The notes beneath the pieces are model-generated. The model was given only the letters and a program-made list of their open reading frames with translations, did no database searches and was not told the origin of the DNA. Positions 1 to 64,000 of a DNA stretch of 64,000 nucleotides are shown one piece after another. The position numbers were made by a program, and so were the translations under genes. This DNA is from Patescibacteria group bacterium (GTDB lineage Bacteria; Patescibacteriota; Patescibacteriia; UBA10025; JAHIVO01). The stretch lies in assembly GCA_041650915.1 (NCBI GenBank), contig JBAZKE010000003.1, forward strand, positions 149,226-213,225. The letters are read 5' to 3'. Position 1 is the stretch's first letter. Each line of letters opens with the position of its first letter.

Positions 1-239
1 CTGACCTCGAGTCCACGGTCATTAGCATCGTGCAGTGGGCACTCGGTTTTCTCGGCCTCATTGCCGTTATTTTCATCCTCTACGGAGGCTTCACCTGGAT
101 GACGGCCGGTGGCAATGAAGATAAAATTTCGACCGCAAAAAAGATTATCACTGCTGCGGTCATTGGTTTGATCGTCATCTTGCTCGCGTGGGCGATCGTA
201 ACCTTCGTCGTTGGGCAGGCAAATGATCTTACGACATAA
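1..239 (+). CDS. TrbC/VirB2-like T4SS pilin family small membrane protein, 5'-truncated by window start (frame is open from nt 3; the ATG at 30 is internal)
   Basis: The reading frame is open from nt 3 (DLESTVISIVQWALGFLGL...). The ~78 visible residues align by eye at roughly two-thirds identity with the C-terminal part of the 119-aa product of 24032..24391 (shared DL.STVI.IVQW.LGFLGL, YGGF, KKIITAAVIGL, LLAWAIVTFV). Two hydrophobic helices; TAA stop at 237-239. Confidence 0.5.
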   Translation, partial: DLESTVISIVQWALGFLGLIAVIFILYGGFTWMTAGGNEDKISTAKKIITAAVIGLIVILLAWAIVTFVVGQANDLTT

Positions 240-359
240 CACTCGAATGTTCGCGTAATAAGATTCGCGGTAATTGATCCGTGTTTGCAAAACGATTCCA
301 GCGCTGTGGCCGGAATCGTTTTGAGTTTTTGAGTAATATGTTACACTGAACCTGCCGCT

Positions 360-3056
360 ATGCCTAAGCACTACTATACATTACCAGCGAGCGAGGTCGT
401 GAAAGACCTCCGGACTTCAGCTGCTGAAGGGCTGACGTCGGATGAGGTGGCGTCGCGGCTCGAAAAGTACGGACCGAACGAACTCCCCCGTGAAGGGTCG
501 TTTTCCGTTTTCGCGCTTTTTTTCAGCCAGTTTAAGAGCATGCTCATCTACATCCTCATCGGTGCCGCAGCAATCAGCTTCATGCTCAACGATACCGTCG
601 ATGCGTGGGTGATCATCGCGGCAATCACGCTCAACGTCATCGTCGGTTTTATCCAGGAGTTTCGGGCGCAGAAATCGCTCGAGAAGCTCAGGGAGATTGT
701 CACGCAGTACGCTGACGTGCGGCGTAACGGGCATGAAGTCGAACGGGAGGCGCGGGAGCTTGTGCCGGGCGATATCGTATTTCTGCGTGCAGGCAATAGG
801 GTGCCGGCTGATATCCGCCTGCTATCGGCGGCCGATCTGCACATATCCGAGGCGAGCTTGACCGGCGAATCATCGCCCATCAAGAAGACGGCCGAGACGC
901 TGCCCTCCGCGGTTATTCTCGCGGAGCAGAATAACATGGCGTTCATGGGCACCACAATCGCCGCCGGCTTCGGCAAGGGTGTCGTTGTGGGGACCGGCAT
1001 GGCAACGCAGCTTGGTAAAATCGCAGAGCTCATCAAGCAGGCACACGAGGAAGAGACGCCGCTTCAGGAGAAGCTTGGTTCTTTCGCAAAGTACCTCGGC
1101 TTCGTGATATTGGGCGTCGCGGCGATTATTTTTGTCATTGGCATCACTCTCGGGTACGACTTTGAGCAGATGTTTACAACCGCCGTCGCGCTCGCAGTCG
1201 CCGCCGTGCCAGAGGGGCTCGTCGTTGTCGTCACGGTTATTCTCGCCATTGGCATGCAGCGCATCCTTAAGCACCGTTCGCTCGTGCGCAAGCTCGTCGC
1301 TGCAGAGACACTCGGTTCAACAACCGTCATTTGCACTGATAAGACTGGCACCCTGACGGAGGGGGAAATGCGCGTCGTGCGCATTATTACGCACAACAGC
1401 GACTTTGACACCGTGCGCGATCTGGTTGAGCGTTCGGGTGAGGATATTTCGATGCAGGGGTACTTTTTAGCGCTCAAAATCGGCGTTATCGCTTCAGATG
1501 CGGTTATTGAAAATCCCGATGAGGCGATTGCCCATCGTACAGTCATCGGCATGCCGACGGAGAAGGCGCTCGTACTGCTTGCCTCCCAAGCGGGGATCAA
1601 CCTGGAAAAAATGCGTAAAGAGAACAGGCGCCTCGATGTCGTGCCGTTTGATTCGAAGCGCAAATTTATGGTCACGCTCAATGAGGATAGCCGGGGAAAC
1701 CACATAGTTTACTGCAAGGGTGCGCCTGAAGTGCTGCTTCGGAGCGCAACCCACGTTGACCTCGATGGAAGCGTTGCGGAGCTCGATAAGAAGAAGCGCG
1801 ATAAGCTCCGGCGGGAATTTGAAAAGCTGAGCAGGGAAGGGCTGCGCATACTTGCGCTGGGCTATAAGAAGGTTTCCGAAGGTACGATAACTATTGGCGA
1901 TGACGAGTCAGCACTCAGGGGGATCGTGTTTGTCGGATTTGCCGGCATTAAAGATCCCCTGCGGCCGGAAGCGAAAGCAACGATAGCAGATTGCCTGGCA
2001 GCGGGCATTAGGCCGGTTATGCTGACCGGTGACCACAAGCTGACCGCGCAGGCTATCGCGGGAGAGCTCGGCCTTCCGAACAGACCAGAGAACGTCATTG
2101 AGGGCGAGGAGTTTGCCAAACTCGACGAGAAGACGCTGAGGGAGCGGATAGCGGATTTTTCAGTGTACGCACGCGTAACGCCGCGTGATAAGCTGCGAAT
2201 TATTGATGCGTGGCAAGACCGCGGAGAGATCGTCGCAATGACCGGCGATGGCGTCAATGACGCACCCGCCCTGAAAGCTGCGGATATCGGCGTCGCGCTC
2301 GGATCCGGGACCGATGTGGCGAAGGAGACAGCGGATATCGTCCTGCTCGACAATAATTTCAAGACGATCGTGCGTGCCGTCATGCAGGGCAGGATTATCT
2401 ATGAAAATATCAAGAAGGTCATCCTTTACCTCATGTCAGACAGCTTTACCGAAATGGTTATTATTACAGCTGCGGTTCTCATGCGCTGGGAGCTGCCGCT
2501 CCTCGCAGCGCAAATTCTGTGGATCAATTTAGTTACCGACGGCTTCCCGAATATTGCGCTGACCATAGAGCCCGGCGAACGCGATATCATGGAGCAGCGC
2601 CCGGTTTCTCCGAAAGCTTCGATTGTTGATTTTGAAATGAAGTTTATCATCGGCCTCATCAGCTTGCTTACCGGCATGCTCGCACTCGGAATTTTTTACT
2701 ATACCTACAAGAGTACGGGCGACCTTAACCTCGCACGGACGATGACATTCGCCGCTGTTGCAGTCGATTCCCTGCTGTACGTTTTTTCCGTAAGGAGCAT
2801 ACGGTACTCCATCTGGCACCGGGAGACTTTTTCAAATAAGTACTTGCTCGTCGCCGTAGCGCTCGGGTTTGGGCTGCAACTTATCGCCATCTACCTGCCA
2901 TTTTTCCAGGATCTTTTTCAGACCGTACCGCTCTCAAGCAAGAATTGGGCGGTCGTGCTGTCAATCGGCCTATTCTCGATAATGGCCATCGAGGTAAGTA
3001 AGTGGGCATTCATGCGGTTCCGCAAGCAGCGGGACGGCATCGCTGCCCGCAGCTAG
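360..3056 (+). CDS. P-type cation-transporting ATPase (type IIA, Ca2+/Mg2+-ATPase-like)
   Basis: 898 aa. DKTGTLT phosphorylation motif (ICTDKTGTLTEGEM), TGDHKLTA, hinge motif TGDGVNDAPALKAADIGVA, about 10 hydrophobic segments and an N-terminal cation-ATPase-N-like region. Confidence 0.9.
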   Translation: MPKHYYTLPASEVVKDLRTSAAEGLTSDEVASRLEKYGPNELPREGSFSVFALFFSQFKSMLIYILIGAAAISFMLNDTVDAWVIIAAITLNVIVGFIQEFRAQKSLEKLREIVTQYADVRRNGHEVEREARELVPGDIVFLRAGNRVPADIRLLSAADLHISEASLTGESSPIKKTAETLPSAVILAEQNNMAFMGTTIAAGFGKGVVVGTGMATQLGKIAELIKQAHEEETPLQEKLGSFAKYLGFVILGVAAIIFVIGITLGYDFEQMFTTAVALAVAAVPEGLVVVVTVILAIGMQRILKHRSLVRKLVAAETLGSTTVICTDKTGTLTEGEMRVVRIITHNSDFDTVRDLVERSGEDISMQGYFLALKIGVIASDAVIENPDEAIAHRTVIGMPTEKALVLLASQAGINLEKMRKENRRLDVVPFDSKRKFMVTLNEDSRGNHIVYCKGAPEVLLRSATHVDLDGSVAELDKKKRDKLRREFEKLSREGLRILALGYKKVSEGTITIGDDESALRGIVFVGFAGIKDPLRPEAKATIADCLAAGIRPVMLTGDHKLTAQAIAGELGLPNRPENVIEGEEFAKLDEKTLRERIADFSVYARVTPRDKLRIIDAWQDRGEIVAMTGDGVNDAPALKAADIGVALGSGTDVAKETADIVLLDNNFKTIVRAVMQGRIIYENIKKVILYLMSDSFTEMVIITAAVLMRWELPLLAAQILWINLVTDGFPNIALTIEPGERDIMEQRPVSPKASIVDFEMKFIIGLISLLTGMLALGIFYYTYKSTGDLNLARTMTFAAVAVDSLLYVFSVRSIRYSIWHRETFSNKYLLVAVALGFGLQLIAIYLPFFQDLFQTVPLSSKNWAVVLSIGLFSIMAIEVSKWAFMRFRKQRDGIAARS

Positions 3057-3109
3057 TTTCGTTGAGCAAAGGCATGTCTTCTCAAGGGCGTTTTTTATTG
3101 ACTGCATAT

Positions 3110-3138
3110 TTGTCAAAAGCATAAAAAAACGGTATAAT
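3110..3138 (+). promoter_or_regulatory. sigma70-like promoter candidate upstream of asnS (TTGTCA-17nt-TATAAT)
   Basis: TTGTCA at 3110-3115, 17-nt spacer, TATAAT at 3133-3138, about 15 nt before the ATG at 3153. Confidence 0.4.
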
Positions 3139-3152
3139 ATCGGCATATCCAT

Positions 3153-4454
3153 ATGCCTATAGTACGTATTTCCGAAGTTAAGAACTACAAAGACAAACAG
3201 GTGACCATTCAGGGGTGGGTTGCTAATGTCCGTTCTAGCGGGAAGATCGTTTTTTTGCAATTGCGCGATGGATCTGCGGGGCTATTGCAAGCGGTTGTGA
3301 CGGCGCTTGTTGCCAATAAAGAGGTAGGTTATTGGAAAACTGCTGGATTATTGACAATTGAATCGTCAGTGCAAGTTATTGGAACGGTTAAAGCCGAATC
3401 GCGCGCTCCCGGCGGTTTTGAGCTGGAAGTGACTGATCTGCAGCTTGTCCACCAGGCAGCGGAGTACCCCATTGGCAAGAAAGAGCATGGCCCGGATTTT
3501 TTGCTGAATAACCGGCATCTGTGGCTTCGTTCTCAGCGCCAAGCTGCGATTATGCGCGTCCGCGATAGCATTATTTGGGCTTTGCGGGAGTTTTTCCGTA
3601 AAGAAGGTTTTATAATGACCGATACGCCGATTCTGACGCCGACATCGTGCGAGGGAACCACGACGCTGTTCGAAACGGATTACTTCGACGAAAAGGCGTA
3701 CCTGTCCCAGTCCGGCCAGCTGTATCTGGAGGCGCTCTGCATGGCATTAGGGAAAGTGTATGATTTTGGGCCGACGTTCCGCGCCGAGAAGTCAAAAACA
3801 CGGCGGCATCTGACTGAGTTCTGGATGCTTGATGCGGAGATGGCATTTTTCGATTTGGATGCCAGCATCGACCTTCAGGAACGGATGGTTGTCTATGTGG
3901 TACAGAAGGTGCTTTCTGACTGTGCTCCTGAACTCGCATTGCTAAAGCGGGATACGGCGCCGCTTCAGAAGGTGAAGGCGCCATTTATCCGGATGACGTA
4001 CGGGGAAGCGCTCCAGGAACTGAAAAAACTCGGCTCTGACATCGAGTGGGGCACTGATCTCGGAAACGACGATGAGACCCTTCTTACGAAAGCGCACGAC
4101 CGCCCGATTTTTATTACACGGTATCCTGCGGCGATCAAGGCGTTCTATATGAAGCCTGATCCGCAGGACGCGAAGCTTGCGTTGTGCGCCGATATGCTTG
4201 CGCCGGAAGGATATGGAGAGGTGATTGGCGGATCGCAGCGCATCGACGATCTCGCATTGCTTGAGGATCGAATCAAGGAAAATAAATTGAAACGGGATGA
4301 CTTCGAGTGGTATCTCGACCTCCGCCGGTACGGCTCTGTTCCGCATGCGGGATTCGGTATCGGGCTCGAGCGCACAGTCGCCTGGATGTGCGGGCTTAAC
4401 CATGTGCGCGAAACTATTCCCTTCCCGCGGTTGCTGAACAGGCTCCGCCCTTAA
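3153..4454 (+). CDS. asnS: asparagine--tRNA ligase (class IIb; an archaeal-type AspRS is not fully excluded)
   Basis: 433 aa. N-terminal OB-fold anticodon-binding region (VTIQGWVANVRSSGKIVFLQLRDGS). Motif 2 FRAEKSKTRRHLTEFWMLDAEMAF, where EFWML is AsnRS-like. GGSQR and motif 3 GFGIGLERTVAWMCG. Confidence 0.7.
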   Translation: MPIVRISEVKNYKDKQVTIQGWVANVRSSGKIVFLQLRDGSAGLLQAVVTALVANKEVGYWKTAGLLTIESSVQVIGTVKAESRAPGGFELEVTDLQLVHQAAEYPIGKKEHGPDFLLNNRHLWLRSQRQAAIMRVRDSIIWALREFFRKEGFIMTDTPILTPTSCEGTTTLFETDYFDEKAYLSQSGQLYLEALCMALGKVYDFGPTFRAEKSKTRRHLTEFWMLDAEMAFFDLDASIDLQERMVVYVVQKVLSDCAPELALLKRDTAPLQKVKAPFIRMTYGEALQELKKLGSDIEWGTDLGNDDETLLTKAHDRPIFITRYPAAIKAFYMKPDPQDAKLALCADMLAPEGYGEVIGGSQRIDDLALLEDRIKENKLKRDDFEWYLDLRRYGSVPHAGFGIGLERTVAWMCGLNHVRETIPFPRLLNRLRP

Positions 4455-4458
4455 CCCT

Positions 4459-4872
4459 ATGGATGTACGGCATGACAATAGAGGAATATCGGCTGTCGCC
4501 ATTATTCTGCTCGGCATGATGGCGCTCTCGGTCGTGCTGCTCGACGGGATTTCAATAAATCTGAAACAAAAAGAGGAGGCCCGGGCGGCAGTGGCAGCGG
4601 GCTTGCAGCGTGCGGTTGCATTGTGCGGCAATCCAGCGGAGCGGCTGCCGGAAGACTGCCCCATCGTTGCGGTGTACCAGTGTGACGCGAACTATATTCT
4701 TACGAGTGATTGTATGGGCGTCGGCGATGTGCTGCTCAGCGGCAGCGGAGAATACGTTGCATGGTGCGGTTACGCGTCAATTGATACAGCAGTGCGGGAG
4801 TGCGGGCGCTACTGGCTTGATGCGGAGGGCAATGATTGCACGCTCGGTAATAATTTATGCAGCGATTTATGA
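4459..4872 (+). CDS. hypothetical secreted/membrane-anchored cysteine-rich protein (TadE/pseudopilin-like N-terminus?)
   Basis: 137 aa. N-terminal hydrophobic helix (RGISAVAIILLGMMALSVVLL) followed by a C-terminal region with 8 Cys. Overlaps the next ORF by 16 nt. Confidence 0.35.
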   Translation: MDVRHDNRGISAVAIILLGMMALSVVLLDGISINLKQKEEARAAVAAGLQRAVALCGNPAERLPEDCPIVAVYQCDANYILTSDCMGVGDVLLSGSGEYVAWCGYASIDTAVRECGRYWLDAEGNDCTLGNNLCSDL

Positions 4873-5459
4873 AGATAGGGTACAATCGTGAAATATCGAC
4901 ATTTTGGGGGATTTCGACGATCATTATTCTGTCGATGGTTGTCGTTTTTGTTTTTTACTTCTTGTATTTTTTCTGGATCGAAAATCCGACTCCGACATCG
5001 AATATCCTCGTCGTGCGTGCTTTCCAGCGGCGTGCGATTTCCATCCCTGACACGGTCGATACGGCAGCCTTGGTCTCGTATGCTGATTTCGAGAATAAGT
5101 TTTCCCTGTACCTGCCTGTCGGCTACTCCGTTAATTATGATGAAATTTATTACGGTGAAACGCCGGGAACCATCGTTACCTTTTCAAAAAGCAATGCTGA
5201 AAGTTTTTCAATGAGGATTTTTTCGGCTCAGGAGAACACGAGCATAGAGGACAGTTTCAGGCAGATAACGAATGTTGAACTCTCACCGCTCCAGTGGTTC
5301 AGCGAGGAGGTTGACGGCCGCGAAGCAGTTGTGTACCGCATGCAGCCGGGCGATCCAAACGGAGACCAGCTCTATTTTCTGTGGAACGGGATGCTCTTCG
5401 AGGTTCCCTTCAATGAGCGGTCGGTTCAGGTTCTGGCGACGTTTGAATTTTTAGATTAA
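4857..5459 (+). CDS. hypothetical membrane-anchored protein with PsbP/Mog1-like extracytoplasmic domain (tentative)
   Basis: 200 aa. N-terminal TM helix. Motif YADFENKFSLYLPVGYSVNYDE resembles the GYS(F/V).YP..W core also present in 25269..27146 and 27160..28209. Confidence 0.4.
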   Translation: MQRFMKIGYNREISTFWGISTIIILSMVVVFVFYFLYFFWIENPTPTSNILVVRAFQRRAISIPDTVDTAALVSYADFENKFSLYLPVGYSVNYDEIYYGETPGTIVTFSKSNAESFSMRIFSAQENTSIEDSFRQITNVELSPLQWFSEEVDGREAVVYRMQPGDPNGDQLYFLWNGMLFEVPFNERSVQVLATFEFLD

Positions 5460-5460
5460 G

Positions 5461-6867
5461 TTGAGATGTATGGATAGGACGCTTATCAGCGCAACGCGGG
5501 ATCATGTGGGGCATGAGGTGCGGCTCTGCGGTTGGATCCACGCGACCCGCCGCATGGGGAAGATGGTGTTTATCGACCTGCGTGACGTGAGCGGTTTAGT
5601 GCAGGCCGTTTTCCTGCCGGACAATAAGCCGCTCCTCGAACAGGCCCAGAGCCTTCGGCCGGAATTTGTCGTCGAGGTTGTCGGCCAGGTTAATGAACGT
5701 CCAAAAAAGCTCGTCAACAAGGAAATGTTGACCGGTACGGTTGAAATTCAGGCGCATGCGCTCAAGGTTCTCGCCGAATCAAAAACGCCCCCATTCGAAA
5801 TCGTCGAGACTGAGAAGGAGGAAGTCGGGGAAGAGGTGCGGTACCGGTACCGTTATCTCGATCTTCGGCGGGCGCACAACAGGGATCGCATACTCCGCCG
5901 GTCACGGGCAATAAAATTTATCAGGGACTACCTGCATGAGCGGGGTTTCGTTGAAATAGAAACGCCAATACTGGCAAAGTCCACGCCGGAGGGCGCCCGC
6001 GATTACCTTGTGCCGTCGCGGCAGTATGAGGGAAAGTTTTATGCGCTCCCGCAGTCGCCGCAGCAGTATAAGCAGATGCTCATGGTGGCGGGTTTTGATA
6101 AATACTTCCAGATTGCGCCGTGCTTTCGCGATGAGGATGCCCGCGGGGATCGGGCGCCCGACCAGTTTTACCAGCTCGACCTCGAGATGTCGTTCATTGA
6201 GCAGGCGGATATCCTTGACCTGACGGAGAAACTCTTTACCGCGATGGTACAGGCGGTATTTCCGGAAAAGCACATGACGTTTGGCACGTGGCCGAGGATC
6301 TCATACGACGAGGCGATGAAGAAGTACAGCACGGATAAGCCAGATCTACGAAAGGACAAGAACGATCCAAACGAGCTCGCATTCTGTTTTATCGTTGATT
6401 GGCCTTTGTTTGAGCCGGAAATGGAAGACGGGCACTATGCACCGGCGCACCACATCTTTACCGCGCCCCGCACCGAGGATATCCCGCTGCTCGATTCGGA
6501 TCCATCACAGGCACGTTCATGGCAGCACGATCTCGCGCTGAACGGGTACGAGGTTGGCGGAGGGAGCATTCGGATTACCGATCCTCAGCTTCAGGAAAAA
6601 GTGCTCGGGCTCGTGGGAATTTCTCAGAGTGAAGCGCGGGAGCAGTTCGGGCATATGCTCGAAGCGTTCCAGTATGGCGTTCCGCCGCACGGTGGAATCG
6701 CGCCGGGGATCGACAGGATGCTCATGGTACTCCTCAACGCACCAAACGTACGCGAAGTCGTCGCATTCCCCAAGACAGGCGACAACCGTGAGCCGATGAC
6801 GGGCTCCCCCTCAAGCGTTTCCGAGCAGCAGCTGAAGGATTTGCACATACAGCTCCGCCGTAAGTAA
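5461..6867 (+). CDS. aspS: aspartate--tRNA ligase, compact form lacking the GAD insertion domain
   Basis: 468 aa. OB-fold N-terminus (RLCGWIHATRRMGKMVFIDLRD). Bacterial-type motif 2 CFRDEDARGDRAPDQFYQLDLEMSF and motif 3 GGIAPGIDRMLMVL. The true start is possibly the internal Met at 5470. Confidence 0.85.
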   Translation: MRCMDRTLISATRDHVGHEVRLCGWIHATRRMGKMVFIDLRDVSGLVQAVFLPDNKPLLEQAQSLRPEFVVEVVGQVNERPKKLVNKEMLTGTVEIQAHALKVLAESKTPPFEIVETEKEEVGEEVRYRYRYLDLRRAHNRDRILRRSRAIKFIRDYLHERGFVEIETPILAKSTPEGARDYLVPSRQYEGKFYALPQSPQQYKQMLMVAGFDKYFQIAPCFRDEDARGDRAPDQFYQLDLEMSFIEQADILDLTEKLFTAMVQAVFPEKHMTFGTWPRISYDEAMKKYSTDKPDLRKDKNDPNELAFCFIVDWPLFEPEMEDGHYAPAHHIFTAPRTEDIPLLDSDPSQARSWQHDLALNGYEVGGGSIRITDPQLQEKVLGLVGISQSEAREQFGHMLEAFQYGVPPHGGIAPGIDRMLMVLLNAPNVREVVAFPKTGDNREPMTGSPSSVSEQQLKDLHIQLRRK

Positions 6868-6874
6868 TCCTCCT

Positions 6875-7198
6875 ATGCGACTCTCAGGATTGCAAAAGTA
6901 TATATTACTGAACGTCCTCGGTTCGAGAGGGGTGTTCACCCGTAAACAGCTTTCCCAGTACTACGGCAAGCTGAAAGAGAAACCGACACCGGAAGACCAG
7001 CAGGGCATCATTACGAGGAGCCTCGAGCGCCTCATCGATAAGGGGCTGCTCATCGGGTACGGCAGGCGCACTCCTCAGAAGTGGTTCATCGATGAGGTCC
7101 GCTTGACGAGTGCGGGGAAGCGCACGGCGCGGAAGCTGATCGGGGAGCAGCAATCCCTCCCGTTTCGCAGAAGAAAAGCAGTGAAGAATAAGCAATAA
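6875..7198 (+). CDS. small basic winged-helix-like DNA-binding protein (hypothetical)
   Basis: 107 aa, lysine/arginine-rich, helix-turn-helix-like segment (ITRSLERLIDKGLL); no family assignable by eye. Confidence 0.3.
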   Translation: MRLSGLQKYILLNVLGSRGVFTRKQLSQYYGKLKEKPTPEDQQGIITRSLERLIDKGLLIGYGRRTPQKWFIDEVRLTSAGKRTARKLIGEQQSLPFRRRKAVKNKQ

Positions 7199-7210
7199 TT
7201 TACTACTCGT

Positions 7211-9037
7211 ATGCTAAAAACAGTGCGCATGTTAGCACAGCAATTCCTGACCCTGTTCTTCGGCGTCTGTTTCCTGCTCCCGCAGCTCGTGCTCGCCGAT
7301 GGAATGGTCGTTCCGCCGGTGGACTACTGGGTTCAGGAGACTGACCAAGAAGCTGTCATCCTGTACGACCAGGGCATCGAGACGCTCATCATATCCATAA
7401 CGTTCGAGGGGAATGCCAAAGATTTTGGATGGGTAGTCCCCGCGCCGGCACAGCCGACCGTCGAGAAGGGATCTGATGAGCTTTTTACCAACCTTGAGGA
7501 GCTGACCCGGCAGCGGTACTCTTACGAGGAAAATGTTTTTGGGCTCGGCACAGCTGACAGCGTCAAGCAGCCGGGTGTAACGATTATTGAGACGAAAAAG
7601 ATAGACTACTACGACGTCACGGTCCTCTCTTCGACGGATGAGGGTTCGCTGACGGCGTGGCTCAACGACAATGGGTATTCATTCCCGGAATCGGCATCGT
7701 ACATACTTGACAGCTACATTGAAAACGGGTGGTACTTCGTTGCGATGAAAATCAATCCCGAGAGCCTCGAGTGGGCTGACGTTTCACAGCAGCTCAAGAC
7801 AGGGCACGCAACCCCGGTTTCAATTTCTTTTGAGACAAAGAATATCGTATACCCGCTGAAGATTTCGTCCGTCGTGAGCCGTAACAAAGACGGGGCAGCC
7901 ACCGGGCAGACGCCTGACTACACGAGCGGTAAGATTGGCATGTCGGTGCCGGTTACGGACAGGGAGATCACTTCGATTGATGCCGACAGTGCGTTCAATC
8001 CAACCGAGGGGACCATTGAGATGTGGTTCCGGCCGAACTATACGTGGAATGGCACGGCGACGGGGTACTGGGAATTTTTGAATGTCGTTGACAGTGATAC
8101 GGATGCGAGCGGCAGGCAGGTGCTCGAGGTCAGGCGGGGGAAGGATTCGATCAACGATACGCTGCAGTTCGTGGCGTACGGGCCGACCGGCACCACCCAG
8201 GTGTGGAGCGCGAACATCAATTCCGCAGTAACCTGGGAGAGCGGCACCTGGTACAGTATGGCAGTCACCTGGTCAGCGGACCAAGCGCCGAAATTTTACC
8301 TCAATGGGACTGAATACCAGACTGAGCCCTCGTATAGCGCCTCAAAATGGGAAATGAGGGACCATACGGGCACGACGCTCTACTTGGGGCAGCGCGGTGA
8401 TATGCTCGGCTCGTACTCGCTGCGGGCGGCATTTGACGAGGTGAGGATTTCTTCATCGATCAAGGGGGCGGATGATATCCTCGCCGCATACAATCAGGTT
8501 AACGGTGGCAAGCAACTGGCGGTTGCCGATGATACGCTGCTGCTTGCGCACGTGGACAGCTCCCTCAAGGATGAGAAGTCGGGCGAGTTCTTGAGCTATG
8601 AGGATCGGGAAACGACTGCGGTCACGTACGATTCTTACTATGAGCAGCCGGTCACCATCCTCCTGCACGTCATTTCCGACCATCGGAAGACGCTGCCTGG
8701 ATTTTCTACAAACTACGCGAATTGGATTCAGAAGGAGAGCATCGAGAGGCTTGCGCTCGATGACCAGGGCGATCCGCTCCTGCAGCCTTCTGAAAAAAAG
8801 TACTACCTGACGTCTCTGACGAGGAGCATGGATTACGAAGAGATGACGGAAGATTTATTCCTCCGGGACGCCGATACGAACGAAACGATCGGTGACCGGA
8901 TTGATGCGGACGGCCCGAGCAGCGCGACGCCATTCTACATCGCGATTGGGGTCGGTGTCGCGCTTTCGATCGGCATCGCGATTACCATACTCGTTTTCAG
9001 CCGGAAAGCGCCGCCAGCTCACGGTACGAAGGAATAA
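7211..9037 (+). CDS. secreted DUF2330-like protein with inserted concanavalin A-like/LamG lectin domain and C-terminal TM anchor
   Basis: 608 aa. Signal peptide (FLLPQLVLADG). N-terminal pattern AVILYDQGIETLIISITFEGNAKDFGWVVPAPAQP resembles DUF2330. Central segment IEMWFRPNYTWNGTATGYWEF...LGQRGDMLGSYSLRAAFDEVRISS is LamG-like. C-terminal hydrophobic helix (FYIAIGVGVALSIGIAITILVF). Confidence 0.45.
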   Translation: MLKTVRMLAQQFLTLFFGVCFLLPQLVLADGMVVPPVDYWVQETDQEAVILYDQGIETLIISITFEGNAKDFGWVVPAPAQPTVEKGSDELFTNLEELTRQRYSYEENVFGLGTADSVKQPGVTIIETKKIDYYDVTVLSSTDEGSLTAWLNDNGYSFPESASYILDSYIENGWYFVAMKINPESLEWADVSQQLKTGHATPVSISFETKNIVYPLKISSVVSRNKDGAATGQTPDYTSGKIGMSVPVTDREITSIDADSAFNPTEGTIEMWFRPNYTWNGTATGYWEFLNVVDSDTDASGRQVLEVRRGKDSINDTLQFVAYGPTGTTQVWSANINSAVTWESGTWYSMAVTWSADQAPKFYLNGTEYQTEPSYSASKWEMRDHTGTTLYLGQRGDMLGSYSLRAAFDEVRISSSIKGADDILAAYNQVNGGKQLAVADDTLLLAHVDSSLKDEKSGEFLSYEDRETTAVTYDSYYEQPVTILLHVISDHRKTLPGFSTNYANWIQKESIERLALDDQGDPLLQPSEKKYYLTSLTRSMDYEEMTEDLFLRDADTNETIGDRIDADGPSSATPFYIAIGVGVALSIGIAITILVFSRKAPPAHGTKE

Positions 9038-9093
9038 GAAACAATTTATTCAAAATATTAAACCCGAATATTTCGGGCAGAAAGGAACATAGT

Positions 9094-9654
9094 ATGCCAG
9101 AGAACGTACTGCCTCAGTCACCGCCGCCCCCACCCCCGCCGATACAGAAGAAGCATCGGGTTTCGTGGGTTGCCGTTTTGCTCGTTATCATCCTCGTGCT
9201 CGTCCTGATCGGCCTCGGAGAACGTTTCATGTTTGACCTCAATCGGTGGTTCAACCCCGCCTGCTCGCAGTTTTGCGATTACAGCTACCGCACTACCTCA
9301 TTGGTGCAATCGTCGACCACGTATGATCGCGAGTCATACGAGCTCTACCGGCTGCTCATACACACCGCCTTCGTGATACCCGTATTGCTTGGCGCGTTCC
9401 TTCTGTACTTCGTACAGCACTTCAAAAAGTCGTGGAGCCCAAAGCGTCTCGTCTTGTGGCCCTACCTCATCTTTTCTCTGTGGATGACGCTCCACTTGGT
9501 GTTTGAGACGTTCTATTTCCTCATCAAGCAGTACAAAACGCTTGGGATTTACATCGTGCTCGTGCTGCTCGTCGGCCTGCTGACGTGGCTCGCTCTGTTT
9601 ATCCAGAAGAAGTACCACGAAAAGCACGAGCAGAAAACGCCGATGCAGCAGTAG
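9094..9654 (+). CDS. hypothetical polytopic membrane protein with poly-proline N-terminus
   Basis: 186 aa. PPPPPPPI run near the N-terminus and four hydrophobic helices. Confidence 0.4.
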   Translation: MPENVLPQSPPPPPPPIQKKHRVSWVAVLLVIILVLVLIGLGERFMFDLNRWFNPACSQFCDYSYRTTSLVQSSTTYDRESYELYRLLIHTAFVIPVLLGAFLLYFVQHFKKSWSPKRLVLWPYLIFSLWMTLHLVFETFYFLIKQYKTLGIYIVLVLLVGLLTWLALFIQKKYHEKHEQKTPMQQ

Positions 9655-9732
9655 CAATTTTTACGGCAAGTCAGTTTTGGCGATAGGATGCCGTCCACTG
9701 GATAAAATATCATTCATTAATACGCTGGCTCT

Positions 9733-10212
9733 ATGGCTATTCCAAAAAAGTTACTCAATCACCTTAAAAAGCACAATGTTAAGCATGAGGTGCTCTCGCA
9801 CCGGACTGTGTACACTGCGTATGACCTCGCCCAGACGACGAAACGCAAGCTCCAGGAGATTTCCAAGACCCTCCTCATGAAGGCTGACCGTGCATACTAC
9901 CTTGTCGTTATTCCGGCGCACTACAAGCTCAATGTTGCAAAGCTCAAGAAGCACCTGAGGGCAAAGAAGATTTCGTTCGCGCGGGAGGCAGAGATGAAAT
10001 CAAAATTTAAAGTCAAACCAGGCGCGATGACCCCCTTCGGTTCCATCCACAAGGTGCCCGTTCTGATCGACAGCGCCCTCGTCAGGGTGCGTGATGTCAT
10101 CTTCAACGCCGGCACCTTTACCGAGAGCGTCCGGATGAAGGTGAAGGATTTTATTGCGCTCGAGGAGGCGCAACGGGGCATCTTCGCTACCCGCGATAAG
10201 AAGAAAAAGTAG
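9733..10212 (+). CDS. YbaK/ProX-type aminoacyl-tRNA deacylase domain protein
   Basis: 159 aa. Pattern HEVLSHRTVYTAYDLAQ...KTLLMKADRAYYLVVIPAHYKLNVAKLKKHL...VKPGAMTPFGS...VLIDSAL is consistent with the YbaK/prolyl-tRNA-synthetase editing domain. Confidence 0.6.
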   Translation: MAIPKKLLNHLKKHNVKHEVLSHRTVYTAYDLAQTTKRKLQEISKTLLMKADRAYYLVVIPAHYKLNVAKLKKHLRAKKISFAREAEMKSKFKVKPGAMTPFGSIHKVPVLIDSALVRVRDVIFNAGTFTESVRMKVKDFIALEEAQRGIFATRDKKKK

Positions 10213-10215
10213 GGG

Positions 10216-10683
10216 ATGGACATTGTTTCCCACGCAGCCTGGGGCATGACGATTATCCGAAAGAGGCCTGAGCTCTGGTGGGCTGCCCTGTTTGGAGCGC
10301 TGCCTGATGTTATCCTCGCGGTCTACGGGGTATACCGGTACGGGTGGGCGTATTTCCGGGATACAACCGACCAAAAGTTCGGCAAGAAAGCTCACGGTCC
10401 CTTTGTGAAGGTATACTACTTCACTCACAGCCTCGTGCCGATCACGTTCGTTGCGCTCCTGCTGCTCATGGTCGAGCCGCACTACGCGATCGTAACGATT
10501 CCGTACTACGTTCACGTATTGCTCGACAGTTTTGTCCACGGCGGCATCTGGGCAGCGCGGCTGTTGTATCCGATATCTGCAGCCCACTTTAATGGCAGTG
10601 ACTGGTGGAAAAATAAATGGATCAGTGTCGGCAATTGGTCAGCGCTCGTGCTGGTTAATATCGTAATACTTTATTTCTCGTGA
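10216..10683 (+). CDS. hypothetical membrane protein (possibly YdjM/DUF457-like membrane-bound hydrolase)
   Basis: 155 aa, 4 hydrophobic helices, N-terminal MDIVSHAAWG and conserved His residues; family assignment tentative. Confidence 0.3.
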   Translation: MDIVSHAAWGMTIIRKRPELWWAALFGALPDVILAVYGVYRYGWAYFRDTTDQKFGKKAHGPFVKVYYFTHSLVPITFVALLLLMVEPHYAIVTIPYYVHVLLDSFVHGGIWAARLLYPISAAHFNGSDWWKNKWISVGNWSALVLVNIVILYFS

Positions 10684-11402
10684 CCTATAAGATAAAAATT
10701 GAACAGTTTGAAGGCCCGCTCGATCTGCTGCTGCAGCTCATCGAGCAGGAGGAAATGGACATTACCGAAGTATCGCTTGCCAATGTCACAGAGCAGTACC
10801 TCAGGTACATCAACAGCAGCGAGGTCGAGATTTCCCTCGAAGAGCTCGCTGACTTCCTCGTCGTTGCCGCTAAGCTGCTTCTGATTAAATCGCGAATCCT
10901 CCTGCCGCAGCTCCACATTGATGAAGAAGAAGACGGCATTGACCTAGAGCAGCAGCTGAAGATATACCGTGAGTTCTATGATGCCTCAAAAGTGCTGCAC
11001 AAGATGATTTTACGGAAAAAGTTCCTTTTCCAGCGGGAGCGGGCGGCTGTCCGGGTGGAAAATATTTTTAATCCTCCGAAGAGCCTCACGGCGGACCGCC
11101 TCCGTGATTTATTCCGCGGCGTACTGAAGGATTTGGAACCGTGGGTAAGCCTGCCACGCGAGGTCATGGTAAAAACAATCTCAATCAAAGAGCGCATCGC
11201 GAATATCCAGGAGCTCATTTCAAGAGGAGTCAATACGAGTTTCCGCGAGCTCCTCAAAGGCACGAAGAGCAAAACGGAAGTCATCGTGACTTTTTTGGCG
11301 CTCCTCGAGCTCGTGAAGCAGCGCTCCATTGCCGTGGTGCAGGAAGGAATTTTTGACGATATCGTCGTTAAGCGTATGGAATCTGAATTCGAAAAAAAAT
11401 AG
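10680..11402 (+). CDS. scpA: segregation and condensation protein A
   Basis: GTG start. N-terminal FEGPLDLLLQLIEQEEMDITEVSLANVTEQYLRYI is the ScpA signature; 240 aa; followed by scpB. Confidence 0.8.
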   Translation: MTYKIKIEQFEGPLDLLLQLIEQEEMDITEVSLANVTEQYLRYINSSEVEISLEELADFLVVAAKLLLIKSRILLPQLHIDEEEDGIDLEQQLKIYREFYDASKVLHKMILRKKFLFQRERAAVRVENIFNPPKSLTADRLRDLFRGVLKDLEPWVSLPREVMVKTISIKERIANIQELISRGVNTSFRELLKGTKSKTEVIVTFLALLELVKQRSIAVVQEGIFDDIVVKRMESEFEKK

Positions 11403-11437
11403 CGCTATAATCAATTACTTAAAATGTACGCCATCCT

Positions 11438-12004
11438 ATGAGGACAAAAGTACTTATCGAGAGCCTCCTATTCATCTCAGGCAAACCGATGTCAGCACAG
11501 AAGCTTGCGGAGGTGCTCGGCAAAGAAAAAGATGAAGTGATCCGTGAAGCCGATGAGCTTGCTGAAGAGTACGCAGCAGCGGGTCGCGGCATGCTCGTCC
11601 AGAAAGTCGGTTCTTCTTATCAGATGGTGACTTCGCCGAGCTGCACGCATATCATTAAAGATTTTATCAAATCCGAGCAGTCCGGTGAGCTCACAAAACC
11701 GTCGCTCGAAACGCTGACGATCATCGCGTACCGCGGGCCGGTTACAAAAGCCGAGCTTGAGCAGATCCGCGGGGTAAACTGCAGCCTCATTATCCGCAAT
11801 CTCCTCATCAAGGGGCTGATTGAAGCACATGAAGACCGGGAGAAGATGGCGACCGTATACTCGATTACGTTCGATTTCCTCAGGTTTCTGGGGCTTTCGA
11901 AGGTTGAAGAGCTGCCGGATTTTAGCAAGCTGAATAGCGATGAAAATTTAAAGAAGCTGCTCGAGATTAAGGTTGATGAAATGTCGGAGGAGCAGGCAAC
12001 CTAG
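11438..12004 (+). CDS. scpB: segregation and condensation protein B
   Basis: 188 aa. Tandem winged helices (SLLFISGKPMSAQKLAEVLG... and TLTIIAYRGPVTKAELEQIRGVN) typical of ScpB; adjacent to scpA. Confidence 0.8.
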   Translation: MRTKVLIESLLFISGKPMSAQKLAEVLGKEKDEVIREADELAEEYAAAGRGMLVQKVGSSYQMVTSPSCTHIIKDFIKSEQSGELTKPSLETLTIIAYRGPVTKAELEQIRGVNCSLIIRNLLIKGLIEAHEDREKMATVYSITFDFLRFLGLSKVEELPDFSKLNSDENLKKLLEIKVDEMSEEQAT

Positions 12005-12010
12005 CGCCGT

Positions 12011-12946
12011 ATGTTGCTGCTGCTGACAATATTACTGCACATTAACCAGATCGATTATTCGGAAGCGGTACTCTATTCGAGCGATGCCATGCAGAGTAGG
12101 ATCGTCCAGATGCTCCTCACCGAAACGTATGATCCACCCTTCACTGTCCGCCGGGCGCTTCCGCCAGCACAGGTCAGTGAGCTTGATTGTCCCGATGCTG
12201 CAATCTCTGCCCATTCGGGCGTGGTGCTCGATGTGGATTCTGGGAAAATTCTCTGGCAGAAAGATGCCGAAGAAGCGCTGCCGATCGCGAGCCTGACCAA
12301 GCTGATGACTGCACTTGTATTCCTTGAGACTAATCCTGACTTCAGCGCAGAAATAACGATAGAGGCTTCCGATAACGTGGACGTTCCCGGCAGCAAGCTT
12401 CACGTGCAACCGGGCGAGAGGGTTACCGTTGGCGATTTATTCTATACGAGCCTTGTCGGTTCGGCGAATAACGCGACGAAAGCACTTGCACGGTCTACCG
12501 GATTGCCTGAGGAACAGTTCATTACGCGGATGAATGCGCTTGCCCGTGACATGGGACTCGAACACACGATTTTTTATGAAGTGACCGGGCTTGATCCGCA
12601 GAATACTTCGACAGTCCTCGAGTACAGTTTCCTCGCGAATTATGCATTCCGCAATGAGACGATCAAGCGGACGCTTGCGACCCGGGAGTATACCTTTGAA
12701 ACCATTGATAAGAAAATAATTCACCGGATAAAAAATACTAACCAGCTCTTGAATGACGGGGAGCTTGAGCTCATCGGGGCAAAAACCGGCTACCTCGACG
12801 AGGCGGGATACACCTTCGTCTGTGAAGCCTCCGAGAACGGCCACCGCACGATCGTCGTGCTCTTCCGGAGCAGTTCCAGTGAGTCAAGATTTATAGAAGC
12901 AAAAGCGCTCCTGCAGTGGTCGTTCGATAACTTCGTGTGGATATAG
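12011..12946 (+). CDS. serine-type D-Ala-D-Ala carboxypeptidase (peptidase S11, PBP5/6-like)
   Basis: 311 aa. SxxK (ASLTK), SxN (SANN) and KTG (GAKTGY) active-site motifs; N-terminal hydrophobic leader. Confidence 0.7.
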   Translation: MLLLLTILLHINQIDYSEAVLYSSDAMQSRIVQMLLTETYDPPFTVRRALPPAQVSELDCPDAAISAHSGVVLDVDSGKILWQKDAEEALPIASLTKLMTALVFLETNPDFSAEITIEASDNVDVPGSKLHVQPGERVTVGDLFYTSLVGSANNATKALARSTGLPEEQFITRMNALARDMGLEHTIFYEVTGLDPQNTSTVLEYSFLANYAFRNETIKRTLATREYTFETIDKKIIHRIKNTNQLLNDGELELIGAKTGYLDEAGYTFVCEASENGHRTIVVLFRSSSSESRFIEAKALLQWSFDNFVWI

Positions 12947-12974
12947 ATGATTTACAAAACGGTAAAAATAAGGT

Positions 12975-13472
12975 ATGGTAGATATTGATTACGGTGCACT
13001 ATTTCAAAATTTTCCTCCTGAAATCGCGACGCTGCTCATTGCATTGCTGCCGATTGCCGAGCTTCGTCTTGCGATTCCGACTGCCATCGAGGTTTTTGAT
13101 ATGTCGATCTGGGCAGCGTTTCTTTGGTCGGTGATCGGCAACATGATACCGGCTGTACTGCTCCTCCTGTTTCTGGATCCTGTCGCCCGTTTTCTCATGG
13201 AACGATCACGTTTTTTTAACAAATTTTTTTCTTGGATTTTTAAGCGAACGACGGCGCGGTTCAGATCAAAGGCATCCCAGTACGGCACGTTCATTGCGCT
13301 TATGCTCTTTGTTGCCGTACCGCTCCCGATAACCGGCGCATGGACCGGAGCAGCAGCTGCCTTCCTGTTTAAAATGCCGTTCCACCGGGCTCTCCTCGCG
13401 GTAACGATCGGCGTCCTGATCGCAGGGGTGATCGTTACTATGGCAACGGTCGGGATTTCATCACTTTTTTAA
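12975..13472 (+). CDS. hypothetical small polytopic membrane protein (possibly small multidrug-export-like family)
   Basis: 165 aa with 4-5 hydrophobic helices; family assignment is a guess. Confidence 0.3.
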   Translation: MVDIDYGALFQNFPPEIATLLIALLPIAELRLAIPTAIEVFDMSIWAAFLWSVIGNMIPAVLLLLFLDPVARFLMERSRFFNKFFSWIFKRTTARFRSKASQYGTFIALMLFVAVPLPITGAWTGAAAAFLFKMPFHRALLAVTIGVLIAGVIVTMATVGISSLF

Positions 13473-13487
13473 AAAAATAGAAAAATT

Positions 13488-14270
13488 ATGAAAAGGACTG
13501 TGCTCGCCATCGCGAACTGGAAGATGAATGTTAGCCTCCCGGATATTGACCGTTTTTTTAAATATTTTTCTTTCGATGCGGTTGCGCCTGATGAAGTCGA
13601 GCTTTTGTTCTGCCCGTCTTTTATTGGAATCGAAAAAGCTGCAGCATTGACTCGAGGAACCCGAGCGCACGTTGGCGCCCAGGATGTCTACACCGAGGAG
13701 AAAGGGGCATTTACGGGAGCGGTGTCCGCCCGACAGATTGTTGACGCGGGCTGCACGCATGTTATCGTCGGCCATTCCGAGCGGAGGAGGCTCTTTGGGG
13801 AAACGGACGAGCTTGTGGCGCGGAAGGTCCAGGTTGCGCTTACACACAGGCTTTCGCCCATTATCTGCCTCGGTGAGAGTTTTGCTGAAAAGGAAGCAGG
13901 CAAAACCAAGCTCGTAGTTGAGCGCCAGGTGCGCACCTGCCTCGGCGGGCTCCGCGGGTCTGACGTGAAGAAAGCTGTCGTCGCCTACGAACCTGTCTGG
14001 GCGATCAGCACGAGCCCCGATAATCCCGGCGGGGTAGCAGATAGCCCGGAATCAGCGCAGGTGGTGCATAAGCTCATCAGGAAGGTCATCGAGGAGCTCT
14101 ACGGGGAATCTGTCGCGAGCGTGATGAGGATCGCGTATGGCGGTTCTGTCGATGCGGGTAATGTGGCATCGTTTACCATGATGGATGACATTGACGGCGT
14201 ACTCGTCGGCAGCGCGAGCAAGGAGGCTGAGAGCTTCCAAAAGATCGTATCGGCAATTAACAAACGGTAA
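13488..14270 (+). CDS. tpiA: triosephosphate isomerase
   Basis: AIANWKMN, IVGHSERR and AYEPVWAIST motifs; 260 aa. Confidence 0.9.
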   Translation: MKRTVLAIANWKMNVSLPDIDRFFKYFSFDAVAPDEVELLFCPSFIGIEKAAALTRGTRAHVGAQDVYTEEKGAFTGAVSARQIVDAGCTHVIVGHSERRRLFGETDELVARKVQVALTHRLSPIICLGESFAEKEAGKTKLVVERQVRTCLGGLRGSDVKKAVVAYEPVWAISTSPDNPGGVADSPESAQVVHKLIRKVIEELYGESVASVMRIAYGGSVDAGNVASFTMMDDIDGVLVGSASKEAESFQKIVSAINKR

Positions 14271-14279
14271 CGTAACGCA

Positions 14280-15164
14280 ATGCTCGTACATATATCAGAC
14301 CTTATCAAGGACGCGCGCGAGAAGGAGTATACGCTCGGTGCGTTCAATATCGAAAATTTAGAAACGACGCTCGGCGTTGTCCGCGCCGCGGTCGCCAAGA
14401 AAGCGCCGGTAATTTTACAGGTCTCTGAAACCAGCATCCGGTACGCCGGGCTCAAGGCCATTACGAGCATCGTGAGGACGATAGCATCTGTTGAGGCGGG
14501 CGATATTCCTATCTCCCTGCACCTGGACCACGGTAAGACCTTTCGTTCGGTGGCCGAGTGCGTTCGCGCTGGTTTTTCTTCGATAATGATGGATGCTTCT
14601 GACATGCCCATTACTGAAAATATCATCCTCACCAGGCAGGCCGTTGATTTTGCCCACGGTAAGGGCGTGTATGTCCAGGGCGAACTCGGTATCGTGAAAG
14701 GGCTCGAAGAGGTGAGCGAAGAAGAGCGAAAGAAGACCATGACGGATCCGGAAGAGGCCTCCATGTTCGTACAAAAGAGTGAGGTTGACACCTTGGCAGT
14801 CGCCGTCGGCAACGTGCACGGAATCATCAAAATGAGGAAAGGAAATCCCGGACTGGATCTCGACCGGCTCGAGAAAATACACTCACTCATTCCTGATACG
14901 CCGCTCGTGCTGCACGGCGCATCGGGCTTGCCCCAGAACCAGATCGAAGAGGGGATGAAACGCGGCATCCGGATAATTAATATTGATACGGAGCTCCGCA
15001 TGTCATTTACCAACGCGCTCCGTGAAACGCTCATGAAAGACCCGGCACTTTTCGATCCCCGCGAGCTCCTCACGCCATCAATCAATGCTATCCAGCGCGT
15101 GGTTGAGGCAAAAATCGAAGTATTCAAGAGCGCCGGCAAGGCAGCTGGCATTCCAATCGAGTAG
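14280..15164 (+). CDS. fba: fructose-bisphosphate aldolase, class II
   Basis: 294 aa. N-terminal DLIKDAREKEYTLGAFNIENLE, LHLDHG zinc-ligand motif and VHGASGLP. Confidence 0.85.
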   Translation: MLVHISDLIKDAREKEYTLGAFNIENLETTLGVVRAAVAKKAPVILQVSETSIRYAGLKAITSIVRTIASVEAGDIPISLHLDHGKTFRSVAECVRAGFSSIMMDASDMPITENIILTRQAVDFAHGKGVYVQGELGIVKGLEEVSEEERKKTMTDPEEASMFVQKSEVDTLAVAVGNVHGIIKMRKGNPGLDLDRLEKIHSLIPDTPLVLHGASGLPQNQIEEGMKRGIRIINIDTELRMSFTNALRETLMKDPALFDPRELLTPSINAIQRVVEAKIEVFKSAGKAAGIPIE

Positions 15165-15260
15165 CAGCGGTAAGGTGAACAATAGCGCCGGCACGGCTGC
15201 CGGTATTTCAATAGTGCAGTAGGAACAGCGTCAGCGTTAACAACAAGTAAATTAAAAGGT

Positions 15261-16265
15261 ATGGCAATCCGTTTAGCTATCAATGGGTTTGGGAGGATCG
15301 GCAAATCAGCGTTCAGAATAGCGCTGGATGATAAAGATATCGAAGTCGTTGCAATCAACAACCTCGCCCCGGCAGAAATGTCCGCCCACTTGCTCAAGTA
15401 TGATACCGTATACGGTACATGGGATCACGACGTATCGCACTATGAGGGCGGAATCATCGTCGATGGCAAAAAGTATCCGATTATCGGCGAGCGCGATCCT
15501 GAGAAGCTCCCCTGGAAAAAGTACGACGTAGATGTGGTCATCGAGTCCACTGGTTTATTTTTAACGAAAGAGACTGCATCGGCGCACCTGAGAGCTGGAG
15601 CCAAGCGCGTCGTAATTTCCGCGCCAGCAAAGGATGGCATTGACATGTTCGTCATGGGCGTCAACGATGATAAGCTCGCTGACCAGGAAATAATTTCAAA
15701 CGCTTCCTGTACGACAAACTGCATTGCGCCGGTGATTAAAGTTCTCCAGGAAGAGTTTGGCATCAAGAAGGCTTCAATGACGACGGTCCATTCTTATACG
15801 GCCGACCAGAATCTCGTCGACGGATCGCACAAGAAAGACCTCCGGCGTGCGCGTGCGGCCGCTGAAAATATCGTTCCGACAACTACCGGCGCAGCAAAGG
15901 CGACCTCGAAGGTCGTCCCTGAGGTTGCGGGCATCTTCGATGGCATAGCATTCCGCGTCCCGACGCCGTCCGCTTCCCTCTCTGACTTTACGCTGCTCAT
16001 GGCGAAACAGGTGACCGTTGAGGCCGTCAACGAGGCTTTTAAAAAGGCAGCAGCGAGCGAGCGGTATAAAGGTGTATTGGCTGTTACTGATGAACCGCTT
16101 GTTTCATCCGATATCGTCGGCAATACGAACGCTTCGATTGTTGATCTCGGTTTGACCAAGGTCATTGACGGGGATCTTCTCAAGGTCGTTGCCTGGTACG
16201 ACAATGAGTGGGGGTACTCCTGTACGCTCGTCCGTATTTGCAAAGCTGTAGGAAAAAAGCTATAA
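15261..16265 (+). CDS. gap: glyceraldehyde-3-phosphate dehydrogenase
   Basis: INGFGRIGK NAD-binding motif and ASCTTNCIAP catalytic-Cys motif; 334 aa. Confidence 0.95.
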   Translation: MAIRLAINGFGRIGKSAFRIALDDKDIEVVAINNLAPAEMSAHLLKYDTVYGTWDHDVSHYEGGIIVDGKKYPIIGERDPEKLPWKKYDVDVVIESTGLFLTKETASAHLRAGAKRVVISAPAKDGIDMFVMGVNDDKLADQEIISNASCTTNCIAPVIKVLQEEFGIKKASMTTVHSYTADQNLVDGSHKKDLRRARAAAENIVPTTTGAAKATSKVVPEVAGIFDGIAFRVPTPSASLSDFTLLMAKQVTVEAVNEAFKKAAASERYKGVLAVTDEPLVSSDIVGNTNASIVDLGLTKVIDGDLLKVVAWYDNEWGYSCTLVRICKAVGKKL

Positions 16266-16346
16266 TATTCGCATACGTCGATTAGAAAGGTTTCTCGAAT
16301 AGAGAGCCTGGGGCTCGTATGCCCGGCATCGAAAGGGGGTGATATC

Positions 16347-16526
16347 ATGCTAAAGCACAAATACGTTCCGATTTCGTTTGCTGTGTTTGGGATCATGTGT
16401 GCAATTTTCGGTTTCTTCACTGAGGTGCGCAATGAATTAATCATCATCCCTTCCGCATTCTATCTGCAGATGTCAGCAGTTTCTTTCCTCGCGGCAATCT
16501 ATTTCGAGACGGCCCAAAAGCGTTAA
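16347..16526 (+). CDS. small hydrophobic protein (59 aa), not in the ORF track because it is under 60 aa
   Basis: Strong Shine-Dalgarno AAGGGGGTGA 7 nt upstream of the ATG at 16347. The product MLKHKYVPISFAVFGIMCAIFGFFTEVRNELIIIPSAFYLQMSAVSFLAAIYFETAQKR has two hydrophobic helices. Confidence 0.4.
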   Translation: MLKHKYVPISFAVFGIMCAIFGFFTEVRNELIIIPSAFYLQMSAVSFLAAIYFETAQKR

Positions 16527-16660
16527 GGCGCTTTGGAATAACGTTCTGGCATGCCCGGTATTTGTACGTGTTTTCAAGGACGTTACGCAATGCTCAATTC
16601 ATTTAGCATCCGCGGTTTTTTTAAAGCCCTTCCATGCCTCCTTTTTGGGCCTTTTTTAAA

Positions 16661-16689
16661 TTGACAGATAGGCTCTGATTCCCTACAAT
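16661..16689 (+). promoter_or_regulatory. consensus sigma70-type promoter (TTGACA-17nt-TACAAT) about 93 nt upstream of tRNA-Glu
   Basis: TTGACA at 16661-16666, exact 17-nt spacer, TACAAT at 16684-16689. Confidence 0.5.
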
Positions 16690-16782
16690 GGTGGGGCTTC
16701 TGTCTGTAAATCTCCGTTCGATTCCACCGGATACCCACGTTTTATTCGTCGAATGCTTTCGGAAGCACCCACATAACCTTAT

Positions 16783-16854
16783 GCCGCCTTCGTCTAGTGG
16801 CTAGGACGTCGCCCTCTCACGGCGGAAACACGGGTCCGATTCCCGTAGGCGGTA
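16783..16854 (+). tRNA. tRNA-Glu (anticodon CUC)
   Basis: Hand-folded cloverleaf: acceptor GCCGCCU/AGGCGGU, D-stem GUCU/GGAC, anticodon stem UCGCC/GGCGG with loop CUCUCAC, T-stem ACGGG/CCCGU with loop UCCGAUU (C at the usual U55 position is atypical). No encoded CCA. Confidence 0.75.
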
Positions 16855-16971
16855 TACTATCTGAAGCCCCTTCTTTAAAAAGTAGTGTTTACATGACTCC
16901 CTAAAATTATTCGTATCGCTCGGCTCGGGACTGGAAAGATCCGGAGCCTCGCGATGTAATGAAGCATTGTT

Positions 16972-17313
16972 ATGTATCTCATTATACGTCTCATACTCAA
17001 TGCGGTTGCGCTCCTGCTCGTTGCGAATTTCGTGAGCGGGTTTGAGGTCGAGAGTTTTTGGTATGCGCTCATCGCCGCGCTCGTGCTCGGAATCGTGAAC
17101 GCGGTACTTAAGCCGGTTCTCATCGTGCTGACGCTGCCGATCACCATCCTGACGCTCGGTCTCTTCACCTTCATAATCAATGCAGGCCTCCTGTGGCTGG
17201 TCGCGACGATCCTCGACGGTTTTTCTATTGATGCGTTCTGGCCGACTGCAGTGGTTGGTGGCCTGATACTCTGGGTAATCAGCTGGTTCACCAACGCAAT
17301 AACAAAGAAGTAG
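16972..17313 (+). CDS. DUF360 / phage-holin-superfamily-IV-like 4-TM membrane protein
   Basis: 113 aa, four hydrophobic helices. Pattern LIIRLILNAVALLLVANFVSGF...LIAALVLGIVNAVLKPVLIVLTLPITILTLGLFTFIINA matches the YvlD/DUF360 arrangement. Confidence 0.55.
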   Translation: MYLIIRLILNAVALLLVANFVSGFEVESFWYALIAALVLGIVNAVLKPVLIVLTLPITILTLGLFTFIINAGLLWLVATILDGFSIDAFWPTAVVGGLILWVISWFTNAITKK

Positions 17314-17400
17314 TTTTGGCAGGCGGTCCACCGTCCTTGCGGGGTTAGGTTGGTGTGGTATACTGCCCGGTGGTAACCGTTTTATCCATTCAAACGCGCT

Positions 17401-17637
17401 ATGGCGACAGCTTGGTACACGCTCGTAGTAGGAATACTGATTACGCTTGATGGAATCATTTTTTTAATTTTTAATGATATCGACGGGTTTGCAATGCCCA
17501 ATTGGTACCTCGGGCTCATGCTGCTCGTCGGCGTCATCGGGATTATTCTCGGGCTCATCAAAGTATTGAAAGAGAAGAATCCGCAAAAGGATGTTGAACA
17601 CAGCCAGCGGGAAGCGGAAGAGGATGTCATGGAGTAA
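17401..17637 (+). CDS. small 2-TM membrane protein, hypothetical
   Basis: 78 aa, two hydrophobic helices and an acidic C-terminus. Confidence 0.35.
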   Translation: MATAWYTLVVGILITLDGIIFLIFNDIDGFAMPNWYLGLMLLVGVIGIILGLIKVLKEKNPQKDVEHSQREAEEDVME

Positions 17638-17663
17638 AAAGCTCTGATGAGCATTATTATTAG

Positions 17664-19622
17664 ATGGTTTCGTATTGGTTTCTTTACAAATACGATTTTT
17701 TATGCTATAATAATTTTGTAAGTACATATTTTTTTTCGATTCAACGCGTGAAACCATTTAAACGCCATCACTACTTTCTTTTTTCTGCGATATTAGCAGG
17801 GTTTTTTTTAGGAGCCGTCGCAATTTTTTTAATTCAGCGCATTCCAACGGCCGAGCTGACGGGAGTAGGCGTCGGTAACCGCATGCAGCATGATGCGGAG
17901 ATTGCTTTGCAGTTTGATATGCCCGTTGCACGGTCAGTGAGCGTCACGATAGAACCGGAGGTGTTTGGAGAAATTCGTTTTGAGGATATGATCGTAGGCC
18001 ATCACCTCGCACGCCGAGTCGTTTTTCAGCCTGCGGTTACGTGGCAGCCAGGAGTTGAATACATGGTCCATGTATCAGGAGTCCGCAGTGCGCTGTTTCC
18101 GTACGGCGATGAACACGAGCAACTCATTACCTTCACCACCGAAAGTGAGCCCGACGTGAGTATCGTAACGCCGTCGCAAGATGGTGAAATCCGTTCAGAT
18201 GCCGAGTGGCGCATTGCGCTCGACCGTCCCAACCTCGGGAATTTTAATTTTTATTTTCATTTTGATCCGTCAGTTGAAGTCGAATCTTCGCTCTCGGAAG
18301 ACCGCGGGAGCTATCGAATCAAACCCGCGGGACTGCTCTCCCAGGGGCAGCAGTATGCACTGACAATCGAACGTGAGCCAATCAGATTTCTATACAATAC
18401 CGAGGAAGTCGCGTTCCGCGGCGAACCCGAAACCGTATGGCAGGGAAGCTGGAACGTCCGTAAGGCCCCCGGCATCGAGAGTTTTTCGCCCCAGGGTGAC
18501 CAGGTCGCAACGACTGCTGACCTGTCCATAACGTTCGATGAGAATATCGATCTCGCTTCATTCCGCGAGTCGGTGCAAGTTGAACCGGCGGTGGGCGGCT
18601 CATGGACGACAGCGGACTACCGAACCATAACGTTATCTCCGGCTGCGCTCGAACAGGCTGTGACCTATACGGTCAAGCTCGCGGCCGGACTCGAAACGTT
18701 CGGGGGAGGATACCTCGAGGAAGAGGCAGCCTACTCGTTTTCAACCATTGGACCGGCTGCGCTCGACCGGTCGTCACCTGCCGCTGGAGATACCGGCTTC
18801 AATGTGAACGGTGCGATGCGCCTCACGTTCGACCAGGAAGTCGACCACGCGTCCGCTCAAGAGCACTTTTCAATTTCGCCGCCCGTTGCAGGTACTTTTT
18901 CGTGGGACGGGTTGACCATGATTTTTCAGCCGACGGCGATGCTCTCGTTCAATACGGAGTATGCCATTACGCTCACGAGCGGCATTGCAGCTCCGGAGGG
19001 CGTACATTCGCAGCAAACCTACACGATTCCTTTTACGACGGAGCTATCGGTTACCAAGCTCTCAGTGGCGTTCCACCGGCAGGAGCACTCATTGAGCTGC
19101 GAGGTGGCAACTCTCGTTATGGCCCTCCAGTACCGTGGTTTATCAGTATCAGAAGCACAGCTTATTGATGCGATTGGATTTGACCCAACGCCCAAAGAAG
19201 GGGGTGTCTGGGGAAATCCCCACATTGCATTCGTTGGAGATATTGACGGCCGCCAGCCGACAACCGGCTATGGCGTGTACTGGCAGCCGGTTGCGCAGGC
19301 GGCGCAGGCGTACCGTAGTGCGCGGTGGTTTACAGACTGGAGCATCACTGACCTGACTGCGGAGATCCAGAAGGGCAATCCGGTCATTGTCTGGGGCACT
19401 GCCGGTTCCGGGTCGCGGATCGACTGGAAAACTCCGGAGGGCGGCAACGTCGTTGCGATCAACGGCGAGCATACCTACCTCGTCATCGGTTTCATGGGTT
19501 CTGCGAGCAATCCGACGAAAGTGATTGTGCTCGATCCGCTCTCAGGCGAACGCTACTTTACCCTGAGTTCGTTTTTATCCAACTGGGGGCTCCTGAACCG
19601 CAGCGGCGTGGTTGTTGAGTAG
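17664..19622 (+). CDS. membrane-anchored protein with tandem Ig-like (SbsA/Big_5-type) repeats and C-terminal C39-like cysteine-peptidase domain
   Basis: 652 aa. N-terminal TM helix (FLFSAILAGFFLGAVAIFLIQ). About four ~95-aa beta-sandwich repeats. C-terminal ~170 aa with candidate catalytic Cys (HSLSCEVATLVMALQY) and His (INGEHTYLVIGF), consistent with a Peptidase_C39_2 fold. Start is ambiguous: a TTTACA-17-TATAAT promoter at about 17687-17720 suggests a downstream GTG start near 17749. Confidence 0.55.
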   Translation: MVSYWFLYKYDFLCYNNFVSTYFFSIQRVKPFKRHHYFLFSAILAGFFLGAVAIFLIQRIPTAELTGVGVGNRMQHDAEIALQFDMPVARSVSVTIEPEVFGEIRFEDMIVGHHLARRVVFQPAVTWQPGVEYMVHVSGVRSALFPYGDEHEQLITFTTESEPDVSIVTPSQDGEIRSDAEWRIALDRPNLGNFNFYFHFDPSVEVESSLSEDRGSYRIKPAGLLSQGQQYALTIEREPIRFLYNTEEVAFRGEPETVWQGSWNVRKAPGIESFSPQGDQVATTADLSITFDENIDLASFRESVQVEPAVGGSWTTADYRTITLSPAALEQAVTYTVKLAAGLETFGGGYLEEEAAYSFSTIGPAALDRSSPAAGDTGFNVNGAMRLTFDQEVDHASAQEHFSISPPVAGTFSWDGLTMIFQPTAMLSFNTEYAITLTSGIAAPEGVHSQQTYTIPFTTELSVTKLSVAFHRQEHSLSCEVATLVMALQYRGLSVSEAQLIDAIGFDPTPKEGGVWGNPHIAFVGDIDGRQPTTGYGVYWQPVAQAAQAYRSARWFTDWSITDLTAEIQKGNPVIVWGTAGSGSRIDWKTPEGGNVVAINGEHTYLVIGFMGSASNPTKVIVLDPLSGERYFTLSSFLSNWGLLNRSGVVVE

Positions 19623-19666
19623 CAGTTGACAGGAAATACACGCTGGTGTAGTGTATTGAGTTATCT

Positions 19667-20470
19667 ATGAATAAGAGAATCCTCATCCTCAATACGGTTC
19701 TGGTGCTGCTGATCGTTGCCGGACTTGGGTATATCGGGCGTCACCAGATCATCGACCTCTGGGAAGGCTGGATGTCTGATCCGGTTCCAGAATCTATTAC
19801 CTATGTGGAAATACTCAATCGCAGCCTGAACGAGAACAAAGCCCAGGATGAAGCTATCCTGGACACGAACGCCGCTCCGGCAGAGCCCATGGTCGAAATA
19901 CCCGAAGTGATGAACCTCGATGTGCCGTTTACGACCCAATCGCCGTTTGCCGAATGGACCGAACAGGACAATGAATCATGCGAAGAGGCCGCCGCCTTAA
20001 CTGTCCATTATTACTGGCAGCAAAAAACATTTACCAAGCAAATAGCACAAGATGAATTGCAGGCGATCGTCGATTTTGAAAACGGTTACTTCGGTTTTTA
20101 CAAGGATACGACGGCAGCCCAGACGGCAGAATTTATCAAAGAGCTCTGGGGTTACGAGCGGGTTGATGTCGAGTACGGCATCACGGTCGAGGATATTAAG
20201 CGCGAGGTGGCGCAGGGGCGGCCGGTCATACTTCCTACCGCCGGGAGGTTGCTCGGCAACCCGAACTTCCGGGAACCGGGCCCGCTCTATCACATGGTCG
20301 TCGTACGCGGCTGGACCGAGAATATGATCCTCACGAATGATCCGGGCACCCGTAAGGGTGAGAACTACCAGTATGGGCCGGATGTTCTGTATGGAGCGAT
20401 CCACGACTGGAATGGCGGGGACGTCGATGCCGGCCAAAAGGCGATGATCGTCGTGTGGCCGAATGATTGA
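19667..20470 (+). CDS. membrane-anchored C39-like cysteine-peptidase domain protein
   Basis: 267 aa. N-terminal TM helix. Candidate catalytic Cys in NESCEEAAALTVHYYW and His in YHMVVVRGW, with the same domain order as the C-terminus of the preceding gene. Confidence 0.5.
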   Translation: MNKRILILNTVLVLLIVAGLGYIGRHQIIDLWEGWMSDPVPESITYVEILNRSLNENKAQDEAILDTNAAPAEPMVEIPEVMNLDVPFTTQSPFAEWTEQDNESCEEAAALTVHYYWQQKTFTKQIAQDELQAIVDFENGYFGFYKDTTAAQTAEFIKELWGYERVDVEYGITVEDIKREVAQGRPVILPTAGRLLGNPNFREPGPLYHMVVVRGWTENMILTNDPGTRKGENYQYGPDVLYGAIHDWNGGDVDAGQKAMIVVWPND

Positions 20471-20539
20471 AAAAAATTCACTGCTGCAGTATACTGGATG
20501 CAGAAAACTTCCTCTTTTTTATTTCAAATTTGATCTCGA

Positions 20540-21553
20540 GTGAAAAAAACACTCCTTCTCATTCTGTCCATCGTTGTCGGTATAGTTCTCTTTATCGGCG
20601 TTTTAATATACATCGGTCCCGAGGAGCTCGCGGTTGCTTTTGAGTCGTTTTCATGGGGGATGATAGCGATTATTGTCGCCCTGGGATTCCTGCAAATTTT
20701 TATCGCCATATACCGCTGGCAGGTCGTGCTGGCTGCCCACGGAGACCGGATCCCATTTCGCAAGCTCATCTCGCCGAAGTTTGTCGGTTTTACGGTCAGT
20801 TTTTTAACCCCCGGGATGTATATCGGGGGCGAACCTGTCCGCGCCTATTTGCTTAAGAAAAAGACGGGATTGCGGTACTCACGGGGGCTCGCTTCTATTA
20901 TGATCGACAAAATTCTCGATTTCACGTACCCGTTACCGTTTTTAATCGGCGCGCTCATATACGCGATGCTCACGTATGATATCTCGTGGGAGGGGGTTAG
21001 CGTGTTTGTCGCCGTCTTGGTGGTACTCATCGGGCTGCTCGGAATGTTTTACGTACAGACGTACCGGGGGCAAGGCTTTTTTTCATCGCTTATTAAATTA
21101 TTCCAGCTGCACCGTTTCAATAAGATCAAGAAGCTCATTGAAAAGATGCTCTATTTTGAAAAGCTCATCATCACTTTCTTTAACAACCGGAGGATTGTCG
21201 TAGTGCAAGGTTTGTTGCTCTCGCTTCTCGGCGGCGTGGTTACATTCATCCAGTTCATGGTCATACTCCATTCGCTCGGGATCGAAGCTGATATCGTTGA
21301 GATTCTGGTCATGATGGTGTTTATGATCCTCTCCTTTTTCATGCCGATTCCGGCATCGCTCGGATCATTTGAAGCGAGCCAGGTCATCGTATTCACTGCC
21401 CTCGGGTATCCAGCCTCGATCGGCGTTGCCTTTACGCTCATCCTGCGCGTTGCGGAGCTCGCTAAGCTCAGCATCGGATTAACGTTACTGTCTAACCTTG
21501 GCCTCAAATTTTTAAAGGAACTCCCCTCCAAGAACGGGGACCGCAGTGACTGA
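20540..21553 (+). CDS. flippase-like / UPF0104 (lysyl-PG-synthase TM-region-like) polytopic membrane protein
   Basis: 337 aa, GTG start, about 8 hydrophobic helices. N-terminal pattern LLILSIVVGIVLFIGVLIYIGPEELAVAFESFSWGMIAIIVALGFLQIFIAIYRWQVVL is typical of the family. Confidence 0.55.
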   Translation: MKKTLLLILSIVVGIVLFIGVLIYIGPEELAVAFESFSWGMIAIIVALGFLQIFIAIYRWQVVLAAHGDRIPFRKLISPKFVGFTVSFLTPGMYIGGEPVRAYLLKKKTGLRYSRGLASIMIDKILDFTYPLPFLIGALIYAMLTYDISWEGVSVFVAVLVVLIGLLGMFYVQTYRGQGFFSSLIKLFQLHRFNKIKKLIEKMLYFEKLIITFFNNRRIVVVQGLLLSLLGGVVTFIQFMVILHSLGIEADIVEILVMMVFMILSFFMPIPASLGSFEASQVIVFTALGYPASIGVAFTLILRVAELAKLSIGLTLLSNLGLKFLKELPSKNGDRSD

Positions 21554-21685
21554 GTAGGGCAGCATTGCGAACAGCGGACGAATTGCGCATGCCCGTTTTT
21601 TTTGTACTTGACTGCCGAAGCCCTTCGCCCTATACTTGTGGATAAGTATGATTTTTCATACTTTTATTCGTAAACTCACACGTCC

Positions 21686-21940
21686 ATGCATTTACCGCAA
21701 CATCATGGCATATCCTATGGCGCAACGACCATCGGAGCCAGGGGGCAAGTCGTCATCCCGGCCCAAGCCAGAAAAGACCTTAACCTGAAAGAAGGCGACC
21801 GATTATTGGTTTTATGCTGGCAAGGCAAATTGCTCGGGCTCGTAAAGAGCGAGACGATTGATGAGTATATCGATATGATAACAAAAAAAATGTCTAAAGG
21901 AATTGAGGAACTCAAAAAAATGAAAGTCTCAGCAAAGTAA
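21686..21940 (+). CDS. AbrB/MazE/SpoVT-family DNA-binding protein
   Basis: 84 aa. Swapped-hairpin motif TTIGARGQVVIPAQARKDLNLKEGDRLLV. A TTGACT-17-TATACT promoter-like element lies about 55 nt upstream. Confidence 0.55.
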   Translation: MHLPQHHGISYGATTIGARGQVVIPAQARKDLNLKEGDRLLVLCWQGKLLGLVKSETIDEYIDMITKKMSKGIEELKKMKVSAK

Positions 21941-21967
21941 AGAGGGAGTGCAATAACAGCATTTGGC

Positions 21968-22777
21968 ATGGAATACATCATTGAAGTTAAAAATTTGGTA
22001 AAAGAATTCAAGGGTTTCCGCGCTGTGGATGATATTTCATTTTACGTAAAGCGGGGTGAGGTGTTCGGCTTTTTGGGGCCAAACGGCGCTGGCAAATCAA
22101 CGACAATCAAGATGCTGTGCACGCTCCTGAGGCCCACCTCTGGCAGTGGAAGGGTGGCGGAGCATGACATTGTAGAAGATCCGGCGCTTGTCCGTGAGCA
22201 CATCGGGCTGGTGGCCGAGAAAATAATTTTATACGATCGGCTTACGGCGCTGGAAAATTTGATGTTCTTCGGCAGCTTGTACCATCTGCCGAAAAAAGAG
22301 ATTGCTGATCGTGCAAAAAAATGGCTGCAGACGCTCGAGATGGGCAAATGGCAGGATAAGCCCGTTGGCACGTTTTCGACCGGCATGAAGCAGCGCGTCA
22401 ATATCGCCCGCGCCCTGTTGACCCAGCCGGAGGTGATGTTTCTGGACGAGCCAACTCTCGGTTTGGACCCCCAGACATCGCGCTCAATCCGCGATTTTAT
22501 CAAAGACCTGCATGCGCATGGCGTTACGGTGATACTCACTACCCATATCATGCCGGAAGCTGACGAGCTGGCGGATACGATCGCCATCATTGACCATGGC
22601 AAGATTATTGCGCTGAATACGCCTCAAAATTTGAAGCTGAGCATTCAGAAAGAGAATGCGACGCTGGAAGACGTTTTCCTGCAGTTGACCGGCAGGGACA
22701 TGCGCGAAGAGACGCACAACAATGTTCCATCGGCCCGTGGCGGACATATGTTCGGCGGCAGGTCAAGAATCAGGTAG
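21968..22777 (+). CDS. ABC transporter ATP-binding protein
   Basis: Walker A GPNGAGKST, ABC signature STGMKQR and Walker B MFLDEPTLGLDP. Confidence 0.85.
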   Translation: MEYIIEVKNLVKEFKGFRAVDDISFYVKRGEVFGFLGPNGAGKSTTIKMLCTLLRPTSGSGRVAEHDIVEDPALVREHIGLVAEKIILYDRLTALENLMFFGSLYHLPKKEIADRAKKWLQTLEMGKWQDKPVGTFSTGMKQRVNIARALLTQPEVMFLDEPTLGLDPQTSRSIRDFIKDLHAHGVTVILTTHIMPEADELADTIAIIDHGKIIALNTPQNLKLSIQKENATLEDVFLQLTGRDMREETHNNVPSARGGHMFGGRSRIR

Positions 22778-22789
22778 CTCACGTAACGT

Positions 22790-24001
22790 ATGAAAAAAAT
22801 CACGCAAGTATTTATCGACAGTTACCGGATGGCGCGCAAGGACCTCTTGGATTTTTTCCGCGACCGGATGCAGCTCGTCTTCTTCATCATCATGCCGATT
22901 TTTATGATGATCATGACCGGCTTCATTTTTCCGACGGAAAATTCACTGAAAGATATTCCATTGGGCATCGCCAATCAGGATACCGGGCAGATGAGTACGA
23001 CTATGACCGAAGTATTTGCCGAAATGAAGACGTCCGACGGAGATACGATCTTTTCCGTTCAAACGTATTCGGATGCCGCTGAACTGAAAGACGCGATAAA
23101 GGCGCAGAAAATCAACGGCGGTGTTTTTATTGCTGCTGATTTTTCCCGAGCAGTGGAGCAAAACCAGCAAGCCTCGGTGACAATTATCCCCGACCAGTCG
23201 AATCCGCAGATAGCGCAAGTTTTAACCCAGTTGCTGCAGCAGGTCATTGCGGGAACCTCGACCAATGTTGCCCAGGCGAAGGTTGATGAGATGATCAAGC
23301 TGACGGCTGCCGCCAATCCGCAGTTGGCCCAGGTCAACGCTGAGGCAGTCATACAGCCGATCCAATCTGCCATTGACGATCTCATTCCAGGCAAGCCGAA
23401 CTATTTCCAGTTTGTCGCGCCTGGCATCATGGCTATGATCGTGATGATGTCGGTCATGACGGGCCTTGCCGTATCCGTCTCGCGGGAACGCGAAGCCGGT
23501 ACTCTCGACGGGCTGCTCATTGCTCCGGTGTCCCGGCTGTCGATTATCCTCGGTAAAGCTTTTTCCCAGACAGCCCGTGGCATGATCCAGGGCATGGTCG
23601 TGCTCCTCTTGGCGATACTCATTTTTGGAGTGCATGTTTATGGCAATTGGCTGATTATGATCCTGCTGCTTTTCCTCGGCGTATTCGCTTTCATGGGCAT
23701 CGGCATTTTGGTTTCCGCACTCGCTTCAGCGCAGGAATCGGCCATGACCATCATGATGACATTCCAGTTTCCGATGATGTTTTTATCAGGCGTTTTTTTT
23801 CCGATCCAGCAGATGCCGCAGGCAATGCAGTACATTTCCAAAGTGATCCCGCTGACCTATGAAGCGACAGCACTGCGGAAGGTCATCGTCTTGGGCGCCG
23901 GCCTGAGTTCGGTCTGGACTGAGGTGCTCATTCTTTTTATTGTCGGCGCCGCGATGCTCGCTATTGCCGTTCCGACGTTCAGGCGGGTTATTACCAGGTG
24001 A
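22790..24001 (+). CDS. ABC-2 type exporter permease
   Basis: 403 aa. One N-terminal TM helix, a large extracytoplasmic loop and 5 C-terminal TM helices, the ABC-2 membrane architecture; immediately follows the ATPase. Confidence 0.7.
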   Translation: MKKITQVFIDSYRMARKDLLDFFRDRMQLVFFIIMPIFMMIMTGFIFPTENSLKDIPLGIANQDTGQMSTTMTEVFAEMKTSDGDTIFSVQTYSDAAELKDAIKAQKINGGVFIAADFSRAVEQNQQASVTIIPDQSNPQIAQVLTQLLQQVIAGTSTNVAQAKVDEMIKLTAAANPQLAQVNAEAVIQPIQSAIDDLIPGKPNYFQFVAPGIMAMIVMMSVMTGLAVSVSREREAGTLDGLLIAPVSRLSIILGKAFSQTARGMIQGMVVLLLAILIFGVHVYGNWLIMILLLFLGVFAFMGIGILVSALASAQESAMTIMMTFQFPMMFLSGVFFPIQQMPQAMQYISKVIPLTYEATALRKVIVLGAGLSSVWTEVLILFIVGAAMLAIAVPTFRRVITR

Positions 24002-24031
24002 TCGGAATTAAACAATTTTCCGCACGATTTC

Positions 24032-24391
24032 ATGTCAAAAAAAATTTCCGCCGGTCTATTTGCCGTTATCGGCATGGCACTGCCAGCCGTTAGCTTGGCA
24101 CAAGCAGGCGCCGGCCAATACGGTTCTACTTTCGGGATAGGAACCGCGGATCTGGCTTCAACGGTTATCATGATCGTACAGTGGGTTTTGGGATTCTTAG
24201 GCCTGGTCGCTGTACTCATGATTATCTACGGTGGTTTTATTTTACTGACGGTGGGTGGCGGCAATGAGGAGCGGGCGGCATCATCAAAAAAAATAATCAC
24301 GGCGGCTGTCATAGGGTTGGCCGTTGTTCTACTGGCGTGGGCGATTGTCACGTTTGTGATCGGAACGACGGGTAACGTGGCGACCGGCTGA
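24032..24391 (+). CDS. TrbC/VirB2-like T4SS pilin family protein (signal peptide plus two hydrophobic helices)
   Basis: 119 aa. Signal peptide with AQA cleavage site. The mature part is paralogous to the truncated ORF at 1..239. Starts 30 nt after the ABC-2 permease stop. Confidence 0.5.
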   Translation: MSKKISAGLFAVIGMALPAVSLAQAGAGQYGSTFGIGTADLASTVIMIVQWVLGFLGLVAVLMIIYGGFILLTVGGGNEERAASSKKIITAAVIGLAVVLLAWAIVTFVIGTTGNVATG

Positions 24392-24643
24392 GCGCCCCAA
24401 CGCGGCTATATTCCTCAAAAAGCATCACCGTCTTGGGCTCCGTCTAGGCTAGGAAGCTTTTTCCCATTCAGCACTTCGATGCCCGCAATCTTCCATTGCG
24501 GCTATTGAGAAGGCTGTAATTCCATCAAGAGCAAGCGCCTGCCGCCGGCATTGACATACTGTGCAGGGGGTGTATATTTAACAGATTTTTACCGTGGTAT
24601 ACTCATATCGTGAATTAATATATAAACGTTAGGGAATTGACCT

Positions 24644-25177
24644 ATGGGAGAAGTACCAATACCGGTGGAGGATTTGGAGGAAGCGCAATCTTTTGATGCA
24701 GGCCGTAAATCCATGCCCGATGCTTCAGATGGAGCGGAGGAACCTGACGATGAAGGCGGAGAAGCTGAAGTGCCTGAGGAATTTCCGACAGAAACGGGTG
24801 TGGATAACATGGTTTTTGAGTCGGAGGCAAGCTTGGAAGCTGAAGACATCGCCGAGCATCTTAATGCCGTTTTTAGCCGTGGCCTGCCAAAAGGAGCAGA
24901 AATACTGCCAAACGATATACTCGAGCAGTACGCCATGTTCAGGGCTAATGGCCAACCGGCTCGGGAGTGCCGTGCCACTAGAATTTTCGGTGAAAAGCTG
25001 GGCAAACCCGATGTCGTGATAGAAATCATCAAGGCAGGCCAGAAGCTCGCACTGAAGGAGCGGCGGGCGGAATGGAATGGCGTTGATAGGGAACCGTCAC
25101 CAGAGATACAGAAGATGATCGATAACGGGGAGCTGAATCCCGATGAAGTAACGGAGTACATGGAATCGCTCGTCTGA
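24644..25177 (+). CDS. acidic hypothetical protein
   Basis: 177 aa, very acidic N-terminus (EEPDDEGGEAEVPEE); a TTGACA...TATATT promoter-like element lies upstream around 24553-24580. Confidence 0.4.
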   Translation: MGEVPIPVEDLEEAQSFDAGRKSMPDASDGAEEPDDEGGEAEVPEEFPTETGVDNMVFESEASLEAEDIAEHLNAVFSRGLPKGAEILPNDILEQYAMFRANGQPARECRATRIFGEKLGKPDVVIEIIKAGQKLALKERRAEWNGVDREPSPEIQKMIDNGELNPDEVTEYMESLV

Positions 25178-25197
25178 CCGATAACACATTAATTGCA

Positions 25198-25233
25198 GGA
25201 GCGGCGCTAACCGCGCCGCTCCTATTTTTATTT
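25198..25233 (+). terminator. Rho-independent terminator candidate
   Basis: GGAGCGGCGC-TAACC-GCGCCGCTCC hairpin followed by TATTTTTATTT. Confidence 0.5.
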
Positions 25234-25268
25234 CCGCTAGCTATGCGGTATACTATTAATACGGACAC

Positions 25269-27146
25269 ATGAGTAAATCATTTCCTATGGATACCCACTC
25301 AGAGCTCACTCCGGAGCAAAAGAAGCAGTTAGCCAGGTCAAAGGCGATCCTGTGGATCGGGCTGACGGTCATCGTACTGCTCGGACTGGCTGTGGCCGTG
25401 TATTTTGTATTTTTGAAAAGTTCGGATGAAAATCTGAATACCAGTACGGACGAATCAACTCTCAATAGTAACGCTGAGGCAAGTCAGAACATTAATGTTT
25501 CTGGATTGAATAACGTCGATATCAGTACGGAGTACGCCGTCGTTACCGAGGAGCCGGATTTGGTGACATGGGAGCCGATCCAGTGTACGGGTGATCTGCT
25601 ACGTGTTGATCTACAAGTACCGATGGCATGGTCAACGTTTGTCTTCGTCGAGGGATCGAGCAGTTTATCGGGGCGGCTGCTTTTTTCAAATTCCAGTACA
25701 CTTGGATTCAACCTCAATAGGATGACCGTTCCGGCAGGGACGCCGTTCCAAGAGTACCTGGAGGAGTATAGCAGAAGCGCTGCCGGCTTTTCATCGGCCA
25801 GCGGAGAAAAAAAGGACATCGTATTCGGGGCGATCGGAGATCGTAAGATCGCAGTGCTCGATATTCTCTCTGACGAAGGGACGTACCTGACCCGCAACGT
25901 TTTTTTCAGCGTTGAACCGTACATCATTAGAATTGAAACCCACGGCCCGCTCGATGAGTATCGGCAGGCTGCAGCCACGTTTGCACGGATTATCGGCAGT
26001 GTGGAGATTAGCGGCATATCGGTCGATACGGGTATACGGTGGCTATCCCAAAAGGACGATCAGTTTGGGTATTCAGTGCACTATCCGAGCACGTGGAAGC
26101 ATTCGAATAAGACAACAATTTTGCCGAATACCTGGGAGAGTCTTGTGTTCGGGATATACAAAACGTATACGAACAGTAACGGGGATGCTGATTCGGGTTC
26201 TTTTGAGATTCGATACTCCATGGAGCCGTTTGACGGTTTACTTGAAGAGTGGGTTCGTGCACATGATTATCGTTTCGATAATGATGCGATCACAGTTCGT
26301 ACGTTCGAGTCGACTGAATTGACTGGCCATAATGCACTGTACCTCGAAGCGACCAGCAATGTTGCTGGTGGTTATATAAATTCGTACTTTCTGGACGTTC
26401 AAGGGTATGTGATGCATATTGGCATCAATTCGCGGATACTTTCTATCGACAAAGAAAACCAGCAGGACTTTGACGATACGGTTGAGCGGATGATGAGCTC
26501 CTTTACTTTTTCGGAAGAACCGACGTTCTTGCTCAGCGATACGTATGAGTACGAAGAGTCTATCACAAATTCGGCAACCGGCGCGTCGTACGCGATCCGT
26601 CGCCCAAAGATGTGGGAACACTGTGGTAAGTCTGGTTGCGCACTTGTAGAAGTTGCCGATAATACTACATATAATGTCGTCGCCTATCTTTTTATAAAAG
26701 AGGGGGGCTTCTACCCATCCGCTTCGATTGCCGGTTTTTTGGATGCTGATACGATCGTATTGCATTATCGGTCATGGGATCACGGTGGTGGATACGATCG
26801 CCTTTTTTCACTCAATCTGAAAACCTACACACAGACGGAACTTCTATTTTATGATTCACGGGAAGATTCTTCGAGTGGGAAGTACATGTCAAACTCGATT
26901 TATTTTAAAAAGGATGGCAAGGAGCTGGCATTTGTGAATAACGTTGTGCCATACACAGCTGAGTATACGGAGACCGGCGTATGGGTGAATGCGGGTGACG
27001 GTTGGGAGCAGCTATCTTTTGCGGAAGAGCCAACGTTCAATATTGATTTCAAGCCACTCGAGAATTACCGGAACGGCAATCTGTTGTCATTGACTATCAA
27101 TAGTCGCCAGTACACGTTTGATTTTGATACGATGGCGTTTCAGTAG
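25269..27146 (+). CDS. hypothetical membrane-anchored extracytoplasmic protein with PsbP/Mog1-like motif (tentative)
   Basis: 625 aa, N-terminal TM helix; internal motif RWLSQKDDQFGYSVHYPSTWK is related to 27160..28209 and 4857..5459. Confidence 0.45.
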   Translation: MSKSFPMDTHSELTPEQKKQLARSKAILWIGLTVIVLLGLAVAVYFVFLKSSDENLNTSTDESTLNSNAEASQNINVSGLNNVDISTEYAVVTEEPDLVTWEPIQCTGDLLRVDLQVPMAWSTFVFVEGSSSLSGRLLFSNSSTLGFNLNRMTVPAGTPFQEYLEEYSRSAAGFSSASGEKKDIVFGAIGDRKIAVLDILSDEGTYLTRNVFFSVEPYIIRIETHGPLDEYRQAAATFARIIGSVEISGISVDTGIRWLSQKDDQFGYSVHYPSTWKHSNKTTILPNTWESLVFGIYKTYTNSNGDADSGSFEIRYSMEPFDGLLEEWVRAHDYRFDNDAITVRTFESTELTGHNALYLEATSNVAGGYINSYFLDVQGYVMHIGINSRILSIDKENQQDFDDTVERMMSSFTFSEEPTFLLSDTYEYEESITNSATGASYAIRRPKMWEHCGKSGCALVEVADNTTYNVVAYLFIKEGGFYPSASIAGFLDADTIVLHYRSWDHGGGYDRLFSLNLKTYTQTELLFYDSREDSSSGKYMSNSIYFKKDGKELAFVNNVVPYTAEYTETGVWVNAGDGWEQLSFAEEPTFNIDFKPLENYRNGNLLSLTINSRQYTFDFDTMAFQ

Positions 27147-27159
27147 GGAATCGAAAAGT

Positions 27160-28209
27160 ATGAAATACCCCAAGGGCCTCACCCACATCGTTCTCATCAT
27201 AACAATCGCCCTGATTGCCGGGCTAATGGTCGGCGCTGCGTGGTATTTTGAGCAGAACAAGGGAGAGGAAACGTCGGTCGTGAATGTTAATACTGCCAGT
27301 GCAAACACAAACGTGAATACGAATAGTACTATGGATGAGGAGCAGCAAACGTATTCGTATGCAACGGCGTACCACGCGTTCTCATTTGATCTGCCAAAAA
27401 GCTGGACGGTAAGCGAATCGAACGTGCACGCTGAAGAGCGCCAAGGGCTGGTTATCGCATCTGACTCCGAAAGCGATCCTGGAGCTGCATACTTGACCGT
27501 CAGTTTTTATAATAATCCACGTTCGCTGGACGAATGGGTGGCAGAGCATACAGAGGAGTTAATTCGTAGCCACGAGGATATTATCGCAGGCGAGTCGGAT
27601 TATACGGATGCCCGGCGCCACGTGGTGGTGGGGGAGATGAAGGGGCTATTTAAGCACGCGCACTGCTACGTGCAGGGCGATGGTGTTGTATATGAAGCTT
27701 ACTTTTTCAGCGAGCTTGAGAATTGGGAGCGGTATAAAGAGATTTTTAACCGGGCGTGCTCGACTTTCCAGGTTTCATCAGAACTCATTGATACCTCAGA
27801 CTGGCTAACGTATGAGAATGAGGAGTATGGGTATTCATTTTCATATCCTGGGGATTGGAGTTTGGATGAGGTTGAAGATACTGAAACGCGGATTTCTTGC
27901 CCCATAGGAGCATGCAGTTGGTCGCTTATGGTCATAAAAACGGATCAATCAGTCGAAGATTTCATTGCCAGCTATGGCAGTAATGAATCTGAAGACATGA
28001 GGCAATTCAACCAAATTCTTTCACAAGAAGATATTATTATCAATGGTCGAACTGGAGTCAGACTGGAAGGATCGACCACGCTCGGAATCCATGATGCCTA
28101 CATCTTTTTTCCTACTATGGATGGGAGCATTCGATTGCAGTATCATTTGGTTAATTCAATCGATGATATTGGGCCGGTGATTGTAAATACTTTTAACATT
28201 TTGGAATAG
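27160..28209 (+). CDS. hypothetical membrane-anchored extracytoplasmic protein, paralog-like to the preceding gene
   Basis: Start placed at MKYPKG (27160) just after the upstream stop. N-terminal TM helix, Asn/Thr-rich linker (NTNVNTNS) and motif DWLTYENEEYGYSFSYPGDWSLD. Confidence 0.45.
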   Translation: MKYPKGLTHIVLIITIALIAGLMVGAAWYFEQNKGEETSVVNVNTASANTNVNTNSTMDEEQQTYSYATAYHAFSFDLPKSWTVSESNVHAEERQGLVIASDSESDPGAAYLTVSFYNNPRSLDEWVAEHTEELIRSHEDIIAGESDYTDARRHVVVGEMKGLFKHAHCYVQGDGVVYEAYFFSELENWERYKEIFNRACSTFQVSSELIDTSDWLTYENEEYGYSFSYPGDWSLDEVEDTETRISCPIGACSWSLMVIKTDQSVEDFIASYGSNESEDMRQFNQILSQEDIIINGRTGVRLEGSTTLGIHDAYIFFPTMDGSIRLQYHLVNSIDDIGPVIVNTFNILE

Positions 28210-28235
28210 GGGAAAACTTTAAAAAAGCACGAAAA

Positions 28236-28262
28236 TTAGCACTCTTGACTGTAGAGTGCTAA
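28236..28262 (+). promoter_or_regulatory. CIRCE operator (HrcA binding site), perfect inverted repeat
   Basis: TTAGCACTC-TTGACTGTA-GAGTGCTAA: 9-bp arms and a 9-bp spacer, 27 nt upstream of the hrcA start. Confidence 0.85.
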
Positions 28263-28288
28263 TTGCGTTATACTACCTGTGCAAACAT

Positions 28289-28993
28289 ATGAAAGACCGA
28301 AAAAGCGCTTTACTTAGCGCAATAATCAAGGAACATATTTCCACGGGAAGCGCGGTGGCATCCAAAAAACTTGTGGATAACCATACTTTTTCAGTATCTC
28401 CTGCTACGATCCGCAATGACATGGCTGCCCTGGAAAAAGAAGGCTATATCCACCAGCCGCACACGTCAGCTGGAAGGATACCGACGGAAAAAGGCTGGAA
28501 GCACTACATTGAGAACTTTTTACGCGATATTGACCTGACTGAAGCTGAGAAAAAAGCCCTCGACAGCGTCATCCAGAAGGAGACGGGCCTTGCGCACGAT
28601 TCGGTAATCAAGCGGGTGGCAAAGCAGCTCGCGGAAATGTCGAAGGAGGCGGTATTTGTCGGGCTCAATTCGGATTCTTACTACTACACCGGCCTCTCGA
28701 ACCTGTTTGGACAGCCCGAATTCCAGGAGTTGGACCTTGTCCGGCACATTTCATCGGTTGTCGATACGCTCGATGAGGTAATCAAGAAAATGTTCGACGA
28801 TTTCAGGGACGGCACGACTGTCATGGTCGGCAGCGACAACCCGTTCGGCAATGAGTGCAGCTCGATCGTCGGCACGTATGAGAATAAAAGCGGGCAGCGG
28901 GGCGTATTCGGAATTCTTGGCCCTATGCGGATGGACTACGAGCAGAACCTCGCGCTTATCAAGCACGCACAGAAGCTTTTTATAAACATTTAA
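28289..28993 (+). CDS. hrcA: heat-inducible transcription repressor HrcA (compact form, 234 aa)
   Basis: N-terminal winged helix with IRNDMAALEKEGYIHQPHTSAGRIPT and C-terminal GVFGILGPMRMDYEQNLALI. Preceded by CIRCE and followed by grpE. Confidence 0.7.
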   Translation: MKDRKSALLSAIIKEHISTGSAVASKKLVDNHTFSVSPATIRNDMAALEKEGYIHQPHTSAGRIPTEKGWKHYIENFLRDIDLTEAEKKALDSVIQKETGLAHDSVIKRVAKQLAEMSKEAVFVGLNSDSYYYTGLSNLFGQPEFQELDLVRHISSVVDTLDEVIKKMFDDFRDGTTVMVGSDNPFGNECSSIVGTYENKSGQRGVFGILGPMRMDYEQNLALIKHAQKLFINI

Positions 28994-29005
28994 ACCCAAC
29001 TCGAC

Positions 29006-29518
29006 ATGCCTGATATTAAAAAGACCGTGCCGGCAGAGCGCGGAGGCGGGGAACAGAAAAAAGATACAGGAATGGCGCCGGAAATCATGCAGCGAAAAAT
29101 GGAAGAGTACCTCAACGGGTGGAAGCGGGCGAAAGCGGACTACATCAACTTCAAGCGCGAATCGGAAAAGAAGCAGCAGGAGACGGTGCAGTACGCAACT
29201 GCTGCGGTGATCCTCGAGCTCCTGCCCATCTACGACAACTTCAAGCTCGCCTGGAAGCACATACCAGAGGGCAAGCAGCAGGACGACTGGCTGAAGGGGA
29301 TCGGGCACATTAAGCAGCAGTTCAAGGAATTATTGAAGAGCCTCGGCATCGAGGAAATCAAGACAGTCGGCGAGCGCTTCAACCCCGAGCTGCACGACGC
29401 GGTCGCGAAGGAGAAAGCGGACGGCACGGAGAGTGGAACGGTTATCGAAGAGCTCAAGGGCGGATACAAGCTGTACGACAGGGTGCTCGAGCATGCAAAG
29501 GTGAAGGTAGCGGAATAA
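29006..29518 (+). CDS. grpE: nucleotide exchange factor GrpE
   Basis: 170 aa. Pattern WKRAKADYINFKRESEKKQQETVQYATAAVILELLPIYDNF plus a C-terminal beta-domain. Confidence 0.85.
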   Translation: MPDIKKTVPAERGGGEQKKDTGMAPEIMQRKMEEYLNGWKRAKADYINFKRESEKKQQETVQYATAAVILELLPIYDNFKLAWKHIPEGKQQDDWLKGIGHIKQQFKELLKSLGIEEIKTVGERFNPELHDAVAKEKADGTESGTVIEELKGGYKLYDRVLEHAKVKVAE

Positions 29519-29527
29519 ATCCACCTC

Positions 29528-29548
29528 ATTCTGAATTTGTTTCAGAAT
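29528..29548. promoter_or_regulatory. 21-bp palindrome ATTCTGAA-N5-TTCAGAAT between grpE and hsp20 (candidate operator)
   Basis: ATTCTGAATTTGTTTCAGAAT. A near-identical copy (one mismatch in the 5-nt centre) lies at 34128..34148. Confidence 0.4.
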
Positions 29549-29665
29549 CCCTGGCGCAATACTAGTGAGATCCCGAGATCGCCGCGCCCTCGCTCGGTTC
29601 GGGCTCGCGATGACAAGAATAACGAACGATTTACAAGTAATTAATCATTAAGAAAGGAACAGCAT

Positions 29666-30100
29666 ATGGCAATCGTACGGTGGAGACCTTCCTGGGACAT
29701 GTCGGAGTTCGACAAGTTCTTCGAGGACATGCCGAATATGCCGACGAGCATGCAGGCGTTTACGCCCGCAGTCGACATCTACCAGGATAAGAACAACGTG
29801 ATGGTAGAGACTCCGCTCGCCGGCGTTGACCCGGAGAAGGTGGATATCTCGATCGAGAATGACGTGCTCAAGATCGAAGGCAAGGCTGAGCACAAGACGG
29901 AGGTCGATGAGAAGAATTACTACCGCAAAGAGGTGCGGTCTGGCAGCTTTTACCGCGCCGTAGCCCTCCCCACGCACGTGAAGGGCGACCAGGCGAAGGC
30001 AACGTTCGAGAACGGCATGCTCAAGATAACCATTCCGAAAGCGGAAGAGGTCAAGCCGAAGACTATCAAGGTCTCGGTCAAGGGCAGCAAGAAGAAGTAG
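29666..30100 (+). CDS. Hsp20/alpha-crystallin small heat-shock protein
   Basis: 144 aa. Alpha-crystallin domain (AVDIYQDKNNVMVETPLAGVDPEKVDISIENDVLKIEGK...GMLKITIPK). Confidence 0.85.
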   Translation: MAIVRWRPSWDMSEFDKFFEDMPNMPTSMQAFTPAVDIYQDKNNVMVETPLAGVDPEKVDISIENDVLKIEGKAEHKTEVDEKNYYRKEVRSGSFYRAVALPTHVKGDQAKATFENGMLKITIPKAEEVKPKTIKVSVKGSKKK

Positions 30101-30214
30101 CATCGCAAGCACTCGGGTGGCAGCACGTATGCTGCCGGTCCGAGGCGAGCGTCCTGATGGACACTCCCGATCAGGCGTTCACCTCGGACAAGAGCATATA
30201 AAGAGCATACTCAT

Positions 30215-30574
30215 ATGAAGATTTCAAATAATGTGCCAGGCAGCAGCCGCGGCAAGCCAGGCAGGCCGGAACGCATCAAGATTGACGCCCGGTGCCCGGT
30301 ATGCGGCAGCATGTACGATTTTGGCCACCTCGAGGTGCTCCAGGAAGAAGACGGCGCTACCCTCATGTACATTAAGTGCACCGTATGCCTGTCTGCGGCG
30401 CTCTCGATTATCGCATTCGGTTCGTTCGGGCTCAAGGTGGCGACTGCGCTTACCGACCTTGAGCAGGAAGAGGTGCTCCGGTTCAAGGAGCAGCGGCCGA
30501 TCGGCAGTGAGGAAGTGCTCGAGCTGCATGAGATGCTCGGGAAGACTGATAATTTCTTGGACAGCATTTATTAA
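30215..30574 (+). CDS. hypothetical zinc-ribbon protein
   Basis: 119 aa. CPVCGS...CTVC Cys4 arrangement; lies between hsp20 and dnaK. Confidence 0.35.
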
Positions 30575-30609
30575 ACAAGCCATTAAATACATTATGAAAG
30601 GATAAAAAA

Positions 30610-32529
30610 ATGGGAAAGATACTAGGCATTGACCTCGGCACGACCAACTCCGCGATGGCAGTCATCGAGGGCGGCGAGCCGAAGGTTCTCGAAAACAAGG
30701 AGGGAAACCGCACGACCCCGTCGATGGTCGCGATAACCAAGAACGGCGAGCGTGTCGTGGGGCAGATCGCCAAGCGGCAGGCCGTCACCAACCCGGAGAA
30801 CACGATTTTTTCGGTCAAGCGGCTGATCGGCAGGAAGTGGTCGGACGAAGAGGTGCAGCGTGACGTAAAGACCATGCCGTACAAGATCGTACAGGCGGGA
30901 GAGGGCATCAAGGTCAAGCTCAACGGCCAGGAGCAGACGCCGCAGGAAATTTCCGCGGCGATCCTCCAGAAGCTGAAGGCTGACGCCGAAGCGAAGCTCG
31001 GAGAAAAGGTAGAAGGCGCGGTCATCACCGTACCGGCGTATTTCGACGACGCACAGCGCCAGGCGACCAAAGACGCGGGCGAGATCGCAGGTTTGGAAGT
31101 GAAGCGCATCATCAACGAGCCGACCGCGGCAGCGCTTGCGTACGGCTTCGAGAAAAAGAAGAACCAGCAGATTGCGGTATACGACCTTGGCGGTGGCACG
31201 TTCGACATTTCAATTCTTGACGTTTCGGCGGATACGGTGGAGGTGAAGTCGACCAACGGCGACACCCATCTCGGCGGCGATGATTTTGACAAGCGCATTA
31301 TTGACTGGCTCATCGACGAGTTCCGCAAGGACCAGGGCATGGATCTTGGCAACGACCAGATGGCGCTGCAGCGGCTTAAAGAAGGCGCGGAGAAGGCCAA
31401 GGTGGAGCTCTCCACGTCGGCGGAGACGGAGATTAACATACCGTTCGTCACGTCGGACGCATCGGGCCCCAAGCACCTCAACGTGAAGCTCACCCGGGCA
31501 AAGCTCGAGGACCTCGTCGGCGACTTGATTGAGAAAACCATCGAGCCGGTGCAGAAAGCGCTCGACGACGCGAAGCTGAAGACGAGCGAAATCGAAGAGG
31601 TCATCATGGTTGGCGGCATGACCCGCATGCCCAAGGTGCTCGAAACTGTTGAAAAGTTTTTCGGCAAAAAACCGCACATCGGCGTGAATCCGGATGAGGT
31701 TGTGGCGATGGGCGCTGCGGTCCAGGCCGGGGTGTTGCAGGGCGACGTGAAAGACGTATTGCTCCTGGACGTGACGCCCCTGACCCTCGGTATCGAGACG
31801 CTCGGCGGCGTATCGACTCCGCTCATCGAGCGCAATACGACCGTCCCGACTTCCAAATCGCAGATATTTTCGACCGCGGCGGACAACCAGACGTCAGTCG
31901 AGATTCACGTGCTGCAAGGCGAGCGCCCGATGGCAGCGGACAACAAGACGCTCGGGAAATTCATGCTGACCGGCATTCCGCCGGCGCCGCGCGGCGTTCC
32001 GCAGGTTGAAGTTTCGTTCGACATCGACGCGAACGGCATTCTCAACGTGAAGGCGACGGACAAGGCAACCGGCAAGGTGCAGTCCATCACCATCACCGGC
32101 TCGTCCGGCCTTAGTAAGGACGAGGTGGAACGGATGAAGCAGGACGCGCAAAAGCACGCGACGGATGACCAGAAGAAGAAGGAGGTTGTTGATACGCGCA
32201 ATATCGCCGAGACCACCATGTTCACCGCCGAGAAGGCGCTGAAAGACGCCGGCGACAAGGTAAAGGCGGATGTTAAAAAGGAGATCGAAGATAAGATCAA
32301 GGCAGTGAAGGACGTGAAGGACAAGGATGACATCAGCGCGATCAAAAAGGCGACCGAAGAATTATCGGCCGCCATGCAGAAGATCGGGCAGGCAATGTAC
32401 GGCCAGCAGCAGGCGGGCGCACAGCCAGGCGGTTCACAGGGCAAAGCGGATGAGAAAGCCAAGGATCCGAAGGACAAAGGCCCGGTAGATGCAGAATATG
32501 AAGACGTCAAGAAAGGGGAGAAGAAGTAA
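30610..32529 (+). CDS. dnaK: chaperone DnaK (Hsp70)
   Basis: [21 protein letters not shown] and the substrate-binding/lid domains; 639 aa. Confidence 0.95.
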
Positions 32530-32675
32530 CATCCGGCAATGGAGCTAACATTAACAGTTCAATGTAGATAATATGCAAAGGGCGAGCCGTCATTTAGGGG
32601 GCTCGCCCGTCCGCTATCGGCTTTGCTTTCAAGCGAAGCCGGGCGGGCTGTTTGGATGAGCGATAGAACAGAAGT

Positions 32676-33920
32676 ATGTCAATTTTGGATAAAAATTTAT
32701 CAGAAATAACCTTTAAAAATATTGAGGAATTTTGTGCTGAAGGGATACCTGAAGGTATTCAGCTTGATTATAAATTAACTCGCCCAGAAAAAGGTTTTTC
32801 CAAACACTTTGCAGGGTTAAGTAATCAAAAGGGAGGTTTAATAATTCTTGGTATTGACGAAGATCGTAATACAGGCATTCCAAAGGCATGGGTTGGTATA
32901 AAAAAGGATGGCAAATTACTCGAGCAGATTCATCACGACGCTGCCAATGTTGATCCATTTCCTGAATATGATATACATTATACCGATGAAGTTGATGGTC
33001 ATGTTTTTTTATTAATTAGAATTTTTGAAGGTAGCCAAACTCCTTATTATGTATTTAATGATTCGAACCTTTGGGTTAGAACGGGAAATATTAGAAAGCC
33101 GATTGATCTTGCTAACCCGAAACAGGCCGAGATTCTATTCAATAAAAGAGAGAAGGCGATAGCTCAAAGAAATATACTTCTTAGACAGGCAGATTATTCA
33201 TTTGATAATGGTTTACATCGTGCTGAGCTTGAAAGACTTACAAAAATTTCTGAAAAACAAGATGGCCAAGCGAGTATTGTATATGGAAATACCTTAGGTG
33301 AAAAATCGTCGATTTGTAAAGTATATCTTTTACCATATTACCCAAATATTAACTTTGCGACACCTCAGGATTTATTAGTTTTTAGCAACGAGCTTAATGA
33401 ACGACCAAGCCGCGAATTTGAGACTATCCCCTATGGTATTTTTCAATTTATCTGGAGCCAATATAATGGGTACGTTGAATGTTGTCAGTTATTTTCAAAA
33501 GGATTGATTTATTATTATTCCGACGTTTTAACGGGAGATTATGACACAGGAGGAAAGATAGAATTACGCTTTGTCGCCGGAGCAGTGCATCGGGTTATTA
33601 ACCTTTCTAAAAAATACTTTCAAAAATATTTGTTTACTGGATCATTAATTGGAGGTATCACTTTATCAGACGTCAGGGCTTTGAAGTTATTTCCTATTAA
33701 AACTCGAGGCATCGCTTTTGATCCTGGCGAATTGAAAACATGTTTGTTACCGGATTATCATTTAGAAATGAATCTTACTTCACAAGTATTATTTAGTCAG
33801 GAATTGCTAAATAAATGGTATTTTAAACAAATAAAAGAGATTTATATTAGTTTAGGCTTGAGAGCACCAAGTGATTTACTATTAGAAAGTTTCTGTAAAG
33901 AAAATGATTTCACTTTTTAG
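32676..33920 (+). CDS. AlbA_2 / Schlafen-like (divergent AAA_4) domain protein; AT-rich, likely horizontally acquired
   Basis: 414 aa. N-terminal pattern LSEITFKNIEEFCAEGIPEGIQLDYK...FAGLSNQKGGLIILGIDEDRNTGI...HVFLLIRIFEGSQTPYY matches the AlbA_2 putative DNA-binding domain. Codon usage is conspicuously AT-rich versus the rest of the window. Confidence 0.55.
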   Translation: MSILDKNLSEITFKNIEEFCAEGIPEGIQLDYKLTRPEKGFSKHFAGLSNQKGGLIILGIDEDRNTGIPKAWVGIKKDGKLLEQIHHDAANVDPFPEYDIHYTDEVDGHVFLLIRIFEGSQTPYYVFNDSNLWVRTGNIRKPIDLANPKQAEILFNKREKAIAQRNILLRQADYSFDNGLHRAELERLTKISEKQDGQASIVYGNTLGEKSSICKVYLLPYYPNINFATPQDLLVFSNELNERPSREFETIPYGIFQFIWSQYNGYVECCQLFSKGLIYYYSDVLTGDYDTGGKIELRFVAGAVHRVINLSKKYFQKYLFTGSLIGGITLSDVRALKLFPIKTRGIAFDPGELKTCLLPDYHLEMNLTSQVLFSQELLNKWYFKQIKEIYISLGLRAPSDLLLESFCKENDFTF

Positions 33921-33998
33921 TTTTCGTCACATTAGTAAGACAGAAATAAATTGACAGTCCGCGGGGGTGTGGGAATGAAGAGACAATAATTATTATGT

Positions 33999-34119
33999 AC
34001 CTCACCCTGAATTCGTTTCAGGGTCCCAATGTACAAGGTGCTAGCATGAGAGATGCCGAAATGAATTCGGCATGAGGGCATGTCAAAAGACCTCACCCTG
34101 AATTCGTTTCAGGGTCCCA
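33999..34119. repeat. two perfect 30-bp direct repeats (33999..34028 and 34090..34119), each with an internal hairpin CCCTGAA-TTCGT-TTCAGGG
   Basis: ACCTCACCCTGAATTCGTTTCAGGGTCCCA occurs twice, 91 bp apart. The 61-bp spacer holds another hairpin (GCCGAA-ATGAA-TTCGGC) flanked by CATGAG direct repeats. Confidence 0.7.
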
Positions 34120-34127
34120 TTGAGGAG

Positions 34128-34148
34128 ATTCTGAAACAAGTTCAGAAT
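34128..34148. promoter_or_regulatory. second copy of the 21-bp palindrome ATTCTGAA-N5-TTCAGAAT
   Basis: ATTCTGAAACAAGTTCAGAAT is the reverse complement of the 29528 copy with one central mismatch; sits 9 bp after the second 30-bp direct repeat. Confidence 0.4.
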
Positions 34149-34483
34149 GAGAAGTGAGGATGAGGGAGGAGCTCCGTCAGTCAACGGAGCGACCGCATTC
34201 ATCGGGCGGAGCGCAACCACGACGGATTGCACTCGGAGGAAAATTCATTAACAAGCAAATAAAAAGAGAAGTCGCCCGACGTACGTGGCTAGTACGTTGT
34301 CGTGGCAACCTCGATGTCCCTTGGCAAAATACCTCACCATGAAAGTGTTACCTTTCCATTTCACTCGCCATTACTCATCGGGATAGGTAAGCGACAGCTT
34401 CATTTTATAGTATACGGTAGCAGAGCGTGCGATTTGTTTTCTTGGTTTAATCCTAATCCCCAAGCGTTAATCAGTCAACACCA

Positions 34484-35149
34484 ATGGTATTTCCCGTACT
34501 GCGAGTAGCCTTTTTCCCCGTACTGCGGTTTTTCACGAAGCGGGCCGTCAATATCGAGAACCTTCCCAAAGAAGGGCCGTACCTGATCGTGTGCAAGCAC
34601 GTCGGGGCGCTCGACGGGTTTTTTCTCGCCGCCGTTGCAGTGCCGTACCTGGACAAGAAGATCCGCTTTATCGCCAAGGTGAACGAGTGGGGGTATGTCT
34701 GGAAAACGATGATTTCCAGCAACTGGGCGCGGGTGATAGAGTTTTTGCCCGAAGACCGGTCGCGGTGCCTCATTGACGCGAGCGATGCGCTCACCGCCGG
34801 CGACATCGTGGCGCTGTACCCCGAGGGGTACCTCGATGAGCTCGACCATAGCAGCAGGCCGAAAACGGGAGCCGCCCGCTTGGCAATCTGGAAACGTGTG
34901 CCTATCGTGCCGGTCGGGCTGCAGTACGACATCACGGTCAGGAGCCATCGCAAGGTACTGAACCAGTTCTGGCGGTCGGTGTGGAACGCGCTCAAAAATC
35001 CGCACTCCATGGTAATCACGTTCGGCAAGCCGTTCGAGCTTACCGAGTACTACGGCAAGGAAATGAATGAAGACGTATTGCGCAGCGCGACCGAGAAAAT
35101 CATGGGCGAAATAGAAGCACTCACGCACGTTAATAACATAAATAAATAG
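34484..35149 (+). CDS. lysophospholipid (1-acyl-sn-glycerol-3-phosphate) acyltransferase-like, PlsC/LPLAT family
   Basis: 221 aa. HX4D catalytic motif (CKHVGALDG) and a PEG box (ALYPEGYLD). The exact start is uncertain; the N-terminus has the tandem peptide repeat FPVLRVAFFPVLRFF. Confidence 0.55.
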   Translation: MVFPVLRVAFFPVLRFFTKRAVNIENLPKEGPYLIVCKHVGALDGFFLAAVAVPYLDKKIRFIAKVNEWGYVWKTMISSNWARVIEFLPEDRSRCLIDASDALTAGDIVALYPEGYLDELDHSSRPKTGAARLAIWKRVPIVPVGLQYDITVRSHRKVLNQFWRSVWNALKNPHSMVITFGKPFELTEYYGKEMNEDVLRSATEKIMGEIEALTHVNNINK

Positions 35150-35198
35150 ACCTCACGCCTGGGGAAGGGGTGAGGTCCGGAAAGCGGCAACTCGACGG

Positions 35199-35663
35199 TT
35201 ACCAGCTCGATTCGATTTTAAACGTTTCAGAAAAGCACATCCCCGCCATGCCAGCGTAACACAGGAAAGCGGGAAAGATACGCAGCAGGACGGCAGTAGG
35301 GGGATCGAAGCTGGTCGGTTGCAGGTTGAGGGTCAGCAGCATGGCCAGCCCGAACGCAGCGCACCCGAAATAGAATTCGAGCTCGCGCCATTCGTTAACG
35401 CTTTGCAGCGGCGCCGCTTCCCTGAGCTCATCAATTTTGGAAGAGCGAGCCACGAGCGTCAGAAAAATCAGAAACAGCGCATCAATCATGGTCAGGATAT
35501 TGACCAGCGTGCCGAGGAACCCTCCGTACAGCGTCCTGAGCGAGCTCGCAATGGCGAGCATAAAGCTGATCACCAGGACAACTCGGAGCGCGATAATGCA
35601 GAGTACGACGAATCCGCTCGCTATCCCTTCGTCGTGCTCCTCGTCAACGTACAGGGTACTCAT
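35199..35663 (-). CDS. hypothetical polytopic membrane protein
   Basis: 154 aa with 4 hydrophobic helices. Confidence 0.4.
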   Translation of the reverse strand: MSTLYVDEEHDEGIASGFVVLCIIALRVVLVISFMLAIASSLRTLYGGFLGTLVNILTMIDALFLIFLTLVARSSKIDELREAAPLQSVNEWRELEFYFGCAAFGLAMLLTLNLQPTSFDPPTAVLLRIFPAFLCYAGMAGMCFSETFKIESSW

Positions 35664-36305
35664 TTTGTACTCCCTCCTTTTTGGGCGATAAGGTTATTAA
35701 ATGGCTATTTTCAGGTTACGCTACCACGGGCTGAGGCTCATGTCAATATAAAATTCGGCTCACTCTCGTGGGAAGAGTGAGCCTTTCATGGAGGGTATGC
35801 GATGACAGACGTCAGCGGATACCAAGGGCAAATAACGATGAATAATTTCGGACTCGCCTAGGAAAAGGATTGGCAGGAAGCCTAGGCACAAATGTACAGC
35901 GAAAAAAGTGGATTCCCTTTGTATATTAACTCGTAGGGCACTGGCAGTATAATGCGGTTTCAAGCAGGTGTCAATATAAAAAATCGGTCCGTCTCAGCTG
36001 TAGCGGAGACGGACCTTCGTTCTGGAATAATGTGGTAAATGTGGAAAAACCGAATAGAACGGTTTCTCCTGAACAATTTTTACGTCCAGGATAGGACGCT
36101 GGTCGCGCCTGAGTAAGCTTGCAGAAAGCGTTAGGCGCTGGCAGGTAAGGTGCTATGCATTGGCGTGTACATTCTCGAGGTACGCCGAGAGATACGGTAG
36201 AGCATAGAGTATTGCCGGAACATTGTCAAATAAAAAAGCCCGCGGCGTGGGGTGCACACCGCGAGCGTCTGTGGAGGAACCAGGGAGCGCACGCTCCCGC
36301 GTATC

Positions 36306-36803
36306 CTAGGTTTTCTGCCTGTTGAGCATTGATCCGTTGCGGACGTCGGTCATAAGCTTGACCGGGCCGACGATGTGAATGATGCCGCTGGCATCGTACC
36401 ACACCTCGCGCGTGCCGCCGATCGAGAGCTGTACTTCGCAGTCGATCATGTCGAGCGTGAATCTGAACGTCGGTCTGATGCTGTCCCCTTGTTCCGGGAA
36501 GACGACGATGAGGCCGCCTCCTTCGGCCGCGATCGTATCGTACGTGAACCGCTGGTTGACGAACGCCCACTTGAGCACCGTCTGTACTCTGGCCTCCGCC
36601 AGAGATACTATGTAGCGTTCCCCCTCCTGGAGGATCCACCTATCTTCCTTTTCGGACGCGGTAATGATTGCGCGTCCGTCGATGATCGCTGCTCTCGGTA
36701 TTTCGTACAGCGTGTTATTAACGTCGAGGATTGAGAGCGTATCGCCCTCGATTTCGAGCAGCCGGATCTTAATCCCCGTTTGGCCTGATCGTGCCATCTG
36801 CAA
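36306..36803 (-). CDS. hypothetical protein
   Basis: 165 aa, no recognisable motifs. Followed on the - strand by a GC-rich hairpin plus T-run (about 36225-36260 in + coordinates). Confidence 0.4.
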   Translation of the reverse strand: MQMARSGQTGIKIRLLEIEGDTLSILDVNNTLYEIPRAAIIDGRAIITASEKEDRWILQEGERYIVSLAEARVQTVLKWAFVNQRFTYDTIAAEGGGLIVVFPEQGDSIRPTFRFTLDMIDCEVQLSIGGTREVWYDASGIIHIVGPVKLMTDVRNGSMLNRQKT

Positions 36804-37102
36804 CCTCCTGTTCTAGCGGACATTTTGTCCCGTTTTTTATGTCAACTGTACTATGTATTCCCAATTAGTTCACCTTATGGCTCAATGAAGGATATGTCAA
36901 GAGTCCAGAGCCTCCGACTTTCTGTAGCCAGATAGCGGCAAAGAGTTTTGGGATTTTTCAATGAGCGGGGCGCTAACGTGCCAATTGCATGCCATGCCGC
37001 CGAAGAAATCCTCCAAACCCCACCGTTGAAAGATGCCGATGCTTCTAACAATTTTAATTGAAAAGTGATAGTATATAAGTAATAAATGAAAGGATTCATT
37101 TT

Positions 37103-37414
37103 ATGAACGGACAGCAACCGCCGCAAGGCCAGCAGCAGCTCAACATCAAGATCGACGATGCGACGCTCAAGGGCGTGTACACGAATGCGATGGGCGTGTC
37201 TCACTCCAAGGAGGAGTTCGTGCTCGACTTCATGAATCTGTACCCGTGGCAACGGGCAGGGGTAGTCAGCGCGCGGGTCATCACGAGCCCCGGGCACGTG
37301 AAGCGCATCTTCAAGGCGCTCGAGGAGAACATTAAAAAGTACGAAGGCAAGTTCGGGAAGATCGAGGTCGCGAAAGCCCCCTCAGCCGAAGATATCGGGT
37401 TCAAGACCGCGTAA
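37103..37414 (+). CDS. DUF3467-family small protein
   Basis: 103 aa. Pattern QLNIKIDDATLKGVYTNAMGVSHSKEEFVLDFMNLYP...ARVITSPGHVKRIFKALEENIKKYEGKFGKI matches my recollection of DUF3467 proteins. Confidence 0.5.
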   Translation: MNGQQPPQGQQQLNIKIDDATLKGVYTNAMGVSHSKEEFVLDFMNLYPWQRAGVVSARVITSPGHVKRIFKALEENIKKYEGKFGKIEVAKAPSAEDIGFKTA

Positions 37415-37471
37415 AAAACGAGCCTCCCGAGGAAGAGGGGAGGCTCACAACCGAGGTCGATGTGATGATTA

Positions 37472-37834
37472 TCAGTACTGGCGGAAGTGGTTCCTGAATT
37501 CTTTTTCACCGATGGAAACGGCGGTGCCGTCTTCGGTAAATACCCGGTAACCCGTACCTTTATCGCCAGCGACGTAGTACATTCCTTTTTGCCGAAAGTG
37601 GGCAGCACCCCTTGTCAAATCTCGCGTACACTCGTACGGCACGACGACCAGAAAGTGCTCGTCGAATTGACTAACGGGGACAGATTCCACTCCTCCGCCT
37701 GCTTTATCGATACTGATGATGCCACGGCACTGCCCAAAACGGATTTGATACGCCTTGCCTTCGATAAAGACCGGATTTCCATCGGCCGGGAAGGATTTCA
37801 TACATCGAACGTTGCAAGGAACTGTTATGTTCAT
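37472..37834 (-). CDS. hypothetical protein
   Basis: 120 aa open frame on the - strand; no motif recognised. Confidence 0.3.
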   Translation of the reverse strand: MNITVPCNVRCMKSFPADGNPVFIEGKAYQIRFGQCRGIISIDKAGGGVESVPVSQFDEHFLVVVPYECTRDLTRGAAHFRQKGMYYVAGDKGTGYRVFTEDGTAVSIGEKEFRNHFRQY

Positions 37835-37927
37835 TTAACCTCCAAATGTTTGTCATCTCATTTCAGCAATAGGTTAGTGTAATGGTAACGAGCAGTGCTG
37901 TCAAGCTTTGCGTTCACATAATACTAT

Positions 37928-38989
37928 ATGAGAGTAGAGCAAAAAGAAGAGCCCTCCCTATCGGCGGGTAAACAAAAAAAGCCGGAAAAATTCGTACCAG
38001 CGCAGCCCATCGGCAAGGTAGCCACGCTCATGGCGCTCGCCGTCGTTGCGACGGCGCTGTTTTGGCTCGCGTGGCACAACGCGCTCTCGACCGGCATCAG
38101 CCTGTCGGGCAGCACGGATAACGTAATCGTCGTCGCCTCGACGCTGCTCGCATTCTGCCTCATGTTTTGCATGCTCGCTGCCGCTGAAATGCTGATCACG
38201 CGGAAGCTGCTTCTCTTTATCATGGCGTTCGCTGCGGCGGGCACGATGTTTGTATTCTTTGCCGTCACGCAGTGGTCGATCGTGGGTTTCCTGCTCATGA
38301 GCCTGGGCTTCCTGTACTGGCGGCATGAGATTCACGCCGACGCTGAGACGAGGACCAAATTCGTGCCCCACCGGACTGTCGGTTCGAGCCTCAAGACGGC
38401 GGTTGCCCTCGTGCTCCTCGCGGGATCGTTCGTGTACTACAGCTCGCTCTCAACGGGCGGTGATGCGGCCGAGAAGGTGACTGAAAGCCTCGTGAATACC
38501 GGCACGTCGGTCGTTGAGAGCGTCCTCCGGCGGACGTACGGAGAGCAATACGATCCGATGATGGAGCTCGACGCGTTCATCATGGGAGTCGGCGTCGAAG
38601 GGGTGGAGAAGCTGATTCCGGCCGAGACAGGCTACGAACAGATCGATGCGGTCATCGAAGAAGGCATTGAGACGGCGAAAACGGAGGCCGTCATCGAGAT
38701 CCGCACTGAGCTGCTCGATACGTTCGGCATTGCAGCCGAGGGCGATGATTCCATGCGTTCCGTCGTCTCGAAGGTTGTCCTGAAGAACATTGAACAGTAT
38801 ACTGAACCGTATATCAAGTTCGTTCCAGCCCTTATGGCGATTGGCTTGTTTCTGGTGCTCAATATATTCAGTTTCATATACCGTGAACTCATAAAATCGT
38901 TCGCATACCTCGTATTCAACATACTCGTGTGGATTAAATTCATCAGGATCGAGAAGGCCCACGTTGAGGTTGAGAAGGTAACGCTCTAG
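37928..38989 (+). CDS. hypothetical polytopic membrane protein
   Basis: 353 aa. Four N-terminal helices, an acidic central soluble region and a C-terminal helix. Confidence 0.45.
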   Translation: MRVEQKEEPSLSAGKQKKPEKFVPAQPIGKVATLMALAVVATALFWLAWHNALSTGISLSGSTDNVIVVASTLLAFCLMFCMLAAAEMLITRKLLLFIMAFAAAGTMFVFFAVTQWSIVGFLLMSLGFLYWRHEIHADAETRTKFVPHRTVGSSLKTAVALVLLAGSFVYYSSLSTGGDAAEKVTESLVNTGTSVVESVLRRTYGEQYDPMMELDAFIMGVGVEGVEKLIPAETGYEQIDAVIEEGIETAKTEAVIEIRTELLDTFGIAAEGDDSMRSVVSKVVLKNIEQYTEPYIKFVPALMAIGLFLVLNIFSFIYRELIKSFAYLVFNILVWIKFIRIEKAHVEVEKVTL

Positions 38990-38998
38990 GCAAACCAT

Positions 38999-40105
38999 AT
39001 GGCGAAAGACTACTACGAACTGCTCGGTGTTTCGAAAAACGCGACGCAGGATGAAATCAAGAGGGCATACCGCAAGCTCGCCCACCAGCATCACCCTGAT
39101 AAGAAGGGCGGCGATGAGGCAAAGTTCAAGGAGATCAACGCGGCGTACCAAGCGCTCGGCAATCCCGAGAAGCGCAAGCAGTACGACCAGTTCGGCGCAG
39201 CGTACGGCCAGCCGGGCGCGGGCGGGCCGGGAGGCGGTCCCGGAGGTTTCTCATGGGAGGATTTTGCCCGGGCATCGGGTGGCGGGCAGTACCAGCAGGG
39301 CGGGGTGGATTTTGATTTCGGCGATATTTTCGGCGACCTATTCGGATTTGGCAGGCGCGGCGGCGGAGCCGGGGGGCGGACCCGCCGCGGCGGCAACGAC
39401 ATCCAAGCAGAAATGACGATTGATTTTAGGGAGTCGGCGTTCGGCGCGGACAAGGTCATTGACCTGTACAAGAGCGTGGTGTGTTCTCGCTGCTCGGGGG
39501 GCGGTGCAGAGCCCGGCACCAAGGTGGAGACCTGCACGACGTGCGGCGGCAGCGGCAGGGTTGAGCAAATACAGCGAACGATTCTCGGCGCGTTCCGCAC
39601 GGTCGGCGTGTGCCCCGAGTGCCGGGGCGAGGGCAAGCGGGTGGGCACGAAGTGCAGGGAGTGCCGGGGCAGCGGCCGCGTGAAGAGCAGCGAAACGATC
39701 AAGGTAAAGGTGCCTGCAGGCATTTCCGATGGGGAGACGATCCGCCTTTCGGGAAAGGGCGAGGCAGGCGAGCGGGGATCAGGCGCAGGAGATCTGTACA
39801 TAACCATGCGCGTGAAACCGGATCCGAATTTTGAGCGGAAAGAGGATGATATTGTTTCCTCCGTTGATATCACCTTTCCCCAGGCGGCGCTCGGCGATAA
39901 AATTCCCATCCTGACGCTTGACGGGGAGGTTTCACTAAGGATTCCTGCCGGGACCCAGTCTGGCAAGGTTTTTAAGCTCAGGGACAGAGGCGTCATGCAC
40001 CTGCGTTCGCGGGGCAGGGGCGACCATCTCGTCACCGTTAACGTCGTTACGCCGACGGATCTTTCACGCAAGCAAAAAAAGCTGCTCGAAGAGTTCGGGG
40101 AGTAA
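38999..40105 (+). CDS. dnaJ: chaperone DnaJ
   Basis: J-domain with HPD (YRKLAHQHHPDKKGG), Gly/Phe-rich linker, four CxxCxGxG zinc-finger repeats and a C-terminal domain; 368 aa. Confidence 0.9.
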   Translation: MAKDYYELLGVSKNATQDEIKRAYRKLAHQHHPDKKGGDEAKFKEINAAYQALGNPEKRKQYDQFGAAYGQPGAGGPGGGPGGFSWEDFARASGGGQYQQGGVDFDFGDIFGDLFGFGRRGGGAGGRTRRGGNDIQAEMTIDFRESAFGADKVIDLYKSVVCSRCSGGGAEPGTKVETCTTCGGSGRVEQIQRTILGAFRTVGVCPECRGEGKRVGTKCRECRGSGRVKSSETIKVKVPAGISDGETIRLSGKGEAGERGSGAGDLYITMRVKPDPNFERKEDDIVSSVDITFPQAALGDKIPILTLDGEVSLRIPAGTQSGKVFKLRDRGVMHLRSRGRGDHLVTVNVVTPTDLSRKQKKLLEEFGE

Positions 40106-40120
40106 CCCATTCGAAAACAA

Positions 40121-40166
40121 AACCGCGGGTACCGTAGCAACCGCGGTGGTTGTTTTTGTTTTTTTG
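40121..40166. terminator. bidirectional Rho-independent terminator between dnaJ (+) and the HD-domain gene (-)
   Basis: ACCGCGG-GTACCGTAGCA-ACCGCGGT hairpin flanked by A-run upstream and TTGTTTTTGTTTTTTT downstream. Confidence 0.6.
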
Positions 40167-40176
40167 CTGCCGCAAT

Positions 40177-40908
40177 TTACGCAGCGAGCAGCTGCCGTGC
40201 GTTCTCGAATGCTGTTTCGAGAAACCTGCCAGGCTTCATGCCCGCGTGGGCACTGACAGCCCGGAGCATGCTGTTCGCCGCCCGCTTCAGTACGGTGAGC
40301 GTGGGGCTCGACAGCCGGTAGTGGCGCTGCCCCTCCGTATCCAGGCCAGGATAACGCTCACGGAGGTACACGATGCGTCCGCCGATATCCGTGAATTCGC
40401 TATTGTTCACCAGGCAGTCGGCGAGGAATACGATGACCGCGTACAGGGGCAGCGAACCGGACGCCCGCTCGTACAGCCGGAGCGTATCGAGCGAAGCGCA
40501 TAGCGCTGCCCTGACGGTACGTTTGTCCCATCCGCAGCCGCTGAGCAGCTTCTCCTGGCGGTCGGTCTGGCTATCGATCCACCCAAAGTCATGGCCGCCG
40601 TTTGCGTCCGCGTGCTCGATGAGCATGCGCTTCCAGAAATCATGGACCGCGCACGCGCAGATGCATTCGGTTTTGTAGCTGTACGTGATGAGCCGCGTCA
40701 TCGCGTATGCGAGAGCCGCCGTGGCAACCATGTGGTTTACGATGTGCAACCAGCCGGTTTCCAGGAGCTGCCCGTGATTCCAGGTCTGTTCAATGCGCCG
40801 CAGCTGCCGGTCCGGCAGAATGCCCGAAAACGGCCGAAGTTCTTGTCTCACTCCACCCTCCTTGTTTATTTTGGCTGGACGTTTGTTTTTTAAAGCGCGC
40901 TGCAGCAA
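40177..40908 (-). CDS. HD-domain phosphohydrolase-like protein
   Basis: HIVNH...AVHDFWK arrangement (H..H then HD-aromatic-K) typical of the HD superfamily. Start uncertain; the annotated 243 aa may include an N-terminal extension. Confidence 0.45.
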   Translation of the reverse strand: MLQRALKNKRPAKINKEGGVRQELRPFSGILPDRQLRRIEQTWNHGQLLETGWLHIVNHMVATAALAYAMTRLITYSYKTECICACAVHDFWKRMLIEHADANGGHDFGWIDSQTDRQEKLLSGCGWDKRTVRAALCASLDTLRLYERASGSLPLYAVIVFLADCLVNNSEFTDIGGRIVYLRERYPGLDTEGQRHYRLSSPTLTVLKRAANSMLRAVSAHAGMKPGRFLETAFENARQLLAA

Positions 40909-41035
40909 TCTCCGCCGCAGCGTGCACTATCGTACCATAGCCGTTACATTTGTCAATTGATTGTGTGCAGTATTGACAGGGGAGCGTTTTTGGTGTACGG
41001 TACTATGAAGCAAAAACGAAGAAAAAAACCGTATC

Positions 41036-41473
41036 ATGCCAAACAATGGAGGTAATATGGCAGCTGAGAAGAGAGTAGTACTGGCGCTTCGGGAGCTCGA
41101 GCAAGCGCCAGGATCCAGGATCGTTTGTTTTACTGGGTCAACGGACAGCGAAGGGCGCCAGCTTATGGGCCTTTCACAGGTAGTGTGCATTGTGCCTGAC
41201 CGGCACGATGCTACCAAGTACCGTATCTTTTTCATGCCAGCGGACGGCATTGAATTCGGTGATGGCCGTTTGGCCGGCTACGTAGACGCTTTGCTTAAGC
41301 GCTGGCCTTCGTCGGCATCTTTCGACCGATGCGAGATACGGAACGGGTCAGACGGTCCGCAGGCCGAACAGATCCAGACCGGGGAATACCTGTGCTATCG
41401 TAAGGATGGTCTCGGGCGTACGCTGGCTACGCCATTCCCGATTACCCACATCTTCGTATGTGAAGCTGCTTAG
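41036..41473 (+). CDS. hypothetical protein
   Basis: 145 aa; no motif recognised. Confidence 0.3.
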   Translation: MPNNGGNMAAEKRVVLALRELEQAPGSRIVCFTGSTDSEGRQLMGLSQVVCIVPDRHDATKYRIFFMPADGIEFGDGRLAGYVDALLKRWPSSASFDRCEIRNGSDGPQAEQIQTGEYLCYRKDGLGRTLATPFPITHIFVCEAA

Positions 41474-41533
41474 CAAAGCAGCTTGCATCAACGATGCGGC
41501 AGATGAGCCCTGATTCCCACGGGGCTCATTTTA

Positions 41534-42214
41534 TTGTTGATTTTTTCTCATTTTTGTGCTATACTAAGTTTACATAAAGAGTTATATGTAACGACGAAGG
41601 GTATGATTCCAGTTGCATGGGCAGCTGAAACTGCCGAAGCAGCAGCTGAGTCTTCGAACTTTCTCCAGAATATCGACTGGACCAGGCCGACCTGGGATCT
41701 GTTTATTGTACTCTTTTTCGTGATCGCAGCGTTTTTGTACGGTTTGTCGCTCGGGCGCGACCGGATTATCGTCATCCTCGTGAGCATCTACATATCGCTC
41801 GCAGTCGTCGAGCACGCACCGCTCGTGAACAACGAGGGTTTCCAAAGCATGATCAATAATCTTGTCGGCCAGTTTTTTGTTTTTCAAATTTCTGCGTTCC
41901 TGCTTTTGTTCATTGTACTGTTTTTTGTCATAACCCGCAGCGCATTGCTGAAAACAATCGCATCTTCGGATTCACCGGGCCCGTGGTGGCAGGTGCTGTT
42001 GTATAGCGTGCTGCACGTCGGTTTAATCGTTAGTATTATTCTGTCGTATATTCCGAAAGAATCGGTGGAGGGCGTTCTCTCGCCCCTCACACAGCAAGTA
42101 TTTACCGGCAATTTTGCGCAGAACGTGTGGATCATCGGCCCGCTCATCGCGATGTTCGTGTTCAAGGGCGGCGCCTCGGAAAAGAAAAAGCGTAAAATCA
42201 TCGAGGAGGAATAG
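41534..42214 (+). CDS. hypothetical polytopic membrane protein
   Basis: 226 aa with 5 hydrophobic helices and a lysine-rich C-terminus; true start possibly at MIPVAW (about 41603). Confidence 0.4.
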   Translation: MLIFSHFCAILSLHKELYVTTKGMIPVAWAAETAEAAAESSNFLQNIDWTRPTWDLFIVLFFVIAAFLYGLSLGRDRIIVILVSIYISLAVVEHAPLVNNEGFQSMINNLVGQFFVFQISAFLLLFIVLFFVITRSALLKTIASSDSPGPWWQVLLYSVLHVGLIVSIILSYIPKESVEGVLSPLTQQVFTGNFAQNVWIIGPLIAMFVFKGGASEKKKRKIIEEE

Positions 42215-42349
42215 CCGCCTGCTGGCAGCTGCCGTATCGCTGGGCTAATTTTTTATTGACAAAAAAAGCAGCTATGTTATATTTCTCCTCCAGGAGGAAG
42301 CACACAGTGTGCGGCTATCCGATCACCTACAGATCTAGGGAGGTTTACC

Positions 42350-42595
42350 GTGAACGTACGAGACGCGATGGACAGTGTGGCGCAGTTGCGGAAGCGGCAG
42401 CCATTGATCCGGCAGCAGCTGGATGACGATGGCAGGCACGATTTTGAAGAGCTCTTAGGGCAGATCGAAAAACTGCTCGGGGACATGCCTGTTCCGGACG
42501 GGCTGGGCGTGTCTAGCCTTATCGAGGAGGCGGAGGCGATAAGCGCCCGCGTTGTTCCCGCAAAGGAAAATCGGTGTGCGGGATTGGCTGACTGA
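42350..42595 (+). CDS. small hypothetical protein (81 aa)
   Basis: Begins MNV like the next small ORF. TTGACA-like -35 about 90 nt upstream; a terminator at 42615..42650 follows. Confidence 0.35.
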   Translation: MNVRDAMDSVAQLRKRQPLIRQQLDDDGRHDFEELLGQIEKLLGDMPVPDGLGVSSLIEEAEAISARVVPAKENRCAGLAD

Positions 42596-42614
42596 ATTGT
42601 GCACTGCACAAAAT

Positions 42615-42650
42615 TGCGAGACGGGAGACTATCCGTCTCGCATATTTTTT
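42615..42650 (+). terminator. Rho-independent terminator
   Basis: GCGAGACGG-GAGACTAT-CCGTCTCGC perfect 9-bp stem followed by ATATTTTTTT. Confidence 0.75.
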
Positions 42651-42720
42651 TGGATTGACAAAACGGCTGTCCGTGGTACGATTGCGTAAAATCAAACAGA
42701 CATAGACTGGAGGTACGGAG

Positions 42721-42969
42721 ATGAACGTTGCAGAAGCGCGCCGTCGTATCGCTGAGCTGAGCATAACGGTTACGCACGGCAAGATTACGAGTACGCTCAC
42801 GGACAGTGAGATCAAGCAGGTTGAGAGGGTGATACAATTGTTCAGGGATGCGATTGAGCGGGCGGTACTCCAGGAAGCAGATGGTCTACTGGCTGCAATC
42901 GATAGCGTATCCGGGGTTACCGCGAAGGTCAAAGCGCCGAACTTCGCTGCAATGACCAGTTGCACGTAA
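42721..42969 (+). CDS. small hypothetical protein (82 aa)
   Basis: Begins MNVAEARRRIAEL. Own TTGACA-like element (42654-42662) upstream. Hairpin AAGTCCGC...GCGGACTT at 42991-43017 downstream, which also serves the convergent EamA gene. Confidence 0.35.
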   Translation: MNVAEARRRIAELSITVTHGKITSTLTDSEIKQVERVIQLFRDAIERAVLQEADGLLAAIDSVSGVTAKVKAPNFAAMTSCT

Positions 42970-43047
42970 GTGAACTTTTTCCGAATCGAAAAGTCCGCCC
43001 CCTTTAGGAGCGGACTTTCATTGTGTGCAGGATCAACGGCGGGCGCA

Positions 43048-43923
43048 TTAATGGAATGCCAGAATGAAGATAATGCCGATAATCATTGCCGTAGCGCCGA
43101 CGAGGCGATATGCGATATTTTTTTCATGGAAGAATATTTTTCCCAAAACAATGCTGCCCAAGATCGTACCGCCGCGCTTGATCGCGATAACGTACGGGAC
43201 GAGTATCCGGGCGATAGCGAGCATTTGGAACGTGGAACCGATGCTGCTCAGGGCAGCGACTGTTGCCAGAAGCCCGATGTGTGCCTTGGTTTGCTGTACG
43301 AATCGTTTGCGGGTGTACAGCACGTACGCCGTCAGGGGAATGAGCACCCCGATGTTGACTGTCAATAAATAGAAAAAGGCCGATGAACGCTCGAGCGCCA
43401 TTTTATCGATATTTGACGCAACGCTCCAGATGAGCGCGACGATGAGCGCGTAGAAGCTGCCTCTCTCATGCCAGATCGCTTTTAGCGGAGCGAGGAACCC
43501 CTGGCGCGTCTTTTCCAGGTTAATGAGGTATGAGCCTACCACGATGCACCCGATGCCAATAATGCCCCACGTATTGGGCAGTTCATGGAGCATGATATAC
43601 GAGGTAAAGATCATGAATGCCGGGGAGAATGACAGGAAGGGGAGAGTAAGCGAGAGCGGCGAGCACTGGATCGCGCGGATCAGCAGCACGCTGGTGGTAG
43701 TTGCCGAGGCGACCGCAATCGGGAAAATAATCCAGTACGACGGTTCGATTTCAGGCATGCCTTCCACGGCAAGCGCAATCGCGAAAAATACAAGCGACAG
43801 GAGCGTCGATGCCCACACGAGCACGCTCACGTCCATGCGCTCTGTAAGTTTTTTGTTTGTGCCTTCGCGTATCGCGAAAACAACTGATGCAACGATAGCA
43901 AAAAGAAAACCCGCCATAGCCAT
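43048..43923 (-). CDS. EamA/DMT-superfamily transporter
   Basis: 291 aa, about 10 TM helices in two repeated halves, each ending with a conserved hydrophobic stretch, typical of EamA domains. Confidence 0.6.
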   Translation of the reverse strand: MAMAGFLFAIVASVVFAIREGTNKKLTERMDVSVLVWASTLLSLVFFAIALAVEGMPEIEPSYWIIFPIAVASATTTSVLLIRAIQCSPLSLTLPFLSFSPAFMIFTSYIMLHELPNTWGIIGIGCIVVGSYLINLEKTRQGFLAPLKAIWHERGSFYALIVALIWSVASNIDKMALERSSAFFYLLTVNIGVLIPLTAYVLYTRKRFVQQTKAHIGLLATVAALSSIGSTFQMLAIARILVPYVIAIKRGGTILGSIVLGKIFFHEKNIAYRLVGATAMIIGIIFILAFH

Positions 43924-43936
43924 GGGAAGGCAATGA

Positions 43937-45436
43937 TTATGTCCGCAGCTGTTTGATGACCGGGCCGCCCGGCGTATCCTCGACGGCGAATCCGGCAGCT
44001 GCTATTTTATCTCTCAGCTCATCAGCCGCGCTGAAATTCTTCTGCGCCCGCGCATCCTCGCGCCGTTCCGCCAGTTCTTTAATTGTATGCGGCACTTCGA
44101 TCGGTTTGGCATCTTTGAGGTTGAGCGCGAGCACGCTGTCAAACTCGAGGAGCGTGGCTTTCTTTGCTCCGTTCGGCAAGCCCGATTTCAGCAGCTCCCA
44201 GGCGACCGCCACCGCTTTCGGCATGTTGAGGTCGTCATTAGCCGCTTCGGTAAAGCGTTTTTTGAAATCAGCCGAAACGTCTGTTGGTTCGCCGAGCTCG
44301 CCCGCCAGCGCGTAGAGGCTATCGAGCGTCCGCTGGGCGCTCTGCAGCGCTTTCCAGGAAAAATTCAGTTTCGTGCGGTACTGCGCCGAGTAGGTCAGGA
44401 AGCGGAAGGCGAGCGGATTGAATCCTTTTTCCTTGACGGTCAAGAGGGTTGTAAAATTTTCATCTGATTTCGACATCTTTATTTCCGCGGTGATTTTTTT
44501 GCCGCACGTGCCGCACTTTTTTTCAAATCCGCCTTCTTTCTTGAGGTCCTCGTCCTGGACCGTATGTTTTTCGCCGCAGTGCGCGCACATCACTACCGTG
44601 CCGACGTACGGATTAATCACGACAAATTCACCGTGCAGCCAGTATCGCACGAACTGTTTGCCGGTGACCGCTTCGGCCTGGGCGATTTCGTTCGTGTGGT
44701 GCACGGGTATGAGGTCAATCCCGCCGCAGTGGATATCGAGGGTGTCGCCGAGGTACTGCTGTGCCATGACCGAGCACTCGAGATGCCATCCGGGAAATCC
44801 CATGCCCCAGGGGCTGTCCCACTCCATATCGCGCTTGGCGCCTTTGGGCGAAAATTTCCAGAGTGCGAAGTCGGTAGGGTTTTTCTTTTCTTCATTCTTC
44901 CGGACGCGTGCGCCTTCCCTGAGGTCTTCAAGCTTCTGCCTCGAGAGGATGCCGTAGCCGGTAAATTTTGACGTATCGTAGTATACGCCGTCTGACGTCG
45001 TGTACGTAAATCCCTTCGCTTCGAGCTTCTTGATCCATGCAATCTGCTCTTGAATGTGGTCGGTTGCTTTTGCCCAGACTGTAGGCTGCTCTATGTTGAG
45101 GTCCGCGAAATTTTCTTTTACGGCTTTCGTGTAGAATTCAGCCACTTCCCACGCTGTCCTGCCTTCCCGGCGCGCTCCCTTCTCCATTTTATCCTCGCCT
45201 TCGTCAGCGTCTGAGGTGAGGTGCCCGACGTCGGTGATATTCATGACGTGCTTGACCTTGTAACCGTTGAGCTTGAGCACGCGTTTCAGGGTATCTTCAA
45301 AAATAAACGTGCGCATATTTCCGATGTGCGCGTAGTGGTATACGGTCGGACCGCACGTATACACGGTCACCTCGTCCGGGTTGAGCGGCTCGAACGGCTC
45401 TTTTTTTCTACTGAGCGTATTGTACAGCTGCAGCAT
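43937..45436 (-). CDS. cysS: cysteine--tRNA ligase with a Cys4 zinc-ribbon-like insertion before KMSKS
   Basis: Start placed at MLQLYNTL (45436). [18 protein letters not shown] motif and KMSKS. About 40-aa insertion [30 protein letters not shown] just N-terminal of KMSKS. Confidence 0.85.
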
Positions 45437-45604
45437 ATGCTTATAGTGTAGCTTTTTTATCGTGATCAGGCAATGCAAAAAAAGTTGCCACTGTTGCGCT
45501 GCACCAGGCGGCTGCCAGGGGAGCACGGCGGCGCGGTCGAGTGATTTGTGGATGCTACATTTGCAGGCGATCGTACGGACAGCCTGCCGGATAGATGTTT
45601 TATA

Positions 45605-46579
45605 CTAACCGGTTTTATCTTCCGATGCGCGTATGTCGAGCCCGATTTCCTTCCACTCTGACATCACGGCCTCAATGTCTCTCGGCTCTACGACCTGGCG
45701 GTTTTGGCGGATCGATGGCTTGCCTTCGATGCTCGCGAGCTTCACCTTGGCAGCAGCCTCGTCCATGAGGTCAATCGCCTTGTCGGGAAAGACGCGGTCC
45801 CTGATAAACCGGTCCGAAAGTTCGACTGCTTTTTCGAGCGCCGCGTCGGTAATTTTCAGCTGGTGGTGGTCTTCGTAGCGCTGCCTGATGCCTTTCAGTA
45901 TTTGTATGGTCATCTCCCTGCTCGGCTCCTCAATCATGATCGGCTGAAAGCGGCGCTCGAGGGTGAGGTCACGCTCGACATACTTCTTATAGTCTTCCAT
46001 GGTTGTCGCCCCGATAACCTGCAGCTCTCCCCGCGCGAGGGCAGGTTTGAGGATATCCGCGGCATCGATCGCGCCGGTTGCCTGTCCTGCTTCAGCGAGC
46101 GTATGCATCTCATCGATGAAAAGGATTACGGAGCGCTGGGCGGCAATAATTTCATCAACAAGTGACTTGAGGCGCCTTTCGAACTCGCCGCGGTACTTGG
46201 TGCCGGCAACGAGCCCTGACAGATCGAGCGCAAGCACGCGCTTGTTCACGATGGTCGACGTGACGTTTTTTGCGGCGATGGCGTTCGCGAGGCCTTCGAC
46301 AATCGCCGTTTTGCCGACGCCCGACTGGCCGATCAGCACCGGATTGTTCTTGGTCCGGCGCGAGAGAATCTGTATGACCCGTTCTATCTCATGCTCGCGG
46401 CCGATGACGGGATCGAGCTTCTGTTCGCGCGCGAGCGCGGTCAAATCTTTTGAGTAGAGCTTGAGCACCTGGAAGCTGCCGCGGTTTTTTACGTTCTCGC
46501 GGTACAGCCAAAAAATCACCGCCCCGAGCACGATGAGCAAGAGGAGCAATGACCAAGATGATGTCGGCAGTTCTGCCAT
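45605..46579 (-). CDS. membrane-anchored AAA+ ATPase consisting only of a Clp/Hsp100 D1-type module
   Basis: 324 aa. N-terminal TM helix ([18 protein letters not shown]). Clp D1 Walker A GQSGVGKT, Walker [11 protein letters not shown], sensor-1 IGATT and RRFQPI. No N-domain, M-domain or D2 module. Confidence 0.6.
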
Positions 46580-46739
46580 AGCACTTGTTTGTGTTTTTTG
46601 AACGCTGTTTTATTGTAGCATATTTTTGGCTTTTTTTCAAGCGCTCTTTGTTAAAAAAATACGCCCCGATCTAACTCATTATAGAGTGAGAACCGGGGCA
46701 TATTACTTTCGCGTTGTCAGCTGATAACCTGGTTGCCGT

Positions 46740-47375
46740 CTACGACTGGTAGTCGAATACGAGAACGTATTTCGCGATGTAGAACATCGCATCTTTCTCG
46801 ACAAACGGCATACCGCATTTGTCGGATACGACTGCATCGTAGGGCTGGCGGATAACCAGTTCACACGACATCGAGGACGGAACCGCGACTTCGAAAAATC
46901 GCTTACGATCCACGTTTCTCAAGTCTTGAAAAACGCGGACCCCGTTCTGATTTCCGCAGTACGATATTTGCGGAAATCCAGGATTGCCGTTTGCAACCTT
47001 CGGGAAGCTGATCTCGAAGGCCGCGTGCAATCCGGTCACCCAGATCGTGTCCATGTTAACCGTGTGTTTGATATTTTTGTATTGAAGCACGCGGTCTTTG
47101 CTTTTTTCCGGGAGATTTATGGTGTAGATCTTGCCATCCATCTCCATGCACTCCTCGAAGGGGTAGTACAGCTGGGAGGAGTTCGTTGAACCCCACCGCC
47201 AGTGGCGCGTAATGAGCAGATGATCATCCGCGCCAGGTGTACACGCCCGTTTGAAAAAAGCCAGGTCTCCGCCAACCTCACCGAGGTGAATGCTGGTGCA
47301 GCCCGATAGCAGCGATAAGCTGACTAAGCTGACAATGAAAAGAGCCAACAGAACCGACAGTTTCGTCTTCATCAC
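46740..47375 (-). CDS. hypothetical lipoprotein
   Basis: Signal peptide with lipobox LLSGC; 211 aa. Confidence 0.45.
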   Translation of the reverse strand: MMKTKLSVLLALFIVSLVSLSLLSGCTSIHLGEVGGDLAFFKRACTPGADDHLLITRHWRWGSTNSSQLYYPFEECMEMDGKIYTINLPEKSKDRVLQYKNIKHTVNMDTIWVTGLHAAFEISFPKVANGNPGFPQISYCGNQNGVRVFQDLRNVDRKRFFEVAVPSSMSCELVIRQPYDAVVSDKCGMPFVEKDAMFYIAKYVLVFDYQS

Positions 47376-47541
47376 TCTCTCCTCGAGTATATTGATTTCT
47401 ACTATTTTCCATTTACGAACAAGCCTACCATACTACCACCAGTATTATGTTTTGTCAAGGGTAGTTGTGCACATACCGAAAACCTTGATTTTTCTCGGAA
47501 AATGTGATATAATTGAAAAAGTTACAATTGCATTTTTTACT

Positions 47542-48123
47542 ATGGCGCAAGGTCCGGACACCAATATTAAAAAAGGAGCTGAACAGGAGCCGGGGGGGAT
47601 TGAAGATATTTTTGATTTGGCAAAGGAGGCAAAGCCGCCCGTCCCAGAAACAACCCCTGAGCAGCCCACAGCGAGGGAGGTTACCCGGGAAACGCCGGTT
47701 GAAGCGGCGCGTGAAGCAAGGCCGGAAGCGATTCCGGAGCAGGAGCCGGCAGCAGAATCAGAGGATGCCCGCCTGAAGTATGCTCCGCCTCCGGCAGCGG
47801 CTGCAACACCGGCAGCGGCGCCTGCCGCCAAGAGCGAAGAGCTGCGGAAGATCGAGACCGTGCTGTCAGAGCACCTCGACGAGCTTTTTCTGCAGATGAC
47901 GCCGGAGCAGCAAATTGCATTCCAGCAAAAGGGGGAAGAGACGGCGTCGAAGATCGAGAAGCTCATGCAGAGCGCGAAGGTGAAGGTGAGAGAGATCCTT
48001 TCGCTGATCAGGGACTGGCTGAAAATTATCCCCGGCGTTAATAAGTTTTTCATCGAGCAGGAAGCAAAAATCAAGACCGACCGCCTGCTTGCGTTCCACG
48101 AACAGAAACACAGAGAAAAATAA
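47542..48123 (+). CDS. hypothetical protein with Pro/Ala/Glu-rich low-complexity N-half
   Basis: Start placed at MAQGPD (47542), 25-30 nt downstream of an extended -10 TGTGATATAAT. The conserved-looking C-terminal ~90 aa is helical. Directly upstream of the VirD4-like gene. Confidence 0.4.
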   Translation: MAQGPDTNIKKGAEQEPGGIEDIFDLAKEAKPPVPETTPEQPTAREVTRETPVEAAREARPEAIPEQEPAAESEDARLKYAPPPAAAATPAAAPAAKSEELRKIETVLSEHLDELFLQMTPEQQIAFQQKGEETASKIEKLMQSAKVKVREILSLIRDWLKIIPGVNKFFIEQEAKIKTDRLLAFHEQKHREK

Positions 48124-48147
48124 TTTTTACATTACCCTCTCGTTTTC

Positions 48148-50688
48148 ATGGAAACACCAAGCGTTGACATCGTTGGCCCGCTCAAGGATATGTTCATGAA
48201 CCTGCTCGAGAACCCGTCCTTCCCGGTCATACTCGTCGGTATTTCGGTGCTCGTTGTAATTTTCGCGGGCATTTTTATTTTTGGAAAGTTTTTGCGCAGC
48301 GAGAAATCGCTGCCGCCCGCGCTCCGCAAGACCGTGCTGCTCGTGACCGTGCCGAAAGAGTCCGAGATCAAGGATGAGGAGGGGCAGCGGCAGCGGACGG
48401 TGGCTGAGATGCTCGCCGAAGCTGAGGCGTGGTTTACGGCGATCGCAGGCATGCGCGCACAGCGCGGGCTCGGCGTGGTGGTCACGGGGCGGTACGACCA
48501 CTTTTCACTGGAAATCGTCGCGCACGACGGGCTCATCTCGTTCTACATCGTCTGCCCAAACTACCTGCGTCCGTACATGGAGCAGCACATCCATGCCCAG
48601 TATCCCCGTGCGCAGATCGAAGAAGTGCCCGCGTACAATATTTTCAAGCCGACGAGCACGGTGCTCGCAGCCGGACTAAAGTCGAAGAAACCGTACATTT
48701 TTCCGATCCGAACGTTCAAGCAGCTTGACGTCGATCCGCTCAACGCGCTCACAAACATACTGTCAAAGCTCGCTGACGACGAAGCTGCAGCGATCCAGTA
48801 CGTCGTCCGCTCGGCGAAAGCGGAGTGGCATACCTGGGGTGCGCGGGTCGCGCAGGAGATGCACCGCGGCAAGACGCTCAGGGACGCGATGGGCGGCCAC
48901 GGGCTCGGCGGATTCCTCATGGAGCTCGTGCGGACGTTTTTTCCGAAAAAGGACAAGCCGATCGACGAGAACCGGATACTGTCGCCGCGCGAGCAGGAGG
49001 TTGCCAAAAGCCTCGAGGAGAAGACGTCGAAGCCGGGCATGGATGTCAACGTACGCGTGGTCGTTTCCGCACAGACCGGTGAACGGGCAAAAGCTTACCT
49101 CGATAATATCATTGATTCTTTTGCCCAGTATACGCTGCACGAGTATGGGAACGGATTCGTCCGCCGGGACCCGTTTAAGAAAGATGAGTTCATCAATGAT
49201 TTCATATACCGGAGGCTTGTGAAGCGCGGCAAGCTCATCTTGAACACCGAGGAGCTGACGAGCATTTTTCACTTTCCGCTGCCGACGACCGAGACGCCGA
49301 ATATCAGATGGCTGCAGTCCCGCAAGGCGTCACCGCCAACCAACATTCCTGCAGAGGGGCTCGTGCTCGGAAGGAGCATCTACCGCGGCGAGGAGACGGT
49401 CATCAGGATCAAGCGGCAAGACCGCCAGCGGCACGTGTACACGATCGGCAAATCCGGCGTCGGCAAGTCGGTGCTGCTCTCAAACATGATCGTTCAGGAT
49501 ATCTATAACGGGGAGGGGGTTGCGGTTGTCGATCCGCACGGCGACCTCATTGACGACGTGTTGCAGCACGTGCCGAAGGAGCGGGCGGAAGATATCGTGT
49601 ACTTCAATCCGTCAGACCAGGAGTTCCCGGTCGGGCTCAATATGCTCGAGGCGAAGACGCCCGAGGAAAAGGATTTCGCGGTGCAGGAAATGATCGCGAT
49701 CTTCTATAAGCTGTTTCCGCCGGAAATGATCGGCCCGATGTTCGAACACAACATGCGCAATGTCATGCTCACCCTCATGGAGGATACGGAGTACCCAGGG
49801 ACGATCGCCGAGATACCGCGGATGTTCACCGATCCGGCATTCCAGAAGTACAAGCTCTCGAAGGTGAAGGACCCGATCATCCGTTCGTTCTGGGAAAAGG
49901 AGATGGCGAAGACGTCCGACTTCCACAAGTCGGAGATGCTCGGGTACCTCATCTCAAAGGTAGGGCGGTTCGTCGAGAATAGCATGATGCGCAACATTAT
50001 CGGGCAGGCGCGGTCGGGATTCGATTTCGATGATATCATGAACAACAGGAAAATCCTTCTCGTCAACCTCGCGAAGGGCACGACCGGTGAGGTCAACAGC
50101 AATCTGCTCGGCCTCATTATCGTTTCGAAACTGCAGATGGCCGCCATGAAGCGCGTTACCGTTCCGGAGGAGCAGCGCAACGATTTCTACCTGTACATTG
50201 ACGAGTTCCAGAATTTCGTGACCGACAGCATCGCGACGATCCTTTCTGAGGCGCGGAAGTACCGCCTCAACTTGACGATGGCGCACCAGTACATCGGGCA
50301 GCTCGTGCGGGATAACAACGACACGAAGATACGCGATGCGGTGTTCGGCAACGCCGGCACGCTTATCGCATTCCGCGTGGGCGTCGAGGATGCCGAGACG
50401 CTCGCTCAGGAGTTCGAGCCGGTCTTCAATGAGTACGATGTCATCAACGTGGATATGTATACCGCCAATGTCAAGCTCCTGATCGACAATACGTCATCAA
50501 AGCCTTTCAACATGCAGACGTACCCGCCGCAGCCGGGAAATCCTGAAATGGCGCGTTATCTTGTCGAGCTCTCACGCCGGAAGTACGGCCGGGCACGCCA
50601 GGACGTGGAAGCGGAGATTCTCAAGAAGTCAAAGCTTGGCGAACCGGCGGCAGCACAGAGCACGCCCGTTGGGGAGCGGAGCAGGTAG
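48148..50688 (+). CDS. VirD4/TraG/TraD-like type IV coupling-protein-family P-loop ATPase
   Basis: 846 aa. N-terminal TM helix. Walker A YTIGKSGVGKSVLL. C-terminal block LYIDEFQNFVTDSIATILSEARKYRLNLTMAHQYIGQLV...FGNAGTLIAFRV follows the TraG-D_C pattern (DEF...RKyG...Q...QL...GN..T.I.FR). Confidence 0.55.
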   Translation: METPSVDIVGPLKDMFMNLLENPSFPVILVGISVLVVIFAGIFIFGKFLRSEKSLPPALRKTVLLVTVPKESEIKDEEGQRQRTVAEMLAEAEAWFTAIAGMRAQRGLGVVVTGRYDHFSLEIVAHDGLISFYIVCPNYLRPYMEQHIHAQYPRAQIEEVPAYNIFKPTSTVLAAGLKSKKPYIFPIRTFKQLDVDPLNALTNILSKLADDEAAAIQYVVRSAKAEWHTWGARVAQEMHRGKTLRDAMGGHGLGGFLMELVRTFFPKKDKPIDENRILSPREQEVAKSLEEKTSKPGMDVNVRVVVSAQTGERAKAYLDNIIDSFAQYTLHEYGNGFVRRDPFKKDEFINDFIYRRLVKRGKLILNTEELTSIFHFPLPTTETPNIRWLQSRKASPPTNIPAEGLVLGRSIYRGEETVIRIKRQDRQRHVYTIGKSGVGKSVLLSNMIVQDIYNGEGVAVVDPHGDLIDDVLQHVPKERAEDIVYFNPSDQEFPVGLNMLEAKTPEEKDFAVQEMIAIFYKLFPPEMIGPMFEHNMRNVMLTLMEDTEYPGTIAEIPRMFTDPAFQKYKLSKVKDPIIRSFWEKEMAKTSDFHKSEMLGYLISKVGRFVENSMMRNIIGQARSGFDFDDIMNNRKILLVNLAKGTTGEVNSNLLGLIIVSKLQMAAMKRVTVPEEQRNDFYLYIDEFQNFVTDSIATILSEARKYRLNLTMAHQYIGQLVRDNNDTKIRDAVFGNAGTLIAFRVGVEDAETLAQEFEPVFNEYDVINVDMYTANVKLLIDNTSSKPFNMQTYPPQPGNPEMARYLVELSRRKYGRARQDVEAEILKKSKLGEPAAAQSTPVGERSR

Positions 50689-50874
50689 AGTTTTGAATGA
50701 AATAGCTGTATACTACCATTATGCAGAGTGTTCAAATCGATGTAGCAACAAAAGTCAGCCTTGCGGAAAAAGCCGCGGTCGCGCTCATGATGTACGGCGC
50801 GGTTGCCCTCGGCGTAGGCATCGTGGCAGGGATGGGCGCGTAGTACTGGCCGCTAATACGTATCGCGATATCTT

Positions 50875-53800
50875 ATGGCAAGAATCGGTACCGTATTATT
50901 CTGTGCACTATCGTGCGTAAGCTCGATTTTTTTTATCGCGCCAGAGGCGCGTGCGGCAACCAGCGTGGGTGCGTGCGGAGACCTTACCGCGGCGAATGAA
51001 ACATATGTGCTTTCGCAGAATGTATCGAGCGATAAGACCTGCTTTACTATACGGAATAACGGCATAACGCTGGACCTCAACGGCCATACGGTCACGTATG
51101 GAAACTACTCGGCGGTTACGGTTCCGAATGCGGATTTTGAAACCGGCAGCGGCACGGCACCAGACAGCTGGAGCCTGTCAAACGCACCCGACGCCGAGCG
51201 GTTCGCCGGTACGTACGTACAGCCCGTGACGCTCTATTCGGGCGATTACGGCATGCGCTTCGTTAACCCGTCGAGCGCGCAGTACATCCGTTCGAATTCG
51301 CAAATCACGTTCAGCGCGAATACAACTTACGCGTTGACTGCGATGGTATACAACCGCGTCAGCGATGATATCACCATGTACGTGGAGCTGGAAGGCACGG
51401 ACTACCGCGCTGAGCAGGAGAGCCGTACGTGGCGCGGCTTTCAGCTCATTACGCATATTTTTCGTCCGACCTCAGACGTGACGGCCTACGTGCGTGCAGG
51501 CATCGAGGGTACGGGTCTTGCGGGCGACGGGACGGTATACATTGATGACATCAAGCTGCAGTCAGCGTATTATCACGGGGTAGCGCTGCCGACATACTGG
51601 GAAGAAAGCCGCGTGGAGTACAATTACTATCCTGATGTCAACTTGAATCTTTCGGGAACTTCGCCGCAAAATATTACGATCAAGAACGGCACGATTACCC
51701 AGGGATCCGGCAACGGCTACTTCAGCAACGACATCCAGGTGTCGGGCGGTTCCGGCATCACCATTGAGGATATCACCGCGACTGTGCACGGCATGCAGTC
51801 GTCGAATATCTATGGGTACTGGGGCAATGCCTATACGGTGCACGGCTGTACCCTGACGAGCAACGTGCAGACAATCGTGAGCCGCGATAACAACCACGGC
51901 AGCATGCTCATTATCGCCCGGAGCACCGGGGGCAATGTCATTTACGACAACGCATTTTACAACGGCCCCCAGGATGCGATCTACATCAGCGATTCGAATG
52001 ACGCTTCTGAAGGCGGCTCTGAAATATACGGCAATACGTTCCAGCTGAAGACAAGGTACACGAATAGCTTTGCTGTCGAGAACGGCGGGCGGAATGCGGA
52101 CGTGCACGATAATATCATTTTAAATACGGGAGACTATTGGGGGCGGGGCTTCCATATCCTTAATAGCGGCGAGTACTACAATAACTACATAGAATTTGAA
52201 GACCAGCCGGTGGTCCAGGAATACGACGGGTGCATACCGGCGTCTTTCGGCGTGCAGCTCGAAGGTGAAGCGGATGGCGCGAGTGATATTCATTTGTATA
52301 ATAATACGATTATCGCGCATACGGACGCAGGCGGCTGTTCGGCCGCAGCGCTTCGGTTTTCCGCCGCGGGCACCGGAAACGTGATCGACGGCAACACCCT
52401 GACCGCGGTCGCGGGAACGGGCGCCACGGAGCGCGTCTATGCGCTCAGCTTTACGGGCGGCGACCAGTCCGGATCCCCGATAACCAACAATACGATCACG
52501 AGCAATTCAAGCTGGATTTATTTTTATTACTGGGGGGATGAAGCTGCGCAGAACGTTTACGCCAAGGATAACACGTTCGCGCTCGGCGATAATCTGATCG
52601 ATTTCATACCGCTGTACGGCGCGAATACGGCCGGCAACACGTTTGTGAACAATGCATACGGGAGTGCCAATGCTCAGTCCCAGTTTGAGTCCGCTGATAT
52701 ACAGATGTACGGCAGCCCGGATGAAAATTCAAGCTTCTCAGTGCAGTGGGCGTATGACCCAGTCGTGCGGGATGCCGGTAATAATCCGATTTCAGGCGCG
52801 GCAGTCACTATAACGCGCAATGGCGCAGCGGTCTTCATCGGCACGACGGGGGCAGACGGTACGCTCGCGAATCCACCCGGGTTGACTGAGTTTGTTAATG
52901 CGGGCGGCAGCGTAACAACGTACGGATCCTACACGGTATCGATCGGCAAGAGCGGGTACTCAAGCTACTTGGATACCGTTGATCCGGCTGCTCCGATGAG
53001 CGTGGTCATAGCGCTGACTCCAACCGGCGATTCCGAACCAGCCACCTGCCTTGAGAGCTGGTCTTGCACTGAGTGGGCGGCGTGCAGCGGCGGCACAAGC
53101 ACCCGCACTTGTACGGATCTCAACAGTTGCGGCACAACAAATGACAAGCCCGCGGAAACGGCCGCGTGCCAGATGTCGCCGGGCTGCATTGAAGACTGGC
53201 TGTGTACGGCATGGAGCCCGTGCGCGGGCGGCGAGCAGATACGAGCGTGCGTTGACCGGAGCAGCTGCGGCACGCATGAGGATAAGCCCGCAGAAACATT
53301 CGATTGTTCCGGCGGGGCGGTACCATCAGACGACGATATCGCGCCTAATACACAGATTATTTCCGGTCCCGCCGGTACGATCAGTAGCCGGACTGCCGGT
53401 TTCCGCTGGATCGGCGTCGATGACCAGACGGATGCATCGGATTTGGTTTTTTCTTACCGGCTCGATTCCAATGACTGGTCAGCGTGGAGCACAGCAACGT
53501 CAGTAGACCTGCGGAAAATCAGGAACGGGGAGCATACGTTTTCGGTGCGCGCACGCGATTTGGCCGGTAACGTAGACGCTTCGCCTGCATCGGTATCGTT
53601 TTCCGTCGAGAAGCTCGCGTACATTGCGGCGGCGCCCGGTGAGGGCGGCGGTCCGCAGGTCAGGGTTTTTGACCACCAGGGAAACCTCGTCACCCAGTTT
53701 TTCGCGTTTGAGCAGGAGTTCCGTGGGGGCGTTGCCATCGCTTTTGCTGATCTTGGCGGTGACGGGATCGAGGAGATCATCGTGGGTGCCGGCTACGGCC

Positions 53801-54561
53801 GTGCGCCCGAGGTGAGGATATTCCGGCAGGATGGGACGTTCATCAATTCTTTTATGGCGTACGCGGATACGTTCCGGGGCGGCGTCTCTGTCGGCGCGGG
53901 TGATTTTGACGCTGACGGCATTGAGGAGGCGGTCACCGCGCCCCTGTCCGGAGGCGGACCGAACGTCCGGATTTTCGGCTACCGCAACGGGTCTTTCGTT
54001 CCGATCGTAGAAAATTTTATGGCATACCCGGACACGTTTAGGGGAGGATTGTCTTTGGCCGTGTCAGATGTAGAGGGAGATGGCATCGATGAAATTATCA
54101 CCGTTCCACTCACCGCGGGCGGCCCGCACGTGCGCATGTTCGGCATTCGGGATGGCAGGTTCCGGCCGGTTACGCTCGGGTACATGGCGTACGCGGATAC
54201 GTTCCGGGGCGGCGTTAGCCTGGCGAGCGGCAACTTCAACGAGGATGCCCCTGAGGAGGTTATAACCGGAGTCGCATCCGGCGGCGGCCCGCACGTGCGC
54301 ATGTTTGGTAGAACCAGATACGGGATTATCGGGCTCGTGCATCCGGGATTTTTTGCATTCATGCCGCAGTTCCGGGGCGGCGTCAGCCTGGCGGCGGCTG
54401 ATTTTGATTCCGACGGGATCGACGAAATCGTCTCTGCGGTGCGGAGCGGCAGCGATCCGCTCGTGCGCGTGCACCGGGCGGACGGCAGTTCCATCGTTTC
54501 AGAGTTTTACGCTTTTCCCCGGACATTCCGCCGCGGAATACGCATCGCCACCGGCGGATAG
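50875..54561 (+). CDS. giant secreted protein: right-handed beta-helix with jelly-roll insertion, two Cys-rich ~40-aa modules, Fn3/Ig-like domain and a C-terminal FG-GAP/VCBS-type repeat beta-propeller
   Basis: 1228 aa. Signal peptide (ALSCVSSIFFIAPEARA). NN(T/G)I repeats of parallel beta-helix. Duplicated module CLESWSCTEWAACSGGTSTRTCTDLNSCGTTNDKPAETAAC / CIEDWLCTAWSPCAGGEQIRACVDRSSCGTHEDKPAETFDC. Seven repeats of the form GDGIDEII...GGGPHVRMFG. Confidence 0.6.
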   Translation: MARIGTVLFCALSCVSSIFFIAPEARAATSVGACGDLTAANETYVLSQNVSSDKTCFTIRNNGITLDLNGHTVTYGNYSAVTVPNADFETGSGTAPDSWSLSNAPDAERFAGTYVQPVTLYSGDYGMRFVNPSSAQYIRSNSQITFSANTTYALTAMVYNRVSDDITMYVELEGTDYRAEQESRTWRGFQLITHIFRPTSDVTAYVRAGIEGTGLAGDGTVYIDDIKLQSAYYHGVALPTYWEESRVEYNYYPDVNLNLSGTSPQNITIKNGTITQGSGNGYFSNDIQVSGGSGITIEDITATVHGMQSSNIYGYWGNAYTVHGCTLTSNVQTIVSRDNNHGSMLIIARSTGGNVIYDNAFYNGPQDAIYISDSNDASEGGSEIYGNTFQLKTRYTNSFAVENGGRNADVHDNIILNTGDYWGRGFHILNSGEYYNNYIEFEDQPVVQEYDGCIPASFGVQLEGEADGASDIHLYNNTIIAHTDAGGCSAAALRFSAAGTGNVIDGNTLTAVAGTGATERVYALSFTGGDQSGSPITNNTITSNSSWIYFYYWGDEAAQNVYAKDNTFALGDNLIDFIPLYGANTAGNTFVNNAYGSANAQSQFESADIQMYGSPDENSSFSVQWAYDPVVRDAGNNPISGAAVTITRNGAAVFIGTTGADGTLANPPGLTEFVNAGGSVTTYGSYTVSIGKSGYSSYLDTVDPAAPMSVVIALTPTGDSEPATCLESWSCTEWAACSGGTSTRTCTDLNSCGTTNDKPAETAACQMSPGCIEDWLCTAWSPCAGGEQIRACVDRSSCGTHEDKPAETFDCSGGAVPSDDDIAPNTQIISGPAGTISSRTAGFRWIGVDDQTDASDLVFSYRLDSNDWSAWSTATSVDLRKIRNGEHTFSVRARDLAGNVDASPASVSFSVEKLAYIAAAPGEGGGPQVRVFDHQGNLVTQFFAFEQEFRGGVAIAFADLGGDGIEEIIVGAGYGRAPEVRIFRQDGTFINSFMAYADTFRGGVSVGAGDFDADGIEEAVTAPLSGGGPNVRIFGYRNGSFVPIVENFMAYPDTFRGGLSLAVSDVEGDGIDEIITVPLTAGGPHVRMFGIRDGRFRPVTLGYMAYADTFRGGVSLASGNFNEDAPEEVITGVASGGGPHVRMFGRTRYGIIGLVHPGFFAFMPQFRGGVSLAAADFDSDGIDEIVSAVRSGSDPLVRVHRADGSSIVSEFYAFPRTFRRGIRIATGG

Positions 54562-54593
54562 ACAACCCACAATAAAAGATATATGATGCCTCT

Positions 54594-55133
54594 ATGCTAG
54601 ACATGGGTATATACGTATTTTTGCTACTTGCTATTCTGCTCGTATTCGGTTCGGCGGCGTATGCAGGCTTGCGCGCGGCTCCGTGGCTGCCGGTATTCAA
54701 GCGTGATATCGCCCGTATTGTGGCGCTCGCGGGGGTCCGCGAGGGTGAGGTAGCGTACGATCTCGGCTCAGGTGACGGGAGGGTGCTGATCGCGCTTGCT
54801 AATAACACGAAAGCCCGCCTCCTCGTCGGATATGAGATTTCTTTTTTACTGTACGTCTGGTCAGTGATCCGCGTGCGGTTTCTCGGCTTTCGGAAGCGCA
54901 TCGAGGTTCGGTACGGAGATTTCTTGACGCGTGATCTGAGCCAGGCAGATGTCATTTTTTGTTTCCTCACCCCGATGGCGATGAAGAAGCTCGATCCGAA
55001 ATTCAGGGGCGAGTTGAGGCCGGGCACGAGAATCATTTCATACAGTTTTTCTCTGCCGGGATGGGAGCCCGAGGCCGTTGATCGCGTCGGGGAGAAATCG
55101 ATTCCGATTTTCAAGTACCGTATTGACGGCTGA
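54594..55133 (+). CDS. membrane-anchored class I SAM-dependent methyltransferase-like protein
   Basis: 179 aa. N-terminal TM helix and motif I VAYDLGSGDGRVLIALA. Confidence 0.45.
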   Translation: MLDMGIYVFLLLAILLVFGSAAYAGLRAAPWLPVFKRDIARIVALAGVREGEVAYDLGSGDGRVLIALANNTKARLLVGYEISFLLYVWSVIRVRFLGFRKRIEVRYGDFLTRDLSQADVIFCFLTPMAMKKLDPKFRGELRPGTRIISYSFSLPGWEPEAVDRVGEKSIPIFKYRIDG

Positions 55134-55282
55134 CCGAGATTTCGTTACACTGAAAGCAGCATGAAAATCAATACAAACGGTTAAAGCGCAAACGGAGAAA
55201 AACAACGCAAAAATCAGAAATACATAGCCAATAAAAAAACAAAAGGGCAGCAAAAAAAATATGAAAAAGGAAACCAAAAAGT

Positions 55283-55939
55283 ATGCCAAATCAAAATAAA
55301 CTAGACCAGATCCGGAAACTTCTCGACACCGCACACGTCTCACTCGAGAGCGCGCGGCAGCTTTTGGTTCAGGTCGTCGGCAAGAATGATACTGAGGCGC
55401 TTGAGGTCGCGAGCAGGGCGAAAGAGGTTGGCAGTGAATCGGTACAAGGAACGGAAAAAATCATCGAAGGAATCTTCGATGGCCAACACATGGTCGGCCC
55501 GGACGGCAAGCAGTACAGCGTACCGGCCAATTACGCTTCAAAGTCAAAGCTTGTCGTCGGCGATACGCTCAAGCTCACGATTAAGGACGACGGGTCATTT
55601 CTCTACAAGCAGATTGGCCCCATTGAGCGCGGACGGCTCGTCGGACTGCTTACCCGCGATGAGACGACGGATGAATACCGCGTTGTAGTCGGTGACCGTT
55701 CGTATAAAGTACTGCTCGCGAGTATTACGTACTTCCGCGGCGAAGCGGGCGATGAGGTTGTCATCCTCGTCCCGAAGGACCGTGAAACTGAGTGGGCGGC
55801 CGTTGAGAATATCATCAAAGCGGCAGGAGGTGCCGGTGAGCAGCCTGCGGCAGGGGGAGTGCCCACGGTGCAGATTGCCGCGGACCAGGCAACGGAACAG
55901 CCGGCTGGGCAGGTTGAGGATATCGAGGAGCTGAGCTAG
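55283..55939 (+). CDS. hypothetical protein
   Basis: 218 aa; no motif recognised. Confidence 0.4.
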   Translation: MPNQNKLDQIRKLLDTAHVSLESARQLLVQVVGKNDTEALEVASRAKEVGSESVQGTEKIIEGIFDGQHMVGPDGKQYSVPANYASKSKLVVGDTLKLTIKDDGSFLYKQIGPIERGRLVGLLTRDETTDEYRVVVGDRSYKVLLASITYFRGEAGDEVVILVPKDRETEWAAVENIIKAAGGAGEQPAAGGVPTVQIAADQATEQPAGQVEDIEELS

Positions 55940-56020
55940 CGGAGGAGCCATTTGCTAAATTGAATCGGCTGTTATACAATCTATACACGAGTGTGATACT
56001 TTTTTTGTGTATAGCTTCAT

Positions 56021-57622
56021 ATGTCCCAAGCGCTCTACCGTAAGTACCGACCGCAGACTTTTGGTGACCTGGTCGGCCAAAATCCAATCAAAGTAACCTT
56101 GCAGAACGAGGTGGAAAGCGGTCGCGTCGCGCATGCGTACCTGTTTTCCGGTCCGCGCGGTGTCGGTAAGACCACGACGGCACGGCTGCTCGCGAAAGCC
56201 GTCAACTGTACGAAGCGGAAGGGGCCGGAACCGTGCGGTACGTGCAGCTTCTGCACGGCAATGGCAGCGGGGAAGTTGCTTGACCTCATCGAGATTGACG
56301 CGGCATCGCATACGGGCGTCGATAACGTACGCGAGAATATTATTGAGAATGCCCGCTTCACGCCCCAGCAGGCAGCCTATAAAATTTTCATAATCGATGA
56401 AGTGCATATGCTCTCGACGTCGGCGTTTAATGCGCTCCTAAAGACGCTCGAGGAACCCCCGCAGCACGTGATCCTCATTCTCGCGACGACGGAAATACAC
56501 CGCGTGCCCGAAACGATTATCTCACGGTGCCAGCGGTTCGATTTCAAGCGGGTGAGCACCGGTGATCTCGTGAAACGGATGCAGCACATCGTGGGCGCAG
56601 AGAAGATAACGATCAGCGAGTCTATCCTCCAAAACATCGCGCGCCGCGCCGAGGGTTCTGTCCGGGACGCTGAGGTGCTCCTCGGCCAGATCATGGCGAT
56701 CGGGGGAAAGGACATAACGGATGAGGAAGCGTCGCTCGTTATCCCGCGGTCGAACATTGGGACGATCCTCGAATTATTCTCATACCTCGTAGCCCGTGAT
56801 GCGCCGGCCGCTCTCGGCGTCGTCGGGAAGCTCATTGATGAGGGAGTCAATATGCCGGATTTCATCAGGGAGCTCACTGAGTTCCTCCGGACGGTACTGC
56901 TGCTTAAAGTTAGCGGCATGGCTTCTGAGCTCGAGCGTTTTGAGCTCAATGAGGACACGAAGCAGTCTATCCGAATGCAGCTCGAGCAGGTGAGCATCAA
57001 GCGGCTCGTCGAGGTTATCGAAACATTCGTCGTACGGACGCGCGAGCTGGCATACGCACCAATCGTGCAGCTGCCGCTCGAGCTCGCCATCCTGGAGCTC
57101 TGCAACGATAACGGGCCCCAGCATGCGGACGCTGGGCGGGGCGGCGGGGCGGCGCCCGTTCCGGTTCCAGCTCCGAAAGCTGCTCCAAAGAAAAAAACAG
57201 GCAGCCCGAAAGCGCGATCCGGCAAGAAGACTCCGGCAGCCAGTTCGGCATCGCTCGAAAAGATCAGGTCGCAGTGGCCGAAAATCGTAAGTTCCCTGCA
57301 GAGCGCGAACCATTCAATCAGCCTTTCGCTTAAAGTTGGCATTCCTGTGAAGGTGGAAAATGGCGTTCTTACGGTCGGTTTTCAGCATAAATTCCATGCG
57401 GACCACCTTAATGAACGTCCGATGCGGTCGGTGATCGAAGATGCGGTTGAGCAGGTTTCTGGCTTGAAATTGACCCTCAAGATCACTGTTCTCGAACAGG
57501 ATGAGTACCGTGAGCTTACGCAGCCGGCTTTGGGCGGGCAGGAGGGGGAAGGCGATGGCAGCCAGCAAGCATGGGAGCAGGCGCTGAACGTATTCGGCGG
57601 CGAAGTTGTTGAGGAAGAGTAA
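56021..57622 (+). CDS. dnaX: DNA polymerase III subunit gamma/tau
   Basis: YRKYRPQTFGDLVGQ, Walker A GPRGVGKTT, zinc module CGTCSFC, Walker B IIDEVHML and SRC motif (IISRCQRF). Confidence 0.9.
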   Translation: MSQALYRKYRPQTFGDLVGQNPIKVTLQNEVESGRVAHAYLFSGPRGVGKTTTARLLAKAVNCTKRKGPEPCGTCSFCTAMAAGKLLDLIEIDAASHTGVDNVRENIIENARFTPQQAAYKIFIIDEVHMLSTSAFNALLKTLEEPPQHVILILATTEIHRVPETIISRCQRFDFKRVSTGDLVKRMQHIVGAEKITISESILQNIARRAEGSVRDAEVLLGQIMAIGGKDITDEEASLVIPRSNIGTILELFSYLVARDAPAALGVVGKLIDEGVNMPDFIRELTEFLRTVLLLKVSGMASELERFELNEDTKQSIRMQLEQVSIKRLVEVIETFVVRTRELAYAPIVQLPLELAILELCNDNGPQHADAGRGGGAAPVPVPAPKAAPKKKTGSPKARSGKKTPAASSASLEKIRSQWPKIVSSLQSANHSISLSLKVGIPVKVENGVLTVGFQHKFHADHLNERPMRSVIEDAVEQVSGLKLTLKITVLEQDEYRELTQPALGGQEGEGDGSQQAWEQALNVFGGEVVEEE

Positions 57623-57750
57623 TTGATAGAGAAACGGCCGAGTATTTCCACTGCAAGGTATCGCCCGGTTCAGGGCTGTATAACCCGCAGCCGCGCGAAG
57701 GTTTTTTCACTTGCAAAAAGGTACAACCTCTGCTACTATTTTTTACACGT

Positions 57751-57824
57751 TGCGGGATCGTCTAATGGTAGGACGACGGACTCTGAATCCGTTAATCCTG
57801 GTTCGAGTCCAGGTCCCGCAGCCA
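57751..57824 (+). tRNA. tRNA-Gln (anticodon CUG), CCA encoded
   Basis: Acceptor UGCGGGA/UCCCGCA, D-stem GUCU/GGAC, anticodon stem ACGGA/UCCGU with loop CUCUGAA, T-arm CCUGG-UUCGAGU-CCAGG, discriminator G, then CCA. Confidence 0.9.
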
Positions 57825-57956
57825 TTGCGTGAGCAATGGCGAGGAGACAGCGACACAACTGCTTGTGTCGCGTCGGACTCGAAGGGCGAACGATGTCGCC
57901 AATGGCGACCGTGAGCCCAGGCCCGTGAGGGCGAGTCCAGGTCCCGCAGCCATTGC
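57804..57956 (+). repeat. 25-nt direct duplication of the tRNA-Gln 3' end (57804..57828 and 57932..57956) bracketing a 103-nt structured spacer
   Basis: CGAGTCCAGGTCCCGCAGCCATTGC occurs twice. The spacer contains a perfect hairpin GCGACACAA-CTGC-TTGTGTCGC and repeated CAATGGCGA / GTGAG words. Confidence 0.7.
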
Positions 57957-58055
57957 CTCAAAATAAGTTATTGAATAAAAAAAGCGGCCCGAACATTATC
58001 AGCAGGATATGTTCAGACCGCCAATTCCGCTTTACCGTGAGGTAGAGGGTGTTTT

Positions 58056-58946
58056 TTAGTTGTACAGTCCAACCCGAATCGTGAGCGTAGCAAGCATGAG
58101 GAATACCATGCCTATATCAACGTAGCGGTAGTAGTTTTCAAACCGCCCGCCGCGCACGAGTTTCCACCCCAGGTGCAACGGGAAGTACATGCCCAAGCAG
58201 TACAGTACGATGATGATGAACGGATACGATTCCCTTGCCGAAATCCAAATAGGATGGTCCGGCACTGAGAGCGGCAAGAACTGTGTGGCATACGCGAGGA
58301 TGCAGACCGAGGCCAGCAGCACCATGCCGGCGATCCGGAGCGTTGGTTTAATGCCGAGGGACATGACCATCGTAAAGCGTTTGCCGCGGTTTGCATCCCG
58401 GTCAATGACATCCTTGAGAATCTCCCTGGCAAGATAGGCGCCGTAGATGGCCGCGACCAGATAGGGTACGATCGGATGCATTCGGTGGCCGGAGAGCCAC
58501 CCAGCGGCTACCGGAGTCGAGCAAACGAATGCAATCACCAGATTTTTCCAAGGCCAAAATTGGTCCAGAAAATTGGCGTAGAGCATGATCGTCAGAAAAT
58601 TGAATACCGCAATCCACAAACACCCAGTCGGCAGGTAGGCGAGCGCGATGAGAATCGAGCCAGCAAAGAGCAGGCTGCCGATCGAGATTAAGAGCCACGG
58701 ACGCGCTACGGTCACCGGATCGTACCATTTCCGCTTGTAGATATCCGCGCGCCTGCCGTAGTGGAATAAGCTGGAACCCATGCAGCTGCAGACCATGCAG
58801 AACGCAACAGCCACTTTTGGCGTACTGAACCACAGTGGCCCGTTCGATAAGAGCGCGATCAGCCACGTGCTGATTCCGACAATCAGCGATTGTTCAATGC
58901 GGGCTACTTTATATACATATTTCAAGGTGCCCATGATTCCTCCCAA
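58056..58946 (-). CDS. polytopic membrane protein, possibly UbiA-family prenyltransferase-like
   Basis: 296 aa with about 8 TM helices. Asp-rich motif LAREILKDVIDRDANRG resembles the second UbiA motif; weak assignment. Confidence 0.35.
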   Translation of the reverse strand: MGGIMGTLKYVYKVARIEQSLIVGISTWLIALLSNGPLWFSTPKVAVAFCMVCSCMGSSLFHYGRRADIYKRKWYDPVTVARPWLLISIGSLLFAGSILIALAYLPTGCLWIAVFNFLTIMLYANFLDQFWPWKNLVIAFVCSTPVAAGWLSGHRMHPIVPYLVAAIYGAYLAREILKDVIDRDANRGKRFTMVMSLGIKPTLRIAGMVLLASVCILAYATQFLPLSVPDHPIWISARESYPFIIIVLYCLGMYFPLHLGWKLVRGGRFENYYRYVDIGMVFLMLATLTIRVGLYN

Positions 58947-59068
58947 AGGTTTTTTGTTTCTATGTTTAGTCAGTGATTTTAATAAAAAGGAGAGCGGCTG
59001 TCAACTGAGGGGGTGCCGCTGCGGTTTTTATCTGCTGTGCTATACTGTATGCGGAGGGAATTGAGACT

Positions 59069-59659
59069 ATGTCAATCAAGCTGGTACGTAATTTTTTGAC
59101 TGATCACGGGCTGTACACGGTGCTGCGTGACGAGCGGATGAGGCGTATCTGCATTGAGGTATCAAAAATACCGTTCGGCGAGGGGCGGACGGTTGAAGAG
59201 GTTCTGGGTACGAAGCATGCCGGGACGTGTACAGGCAAGCATAGCGTGCTGCAGGCCTGTTTTGATGCGCTCAACATTGAATACCGCCCAGTAGTATGTG
59301 TATTCCGCTGGGACGAACAGGGAATTGAATTTCCGCTGCACCTCCGCCAAATTCTCAGTGAGGGGGCGTGGGGGCACGGGCATGACTTCGTGCAGGTGCG
59401 GGACCGGTTCCGCAACTGGATTGACGTCGATGTGACGTTTGATTCTGCGCTCTCTAATTACGGATTCCGAAGTTTTCCGCAAGACTGGGACGGCGCTCAG
59501 CCTTTTCTCGGGGTGCACAATATTATTAAGCGCTGGGATGATGCCAATGTGGATGCTCTCAAGCGGGAGTTCGTGGACGCGCTGACCCCCGAGGTCCGTG
59601 AGCGGCGCGAGCGGTTCCTCACTGCGCTCTTCGCGTGGCTTCAGAAGGTGCGAAGGTAG
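59069..59659 (+). CDS. hypothetical protein
   Basis: 196 aa; no motif recognised. Confidence 0.4.
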   Translation: MSIKLVRNFLTDHGLYTVLRDERMRRICIEVSKIPFGEGRTVEEVLGTKHAGTCTGKHSVLQACFDALNIEYRPVVCVFRWDEQGIEFPLHLRQILSEGAWGHGHDFVQVRDRFRNWIDVDVTFDSALSNYGFRSFPQDWDGAQPFLGVHNIIKRWDDANVDALKREFVDALTPEVRERRERFLTALFAWLQKVRR

Positions 59660-59865
59660 CCCTTGATTTTTTACATGCGCTGTAGTAAGGTAATGTACTG
59701 GAGCATATATAATGCATACGCATATGGAGCGCGGTGAAATGCCATTTGAACACAATCCGGATGGCGGAATCGAGCGGCAGATCGAGGCGGAGGAAGCACG
59801 CCTCGAAGAGCTTACGCGGCTCAGGAATGAGATCGAAGCAGCTGAGCCTGAGGATGCATAGCCCT

Positions 59866-60069
59866 ATGTCACCGATTCAACAGACGTGCCTGGTAGCCAT
59901 TGAGCAGATTACCCTCCTGTACGAGGACAAAGAAGAGATGCGGCAGGAAATCCGCACGCTTGGATTTACCATTGAGCTCAAAGAGAAGCTCATCCGGCAC
60001 CTCGACAAGGAGATCGAGCGGTCGAACGCTACAATCAAAGATCTCAAGAACAAGCAGGCATCATCATGA
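59866..60069 (+). CDS. small coiled-coil protein (67 aa), hypothetical
   Basis: Start placed at MSPIQQ; the stop overlaps the truB start (ATGA overlap), suggesting translational coupling. Confidence 0.3.
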   Translation: MSPIQQTCLVAIEQITLLYEDKEEMRQEIRTLGFTIELKEKLIRHLDKEIERSNATIKDLKNKQASS

Positions 60070-60725
60070 GTGCCGGCATCGTTGGGATCTACAAACCGAA
60101 GGGCCCGACATCCCACGATATCATCGACCAGCTGCGGAGGATAACTGGCGTACAAAGAATCGGGCATGCAGGAACCCTCGACCCGCTCGCGGAGGGTGTT
60201 TTGGTCGTGGGGATCGGCAGGGACGCCACGAAGCAACTCGATGAAGCGGTGCAAAAAGAGAAAGAGTATGAGGCAACGATCACCCTCGGTGCCGAGAGCA
60301 CGACGGACGATGCGCAGGGGGAGCTGCGGACGGTACCTATCAGCCGGATTCCAGCGCGTGATGAGGTAGAACGTGCCGCCCTGCAGTTTACGGGCGAAAT
60401 CGAGCAGCTGCCTCCGCAATATAGCTCGGTTAAGGTAGGGGGCAAACCTGCGCACCGGCGGGTACGCCGTGGAGAATCGGTTACGCTCGGTCCGCGCCAG
60501 GTTACGGTAAAAAATATTGCTATGGAATCGTACAGCTGGCCTCAGCTGAAACTCCGGGTGGTGACTGGCCCCGGTGTCTACATGCGCTCTCTCGCACGCG
60601 ATATCGGGCGGGCACTCGGCGTAGGCGGGTACCTGAGCGCCCTCATAAGGATGCGCGTCGGGGAGTACTCGGCAAGCACCGCACTGACTGTCGAGCAGTT
60701 CAGCGAGCGCTTTCGCACTGCTTAA
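60066..60725 (+). CDS. truB: tRNA pseudouridine(55) synthase TruB (compact, no PUA domain evident)
   Basis: GIVGIYKPKGPTSHD and GHAGTLDPLAEGVLVVGIG (catalytic Asp motif); 219 aa. Confidence 0.85.
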   Translation: MSAGIVGIYKPKGPTSHDIIDQLRRITGVQRIGHAGTLDPLAEGVLVVGIGRDATKQLDEAVQKEKEYEATITLGAESTTDDAQGELRTVPISRIPARDEVERAALQFTGEIEQLPPQYSSVKVGGKPAHRRVRRGESVTLGPRQVTVKNIAMESYSWPQLKLRVVTGPGVYMRSLARDIGRALGVGGYLSALIRMRVGEYSASTALTVEQFSERFRTA

Positions 60726-60763
60726 CGCCGCGCTGCCGGTACGGTATACTGGGGGTATGTACT

Positions 60764-61645
60764 ATGCCTCGTTCTTATTACTTCATCATTAATCCCGCAG
60801 CTGGCAAGGGGAAGCGGCTCAGCATTATTCCGGATATTCAGGCGTTTTGCAGGCGCAACGCTTTTCGGTTTGAAACGGTGATGACCAAGCAGGCGGGTGA
60901 CGCGACTCAGATGGCGCGTGCGGCTGCGAGCTCCAACGACGTTATCGTCGCAGTCGGCGGGGACGGAACGGTGAATGAGGTCGTAAACGGGATCGCCGGT
61001 ACGGGTACGGAGTTCGGCATTATTCCGACCGGATCGGGAAACGATTTTGCCCATCTGCTCGGCATACGCACGAAGCACCAGGCTTTCCGTGCGCTGGCAC
61101 GGGGGACCGTCCGGAAGATTGATCTTGGCCAGCTTAATGGCGAACGGTACTTCATAAATGCTGCCGGCGTCGGTTTTGACGGCGACGTTGCGGCGCGGGT
61201 CCGCACGTTCCTCAAGTACTCAAGGGGTTTTGTCGCGTACCTGCTCGCTGTACTGAGGACGCTGATCGCCTACCGGTTTAGCAGGGTCAGGGTGGAGCTC
61301 GATAATGGCAGGGTATTTGAGAAGCAGGTTTTGCTCGTCGCGGCGTGCAACGGCACGACGTACGGCGGCGGGTTTTATATCGCTCCATCCGCAAAGATAG
61401 ACGACAGCGTGCTGACTGTTTGCATCATCGACCGTGCGAGCCGGCTCTACATCCTCCGCTGCATCCCCAAGATACTCAAAGGAACGCACGTGTCGCTCGG
61501 GATCGTCCATACGTACACGACGACCAAGCTTGACATTACGTGCGAACAGCCGGCAGCCGCCCAGGTTGACGGTGAGGTGCTGCCGAAGAGCAGGACGTTT
61601 TCCATAAAAATTATTCCTGCTGCACTGAGCGTGCTGACGCCGTAG
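60764..61645 (+). CDS. DagK/YegS-family lipid kinase (diacylglycerol kinase catalytic domain)
   Basis: YYFIINPAAGKGK, VAVGGDGTVNEVVNG and IIPTGSGNDFA motifs. Confidence 0.75.
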   Translation: MPRSYYFIINPAAGKGKRLSIIPDIQAFCRRNAFRFETVMTKQAGDATQMARAAASSNDVIVAVGGDGTVNEVVNGIAGTGTEFGIIPTGSGNDFAHLLGIRTKHQAFRALARGTVRKIDLGQLNGERYFINAAGVGFDGDVAARVRTFLKYSRGFVAYLLAVLRTLIAYRFSRVRVELDNGRVFEKQVLLVAACNGTTYGGGFYIAPSAKIDDSVLTVCIIDRASRLYILRCIPKILKGTHVSLGIVHTYTTTKLDITCEQPAAAQVDGEVLPKSRTFSIKIIPAALSVLTP

Positions 61646-61648
61646 CCT

Positions 61649-62623
61649 ATGCCGCCGAAGCCCAAGGATGCAATAAAAGATTGGAAAAAACACGCCGCAA
61701 CGTGGCGTGAGTTTGCCGACCTCATCGTATCAGTTGAGTCGATCCTCCGCGAACAGCACAGCACCGGAAGGGGGAAGCTCAAAAAGAGCATTCCAGAAAT
61801 CAGTTCCGCGGAACCTTTCTTGAGTTTTCCGGTCGTATATTTGCCGCAACGGGGCGAGGCAATTTTTATCGGCGATACGCACGGCGATTCTGCCGCGACG
61901 ACGTCAATACTGAAGCAGGAGCGGTTTGCCGAGCGTGTTGAGCGGGGAGAGGCGGTGTACCTCGTTTACCTCGGCGACTACGCAGATCGCGGTAAAGAGG
62001 ACGTACGGAATATTGAGCTCATCCTGAACCTGAAGCAGTGCTACCCCGAGAATACCTTCATACTTCGGGGCAACCACGAGGAAGTCGCGATGGGGCAGTC
62101 GTACGGGTTGCTCGGCTCCTGCATCCGGCACTTTGACTACGACAACGGGCAGTACGTATTCCGGAGGCTCAATGACCTATTCGAGAAGTTCGCGGCCGTC
62201 GCTGTATGCGCGAACGGCGTGGTGGCGCTCCACGGCGGCATTCCGGTCGGAGGCGTCAGCTCCCTCAAGCAGCTGCACGACGACGATATCCTCGAGCAGA
62301 TCCGGTGGAACGACCCGACGGACCAGACGGACGGATTCGTATTCAACCACAACCGCGGCATGAACTACCTGTTCGGCCGTGACGTATTCAGCAAATTTAT
62401 GAAAGCAATCGGCGGGTCGGTCCTCATCCGTTCGCACGAGTACGTTGCAGCCGGGTATAAGTTCATGTTCGACGGCCGTATCCTTAGCATTTTTTCAAAC
62501 GGCGGAGCCAGCACCGAAAGCGGGTACCGGGACTTCATCCTGACCCCGAAGTACGCGAAGGTCAGCCTTGCAGACAGCATCAAGCGGTGGTCGAATAAAA
62601 ACGTTATCGGCGTACGGTACTAG
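61649..62623 (+). CDS. PPP-family metallophosphoesterase / Ser-Thr protein phosphatase-like
   Basis: GDTHGD, GDYADRG and GNHE motifs of calcineurin-like phosphoesterases. Confidence 0.7.
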   Translation: MPPKPKDAIKDWKKHAATWREFADLIVSVESILREQHSTGRGKLKKSIPEISSAEPFLSFPVVYLPQRGEAIFIGDTHGDSAATTSILKQERFAERVERGEAVYLVYLGDYADRGKEDVRNIELILNLKQCYPENTFILRGNHEEVAMGQSYGLLGSCIRHFDYDNGQYVFRRLNDLFEKFAAVAVCANGVVALHGGIPVGGVSSLKQLHDDDILEQIRWNDPTDQTDGFVFNHNRGMNYLFGRDVFSKFMKAIGGSVLIRSHEYVAAGYKFMFDGRILSIFSNGGASTESGYRDFILTPKYAKVSLADSIKRWSNKNVIGVRY

Positions 62624-62695
62624 CCCTTTACGTATGCGGAAACTGTGCTATACTTGAAAGTACAATTTTTCAGCTTTTTTTAAATACCGCACCCT

Positions 62696-63754
62696 ATGCC
62701 AGGCCACCCGCTCCCTCTGGGATTAACCTACGATGACGTACTGCTCGAACCGAGAAAATCAGGCGTGAACCGGAACGAGGTGGATCTTGGTGCGCAGCTG
62801 ACCACAAAGGTTCGGCTCGGCATTCCGATTCTCGCCTCTGCGATGGATACGGTCAGCGAGGTGAAGATGGCGGTCGCACTCGGCAGGCTCGGGGGTATGG
62901 CCGTCCTCCACCGGAGCTGCTCTATCGCCGAGCAGGTGGCGATGGCGGAGAAGGTAAAGCGCGAGAAGCTCCTCTGCGGAGCGGCAGTCGGCCCCCACGA
63001 TATGGAACGTGCACGGAAGCTCGATAGGGCGCGCGTGGACGTTATTTTTATTGACGTAGCGCATGCGTACATGACGCATGTCCTTCGCGATGCGCGCAAA
63101 ATGAAACGTGCTATCCGCGCGCAGCTCGTCGTCGGCAACATTGCGACACGGGAAGCGGCGCTCGAGCTCGCCACGTTTGCTGATGCGATCAAGGTTGGCG
63201 TCGGTCCGGGTTCGATCTGCATCACGCGGATCGTCACCGGCGTCGGCGTGCCGCAACTCACCGCACTCCAGAACGTGGTAGCTGCCGTGAAGAGCAAGGT
63301 CCCCGTTATCGCAGACGGCGGCATTAAGTACTCCGGCGATATCGTAAAAGCGCTCGCCGCTGGGGCATCGTCGGTCATGCTCGGATCAATGCTTTCGGGC
63401 ACCGCAGAAGCGCCGGGCAAGATAATCACGATCCGCGGTAAAAAATACAAGTCATACCGTGGCATGGGCAGCATCGGCGTGATGGAGAAGCGAAAATCGG
63501 CCGACCGCTACTCGCAGCGTGGCGCTGAGCGGTTCGTGCCTGAAGGCGTCGAAGGTATCGTGCCGTTCAAAGGCCCGGTTGGCGACATCGTCTGGCATAT
63601 GGTCGGCGGGGTACGGAGCGGCATGGGGTACCTCGGCGCGAATGCCATCGCAGACCTGCCAAAACGCGCCCGCTTCATCCAGCTCACCAGCGCGAGCCTC
63701 AGGGAATCCCACCCGCACACCGTGACTATCAGCAAGAAAGCCCCGAATTACTAA
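62696..63754 (+). CDS. IMP dehydrogenase / GMP reductase family protein without CBS subdomain
   Basis: 352 aa TIM barrel. Catalytic loop VGVGPGSICITR and IADGGIKYSGDIVKALAAGAS. No CBS pair, so GuaC-like size. IMPDH versus GMPR cannot be decided by eye. Confidence 0.75.
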   Translation: MPGHPLPLGLTYDDVLLEPRKSGVNRNEVDLGAQLTTKVRLGIPILASAMDTVSEVKMAVALGRLGGMAVLHRSCSIAEQVAMAEKVKREKLLCGAAVGPHDMERARKLDRARVDVIFIDVAHAYMTHVLRDARKMKRAIRAQLVVGNIATREAALELATFADAIKVGVGPGSICITRIVTGVGVPQLTALQNVVAAVKSKVPVIADGGIKYSGDIVKALAAGASSVMLGSMLSGTAEAPGKIITIRGKKYKSYRGMGSIGVMEKRKSADRYSQRGAERFVPEGVEGIVPFKGPVGDIVWHMVGGVRSGMGYLGANAIADLPKRARFIQLTSASLRESHPHTVTISKKAPNY

Positions 63755-63765
63755 GCTCGATACGT

Positions 63766-64000
63766 ATGCCAAAAAAAACCAGCAAGCCACGCGCAGAACT
63801 CCACGCGCATCTCGGGGCATCGGTCGATCCCGCGATCCTCTGGTCAATTGCGCACAGCCAGGGCATACGGCTCCCGAGCAAGGATTATTGGGATTTTGAA
63901 GACATGATTACGATGTCGGGCAGCGAGCGCAACAAGACGCTCGACGACATGCACAATAACTACTTCTTCTGGACTGAGCTCATCCAGTCATCGCCCGATG
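63766..64000 (+). CDS. adenosine/AMP deaminase-family protein, 3'-truncated by window end
   Basis: N-terminal ELHAHLGASVDP resembles the ELHxHLDGS metal-binding signature; only 78 codons visible. Confidence 0.4.
   Translation, partial: MPKKTSKPRAELHAHLGASVDPAILWSIAHSQGIRLPSKDYWDFEDMITMSGSERNKTLDDMHNNYFFWTELIQSSPD

Follow-up and report, generated by a model that had tools for sequence, protein, structure and literature searches.

Several virB2 paralogues are carried by Anaplasma, Bartonella and Rickettsia, which have reduced, host-dependent genomes and dispersed T4SS genes; these copies have diverged from one another and have been linked to antigenic or host-range variation. The T-pilins of the TrbC/VirB2 family (PF04956), among them Agrobacterium VirB2, RP4 TrbC and F TraA, are made as small Sec-dependent precursors with a hydrophobic helical hairpin and a short polar loop. 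Pilins of another family, PF18895, are known from Patescibacteria, including the six-gene array of Ca. Southlakia epibionticum ML1 and the array of TM7x. In a survey of 3,035 Patescibacteria genomes (2025), for which PF18895 and PF04956 were among the profiles used, 1,948 assemblies contained VirB2-like pilins, only 1,135 of them with a pilin close to virB4, and 441 pilin arrays of 2–11 genes each were counted, with about 25% identity within T4SS pilin arrays (PMC12102498). Orphan T4CP genes were likewise common, with 5,713 homologues and 148 of these near virB4, and the same paper mentions that virB2 is duplicated or scattered in Anaplasma, Bartonella and Rickettsia. These published scattered pilins indicate that multiple paralogues away from virB4 are already known for Patescibacteria. 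For epibiotic growth of Southlakia, its array of pilins and further T4SS genes are reported to be essential (Wang et al. 2023, via PMC12102498; PMC12857230).

In this study, two small genes were analysed in a 64,000-nucleotide stretch of DNA (the window) from a Patescibacteria MAG (ENA ERZ27247363). The gene at 24032..24391 (NCBI tag WC505_05335) was named pil1 and its paralogue at 3..239 was named pil0; they are listed with the other features in Table 1. In family, phylum, size and architecture pil1 agrees with the pilins of the Southlakia and TM7x arrays. Like the PF18895 array pilins, pil1 and pil0 are members of a set of several paralogues in each genome, many of which lie apart from virB4. 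Unlike the tandem arrays inside a T4SS locus, they are single and scattered, with housekeeping neighbourhoods and no virB4 nearby. The pil1 subfamily also differs from the arrays in its mean column identity, approximately 57% across species against the 25% noted above, and from the virB2 genes of Anaplasma, Bartonella and Rickettsia in that its paralogues are strongly conserved between species. With the virB2 genes of those bacteria they share the occurrence of several paralogues in a reduced, host-dependent genome, and with the TrbC/VirB2 pilins a small precursor of the Sec type and a hydrophobic hairpin with a short polar loop. Compared with the TrbC/VirB2 pilins, the two window proteins have no PF04956 match and no VirB5 or VirB3–VirB11 neighbourhood, and the host is monoderm.

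Table 1. Features of the window, in order of position
Feature	Coordinates	Strand	Properties
pil0, 3' part	3..239	+	78 codons plus stop; frame 3; PF18895 48.7 bits
P-type ATPase (PMR1/SERCA-like, Ca2+)	360..3056	+	Pfam and NCBIfam matches; 120 nt downstream of pil0
Promoter-like site TTGACT-17-TATACT	21608..21636	+	consensus scan, 10/12; ca. 50 nt 5' of the AbrB-like gene
AbrB/SpoVT/MazE-fold DNA-binding protein	21686..21940	+	84 aa; PF04014 31 bits; TIGR01439 45.4 bits (cutoff 28.3)
ABC ATPase, DrrA-like	21968..22777	+	PF00005 119.8 bits; TIGR01188 drrA 310.6 bits (cutoff 312.45)
ABC-2 permease	22790..24001	+	403 aa; large extracytoplasmic loop; PF12698 ABC2_membrane_3 188.4 bits
pil1, pilin paralogue	24032..24391	+	119 aa; PF18895 44.7 bits; AlphaFold helices; purifying selection
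Promoter-like site TTGACA-16-TATATT, strong	24551..24578	+	consensus scan, 11/12; candidate promoter of the next gene, 24644..25177
VirD4/TraG coupling-protein-like ATPase, orphan	48148..50688	+	PF10412, PF02534, PF12696; sub-threshold TraD/VirD4 NCBIfam matches

BLASTP aligned pil1 and pil0 with 52 identities in 79 positions (66%, E = 2e-34), in agreement with the paralogy and the two-thirds identity claimed in the original prediction. At the DNA level the two genes were 62% identical, indicating that the duplication is old and not a repeat artefact. For pil0, bases 3..236 code for 78 amino acids in frame 3 and the stop codon is at 237..239, with frames 1 and 2 broken. A complete counterpart, P0037 (WC505_05195, 117 aa), is encoded on the 273-kb contig that also carries pil1; the translation of 3..236 is identical to its C-terminal 78 residues, and its gene lies directly before the same P-type ATPase as pil0. 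From this match and the shared neighbour, pil0 is the full 117-aa gene cut at the window edge, and the concern that it might be a pseudogene fragment was removed, since the gene continues upstream of the window. Neither tblastn nor a subfamily HMM applied to the six reading frames found a third copy in the window besides pil1 and pil0, and screening of divergent small ORFs with at least two hydrophobic segments across the window gave no further pilin-like candidates.

Both proteins passed the PF18895 T4SS_pilin profile, the gathering score of which is 26.6 bits, and so bore out the predicted T4SS-pilin-like identity; the profile was also matched by all 36 relatives used in the alignment. A wider search found 271 relatives, nearly all from Patescibacteria and all with PF18895, several of them annotated as "pilin" or "VirB2 component". 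The orthologues of pil1 have in common a one-residue insertion and the signature LLTVGxGN..RAASSK. The TrbC/VirB2 profile PF04956, which had also been proposed as a check, gave no match to pil1 even at E values up to 1 and none to pil0; among the 36 relatives it was matched by one, P0120 (1.3e-5). A model of a pilin-like conjugal transfer protein from a Mycoplasma ICE (NF045849, Mbov_0395) was matched over profile positions 12–79 of 80 with 31.6 bits (E = 9.8e-8) against a cutoff of 40, a sub-cutoff score that points to a related family and not to membership. Thus, pil1 and pil0 are true paralogues in the PF18895 VirB2-like T4SS pilin family. Pilins of this family across Patescibacteria are already known, and what is new is two more members.

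The hydropathy profile of pil1 showed hydrophobic segments at residues 5–25 (approximately), 41–77 and 85–114. The first is a signal peptide that ends in AQA; with its basic MSKK start, hydrophobic core and A-x-A site the N-terminus is of the Sec type, and no double-glycine leader is present there. The other two are long hydrophobic helices linked by the basic loop GGGNEERAASSKK. An AlphaFold2 model, computed from the alignment of 36 relatives, placed helices at 3–25, 38–74 and 79–118 with a mean pLDDT of 75.7, a signal helix with a helical hairpin behind it, in line with the signal segment and the two hydrophobic helices expected for pil1. The same alignment, which is also the basis for the mean column identity given above, has 28 columns that do not vary, among them the signal-peptide Ala, GTADL, QW, GG, GGNE, KK and LLAWAIV. 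Omega (dN/dS) of 0.07–0.13 between pil1 and its orthologues indicated purifying selection. Foldseek against the PDB returned generic hairpins only (chemoreceptor, BAR and ESCRT helices; best E = 0.23), as the two-helix fold is too simple to discriminate, and searching the PDB sequences with a profile did not find VirB2 and gave a single irrelevant weak match, Magnesium transporter protein 1 (6s7t_H, E = 4.3). Read from its sequence, pil1 is a functional protein of the membrane or the surface, of the Sec type and under strong constraint.

The genes for the AbrB-like protein, the ATPase, the permease and pil1 are co-directional with gaps of 27, 12 and 30 nt, and all coordinates agreed with the arrangement described earlier, in which pil1 follows the ABC-2 permease, itself preceded by the ABC ATPase and the AbrB-like gene. 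The ATPase and the permease form an ABC-2 exporter, possibly of the DrrAB type. Against NCBIfam, the permease gave sub-threshold DrrB/SagH/RbbA-like matches (drrB 108.6 against a cutoff of 223). The module resembles DrrAB-type ABC-2 pumps in the ATPase, in the ABC2_membrane_3 permease and in having a small DNA-binding protein first; it differs from them in that the regulator has an AbrB/SpoVT fold, not a TetR/MarR one, and the drrA score is just below the cutoff. The AbrB-like protein is probably both the first gene product of the exporter operon and its regulator.

Upstream, a LPG_synthase_TM/flippase-like gene ends at 21553, and the sequence and fold of 21550..21610 showed a hairpin and a U8 run that precede the promoter-like site at 21608 and probably end the transcript of that gene. 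A good promoter had been claimed before the AbrB-like gene: the consensus site is indeed there, but the number of promoter-like sites in the region equals the chance expectation and is no more than in shuffled sequence. A terminator between the permease and pil1, named beforehand as evidence against a common transcript, was looked for, and the consensus scan showed no terminator-like site there. On the 3' side of pil1, the 252-nt spacer has no canonical terminator, containing only a 7-bp hairpin with no U tract and folding with no more than ordinary stability (z = −0.23), and the strong promoter-like site at 24551 is the probable end mark of the AbrB-ABC-pilin unit. Comparison of three orthologous loci revealed no conserved internal promoter or ribosome-binding motif 5' of the pilin beyond A/T richness. 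Given the tight gaps and the lack of a terminator before pil1, co-transcription of pil1 with the pump by read-through is plausible. A 30-nt gap on the same strand is not proof of a common function in streamlined, highly syntenic genomes.

Conservation of the ABC neighbour was followed from the pilin side by scanning species-representative genomes, in which at least 276 relatives were found and 80 loci were retained; the neighbouring genes of these loci were grouped by homology clustering of all ORFs. An ABC ATPase was immediately upstream of the pilin in 2 of the 80 loci (L009 and L041), both of which fall into the pil1 subclade of the NJ tree and carry its one-residue insertion and RAASSK motif. 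Three arrangements were seen around pil1-type genes. Loci L002, L003 and L093 have AbrB, two ABC-2 pairs, a 31-nt gap, the pilin, and then a MacB-type pair and HrcA. Loci L005, L006 and L009 have AbrB (74% identical to that of the window), two fused ABC_membrane/ABC_tran exporters, a 22-nt gap, the pilin, a MacB-type pair and a two-component system. L041 has a MacB pair with FtsEX, a terminator-like T-run, a tRNA-like sequence, the pilin and an EamA gene. The MacB permeases flanking the pil1 orthologues were only 24–34% identical. The pil1-type variant thus occurred in four species, with ABC exporter genes beside the pilin in all four and a gap of 22–31 nt to the upstream ABC gene in three. 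This placement exceeds random expectation, though three of the four species share the ancestry of the locus, which leaves about two independent observations. Only three to four related genomes retain the pilin at this spot, and the type of ABC gene between AbrB and the pilin differs in each. With the pilin constant and the ABC content turning over, a variable efflux island beside a resident pilin fits better than a specific partnership.

From the exporter side, metagenomes were scanned with the ABC-2 permease as query, which yielded 26 loci with relatives 45–91% identical, and the count of downstream pilins was restricted to the 12 loci whose sequence extends at least 1 kb beyond the permease. 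A pilin was downstream in one (L093) and absent from the other 11. In the two loci with the closest permeases (L096 and L097, 90–91% identical), similarity to the window ends at the stop codon of the permease, and no pilin remnant was found downstream of these ABC-2 operons. In L094 (permease 84% identical) the AbrB-ATPase-permease unit is followed by convergent genes. AbrB was present upstream of the permease relatives in L093, L094, L095, L098, L101, L102, L103 and L112, and the order AbrB-ATPase-ABC-2 permease recurs in L094, L095, L098, L101–L103 and L112. More distant AbrB homologues (Doudnabacteria and others) head MFP-MacB-FtsX operons, again with the pilin absent. Recurrence of the module with no pilin argues that the conserved functional unit is the AbrB-fold regulator plus the ABC exporter. 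On this comparative evidence pil1 appears to be a neighbour of a self-contained AbrB and ABC exporter module, not its partner, and its place behind the ABC operon would be a lineage-specific gene order in a few related genomes and not a new export or bacteriocin mechanism.

The position of pil0 directly before a P-type Ca2+ ATPase was confirmed. The same order, with a gap of approximately 100–200 nt and ATPases 52–70% identical, was kept in 13 species-level genomes, always within a larger block that has GT4, DUF192, L21, RecR, YbaB and DnaB upstream of the pilin and AsnRS, two small genes, AspRS and a 107-aa gene downstream of the pilin-ATPase pair. Since the whole block of about 15 kb is syntenic, the adjacency of pilin and ATPase has no specific functional signal. 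The idea that the pilin is a small subunit of the P-type ATPase, comparable to sarcolipin or KdpF, was dropped, as the 15-kb block around the pair is syntenic in the same genomes.

Related genomes carry 3–4 loci of the subfamily at fixed housekeeping positions. Class A (41 loci) consists of NTP_transferase, a SBP_bac_1-like protein, one to three tandem pilins and a DUF2079 membrane protein; class B (13 loci), the position of pil0, of DnaB, further genes, the pilin, the P-type ATPase and AsnRS; and class C (14 loci) of signal peptidase, HisRS, HIT, S21, YqeY and a pilin module. The other 12 loci have various neighbourhoods. In nine genomes the class C module, which comprises a signal or TM segment, GTADL and the hairpin, makes up roughly the first 125 aa of proteins that are 2,015–3,442 aa long. 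Two of these giants were scanned and showed an N-terminal PF18895 match followed by Ig-like domains (Big_5, Big_7, Big_13 and TIG). The fusions fit the predicted topology of the pilin, in which the C-terminus would be outside, and suggest either giant adhesins displayed on a pilus or a hairpin that serves as membrane anchor.

A VirB4-like ATPase, taken as a Walker-A protein of 500–1100 aa within 10 kb of the pilin, was found at none of the 80 subfamily loci; the Walker-A matches were ABC exporters, DnaK and one 539-aa ORF. VirB4 and VirB6 were also absent from the window when all ORFs of at least 400 aa were scanned. The premise that pilin genes normally stand beside VirB4/VirB6 thus does not hold in Patescibacteria, either in the published counts (1,135 of 1,948 near virB4) or in these loci. 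With no VirB4 near any of the 80 loci, family membership is the sole link between the pilin and a T4SS. The only homologue of T4SS machinery in the window is the coupling-protein-like gene at 48148..50688, 24 kb from pil1, and this fits the phylum-wide picture of orphan T4CP genes.

The most probable explanation is that pil1 and pil0 are ordinary scattered VirB2-like pilins of Patescibacteria, used by a T4SS, and that the efflux module is separate; the role of pil1 as a T4SS pilus subunit is suggested by homology and by the literature. By analogy with its family, the precursor would be inserted through Sec and its signal peptide cut at the A-x-A site. The mature pilin of about 95 aa would then form a hairpin of two helices, its termini facing outward and its basic GGNE..KK loop inward, and would be stored in the membrane to serve as a subunit of the cell surface or of a pilus. 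Its user would be a T4SS of the monoderm Patescibacteria type encoded elsewhere in the genome. The AbrB-fold protein, for which a regulatory role is presumed from its fold and position, and the DrrAB-like ABC-2 efflux pump would constitute a module of their own, one also found where there is no pilin. In two or three relatives, as in the window genome, the pilin lies just 3' of this efflux locus and would probably be reached by read-through from the AbrB promoter.

Other readings were weighed against this one. The subfamily could be a general two-helix membrane hairpin, serving as anchor or scaffold and having merely ancestry or composition in common with VirB2-like pilins. Such a role would agree with the count of 0 of 80 loci having a VirB4-like ATPase nearby, with the fixed housekeeping sites (SBP-pilin-DUF2079, DnaB..pilin-P-type ATPase and YqeY-pilin), with conservation at the housekeeping level, far above that of T4SS pilin arrays at about 25% (PMC12102498), with the module standing at the start of Ig-domain proteins of 2,000–3,400 aa, and with the missing PF04956 match and the uninformative fold and PDB sequence searches. 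Nevertheless, the PF18895 matches are clear, a close relative (P0120) does match TrbC/VirB2, and the sub-threshold match to the Mycoplasma ICE pilin-like protein points the same way; moreover, a fused adhesin would fit a subunit displayed on a pilus just as well, and in this phylum pilin genes often lie at a distance from virB4 (PMC12102498). This reading is considered unlikely.

Judged less likely again, a tie of the pil1 variant to ABC exporters would make it either a pilin co-regulated by AbrB with the intervening efflux cassette, for example a stress-induced alternative pilin, or a small accessory subunit of the pump. The subclade does have its own signature, the one-residue insertion and RAASSK in the loop; ABC exporter genes adjoin the pilin in every one of the four species; the frame of AbrB and pilin is kept in three species while the ABC genes are swapped and the gap stays at 22–31 nt; and the permease-pilin junction has no terminator. 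Against a specific protein-protein partnership stand at least four unrelated ABC architectures (ABC-2, type I exporter, MacB and FtsEX). The T-run and the tRNA-like sequence separate FtsX from the pilin in L041, closely related ABC-2 operons exist with no pilin, and with three of the four cases tracing to one ancestral locus the association was seen independently only about twice. The two proposals drawn from the ABC neighbour in the original prediction, Sec-independent export or processing of pil1 by the ABC-2 exporter and a bacteriocin-like use of the pilin fold, are largely refuted and hardly credible. In their favour are the position of pil1 directly 3' of an ABC exporter and two Peptidase_C39_2 genes a few kb upstream (17664..20470). 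However, a classical Sec signal is conserved throughout the family, with no double-glycine leader, the ABC types beside the pilin are non-orthologous, and the close relatives of the operon do without a pilin; the bacteriocin proposal failed the same comparative tests. Peptides of the class II bacteriocin type have a leader that ends in GG/GA and an ABC exporter of their own with a fused C39 peptidase domain. The ABC-2 permease and the ATPase have no peptidase domain, the Peptidase_C39_2 proteins being separate genes, and two TM helices, a mean column identity of about 57% and strong purifying selection are unlike bacteriocins. Nor is the linkage conserved, as shown by 1 of 12 permease relatives and 2 of 80 pilin loci.

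For the reading preferred here, of ordinary scattered pilins beside a separate efflux module, the unusual neighbour of pil1 is explained by local gene order, and the finding is of little import as it stands. A bolder proposal, held to be improbable, is that the 117-aa PF18895 subfamily is a modular surface-anchoring or filament subunit, which occurs alone, in tandem or fused to Ig domains at fixed sites, with pil1 a form specialised under AbrB alongside interchangeable efflux cassettes. If this were true, the composition of the filament would shift together with efflux under chemical attack from the host or from competitors. A pilin subfamily that is conserved at the housekeeping level, that is never beside virB4 and that is fused to giant adhesin-like proteins is relevant to the host-contact apparatus of Patescibacteria.

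The most frequent setting of the pilin subfamily (the conserved PF18895 T4SS_pilin relatives), found at 41 of the 80 loci, L009-L088, kept from the scan for pilin relatives, comprised an NTP_transferase, an SBP_bac_1-like protein, the pilin or pilins and a DUF2079 protein. At loci of this type, the SBP_bac_1-like protein (464 aa), 1–3 tandem pilin genes and the DUF2079 membrane protein (approximately 666 aa) were encoded on the same strand. None of the 41 loci had a VirB4-like ATPase within 10 kb. In the window, an orphan gene for a T4SS coupling-protein-like ATPase with TrwB/TraG/VirD4 domains was observed. It was followed by the gene for an FG-GAP repeat protein and preceded by an ORF without a match in Pfam or NCBIfam.

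The order of a pilin gene followed by a PMR1/SERCA-like P-type ATPase gene, seen at the start of the window, was kept in 13 species-level genomes. This pair is enclosed by a long stretch of synteny that extends from DnaB to AspRS, and gene order in the clade of the window organism is unusually stable. Also in the window is a pair of paralogous class II synthetases of the tRNA-synt_2 family (Asp/Asn/Lys-type) that share 27% identity. Two unannotated small genes lie between them, and this arrangement was kept across the clade.

A complete PF18895 pilin module was found to form the first 125 aa or so of nine giant proteins, 2,015–3,442 aa in length. A domain scan of two of them displayed the Ig-like domains Big_5, Big_7, Big_13 and TIG C-terminal to the module. 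In all nine loci, which belong to relatives of the window organism, HisRS-HIT-S21-YqeY was upstream of the giant gene. These proteins may be pilus-displayed adhesins, or else the hairpin may be used as a membrane anchor.

Coordinates and loci of the features described
Feature	Position	Product length (aa)
NTP_transferase/SBP_bac_1/pilin/DUF2079 loci, examples	L040:10001-12861; L046:5122-6279; L055:9565-10729	
ORF 5′ of coupling-protein-like gene	window 47290-48123	277
T4SS coupling-protein-like ATPase	window 48148-50688	846
FG-GAP repeat protein	window 50875-54561	1,228
Pilin and P-type ATPase pair	window 3-3056	
Loci with the same order	L010, L011, L012, L016, L019, L020, L025, L026, L029, L035, L038, L042, L065	
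tRNA-synt_2 paralogues	window 3153-4454; 5461-6867	
Giant pilin-module proteins, one per locus	L069:9941-19993; L048:507-10451; L033:9863-19318; L053:9902-20230; L032:9902-19405; L063:9872-18064; L058:9872-17944; L049:5182-13491; L082:9851-15898	
Peptidase_C39_2 pair	window 17664-19622; 19667-20470	
First gene 3′ of pil1	window 24644-25177	177
Second gene 3′ of pil1	window 25269-27146	625
FtsX to pil1-type pilin interval	L041:5300-5460	
MAG loci with Gammaproteobacteria or Pirellulales titles, among others	L010, L014, L027, L028, L033, L035, L036, L039, L041, L042, L044	
AbrB/SpoVT-fold operon-first genes	window 21686-21940; L089:6001-6312; L091:6001-6315; L092:6001-6282; L005:3890-4144	

The complete pilin gene of the window, pil1, is preceded by the AbrB-ABC operon. 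Just 5′ of this operon and of the flippase-like gene, two adjacent Peptidase_C39_2 (PF13529) genes were located, one product carrying Big_5 Ig-like domains; the arrangement was kept in L005, L006 and L112 and in part in L002. The two genes 3′ of pil1 had no match in Pfam. For the larger product, the sole match was a marginal, FliL-like N-terminal one (E ~1e-3), and a weak homologue (24% identity) was present in L097.

In L041, the interval between FtsX and a pil1-type pilin contained a hairpin with a T-run and, as judged by eye, a tRNA-like sequence. Many MAGs (binchicken, SRP co-assemblies) are titled "uncultured Gammaproteobacteria bacterium" and one "Pirellulales"; their loci show Patescibacteria-type synteny, as in the window, and these titles look taxonomically wrong.

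The AbrB/SpoVT-fold family to which the window protein belongs supplies the first gene of ABC exporter operons in Patescibacteria. These operons have at least three architectures: ABC-2, MFP+MacB+FtsX, and one with fused ABC_membrane exporters. The family is a candidate general efflux regulator.

Follow-up and report, generated by a model that had tools for sequence, protein, structure and literature searches.

A recently gained Schlafen gene next to dnaK, and a probably composite dnaK-dnaJ interval, in a Patescibacteria bacterium

Introduction

In the stretch of Patescibacteria DNA analysed here (the window, 64 kb), dnaJ starts 6.47 kb past dnaK. A sequence-only reading had taken the space between them for one horizontally acquired cargo island, possibly defence-related, inserted into a core chaperone operon. 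The locus raises the question of how much of this interval was acquired, and of what the protein encoded by its first gene might do. Prokaryotic Schlafens (pSlfns) were demonstrated in 2026 to act as phage-triggered tRNases. RorSlfn5, in which the Schlafen domain is joined to an Ig-like sensor, cuts the anticodon arms of tRNAs once its trigger is bound, and phage defence is given by pSlfns with Ig-like or DUF262 partners, among them the DUF262-Slfn protein EcoSlfn7 (Perez Taboada et al., Nat Microbiol 2026, PMC13056530). Phage defence is also given by an Enterococcus Schlafen with no recognised domain in its C-terminus (PLoS Biol 2026, PMC13552941).

Results

The heat-shock locus has the order CIRCE-hrcA-grpE-hsp20-Zn-ribbon-dnaK. 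Each element of the layout described before, including the displacement of dnaJ by ~6.5 kb, was found in its place:

28236..28262, + strand: CIRCE operator (HrcA binding site), 5' of hrcA, exact consensus match
28421..28993, + strand: hrcA (Pfam HrcA, E=3.7e-21; public gene call in L081)
29006..29518, + strand: grpE (Pfam GrpE, E=3.1e-40)
29666..30100, + strand: hsp20, small heat-shock protein (Pfam HSP20, E=8.2e-21)
30215..30574, + strand: 119-aa zinc-ribbon-like protein, CPVC-N24-CTVC (CxxC-N24-CxxC) in the translation
30610..32529, + strand: dnaK (Pfam HSP70, E=3e-259)
38999..40105, + strand: dnaJ (Pfam DnaJ, DnaJ_CXXCXGXG, DnaJ_C)

The CIRCE sequence is exact (TTAGCACTC-N9-GAGTGCTAA) and is the single match in 64 kb, with 0 expected by chance. 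The start of hrcA is that of the public gene call; a mechanical GTG ORF at 28256 would overlap CIRCE. Homologues of the zinc-ribbon-like protein occupy the same position in two other loci (L001, L010).

Upstream of dnaJ there is a block of six genes in mixed orientation. The PlsC-like, membrane, DUF3467 and hypothetical genes listed by the sequence-only reading are all present, with two membrane proteins and two hypotheticals:

34484..35149, + strand: PlsC-type lysophospholipid acyltransferase (Pfam Acyltransferase, E=1.2e-14; GC3 0.761)
35199..35663, - strand: 154-aa membrane protein, mem154 (GC3 0.703)
35750..36235, - strand: candidate small RNAs, as two ORF-free promoter-to-terminator units in tandem
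36306..36803, - strand: 165-aa hypothetical protein, h165 (GC3 0.753)
37103..37414, + strand: DUF3467 protein (Pfam, E=1.4e-21)
37472..37834, - strand: 120-aa hypothetical protein, h120, syntenic with L093
37928..38989, + strand: 353-aa membrane protein, mem353, ending 10 bp before dnaJ

The close relative L093 (DnaK 89.5% and DnaJ 80.5% identical) presents the order dnaK, five unrelated small ORFs, PlsC, mem154(-), h165(-), DUF3467, h120(-), mem353 and dnaJ. Its orthologues are 63% identical for PlsC, in the same position, 27% for mem154 and 45% for h120, both in the same position and strand, 43% for h165, 92% for DUF3467 and 69% for mem353. Since the same six-gene block, with order and strands unchanged, was found in this relative, the idea of a single 6.5-kb insert splitting dnaK from dnaJ had to be abandoned. 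In the four block genes for which GC3 was computed in the called frame (PlsC, mem154, h165 and mem353), it is native, 0.70-0.76. The candidate small-RNA units, with sigma70-like promoters (11/12 and 10/12), strong terminators and fold z-scores of -5.2 and -3.3, show the same architecture in L093. Nucleotide homology with L093 ends at 32516 and restarts at 34503, and the first gene of the interval is absent from the corresponding position.

Furthermore, DUF3467 and/or mem353 were found at the dnaK-dnaJ loci of at least 10 further Patescibacteria. DUF3467 lies between the two chaperone genes in L002, L003, L006, L026, L027 and L037. In L005, L009, L010 and L019 it is found 3' of dnaK, with no dnaJ detected in the locus. 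As a conserved dnaJ partner, mem353 is directly upstream of dnaJ in L002, L003, L008, L011 and L027. In such relatives, which retain DUF3467 and/or mem353-dnaJ, the space after dnaK holds unrelated genes, for example NUDIX, methyltransferase, hydrolase and DUF559 genes. Where dnaJ is in the locus, the gap goes from ~20 bp to 6.9 kb; in L010 it exceeds 7.9 kb, with no dnaJ before the locus end. In more distant Patescibacteria (L004, L013, L015, L033, L034 and L036) dnaK is followed directly by dnaJ, so the contiguous order probably represents the deep ancestral condition.

The stretch between dnaK and PlsC contains one gene, flanked by hairpins:

32580..32648, + strand: two tandem GC-rich hairpins 3' of dnaK (fold z=-5.5)
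32676..33920, + strand: AT-rich pSlfn gene, 414 aa (PF04326; GC 0.336, GC3 0.243; AF2/Foldseek)
32751..32774, + strand: codons for E26-GIQL-D31-Y-K33, the Ex4(E/D)xK motif (translation)
33258..33917, + strand: residues 195-414 of the pSlfn, C-terminal domain and putative sensor (AF2 pLDDT 87)
33999..34153, unstranded: four REP/BIME-like 29-nt hairpin elements, alternating +,-,+,- (spacer fold z=-4.3)

The background for composition was the set of 60 non-overlapping ORFs in the window. Against it the pSlfn gene is the sole outlier, with GC 0.336 vs 0.534 (sd 0.043; z ~-4.6) and GC3 0.243 vs 0.635 (sd 0.092; z ~-4.3), and 200-nt windows drop to GC 0.30-0.39 only between ~32600 and 33950. The AT-richness that had been perceived by eye is thus not due to chance. 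Members of its family are found mostly in genomes of 30-45% GC, and in higher-GC hosts the Schlafen gene has lower GC than its flanks. No donor could be named, since even the closest homologue reaches only ~50-58% identity. No integrase, tRNA, target-site duplication or flanking direct repeat marks an insertion in this segment. This is one foreign, low-GC, un-ameliorated Schlafen gene, recently gained just 3' of dnaK, and the acquired piece measures ~1.95 kb with a single gene.

The REP-like hairpins of this segment are native. The tandem pair after dnaK, which bounds the lineage-specific segment on the left, lacks a T-run and is therefore not a canonical terminator; no terminator-like site was called in 32580..32648. 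Near the right edge lies the direct-repeat/hairpin cluster noticed in the sequence-only reading, with two exact copies of the 29-nt element at 34000 and 34091 (0 expected) and inverted relatives at 34050 and 34125, whose stems differ by compensatory changes. The cluster 33999..34153 has no Rfam match. One further element stands just past the grpE stop:

29523..29551, + strand: solitary REP-like 29-nt hairpin, ACCTCATTCTGAATTTGTTTCAGAATCCC

As in the proteobacterial REP/BIME, these are ~29-nt extragenic hairpin units with conserved flanks and compensatory stem changes, in alternating clusters; however, their sequence is unrelated, they number only five copies in 64 kb, and a RAYT transposase was not identified.

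The product of the acquired gene is a prokaryotic Schlafen with an intact E26-x4-D31-x-K33 motif. PF04326 (SLFN_AlbA_2) matches residues 29-143 (E=2.9e-11, 44.4 bits, cutoff 25.3), in agreement with the AlbA_2/Schlafen-like N-terminus first proposed. At E<=1e-30 the family has 321 representatives. In 71 members compared, E26, D31 and K33 are conserved in 67, 69 and 67 (94-97%), and the Ex4DxK motif together with a downstream N-x2-GG-x4-G-V-x-E-D block is almost invariant; Ex4(E/D)xK is the catalytic motif of SLFN11 and pSlfns (PMC13056530). The AF2 model (pLDDT 89.4) gave as best Foldseek matches in the PDB the SLFN13 N-domain 5yd0 (E=1.8e-5), SLFN14 9nyy, the SAMD9 tRNase 9o0d and 2kyy, a RecG-related AlbA_2 domain whose rmsd is the lowest (3.7 Å over 126 columns).

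A long helix of ~47 residues joins the nuclease domain to a fast-evolving alpha/beta C-terminal domain of ~205 aa. The C-terminus had been called unassignable, and indeed its ~270 aa have no Pfam match in any of the 71 members. Mean pairwise identity is 43% for the nuclease domain vs 23% for the C-domain, a pattern of conserved nuclease and divergent partner domain likewise reported for pSlfn5. In the model the C-domain starts with a beta-alpha-beta4-alpha unit. None of its matches in PDB or BFVD is significant; the best ones, below significance (TM <= 0.31), are TBP (BFVD, E=3e-3) and the TBP-like RnlA N-domains. The start of the C-domain may be TBP-like.

Restriction-modification, Gabija GajA/GajB, NERD or toxin-antitoxin genes adjoin the Schlafen gene in five of the seven gene-called homologue loci, and the other two contexts are purely housekeeping. 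The nearest neighbours in 46 family loci include Mrr, ResIII, HerA, MADS, type II methyltransferase and GajB. The commonest immediate one is lexA (LexA_DNA_bind + Peptidase_S24; 7/46 non-redundant loci), upstream in all seven and divergent in six. The window copy stands alone, without defence neighbours: no PADLOC (2023) model matches it or any gene within ±10 kb, and therefore the locus is not a defence island. Of the defence link proposed at the outset, the association of the family with defence genes stands and that of the neighbourhood falls.

Discussion

We consider it fairly probable that the dnaK-dnaJ gap is composite, with a vertically inherited part (34484-38989) and a variable stretch after dnaK that carries an acquired, putative defence pSlfn. 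The former would be an old arrangement typical of this Patescibacteria clade; the latter (32530-34483, ~1.95 kb) would be the only lineage-specific stretch, with one acquired gene and the hairpin cluster. The island claim thus holds for its first gene, foreign and missing in L093, and not for the remaining 4.5 kb, which keep the native gene order. That the entire 32530-38998 is one acquired cargo or defence island is very improbable. Such an insertion would fit the contiguous dnaK-dnaJ of the six distant relatives and the mixed orientation of the gap genes, several of them orphans; however, it is contradicted by the synteny of the PlsC-to-mem353 block in L093, its native GC3 in four genes and the presence of DUF3467 and mem353 in this interval of many clade members, while the block genes have no PADLOC match and integrase, tRNA and flanking repeat were not found. 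An abrupt change of GC from 0.53 to 0.33 and back, over one gene only, could also come from assembly or binning, if a low-GC fragment of another organism had been joined into the contig. This is extremely improbable: a second, independent assembly (Logan SRR8542065, L082) has a 14.7-kb contig that agrees with the ENA 273-kb contig at 100% identity over 12.3 kb, spanning both dnaK/Schlafen/PlsC junctions; these lie in unique, non-repeat sequence, and the ORF is intact and of full length compared with its family.

As regards the protein, its AlbA_2 domain could belong to a regulator or DNA-associated protein and bind nucleic acid, without a nuclease role, as implied by the NCBI label 'ATP-binding protein' and by RecG-related annotations. 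The lowest-rmsd match, 2kyy, is the N-domain of a 'putative ATP-dependent DNA helicase RecG-related protein', and many bacterial AlbA_2 proteins have HTH or histidine-kinase-like ATPase domains (PMC13056530). We find this improbable, since HTH, ATPase and helicase domains are absent from all 71 members, active Schlafen and SAMD9 RNases lead the fold matches when these are ranked by E-value, and the near-invariant motif and block are the expected product of selection on catalysis. A somewhat better, still low, chance is given to a stress-regulon tRNase/RNase toxin that would arrest growth after damage, with any anti-phage effect secondary, under SOS control elsewhere and here under heat-shock control by putative read-through from the CIRCE/HrcA-controlled dnaK. 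The frequency of lexA as neighbour can be read as stress regulation instead of phage sensing; MgsA/RarA genes are neighbours in four loci, the hairpins separating dnaK from the pSlfn gene have no T-run, with no terminator-like site called, and phage and plasmid collections contain practically no members of the family. On the other hand, 85% of the loci have no lexA neighbour, the lexA-pSlfn spacers share no LexA box, HSP70 is not among the top neighbour families at other loci, the pSlfn gene is preceded, after dnaK, by a weak promoter-like site, and the fast evolution of the C-domain is more in keeping with a sensor in an arms race than with a housekeeping role in stress.

The Schlafen identity, foreign composition, absence in the relative and defence-linked family make an acquired, probably defence-related gene a fair reading. 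Like the pSlfns of PMC13056530, the window protein is a single polypeptide of ~400 aa with N-terminal PF04326, the Ex4(E/D)xK motif (E26/D31, against E15/D20 in RorSlfn5) and a conserved nuclease with a divergent C-terminal partner domain, in a family often beside defence genes. Unlike RorSlfn5/EcoSlfn7-type proteins, its C-domain is not Ig-like, DUF262, histidine kinase or HTH, and a 47-residue helix links the domains; this copy lacks defence neighbours. With the pSlfn–TBP-like fusions, 1.5% of pSlfns (PMC13056530), it shares the beta-alpha-beta4-alpha start, being a putative member by sub-threshold TBP/RnlA matches. The Enterococcus lactis protein, with its unannotated C-terminus, follows the same logic in its architecture; its gene adjoined a small serine recombinase, whereas the window locus has none (PMC13552941). 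In eukaryotic SLFN11/13/14 and the SAMD9 tRNase domain the same acidic catalytic motif recurs, as does the 'N-x-x-G-G…G-V-x-(D/E)' core, at a sequence identity of only 12-15%; eukaryotic SLFNs have a two-lobe core, linker and helicase domains, and the window pSlfn one AlbA_2 lobe and an unrelated C-domain. The host genome is a Patescibacteria MAG; the main text of PMC13056530, whose survey covered RefSeq complete genomes, does not mention this group.

What is shown for this pSlfn is its gene structure, composition, synteny, fold and motif, and the neighbourhoods of its family. Its tRNase activity, sensor role and defence phenotype are suggested by the characterised pSlfns, and the label of sensor is an analogy, as the C-domain has no significant structural match. 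The protein is probably an anti-phage tRNA cutter. The C-terminal domain, as sensor, would keep the nuclease inactive until it binds a phage-derived cue; once released, the metal-dependent nuclease would cleave the anticodon arms of tRNAs, translation would stop, and the infection would be aborted or blunted.

Structure of the heat-shock locus

The heat-shock genes are preceded by a perfect CIRCE, the HrcA-binding operator, at 28236-28262, which is the sole match in the window against 0 expected. It is followed by hrcA, grpE, hsp20, the gene for a 119-aa CxxC-N24-CxxC protein and dnaK (30610-32529), and dnaJ begins at 38999; a scan of the window revealed no second CIRCE before DUF3467, mem353 or dnaJ. 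The gene layout described in the sequence-only reading, i.e. the heat-shock order, a 414-aa ORF, a hairpin cluster and the genes up to dnaJ, was found in place, and it comprises the following features:

29523-29551, 29-nt hairpin element, just after grpE
32676-33920 (+), 414-aa ORF of the Schlafen protein
33999-34027 (+), 29-nt hairpin element
34050-34078 (-), 29-nt hairpin element
34090-34118 (+), 29-nt hairpin element
34125-34153 (-), 29-nt hairpin element
34484-35149, PlsC-type acyltransferase
(-), 154-aa membrane protein (mem154)
35750-36235 (-), two tandem ORF-less units between h165 and mem154, each with promoter and terminator
(-), 165-aa hypothetical protein (h165)
37103-37414, DUF3467 protein
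(-), 120-aa hypothetical protein (h120)
37928-38989, 353-aa membrane protein (mem353), whose stop lies 10 bp before dnaJ

Regarding hrcA, a mechanically defined GTG ORF (28256-28993) begins within the CIRCE, and the public call, which starts at 28421, gives 190 aa, short for an HrcA. Directly upstream of CIRCE-hrcA there are genes for a 625-aa protein without any Pfam match and for a PsbP_2-like protein. A T4SS_pilin-family gene (24032-24391; 1357-1716 in L081, a locus that matches the window itself) and an ABC-2 transporter pair lie further upstream, some 8-10 kb from the Schlafen gene.

The contig carrying the window measures 273 kb and belongs to a MAG named "Patescibacteria group bacterium". 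A second assembly (Logan) was 100% identical to the window over 12.3 kb, all junctions included, and therefore a chimeric contig at the Schlafen locus is unlikely.

An old split dnaK/dnaJ locus with a variable stretch

The dnaK neighbourhoods of GTDB species representatives were compared with the proteins of the window. The arrangement dnaK…DUF3467…mem353-dnaJ was observed in L002, L003 and L027, and shorter versions of it in L006 (dnaK-DUF3467-dnaJ) and L008 (dnaK-mem353-dnaJ). DUF3467 lies between dnaK and dnaJ also in L026, L037 and L093, and downstream of dnaK in L005, L009, L010 and L019, loci in which no dnaJ was detected. A membrane protein of about 350 aa, of the mem353 type, is encoded directly upstream of dnaJ in L002, L003, L008, L011 and L027. 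In distant genomes (L004, L013, L015 and others) dnaK abuts dnaJ. The chaperone system may have lineage-specific partners in DUF3467 and the ~350-aa membrane protein; DUF3467 is barely mentioned in the literature searched. A marginal CARF match of DUF3467 (PADLOC, E=0.017) was taken as chance.

It should be noted that nine loci (L001, L002, L008, L009, L010, L014, L019, L023 and L024) present the Patescibacteria-type hrcA-grpE-hsp20-dnaK-DUF3467 locus, with DnaK 66-77% identical to that of the window. Several of the corresponding GTDB-representative MAGs are titled "uncultured Gammaproteobacteria" or "Bdellovibrionales", titles that are probably wrong taxonomically.

A relative much closer than the GTDB-representative loci, L093, was found through the PlsC protein. 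Its identity to the window reaches 89.5% in DnaK, 80.5% in DnaJ and 92% in DUF3467, and its block of PlsC, mem154 (-), h165 (-), DUF3467, h120 (-), mem353 and dnaJ is identical to that of the window in order and orientation. The nucleotide homology between both loci stops at 32516 and restarts at 34503. Between dnaK and PlsC (L093 1309-3950), five unrelated orphan ORFs of 225, 131, 91, 83 and 155 aa occupy the place of the Schlafen gene; the 225-aa gene has a low GC content (0.33 vs 0.43), and its product gave weak coiled-coil-type matches only. The low-GC content of L093 suggests that the site receives foreign DNA repeatedly. Other relatives have assorted genes after dnaK, for example for NUDIX, methyltransferase, hydrolase, DUF559 endonuclease or dUTPase proteins. 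Since the genes that follow dnaK differ among relatives, its immediate 3' side is a variable stretch within an old split locus.

The base composition was also analyzed. The Schlafen gene has a GC content of 0.336 and a GC3 of 0.243, compared with 0.534 (sd 0.043) and 0.635 (sd 0.092) for the 60 non-overlapping ORFs of the window, a strong outlier, as the sequence-only reading had perceived. The dip is limited to about 32600-33950, the only part of 32530-38998 that deviates, and the remainder of the interval has a GC content of 0.44-0.63 in 200-nt windows; GC3, calculated on the called frame for PlsC, mem154, h165 and mem353, is native in these four (0.70-0.76). Integrase or recombinase Pfam domains were not found between dnaK and dnaJ, no tRNA target lies near the acquired segment (the nearest tRNAs are at 16782 and 57751), and neither a flanking direct repeat of at least 10 nt nor a target-site duplication bracketing the AT-rich segment was found.

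The proposal that the whole 6.5 kb is a cargo island inserted between dnaK and dnaJ must consequently be abandoned, because L093 carries the block from PlsC to mem353, the GC3 of four of its genes is native, and integrase, tRNA target and repeats are missing from the interval. With the exception of its first 1.95 kb, the interval is not an insert. Horizontal acquisition stands for 32530-34483, absent from L093 and containing the low-GC gene, and falls for 34484-38989, whose six genes are kept in L093. The Schlafen gene was gained as a lone gene in the variable stretch after dnaK.

Repeated hairpins and candidate small RNAs

The 563-bp spacer after the Schlafen gene contains four of the five 29-nt elements, whose form is nCCTCA–7-nt stem–TTYRT–7-nt stem–TCYC. 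All five copies in the window are extragenic, the four in the spacer alternate in orientation (+,-,+,-), the flanks are conserved and the stems differ by compensatory substitutions, as in REP/BIME elements. Hairpins of a similar kind (CTGAA…TTCAG) are common in intergenic regions of CPR and Bacteroidota. The cluster at 33999-34153 has a host-like GC content, and L093 carries a related hairpin (TCCTGAACTTGTTTCAGGA) at about 3890-3945, just upstream of PlsC; the cluster probably belongs to the host spacer and not to the imported gene. The hairpin family has no Rfam match, and the only match at E<=1 within 27000-41000, to group-II D5, was taken as chance.

In each of the two ORF-less units, the T-run of the preceding terminator is fused to a sigma70-like promoter close to consensus (TTTTTTAT(A)TTGACA-17-TATGCT/TATACT); some 190-220 nt of structured sequence come next (z=-5.2 and -3.3), and a strong terminator closes the unit. 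The same two-unit architecture was observed in L093 (5190-5810, minus strand), where unit A is partly conserved in sequence. No Rfam match was obtained for either unit at E<1. On the basis of these sequence features, both are considered candidate small RNAs. The units were compared with each other and are not duplicates.

The Schlafen protein

The sequence-only reading had assigned the N-terminus of the 414-aa protein to AlbA_2, and the assignment was confirmed: PF04326 (SLFN_AlbA_2) matched residues 29-143 with 44.4 bits (cutoff 25.3; E=2.9e-11; profile positions 4-117 of 118), as it did all 71 family members analyzed. Prokaryotic Schlafens (pSlfns) have been defined by PF04326 together with the catalytic Ex4(E/D)xK motif (2026; PMC13056530). 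In the window protein this motif is present as E26-GIQL-D31-Y-K33, and its conservation in the diverse set of 71 members is 94-97% (E in 67, D/E in 69 and K in 67). The block N50-x2-G53-G54-x4-G59-V-x-E62-D63 is conserved too. NCBIfam gave nothing for the protein, and PHROGs only a marginal AlbA_2-level "DNA helicase" PHROG (E=0.008).

In a confident AlphaFold (AF2) model built from 19 sequences (pLDDT 89.4, pTM 0.83), an alpha/beta domain at the N-terminus (~1-145) is connected through a helix of about 47 residues (148-194) to another alpha/beta domain at the C-terminus (~210-414). Foldseek against the PDB matched the model to the SLFN13 N-domain (5yd0, E=1.8e-5), SLFN14 (9nyy), the SAMD9 tRNase (9o0d), the RecG-related AlbA_2 2kyy and SLFN11; the matches to SLFN13, SLFN14, SAMD9 tRNase and 2kyy, at E=1.8e-5 to 7e-4 and probability 1.0, correspond to a Schlafen-core fold. 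A profile search of PDB sequences gave SLFN14, SLFN12 and the CRISPR-associated Schlafen CbCash, all weak.

The nuclease domain is fused to about 270 further residues, including a C-domain of ~205 aa (pLDDT 87) conserved across the family. As previously supposed, this part resisted assignment: no Pfam match was found in any of the 71 members, and the C-domain modelled alone (pLDDT 87) had no significant fold match in PDB or BFVD. It opens with a beta-alpha-beta4-alpha unit, and its only recurrent weak fold matches were TATA-box-binding proteins and the TBP-like N-domains of RnlA, so that a TBP-like nature is possible in the model; the TBP-like class represents 1.5% of pSlfns (PMC13056530). The mean pairwise identity is 43% in the nuclease domain vs 23% in the C-domain, which we infer to be a sensor.

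Distribution and genomic neighbors of the family

A word-indexed search retrieved just 21 relatives (33-50% identity). The exhaustive profile search (E<=1e-30) revealed 321 or more representative clusters at 50% identity, whose proteins are nearly all full length with 400-445 aa, and a metagenome scan with the 19-sequence alignment as query added 80 more family loci. The family is all but missing from IMG/VR, INPHARED phages and PLSDB plasmids, where just remote matches confined to the N-domain were obtained. The host genomes are mostly of 30-45% GC, and in hosts of higher GC the gene has a lower GC content than its flanks. The window copy has the largest deficit (about -0.20), which is consistent with a recent import from a low-GC lineage.

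The surroundings of the seven gene-called Schlafen homologues are as follows:

L083, MmeI-type restriction-modification with PLD-SNF2, NERD and terminase genes
L084, type I system with Bro-N, GIY-YIG and ParE/Phd
L086, Dcm with Vsr
L087, type III system with a large helicase
L088, housekeeping surroundings
L089, housekeeping surroundings
L090, Gabija GajA/GajB directly upstream

Defence or mobile genes therefore adjoin five of the seven homologues (raw counts, not control-normalised); 69.6% of pSlfns have been found near defence genes within ±10 kb (PMC13056530). In the window itself, no PADLOC model was matched by the seven proteins of the interval or the ten flanking proteins (±10 kb). PADLOC-DB v2 (2023), which is older than the pSlfn papers, has no family for the 414-aa protein at E<=0.1.

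In 46 non-redundant loci, the two ORFs closest to the Schlafen homologue were scanned on either side. The commonest neighbor is a genuine LexA (LexA_DNA_bind plus Peptidase_S24), present in 7 of them (~15%; L083, L084, L086, L098, L109, L112 and L128), upstream in all and divergent in six, followed by DUF2188 (5/46) and MgsA/RarA (4/46). Defence components, namely HerA, MADS, Mrr, ResIII, type II methyltransferase and GajB, appear scattered among the nearest neighbors. A DUF2188-like ORF of about 78 aa is sometimes located between lexA and the Schlafen homologue.

Possible function of the Schlafen gene

The characterised pSlfns are single-gene systems in which recognition of a phage protein by a partner domain triggers the Schlafen domain to cleave tRNA anticodon arms with Mn2+/Mg2+ (PMC13056530). 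RorSlfn5, for example, forms a hexamer whose trigger is the tail assembly chaperone of T5, and the E15A/D20A mutant has no activity (PMC13056530). In Enterococcus, a Schlafen whose C-terminus has no known domain acts in abortive-infection defence (PMC13552941). The window protein resembles the characterised pSlfns in its layout, its intact motif and its divergent C-domain, and on this likeness we consider it a probable trigger-activated tRNase defence gene. A phage protein would be sensed by the C-terminal partner domain, and the Schlafen domain would then cut tRNA anticodon arms in a Mn2+/Mg2+-dependent manner.

The main alternative, that the protein is a toxin of a stress regulon, seems unlikely to us. 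It draws on the lexA adjacency in 15% of the family loci, as well as on the position of the gene behind dnaK, after two hairpins lacking a T-run and with no terminator called; however, most family loci have no lexA, and no operator shared by the lexA-pSlfn spacers was found, neither a LexA box nor a Cheo box. A clear perfect palindrome (TCGAAACAGTTTCGA) is present in the L098 spacer alone, with nothing alike upstream of the window gene, and the window has no LexA homologue. The broader idea that this Schlafen subfamily is wired into cellular stress regulons, instead of or besides direct phage sensing, appears more doubtful still. It could be argued because lexA, when divergent, occupies the classic position relative to an SOS gene, and because the window gene is immediately 3' of dnaK, inside the CIRCE/HrcA unit, without a canonical terminator between. 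If it were true, the family would provide a stress-induced tRNase that halts translation once phage takeover or prophage induction is signalled by DNA damage or proteotoxic stress; in these ultra-small symbiotic bacteria, a Schlafen effector would thus be triggered indirectly, at the level of a regulon.

The novelty is modest: this is a pSlfn of an uncharacterised subfamily in Patescibacteria (CPR), a group not mentioned together with Schlafen in the literature searched. A pSlfn whose active-site motif is intact is now placed in this group. The separation of dnaK from dnaJ is ancestral throughout the clade, with a small stretch after dnaK that varies, which corrects the over-reading of a 6.5-kb defence island. 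The C-domain, without a recognisable fold match, is a candidate new phage or stress sensor, and the recurrent lexA adjacency offers a concrete, testable regulatory lead for the family.

Follow-up and report, generated by a model that had tools for sequence, protein, structure and literature searches.

Homologues of the type IV coupling protein (T4CP) are near-universal in Patescibacteria. In the parts of their survey considered here, Quinonero-Coronel et al. (2025; PMC12102498) detected and counted them by HMM in 2,918 of 3,035 genomes (96%), as chromosomal, relaxase-less genes of VirD4 type that usually lie far from virB4 (only 148 are near it) and co-occur with dispersed VirB2-like pilins; VirB4 was found in fewer genomes (2,417; 80%), relaxases were nearly absent and pilins often dispersed, and exaptation of the T4CP homologues could, according to the authors, not be ruled out. 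A canonical VirB4 is reported to be kept alongside the T4CP homologue in most Patescibacteria. Southlakia epibionticum's type IV secretion system (T4SS) cluster has no recognisable coupling protein; in one Tn-seq study, the t4cp homologue of this organism was reportedly non-essential and its T4SS genes were essential.

Outside the phylum, the nearest relatives of the ATPase described below in a recognisable T4SS context are WP_331738717.1 of Embleya sp. NBC_00896 and WP_004451780.1 of C. botulinum pCLD, plasmid proteins of monoderms that share its full two-domain architecture (44–45 bits with an HMM of its N-terminal domain). The 812-aa Embleya homologue (profile alignment over residues 88–812, 684 columns, 100% probability) is encoded on an actinobacterial plasmid, flanked by a VirB4-like ATPase and a Replic_Relax protein and next to genes for PrgI, a TrbL-like (VirB6-like) protein and an NlpC/P60 hydrolase, and serves as coupling protein in this conjugation cluster of Gram-positive type; the C. 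botulinum gene overlaps a VirB2 pilin gene. Literature searches returned no experimental work on either protein. Among solved structures the best sequence-level match is TrwB of R388 (PDB 1E9R/1GKI), whose gene lies on a plasmid and adjoins those for TrwC (relaxase) and TrwA (accessory protein).

The ATPase gene in the window (the whole stretch of 64,000 nucleotides that was analysed) is one of the homologues described in PMC12102498. The kind is already published; what is new is its domain composition, its unusually slow evolution and the presence of the same two-domain protein in the Embleya cluster. The sections of the paper considered here say nothing of the DUF8128 N-terminal domain with its VirB4-like fold, of a conserved partner gene, of synteny with housekeeping genes or of how unusually slowly the all-alpha insert evolves. 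Whereas the plasmid homologues lie in conjugation-type clusters or beside a pilin gene, the ATPase of the window lies in a housekeeping block, where positions 47542–50688 form a two-gene operon of the core chromosome that is vertically inherited in Patescibacteria (here the Kerfeld-/Uhr-/Falkowbacteria group).

Family and domain make-up of the ATPase

The three open reading frames of the locus were found where a sequence-only reading had placed them (Table 1). That reading had taken the 846-aa product for a coupling ATPase of VirD4/TraG type rather than an FtsK/HerA protein, citing an N-terminal TM helix, a GKSGVGKS P-loop and a C-terminal DEF…GNAGTLIAFR block, all of which are present (the last as RKYRLNLTMAHQYIGQL...GNAGTLIAFR). 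The ATPase exceeded the cut-offs of three Pfam T4CP models, TrwB_AAD_bind (35.8 bits, cut-off 20.5), T4SS-DNA_transf (34.1 bits, cut-off 20.1) and TraG-D_C, a search which that reading had proposed (25.7 bits, cut-off 22), and fell below those of DUF87 (20.5 bits, cut-off 23.2) and FtsK_SpoIIIE (16.2 bits, cut-off 24). TrwB was its sole significant PDB sequence match, at an identity of only ~16–17%; hhalign gave TrwB a probability of 95% with the region of the all-alpha domain (AAD) covered, against 8.6% for the VirB4 protein TrwK of R388 (PDB 7O42, 8RTD), for which no sequence similarity to the ATPase was found beyond the P-loop. An HMM of the motor scored 34 bits with TrwB and 223 bits with the Embleya T4CP, compared with −0.3 bits for TrwK and 14 bits for a Gram-positive VirB4-like protein; of the VirB4 models, TIGR00929 stayed below its threshold (23 bits, cut-off 643) and PF03135 did not match. 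The VirD4-like assignment therefore holds and, judged from its sequence, the ATPase is a P-loop protein that belongs with the type IV coupling proteins (VirD4/TrwB family) and has intact catalytic motifs and an all-alpha insert.

Table 1. Features of the ATPase locus and the two pilin genes, in window coordinates.
Feature	Position	Strand	Description or basis
T4SS pilin gene 1, 3' part (VirB2-like, PF18895)	1..239	+	full gene 117 aa, start 115 nt before window
T4SS pilin gene 2 (PF18895)	24032..24391	+	119 aa; signal peptide and two hydrophobic helices
Lipoprotein-like gene, divergent from partner gene	46740..47375	-	211 aa (…LLSGC…); ORF, sequence
Promoter-like site, minus strand	47458-47430	-	consensus scan
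Promoter-like site ahead of partner gene	47485..47513	+	TTGATT, 17 nt, TG-TATAAT; 10/12 consensus matches, extended -10
Small partner gene	47542..48123	+	193 aa; inner ATG of ORF 47290-48123
T4CP-family ATPase gene	48148..50688	+	846 aa, membrane-anchored; ORF, profile matches, model
Single N-terminal TM helix, residues ~24-50	48217..48297	+	hydropathy ~19-52; predicted model helix 24-50
DUF8128 (PF26449) alpha/beta domain, residues ~56-404	48313..49359	+	predicted VirB4-N-terminal-domain-like fold
VirD4-type motor (NBD), residues ~405-800	49360..50547	+	
Walker A GKSGVGKS, residues 434-441	49447-49470	+	sequence
AAD-like all-alpha insert between Walker A and B, residues ~505-632	49660..50043	+	predicted model helices 505-632; aligns to TrwB AAD region
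Walker B LYIDE	50191-50205	+	sequence; YIDEF = residues 682-686
AHQY sensor motif	~50281-50292	+	sequence
Giant surface-protein gene	50875..54561	+	1228 aa; ORF, Pfam

The ATPase shares the motor fold and motifs of TrwB, and its all-alpha insert sits where a T4CP is expected to carry one; 58 homologues all retain the Walker A G and K, D685/E686 and Q714. It differs from TrwB at the N-terminus: in TrwB two TM helices lead straight into the NBD, without an N-terminal domain of ~350 amino acids, whereas the ATPase has a single helix, where VirD4-type proteins typically have two or more, followed by such a domain. Read from the sequence, the flanks of this helix are acidic on the N-terminal and basic on the C-terminal side, a pattern that predicts a cytoplasmic location for the remainder of the protein. 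The ~350 residues between helix and motor form a separate cytoplasmic DUF8128 domain, the predicted fold of which resembles the N-terminal domain (NTD) of VirB4; this likeness is one of predicted structures only, profile comparison having detected no sequence similarity between the two. Foldseek with the ATPase model ranked full-length TrwK first. The separate domain is absent from the description given by the sequence-only reading.

Evolution of the ATPase is slower than that of DnaX or CysRS: its median identity is 58%, theirs 47% and 50%, respectively. Its most conserved part is the all-alpha insert (median identity to the window sequence 84%; motor 75%, N-terminal domain 49%). Tandem paralogues with intact motifs are present in one related locus (L090).

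The partner gene and the chromosomal setting

The real conserved companion of the ATPase is the Pro/Ala/Glu-rich protein encoded upstream of it, a pairing which the earlier reading had missed. Its low-complexity composition was as that reading described it (22% Ala, 17% Pro and 16% Glu over the first 95 residues) but is confined to a variable N-terminal region of ~95 amino acids; the C-terminal ~95 amino acids make up a domain that is strongly conserved and looks helical (…KGEETA…WLKIIPGVNKFFIEQEAKIKTDR…). The sequence has neither a TM segment nor a signal peptide. The partner is a cytoplasmic protein, its head disordered and acidic/proline-rich, its tail helical and conserved. Of 467 homologues found, the best 120 carried no Pfam domain and were named only as 'hypothetical protein'; none was seen beside the Embleya or C. 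botulinum pCLD proteins.

In 72 of 76 loci an HMM of the partner C-terminal domain found a match on the same strand, no farther than 1.5 kb upstream of the ATPase. The gap between the two genes is 24 nt here and 2–25 nt in most relatives, and the ATG at 47542 lies 29 nt past a promoter-like site, a consensus match only, which includes the extended -10 noted earlier. It is from this pairing, the short gaps and the promoter-like site that the two genes are assigned to one operon. At the position of the divergent lipoprotein-like gene, related loci have a minus-strand gene of 160–290 amino acids, the sequences of which are not alignable.

ATPase and partner lie within a conserved housekeeping block, CysRS … DnaX, and the recurrent neighbours in related loci (80 sampled for synteny) are housekeeping genes; in a distant relative (L089) the ATPase adjoins gyrB/gyrA. 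Vertical inheritance under constraint follows from this conserved synteny, the recurrent neighbours and the identity medians. As the sequence-only reading had stated, no VirB4, VirB6, relaxase or integrase domain was found in any sizeable ORF of the window; nor was there any in the 10 kb upstream of the window, and neither these genes nor any T4SS channel gene recurred within 10 kb of the ATPase in the 80 related loci. Since the whole window and the neighbourhoods of the 80 relatives consist of housekeeping genes, the locus is not an integrative and conjugative element (ICE). Both VirB2/TrbC-like pilin paralogues proposed earlier passed the PF18895 T4SS_pilin model (48.7 and 44.7 bits, cut-off 26.6) and are 60.5% identical to each other. 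A dispersed T4SS, one of two options raised by the sequence-only reading, matches the published picture for Patescibacteria in the parts of PMC12102498 considered here.

Roles considered for the operon

Taken as a whole, the locus is probably best explained, by a modest balance of the evidence, as an operon for the coupling ATPase of a domesticated T4SS and its partner, with an unrelated giant protein downstream. The ATPase would form a hexameric ring at the membrane and dock through its VirB4-like N-terminal domain on a relaxase-less, monoderm-type T4SS, the parts of which (VirB3/PrgI, VirB4, VirB6 and VirB2-like pilins) would be encoded at other genomic sites; the two dispersed pilin genes of the window may be parts of the same scattered system. 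It would recruit one conserved substrate and energise its transfer, and the very conserved all-alpha domain could be the binding site for this substrate or for the partner. In favour of this reading, along with the family assignment, the pairing in an operon, the signs of vertical inheritance and the published counts, the closest two-domain homologues outside the phylum are found in a conjugation cluster (Embleya) or at a pilin gene (pCLD). We infer coupling to a T4SS from family membership, since neither the window nor the 10 kb upstream of it has a T4SS channel gene near the ATPase, and none recurs in the 80 loci. Counted against it are the greater prevalence of T4CP homologues than of VirB4, the non-essential homologue and coupling protein-less T4SS cluster of S. 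epibionticum, the single TM helix and a VirB4-NTD likeness drawn from predicted structures only.

CagZ is an adaptor or regulator of Cagβ. If bound to the ATPase, the partner might, as a guess by analogy, act likewise. The Cagβ–CagZ pair (H. pylori; PDB 8DOL) is an analogy only, the partner having no detectable similarity to CagZ, as is the TraG–TraJ pair, in which TraJ has TM helices whereas the partner has none.

A tentative alternative, clearly the less probable, is an exapted, T4SS-independent translocase, in which ATPase and partner now do a core membrane job (DNA segregation, uptake, repair or another universal substrate). Evolution slower than that of DnaX and CysRS, the high identity of the substrate-facing all-alpha insert, the fixed synteny at dnaX, the gyrB/gyrA neighbourhood in L089, the tandem paralogues of L090, and the abundance of these homologues relative to VirB4, from which they are usually remote, would all suit such a role, and exaptation is allowed by the authors of PMC12102498 in the part considered here. 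However, the dnaX neighbourhood is positional evidence only and the closest relatives outside the phylum keep to conjugation clusters or a pilin gene; with one TM helix per subunit the ATPase would hardly make a channel alone, so that a partner channel would still be needed; and the reportedly non-essential S. epibionticum homologue, if it is a DUF8128 protein, fits poorly with an indispensable function. We think it very improbable that the ATPase is a VirB4-type assembly paralogue (NTD + CTD) mislabelled by HMMs as a coupling protein. Its two-domain layout and length are as in VirB4, and the Foldseek ranking points the same way, but the hhalign, motor HMM and VirB4 model scores all go against this, as does the separate VirB4-like ATPase that adjoins the homologue in the Embleya cluster. 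VirB4 also lacks the VirD4-type AAD signature and a TM helix of its own, and is anchored by VirB3.

That the locus is part of an ordinary ICE or of a MADS-like or HerA-like phage-defence system is barely credible. PADLOC likened the ATPase to mad8 (49.6 bits) and a downstream methyltransferase-like gene to mad2 (43.4 bits); MADS, however, is an eight-gene operon with a methylase of ~490 amino acids, and the similarity here is confined to generic P-loop and SAM-fold segments, with none of the other genes present. Relaxase, integrase and other ICE genes are lacking, no tRNA genes adjoin the ATPase locus, GC content along it is uniform, and core-genome synteny across a whole class runs contrary to the behaviour of mobile or defence islands; these readings are refuted for practical purposes. 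It is also very unlikely that the ATPase serves the giant adhesin-like protein in a three-gene attachment module, as the sequence-only reading had grouped them. The three genes are adjacent on one strand, and a very large secreted protein occupies the same slot in a few other lineages, but synteny, the comparison which that reading itself had proposed, largely refutes the grouping: only the partner travels with the ATPase. The giant gene follows after a gap of 186 nt, is missing from a relative with 89% identity (L083) and has its place taken in L084 by another protein, of 1318 aa; giants fill the slot in only ~6 of 83 loci, and those of L084, L003, L011, L012 and L021 are unrelated to the giant of the window and, L011 and L021 excepted, do not cluster with each other. 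On clustering of related loci the giant is a singleton, with partial matches only, to non-adjacent proteins in L056 and L048. Its N-terminus resembles a Sec-type signal peptide, and the ATPase is therefore not needed for its export. Of the secreted beta-helix/Cys-module/FG-GAP protein described earlier, the signal peptide, two six-Cys modules (Cys 725–765 and 771–811) and four FG-GAP_3 repeats (Pfam) stood, accompanied by Ig-like regions, while the beta-helix found no Pfam or PDB-sequence support. The giant protein is an unrelated, lineage-specific insert in a variable slot, outside the conserved module.

Architecture and family of the ATPase

The ORFs, the P-loop and the C-terminal block of the ATPase were found where a reading of the sequence alone (hereafter the sequence-only reading) had placed them; the partner gene starts at an ATG inside an ORF that itself begins at 47290. 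The ATPase has a single N-terminal hydrophobic helix by both hydropathy and the AF2 model, a Walker A motif (GKSGVGKS, residues 434–441), a Walker B motif with DE at its end (residues 682–686) and a RKYRLNLTMAHQYIGQL…GNAGTLIAFR block. Its catalytic residues were invariant among the 58 homologues compared, and the charge distribution around the transmembrane (TM) helix suggests that the bulk of the protein is cytoplasmic.

The proposal that this protein is related to type IV coupling proteins (T4CPs) and not to FtsK/HerA agreed with Pfam at gathering cut-offs. Three T4CP models passed, namely TrwB_AAD_bind (PF10412; 35.8 bits, cut-off 20.5), T4SS-DNA_transf (PF02534; 34.1 bits, cut-off 20.1) and TraG-D_C (PF12696; 25.7 bits, cut-off 22), whereas DUF87/HerA (PF01935; 20.5 bits, cut-off 23.2) and FtsK_SpoIIIE (PF01580; 16.2 bits, cut-off 24) failed; structural likeness to FtsK/HerA was no more than expected at superfamily level. 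NCBIfam TraD models gave partial matches far under their equivalog cut-offs. The sole significant PDB sequence match was TrwB, the VirD4 protein of R388, to which the family profile aligned in hhalign with 95.3% probability over residues 422–721, including the region of the all-alpha domain.

A VirB4 paralogue would be expected to resemble TrwK, the VirB4 protein of R388; this was contradicted by an hhalign probability of 8.6%, confined to the P-loop, and by a score of −0.3 bits for TrwK with a motor HMM built from the ATPase family. VirB4 models gave the ATPase 23 bits where the cut-off is 643 (TIGR00929) or did not match it at all (PF03135, CagE_TrbE_VirB). The motor HMM scored 223 bits for the 812-aa Embleya T4CP, 66 bits for an 800-aa protein of C. 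botulinum pCLD, 34 bits for TrwB and 14 bits for a 643-aa VirB4-like protein of Embleya. An HMM of the N-terminal domain matched the Embleya T4CP (44.5 bits) and the pCLD protein (44.9 bits), with no significant match to TrwB and none to TrwK or the Embleya VirB4-like protein. Judged by sequence, the motor is of the VirD4 type.

The full-length AF2 model was confident (pLDDT 85, pTM 0.75) and comprised a TM helix (residues 24–50), an alpha/beta domain (~56–404) and a RecA-like motor (~405–800), with an all-helical insert (~505–632) between Walker A and Walker B that hhalign aligned to the all-alpha domain region of TrwB. Of the features by which T4CPs are recognized, the protein has the nucleotide-binding domain (NBD) motifs, matches to T4CP HMMs and an all-alpha domain within the NBD. 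None of the five architectural subfamilies in the literature describes it exactly: VirD4-type members have at least two TM helices leading straight into the NBD (PMC7434980), whereas here one TM helix is followed by the 350-aa DUF8128.

DUF8128 (PF26449), the ATPase's N-terminal domain according to Pfam, is present in 1,925 representative clusters, N-terminal in every case; a literature search for it found zero papers. Predicted by itself, the domain was again confident (pLDDT 88.6, pTM 0.84). As motor-only structures were missing from the list of its structural matches, its putative counterpart is the VirB4 N-terminal domain; Foldseek with the full ATPase model had earlier returned full-length TrwK chains on top, aligned over their whole length. 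At the sequence level nothing linked the two by phmmer against PDB sequences, by hhalign against TrwK or by profile–profile comparison with a 60-sequence VirB4 alignment, so the predicted likeness between DUF8128 and the VirB4 N-terminal domain is a statement about fold, drawn from a modelled structure.

Coordinates of features in the window and in fetched loci with ATPase homologues (L handles)
Sequence	Position	Strand	Feature
Window	1..239		Pilin 1
Window	17664-20470		Pair of neighbouring Peptidase_C39_2 proteins; the first, of 652 aa, has two Big_5 Ig-like domains as well
Window	24032..24391		Pilin 2
Window	24032-28209		Pilin 2, directly after an ABC-2 transporter pair, then a 625-aa single-TM protein and a 363-aa PsbP_2-domain protein
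Window	32000-34000		AT-rich island, GC 0.41 versus ~0.53 elsewhere
Window	32676-33920		414-aa Schlafen/AlbA_2 protein within the AT-rich island, between dnaK and an acyltransferase gene
Window	35200-37900		~2.7 kb in which both strands have nothing but short, overlapping ORFs
Window	45605-46579	-	324-aa protein, N-terminal TM helix and a Clp/Hsp100 D1-like AAA+ module (AAA + AAA_lid_9) alone
Window	47542-48123	+	Partner, 193 aa
Window	48148-50688	+	ATPase, 846 aa
Window	50875-54561	+	Giant protein, 1228 aa, in the post-ATPase slot
Window	54594-55133		179-aa TM-anchored SAM-methyltransferase-like protein
Window	55283-55939		218-aa protein
L003	12545-17038		Post-ATPase slot
L053	9491-12568		1025-aa ORF containing partner and ATPase
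L084	12577-16533		Post-ATPase slot
L088	11474-14274		C. botulinum pCLD, TrbC/VirB2-family pilin gene overlapping the start of the 800-aa homologue
L090	7273-12985		102-aa acidic ORF, then two tandem DUF8128 ATPases of 806 and 994 aa

A two-gene operon followed by a variable slot

Related loci (80, with 10-kb flanks) were fetched and their ORFs called and clustered. An HMM of the C-terminal domain of the partner placed this gene immediately upstream of the ATPase gene, in the same orientation, in 72 of the 76 loci with enough upstream sequence, mostly across a gap of 2–25 nt. In front of the partner gene lies a promoter-like site that has an extended −10. The partner varies in its N-terminal half, which is Pro/Ala/Glu-rich, whereas conservation is strong over its last ~95 residues. 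Searches of Pfam, NCBIfam and PADLOC gave nothing meaningful, and of 467 homologues the best 120, those listed, had no Pfam domain in the precomputed annotation, and any name given was 'hypothetical protein'. In L053, one of the fetched loci, partner and ATPase share one ORF; this may be a sequencing artefact, since in a true in-frame fusion the partner would come to lie at the outer (wrong) side of the TM helix.

The surrounding block is itself conserved and runs CysRS, the membrane-anchored Clp-D1-like AAA protein, (CorA), a variable lipoprotein-like gene, partner, ATPase, the variable slot, the small methyltransferase-like gene, the 218-aa protein and DnaX. Because the partner is kept, the giant protein is not and the block is one of housekeeping genes, we conclude that partner and ATPase form an operon of two genes that is a fixed part of the core chromosome. 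Within this block the 324-aa AAA+ protein is the most conserved neighbourhood gene (21 related loci, median identity 71%). The 218-aa protein, which has no family match, is kept in 46 loci between the ATPase gene and dnaX, and the 179-aa protein in 28; in some loci (L040, L067 and L079) both remain with the ATPase although dnaX lies elsewhere. A C39_2 protein (cluster 22) is also met again downstream of dnaX in some of the related loci.

The giant protein begins with a signal-peptide-like segment and contains two six-cysteine modules as well as four FG-GAP_3 repeats; the beta-helix once ascribed to it had no support from Pfam or PDB sequences. The sequence-only reading had joined it to the ATPase and the partner as an adhesin-like third member of a module, which synteny speaks against. 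Its gene was a singleton in the clustering, and such matches as it had were partial and to non-adjacent proteins. The closest relative, whose ATPase is 89% identical, has the 179-aa methyltransferase-like gene directly after the ATPase gene, in the 77% relative a different protein of 1318 aa occupies the slot, and other large ORFs do so in four further loci. What had been observed was real and mostly accurate; the interpretation was half right, and the attractive grouping of the ATPase with a giant adhesin was wrong. In several lineages, L011, L012 and L021 among them, the slot holds large secreted proteins of 887–1497 aa, most of which have no relationship to each other, clustering being limited to those of L011 and L021. 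As the slot is empty in other lineages, it looks like a place where genes for giant surface proteins insert repeatedly.

Median identity, taken across the same 32 genome pairs, was 58% for the whole ATPase, 47% for DnaX and 50% for CysRS. By region it was 20% for the TM part, 49% for the N-terminal domain, 75% for the motor and 84% for the all-alpha insert. The part of canonical T4CPs that varies and faces the substrate is the all-alpha domain (PMC7434980). That this domain is so extremely conserved in the ATPase speaks for one conserved ligand, perhaps the partner or a universal substrate.

Genomic setting and relatives on plasmids

The absence of relaxase, VirB4, VirB6 and integrase genes from the window, noted at the outset, was borne out, as the remaining sizeable ORFs encode housekeeping functions (P-type ATPase, AsnRS/AspRS, ScpA/B, TIM, aldolase, GAPDH, an ABC-2 transporter, HrcA-GrpE-DnaK-DnaJ, CysRS, DnaX, TruB and IMPDH, with two tRNAs). 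Both VirB2/TrbC-like pilin paralogues also stood up: they passed T4SS_pilin (PF18895) at 48.7 and 44.7 bits (cut-off 26.6), have a signal peptide and two hydrophobic helices, with the hydrophobic segments seen in hydropathy plots, and are 60.5% identical to each other. The region read was the 64-kb window with 10 kb upstream, of a 273-kb Patescibacteria MAG contig. As these 10 kb encode SecY, Adk, RecR, YbaB, DnaB and similar housekeeping proteins, VirB4 or VirB6 genes are not hidden beside pilin 1; VirB6-like proteins were also rejected for the ORFs of 625 aa and 177 aa beyond pilin 2, the former having one TM segment and no family matches.

Recurrent neighbours over all loci were CorA, DnaJ/K, Dus, IMPDH, RF-1/PrmC, TruB and L27, together with a few genes of type IV pili. 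Neither T4SS components nor relaxases recurred within the 10-kb flanks of the 80 loci, and no relaxase or mating-pair-formation genes accompanied the ATPase in the window or the 10 kb upstream. GC content is even across the ATPase locus. Further off, the AT-rich island could be an insert gained by horizontal transfer or one of a defence type, and the 2.7-kb stretch beyond it had no Rfam match at the gathering threshold.

This setting is the published one. A survey of 3,035 Patescibacteria genomes (PMC12102498) reports VirD4-type T4CP homologues in 2,918 of them (5,713 copies), only 148 near virB4, together with VirB4 in 2,417 genomes, only 109 relaxases and VirB2-like pilins that are frequently dispersed; the essential T4SS cluster of Southlakia has no recognisable coupling or relaxase proteins (Wang et al. 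2023). A dispersed T4SS without relaxase, one of two options in the sequence-only reading, corresponds to this picture, and the ATPase gene, as a further member of a published class, is not the discovery of a new system.

By tblastn, plasmids carried relatives of the motor at 32–34% identity, and 35 records matched at least 80% of the whole ATPase. The 812-aa Embleya homologue aligned with the family profile over residues 88–812 (100% probability, E 3.6e-51) and is encoded on a linear plasmid in a Gram-positive-type conjugation cluster, in the order TrbL-like, PrgI, VirB4-like ATPase, homologue, Replic_Relax and NlpC/P60. The pCLD homologue is annotated as hypothetical, carries DUF8128 and motor domains, and has its start overlapped by a TrbC/VirB2 pilin gene; PLSDB types pCLD as non-mobilizable. 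Given these two contexts, the combination of DUF8128 with a VirD4 motor is a coupling-protein subfamily of monoderm T4SSs and not an invention of the CPR. The plasmid homologues are encoded with relaxase and/or mating-pair-formation genes.

Working model and rival explanations

Patescibacteria rely on other cells, and to our knowledge no T4SS but theirs is known to be essential to its owner's growth; the coupling protein is the T4SS component that chooses the substrate. Beyond the family, architecture, operon, synteny and conservation established here, we propose that the ATPase forms a membrane-anchored hexameric motor, that it would dock through its VirB4-like N-terminal domain on an inner-membrane complex of the VirB3/VirB4/VirB6 type encoded elsewhere, and that it may pick its substrate through the conserved all-alpha domain. 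By analogy with CagZ–Cagβ or TraJ–TraG, the partner might act as an adaptor or regulator.

Direct tests contradicted a VirB4 paralogue, an adhesin module, an integrative conjugative element (ICE) or conjugative plasmid, and a defence system. For the mobile elements, relaxase, VirB4, VirB6, integrase and compositional or tRNA-linked island boundaries were all missing in the window. For defence (MADS, HerA, DptH), the only matches were partial ones to mad8 and mad2, and MADS is an eight-gene mad1–8 operon with a full-length methylase. The main rival is an exapted translocase working independently of any T4SS. The ATPase gene is commoner than VirB4, lies next to T4SS genes in none of the loci examined in this lineage, evolves like a core gene and is possibly not needed where the T4SS is; the authors of the survey likewise allow for exaptation of t4cp, as the Southlakia homologue was not essential (PMC12102498). 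We nevertheless consider exaptation somewhat unlikely and prefer a coupling protein that serves a dispersed T4SS. A bolder reading, to which we give a lower chance, is that DUF8128 ATPases are a third deep lineage of T4SS motors (VirB4-type N-terminal domain with VirD4-type motor), perhaps even a living intermediate of the VirB4/VirD4 split, turned in Patescibacteria into a machine of the core genome that has a small adaptor to itself and handles one universal substrate apart from conjugation, for example host-derived nucleic acid in import or export, or a conserved effector at the epibiont–host interface.

Relative to the literature found, the additions are the predicted VirB4-like N-terminal domain, the dedicated and conserved companion of the ATPase, the conservation pattern and the direct link to Gram-positive conjugative T4CPs. 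The near-universal T4CP homologue of the phylum has a partner of its own, a substrate-facing domain more conserved than DnaX and a predicted VirB4-like domain that would serve in docking; these traits would also add a data point on VirB4/VirD4 divergence. Partner and all-alpha domain are concrete handles for finding the substrate, which makes that question more tractable.

In distant family members too, a small acidic, proline-rich ORF precedes the ATPase in housekeeping surroundings, and in L089 the pair adjoins gyrB/gyrA. The small ORFs of L089 and L090 resemble the window partner in composition only, with undetectable homology. The tandem ATPases of L090 are 33% identical and have intact Walker A and B motifs in both copies; such paralogues could account for the literature figure of about two T4CP copies per genome, and they hint at hetero-oligomers.
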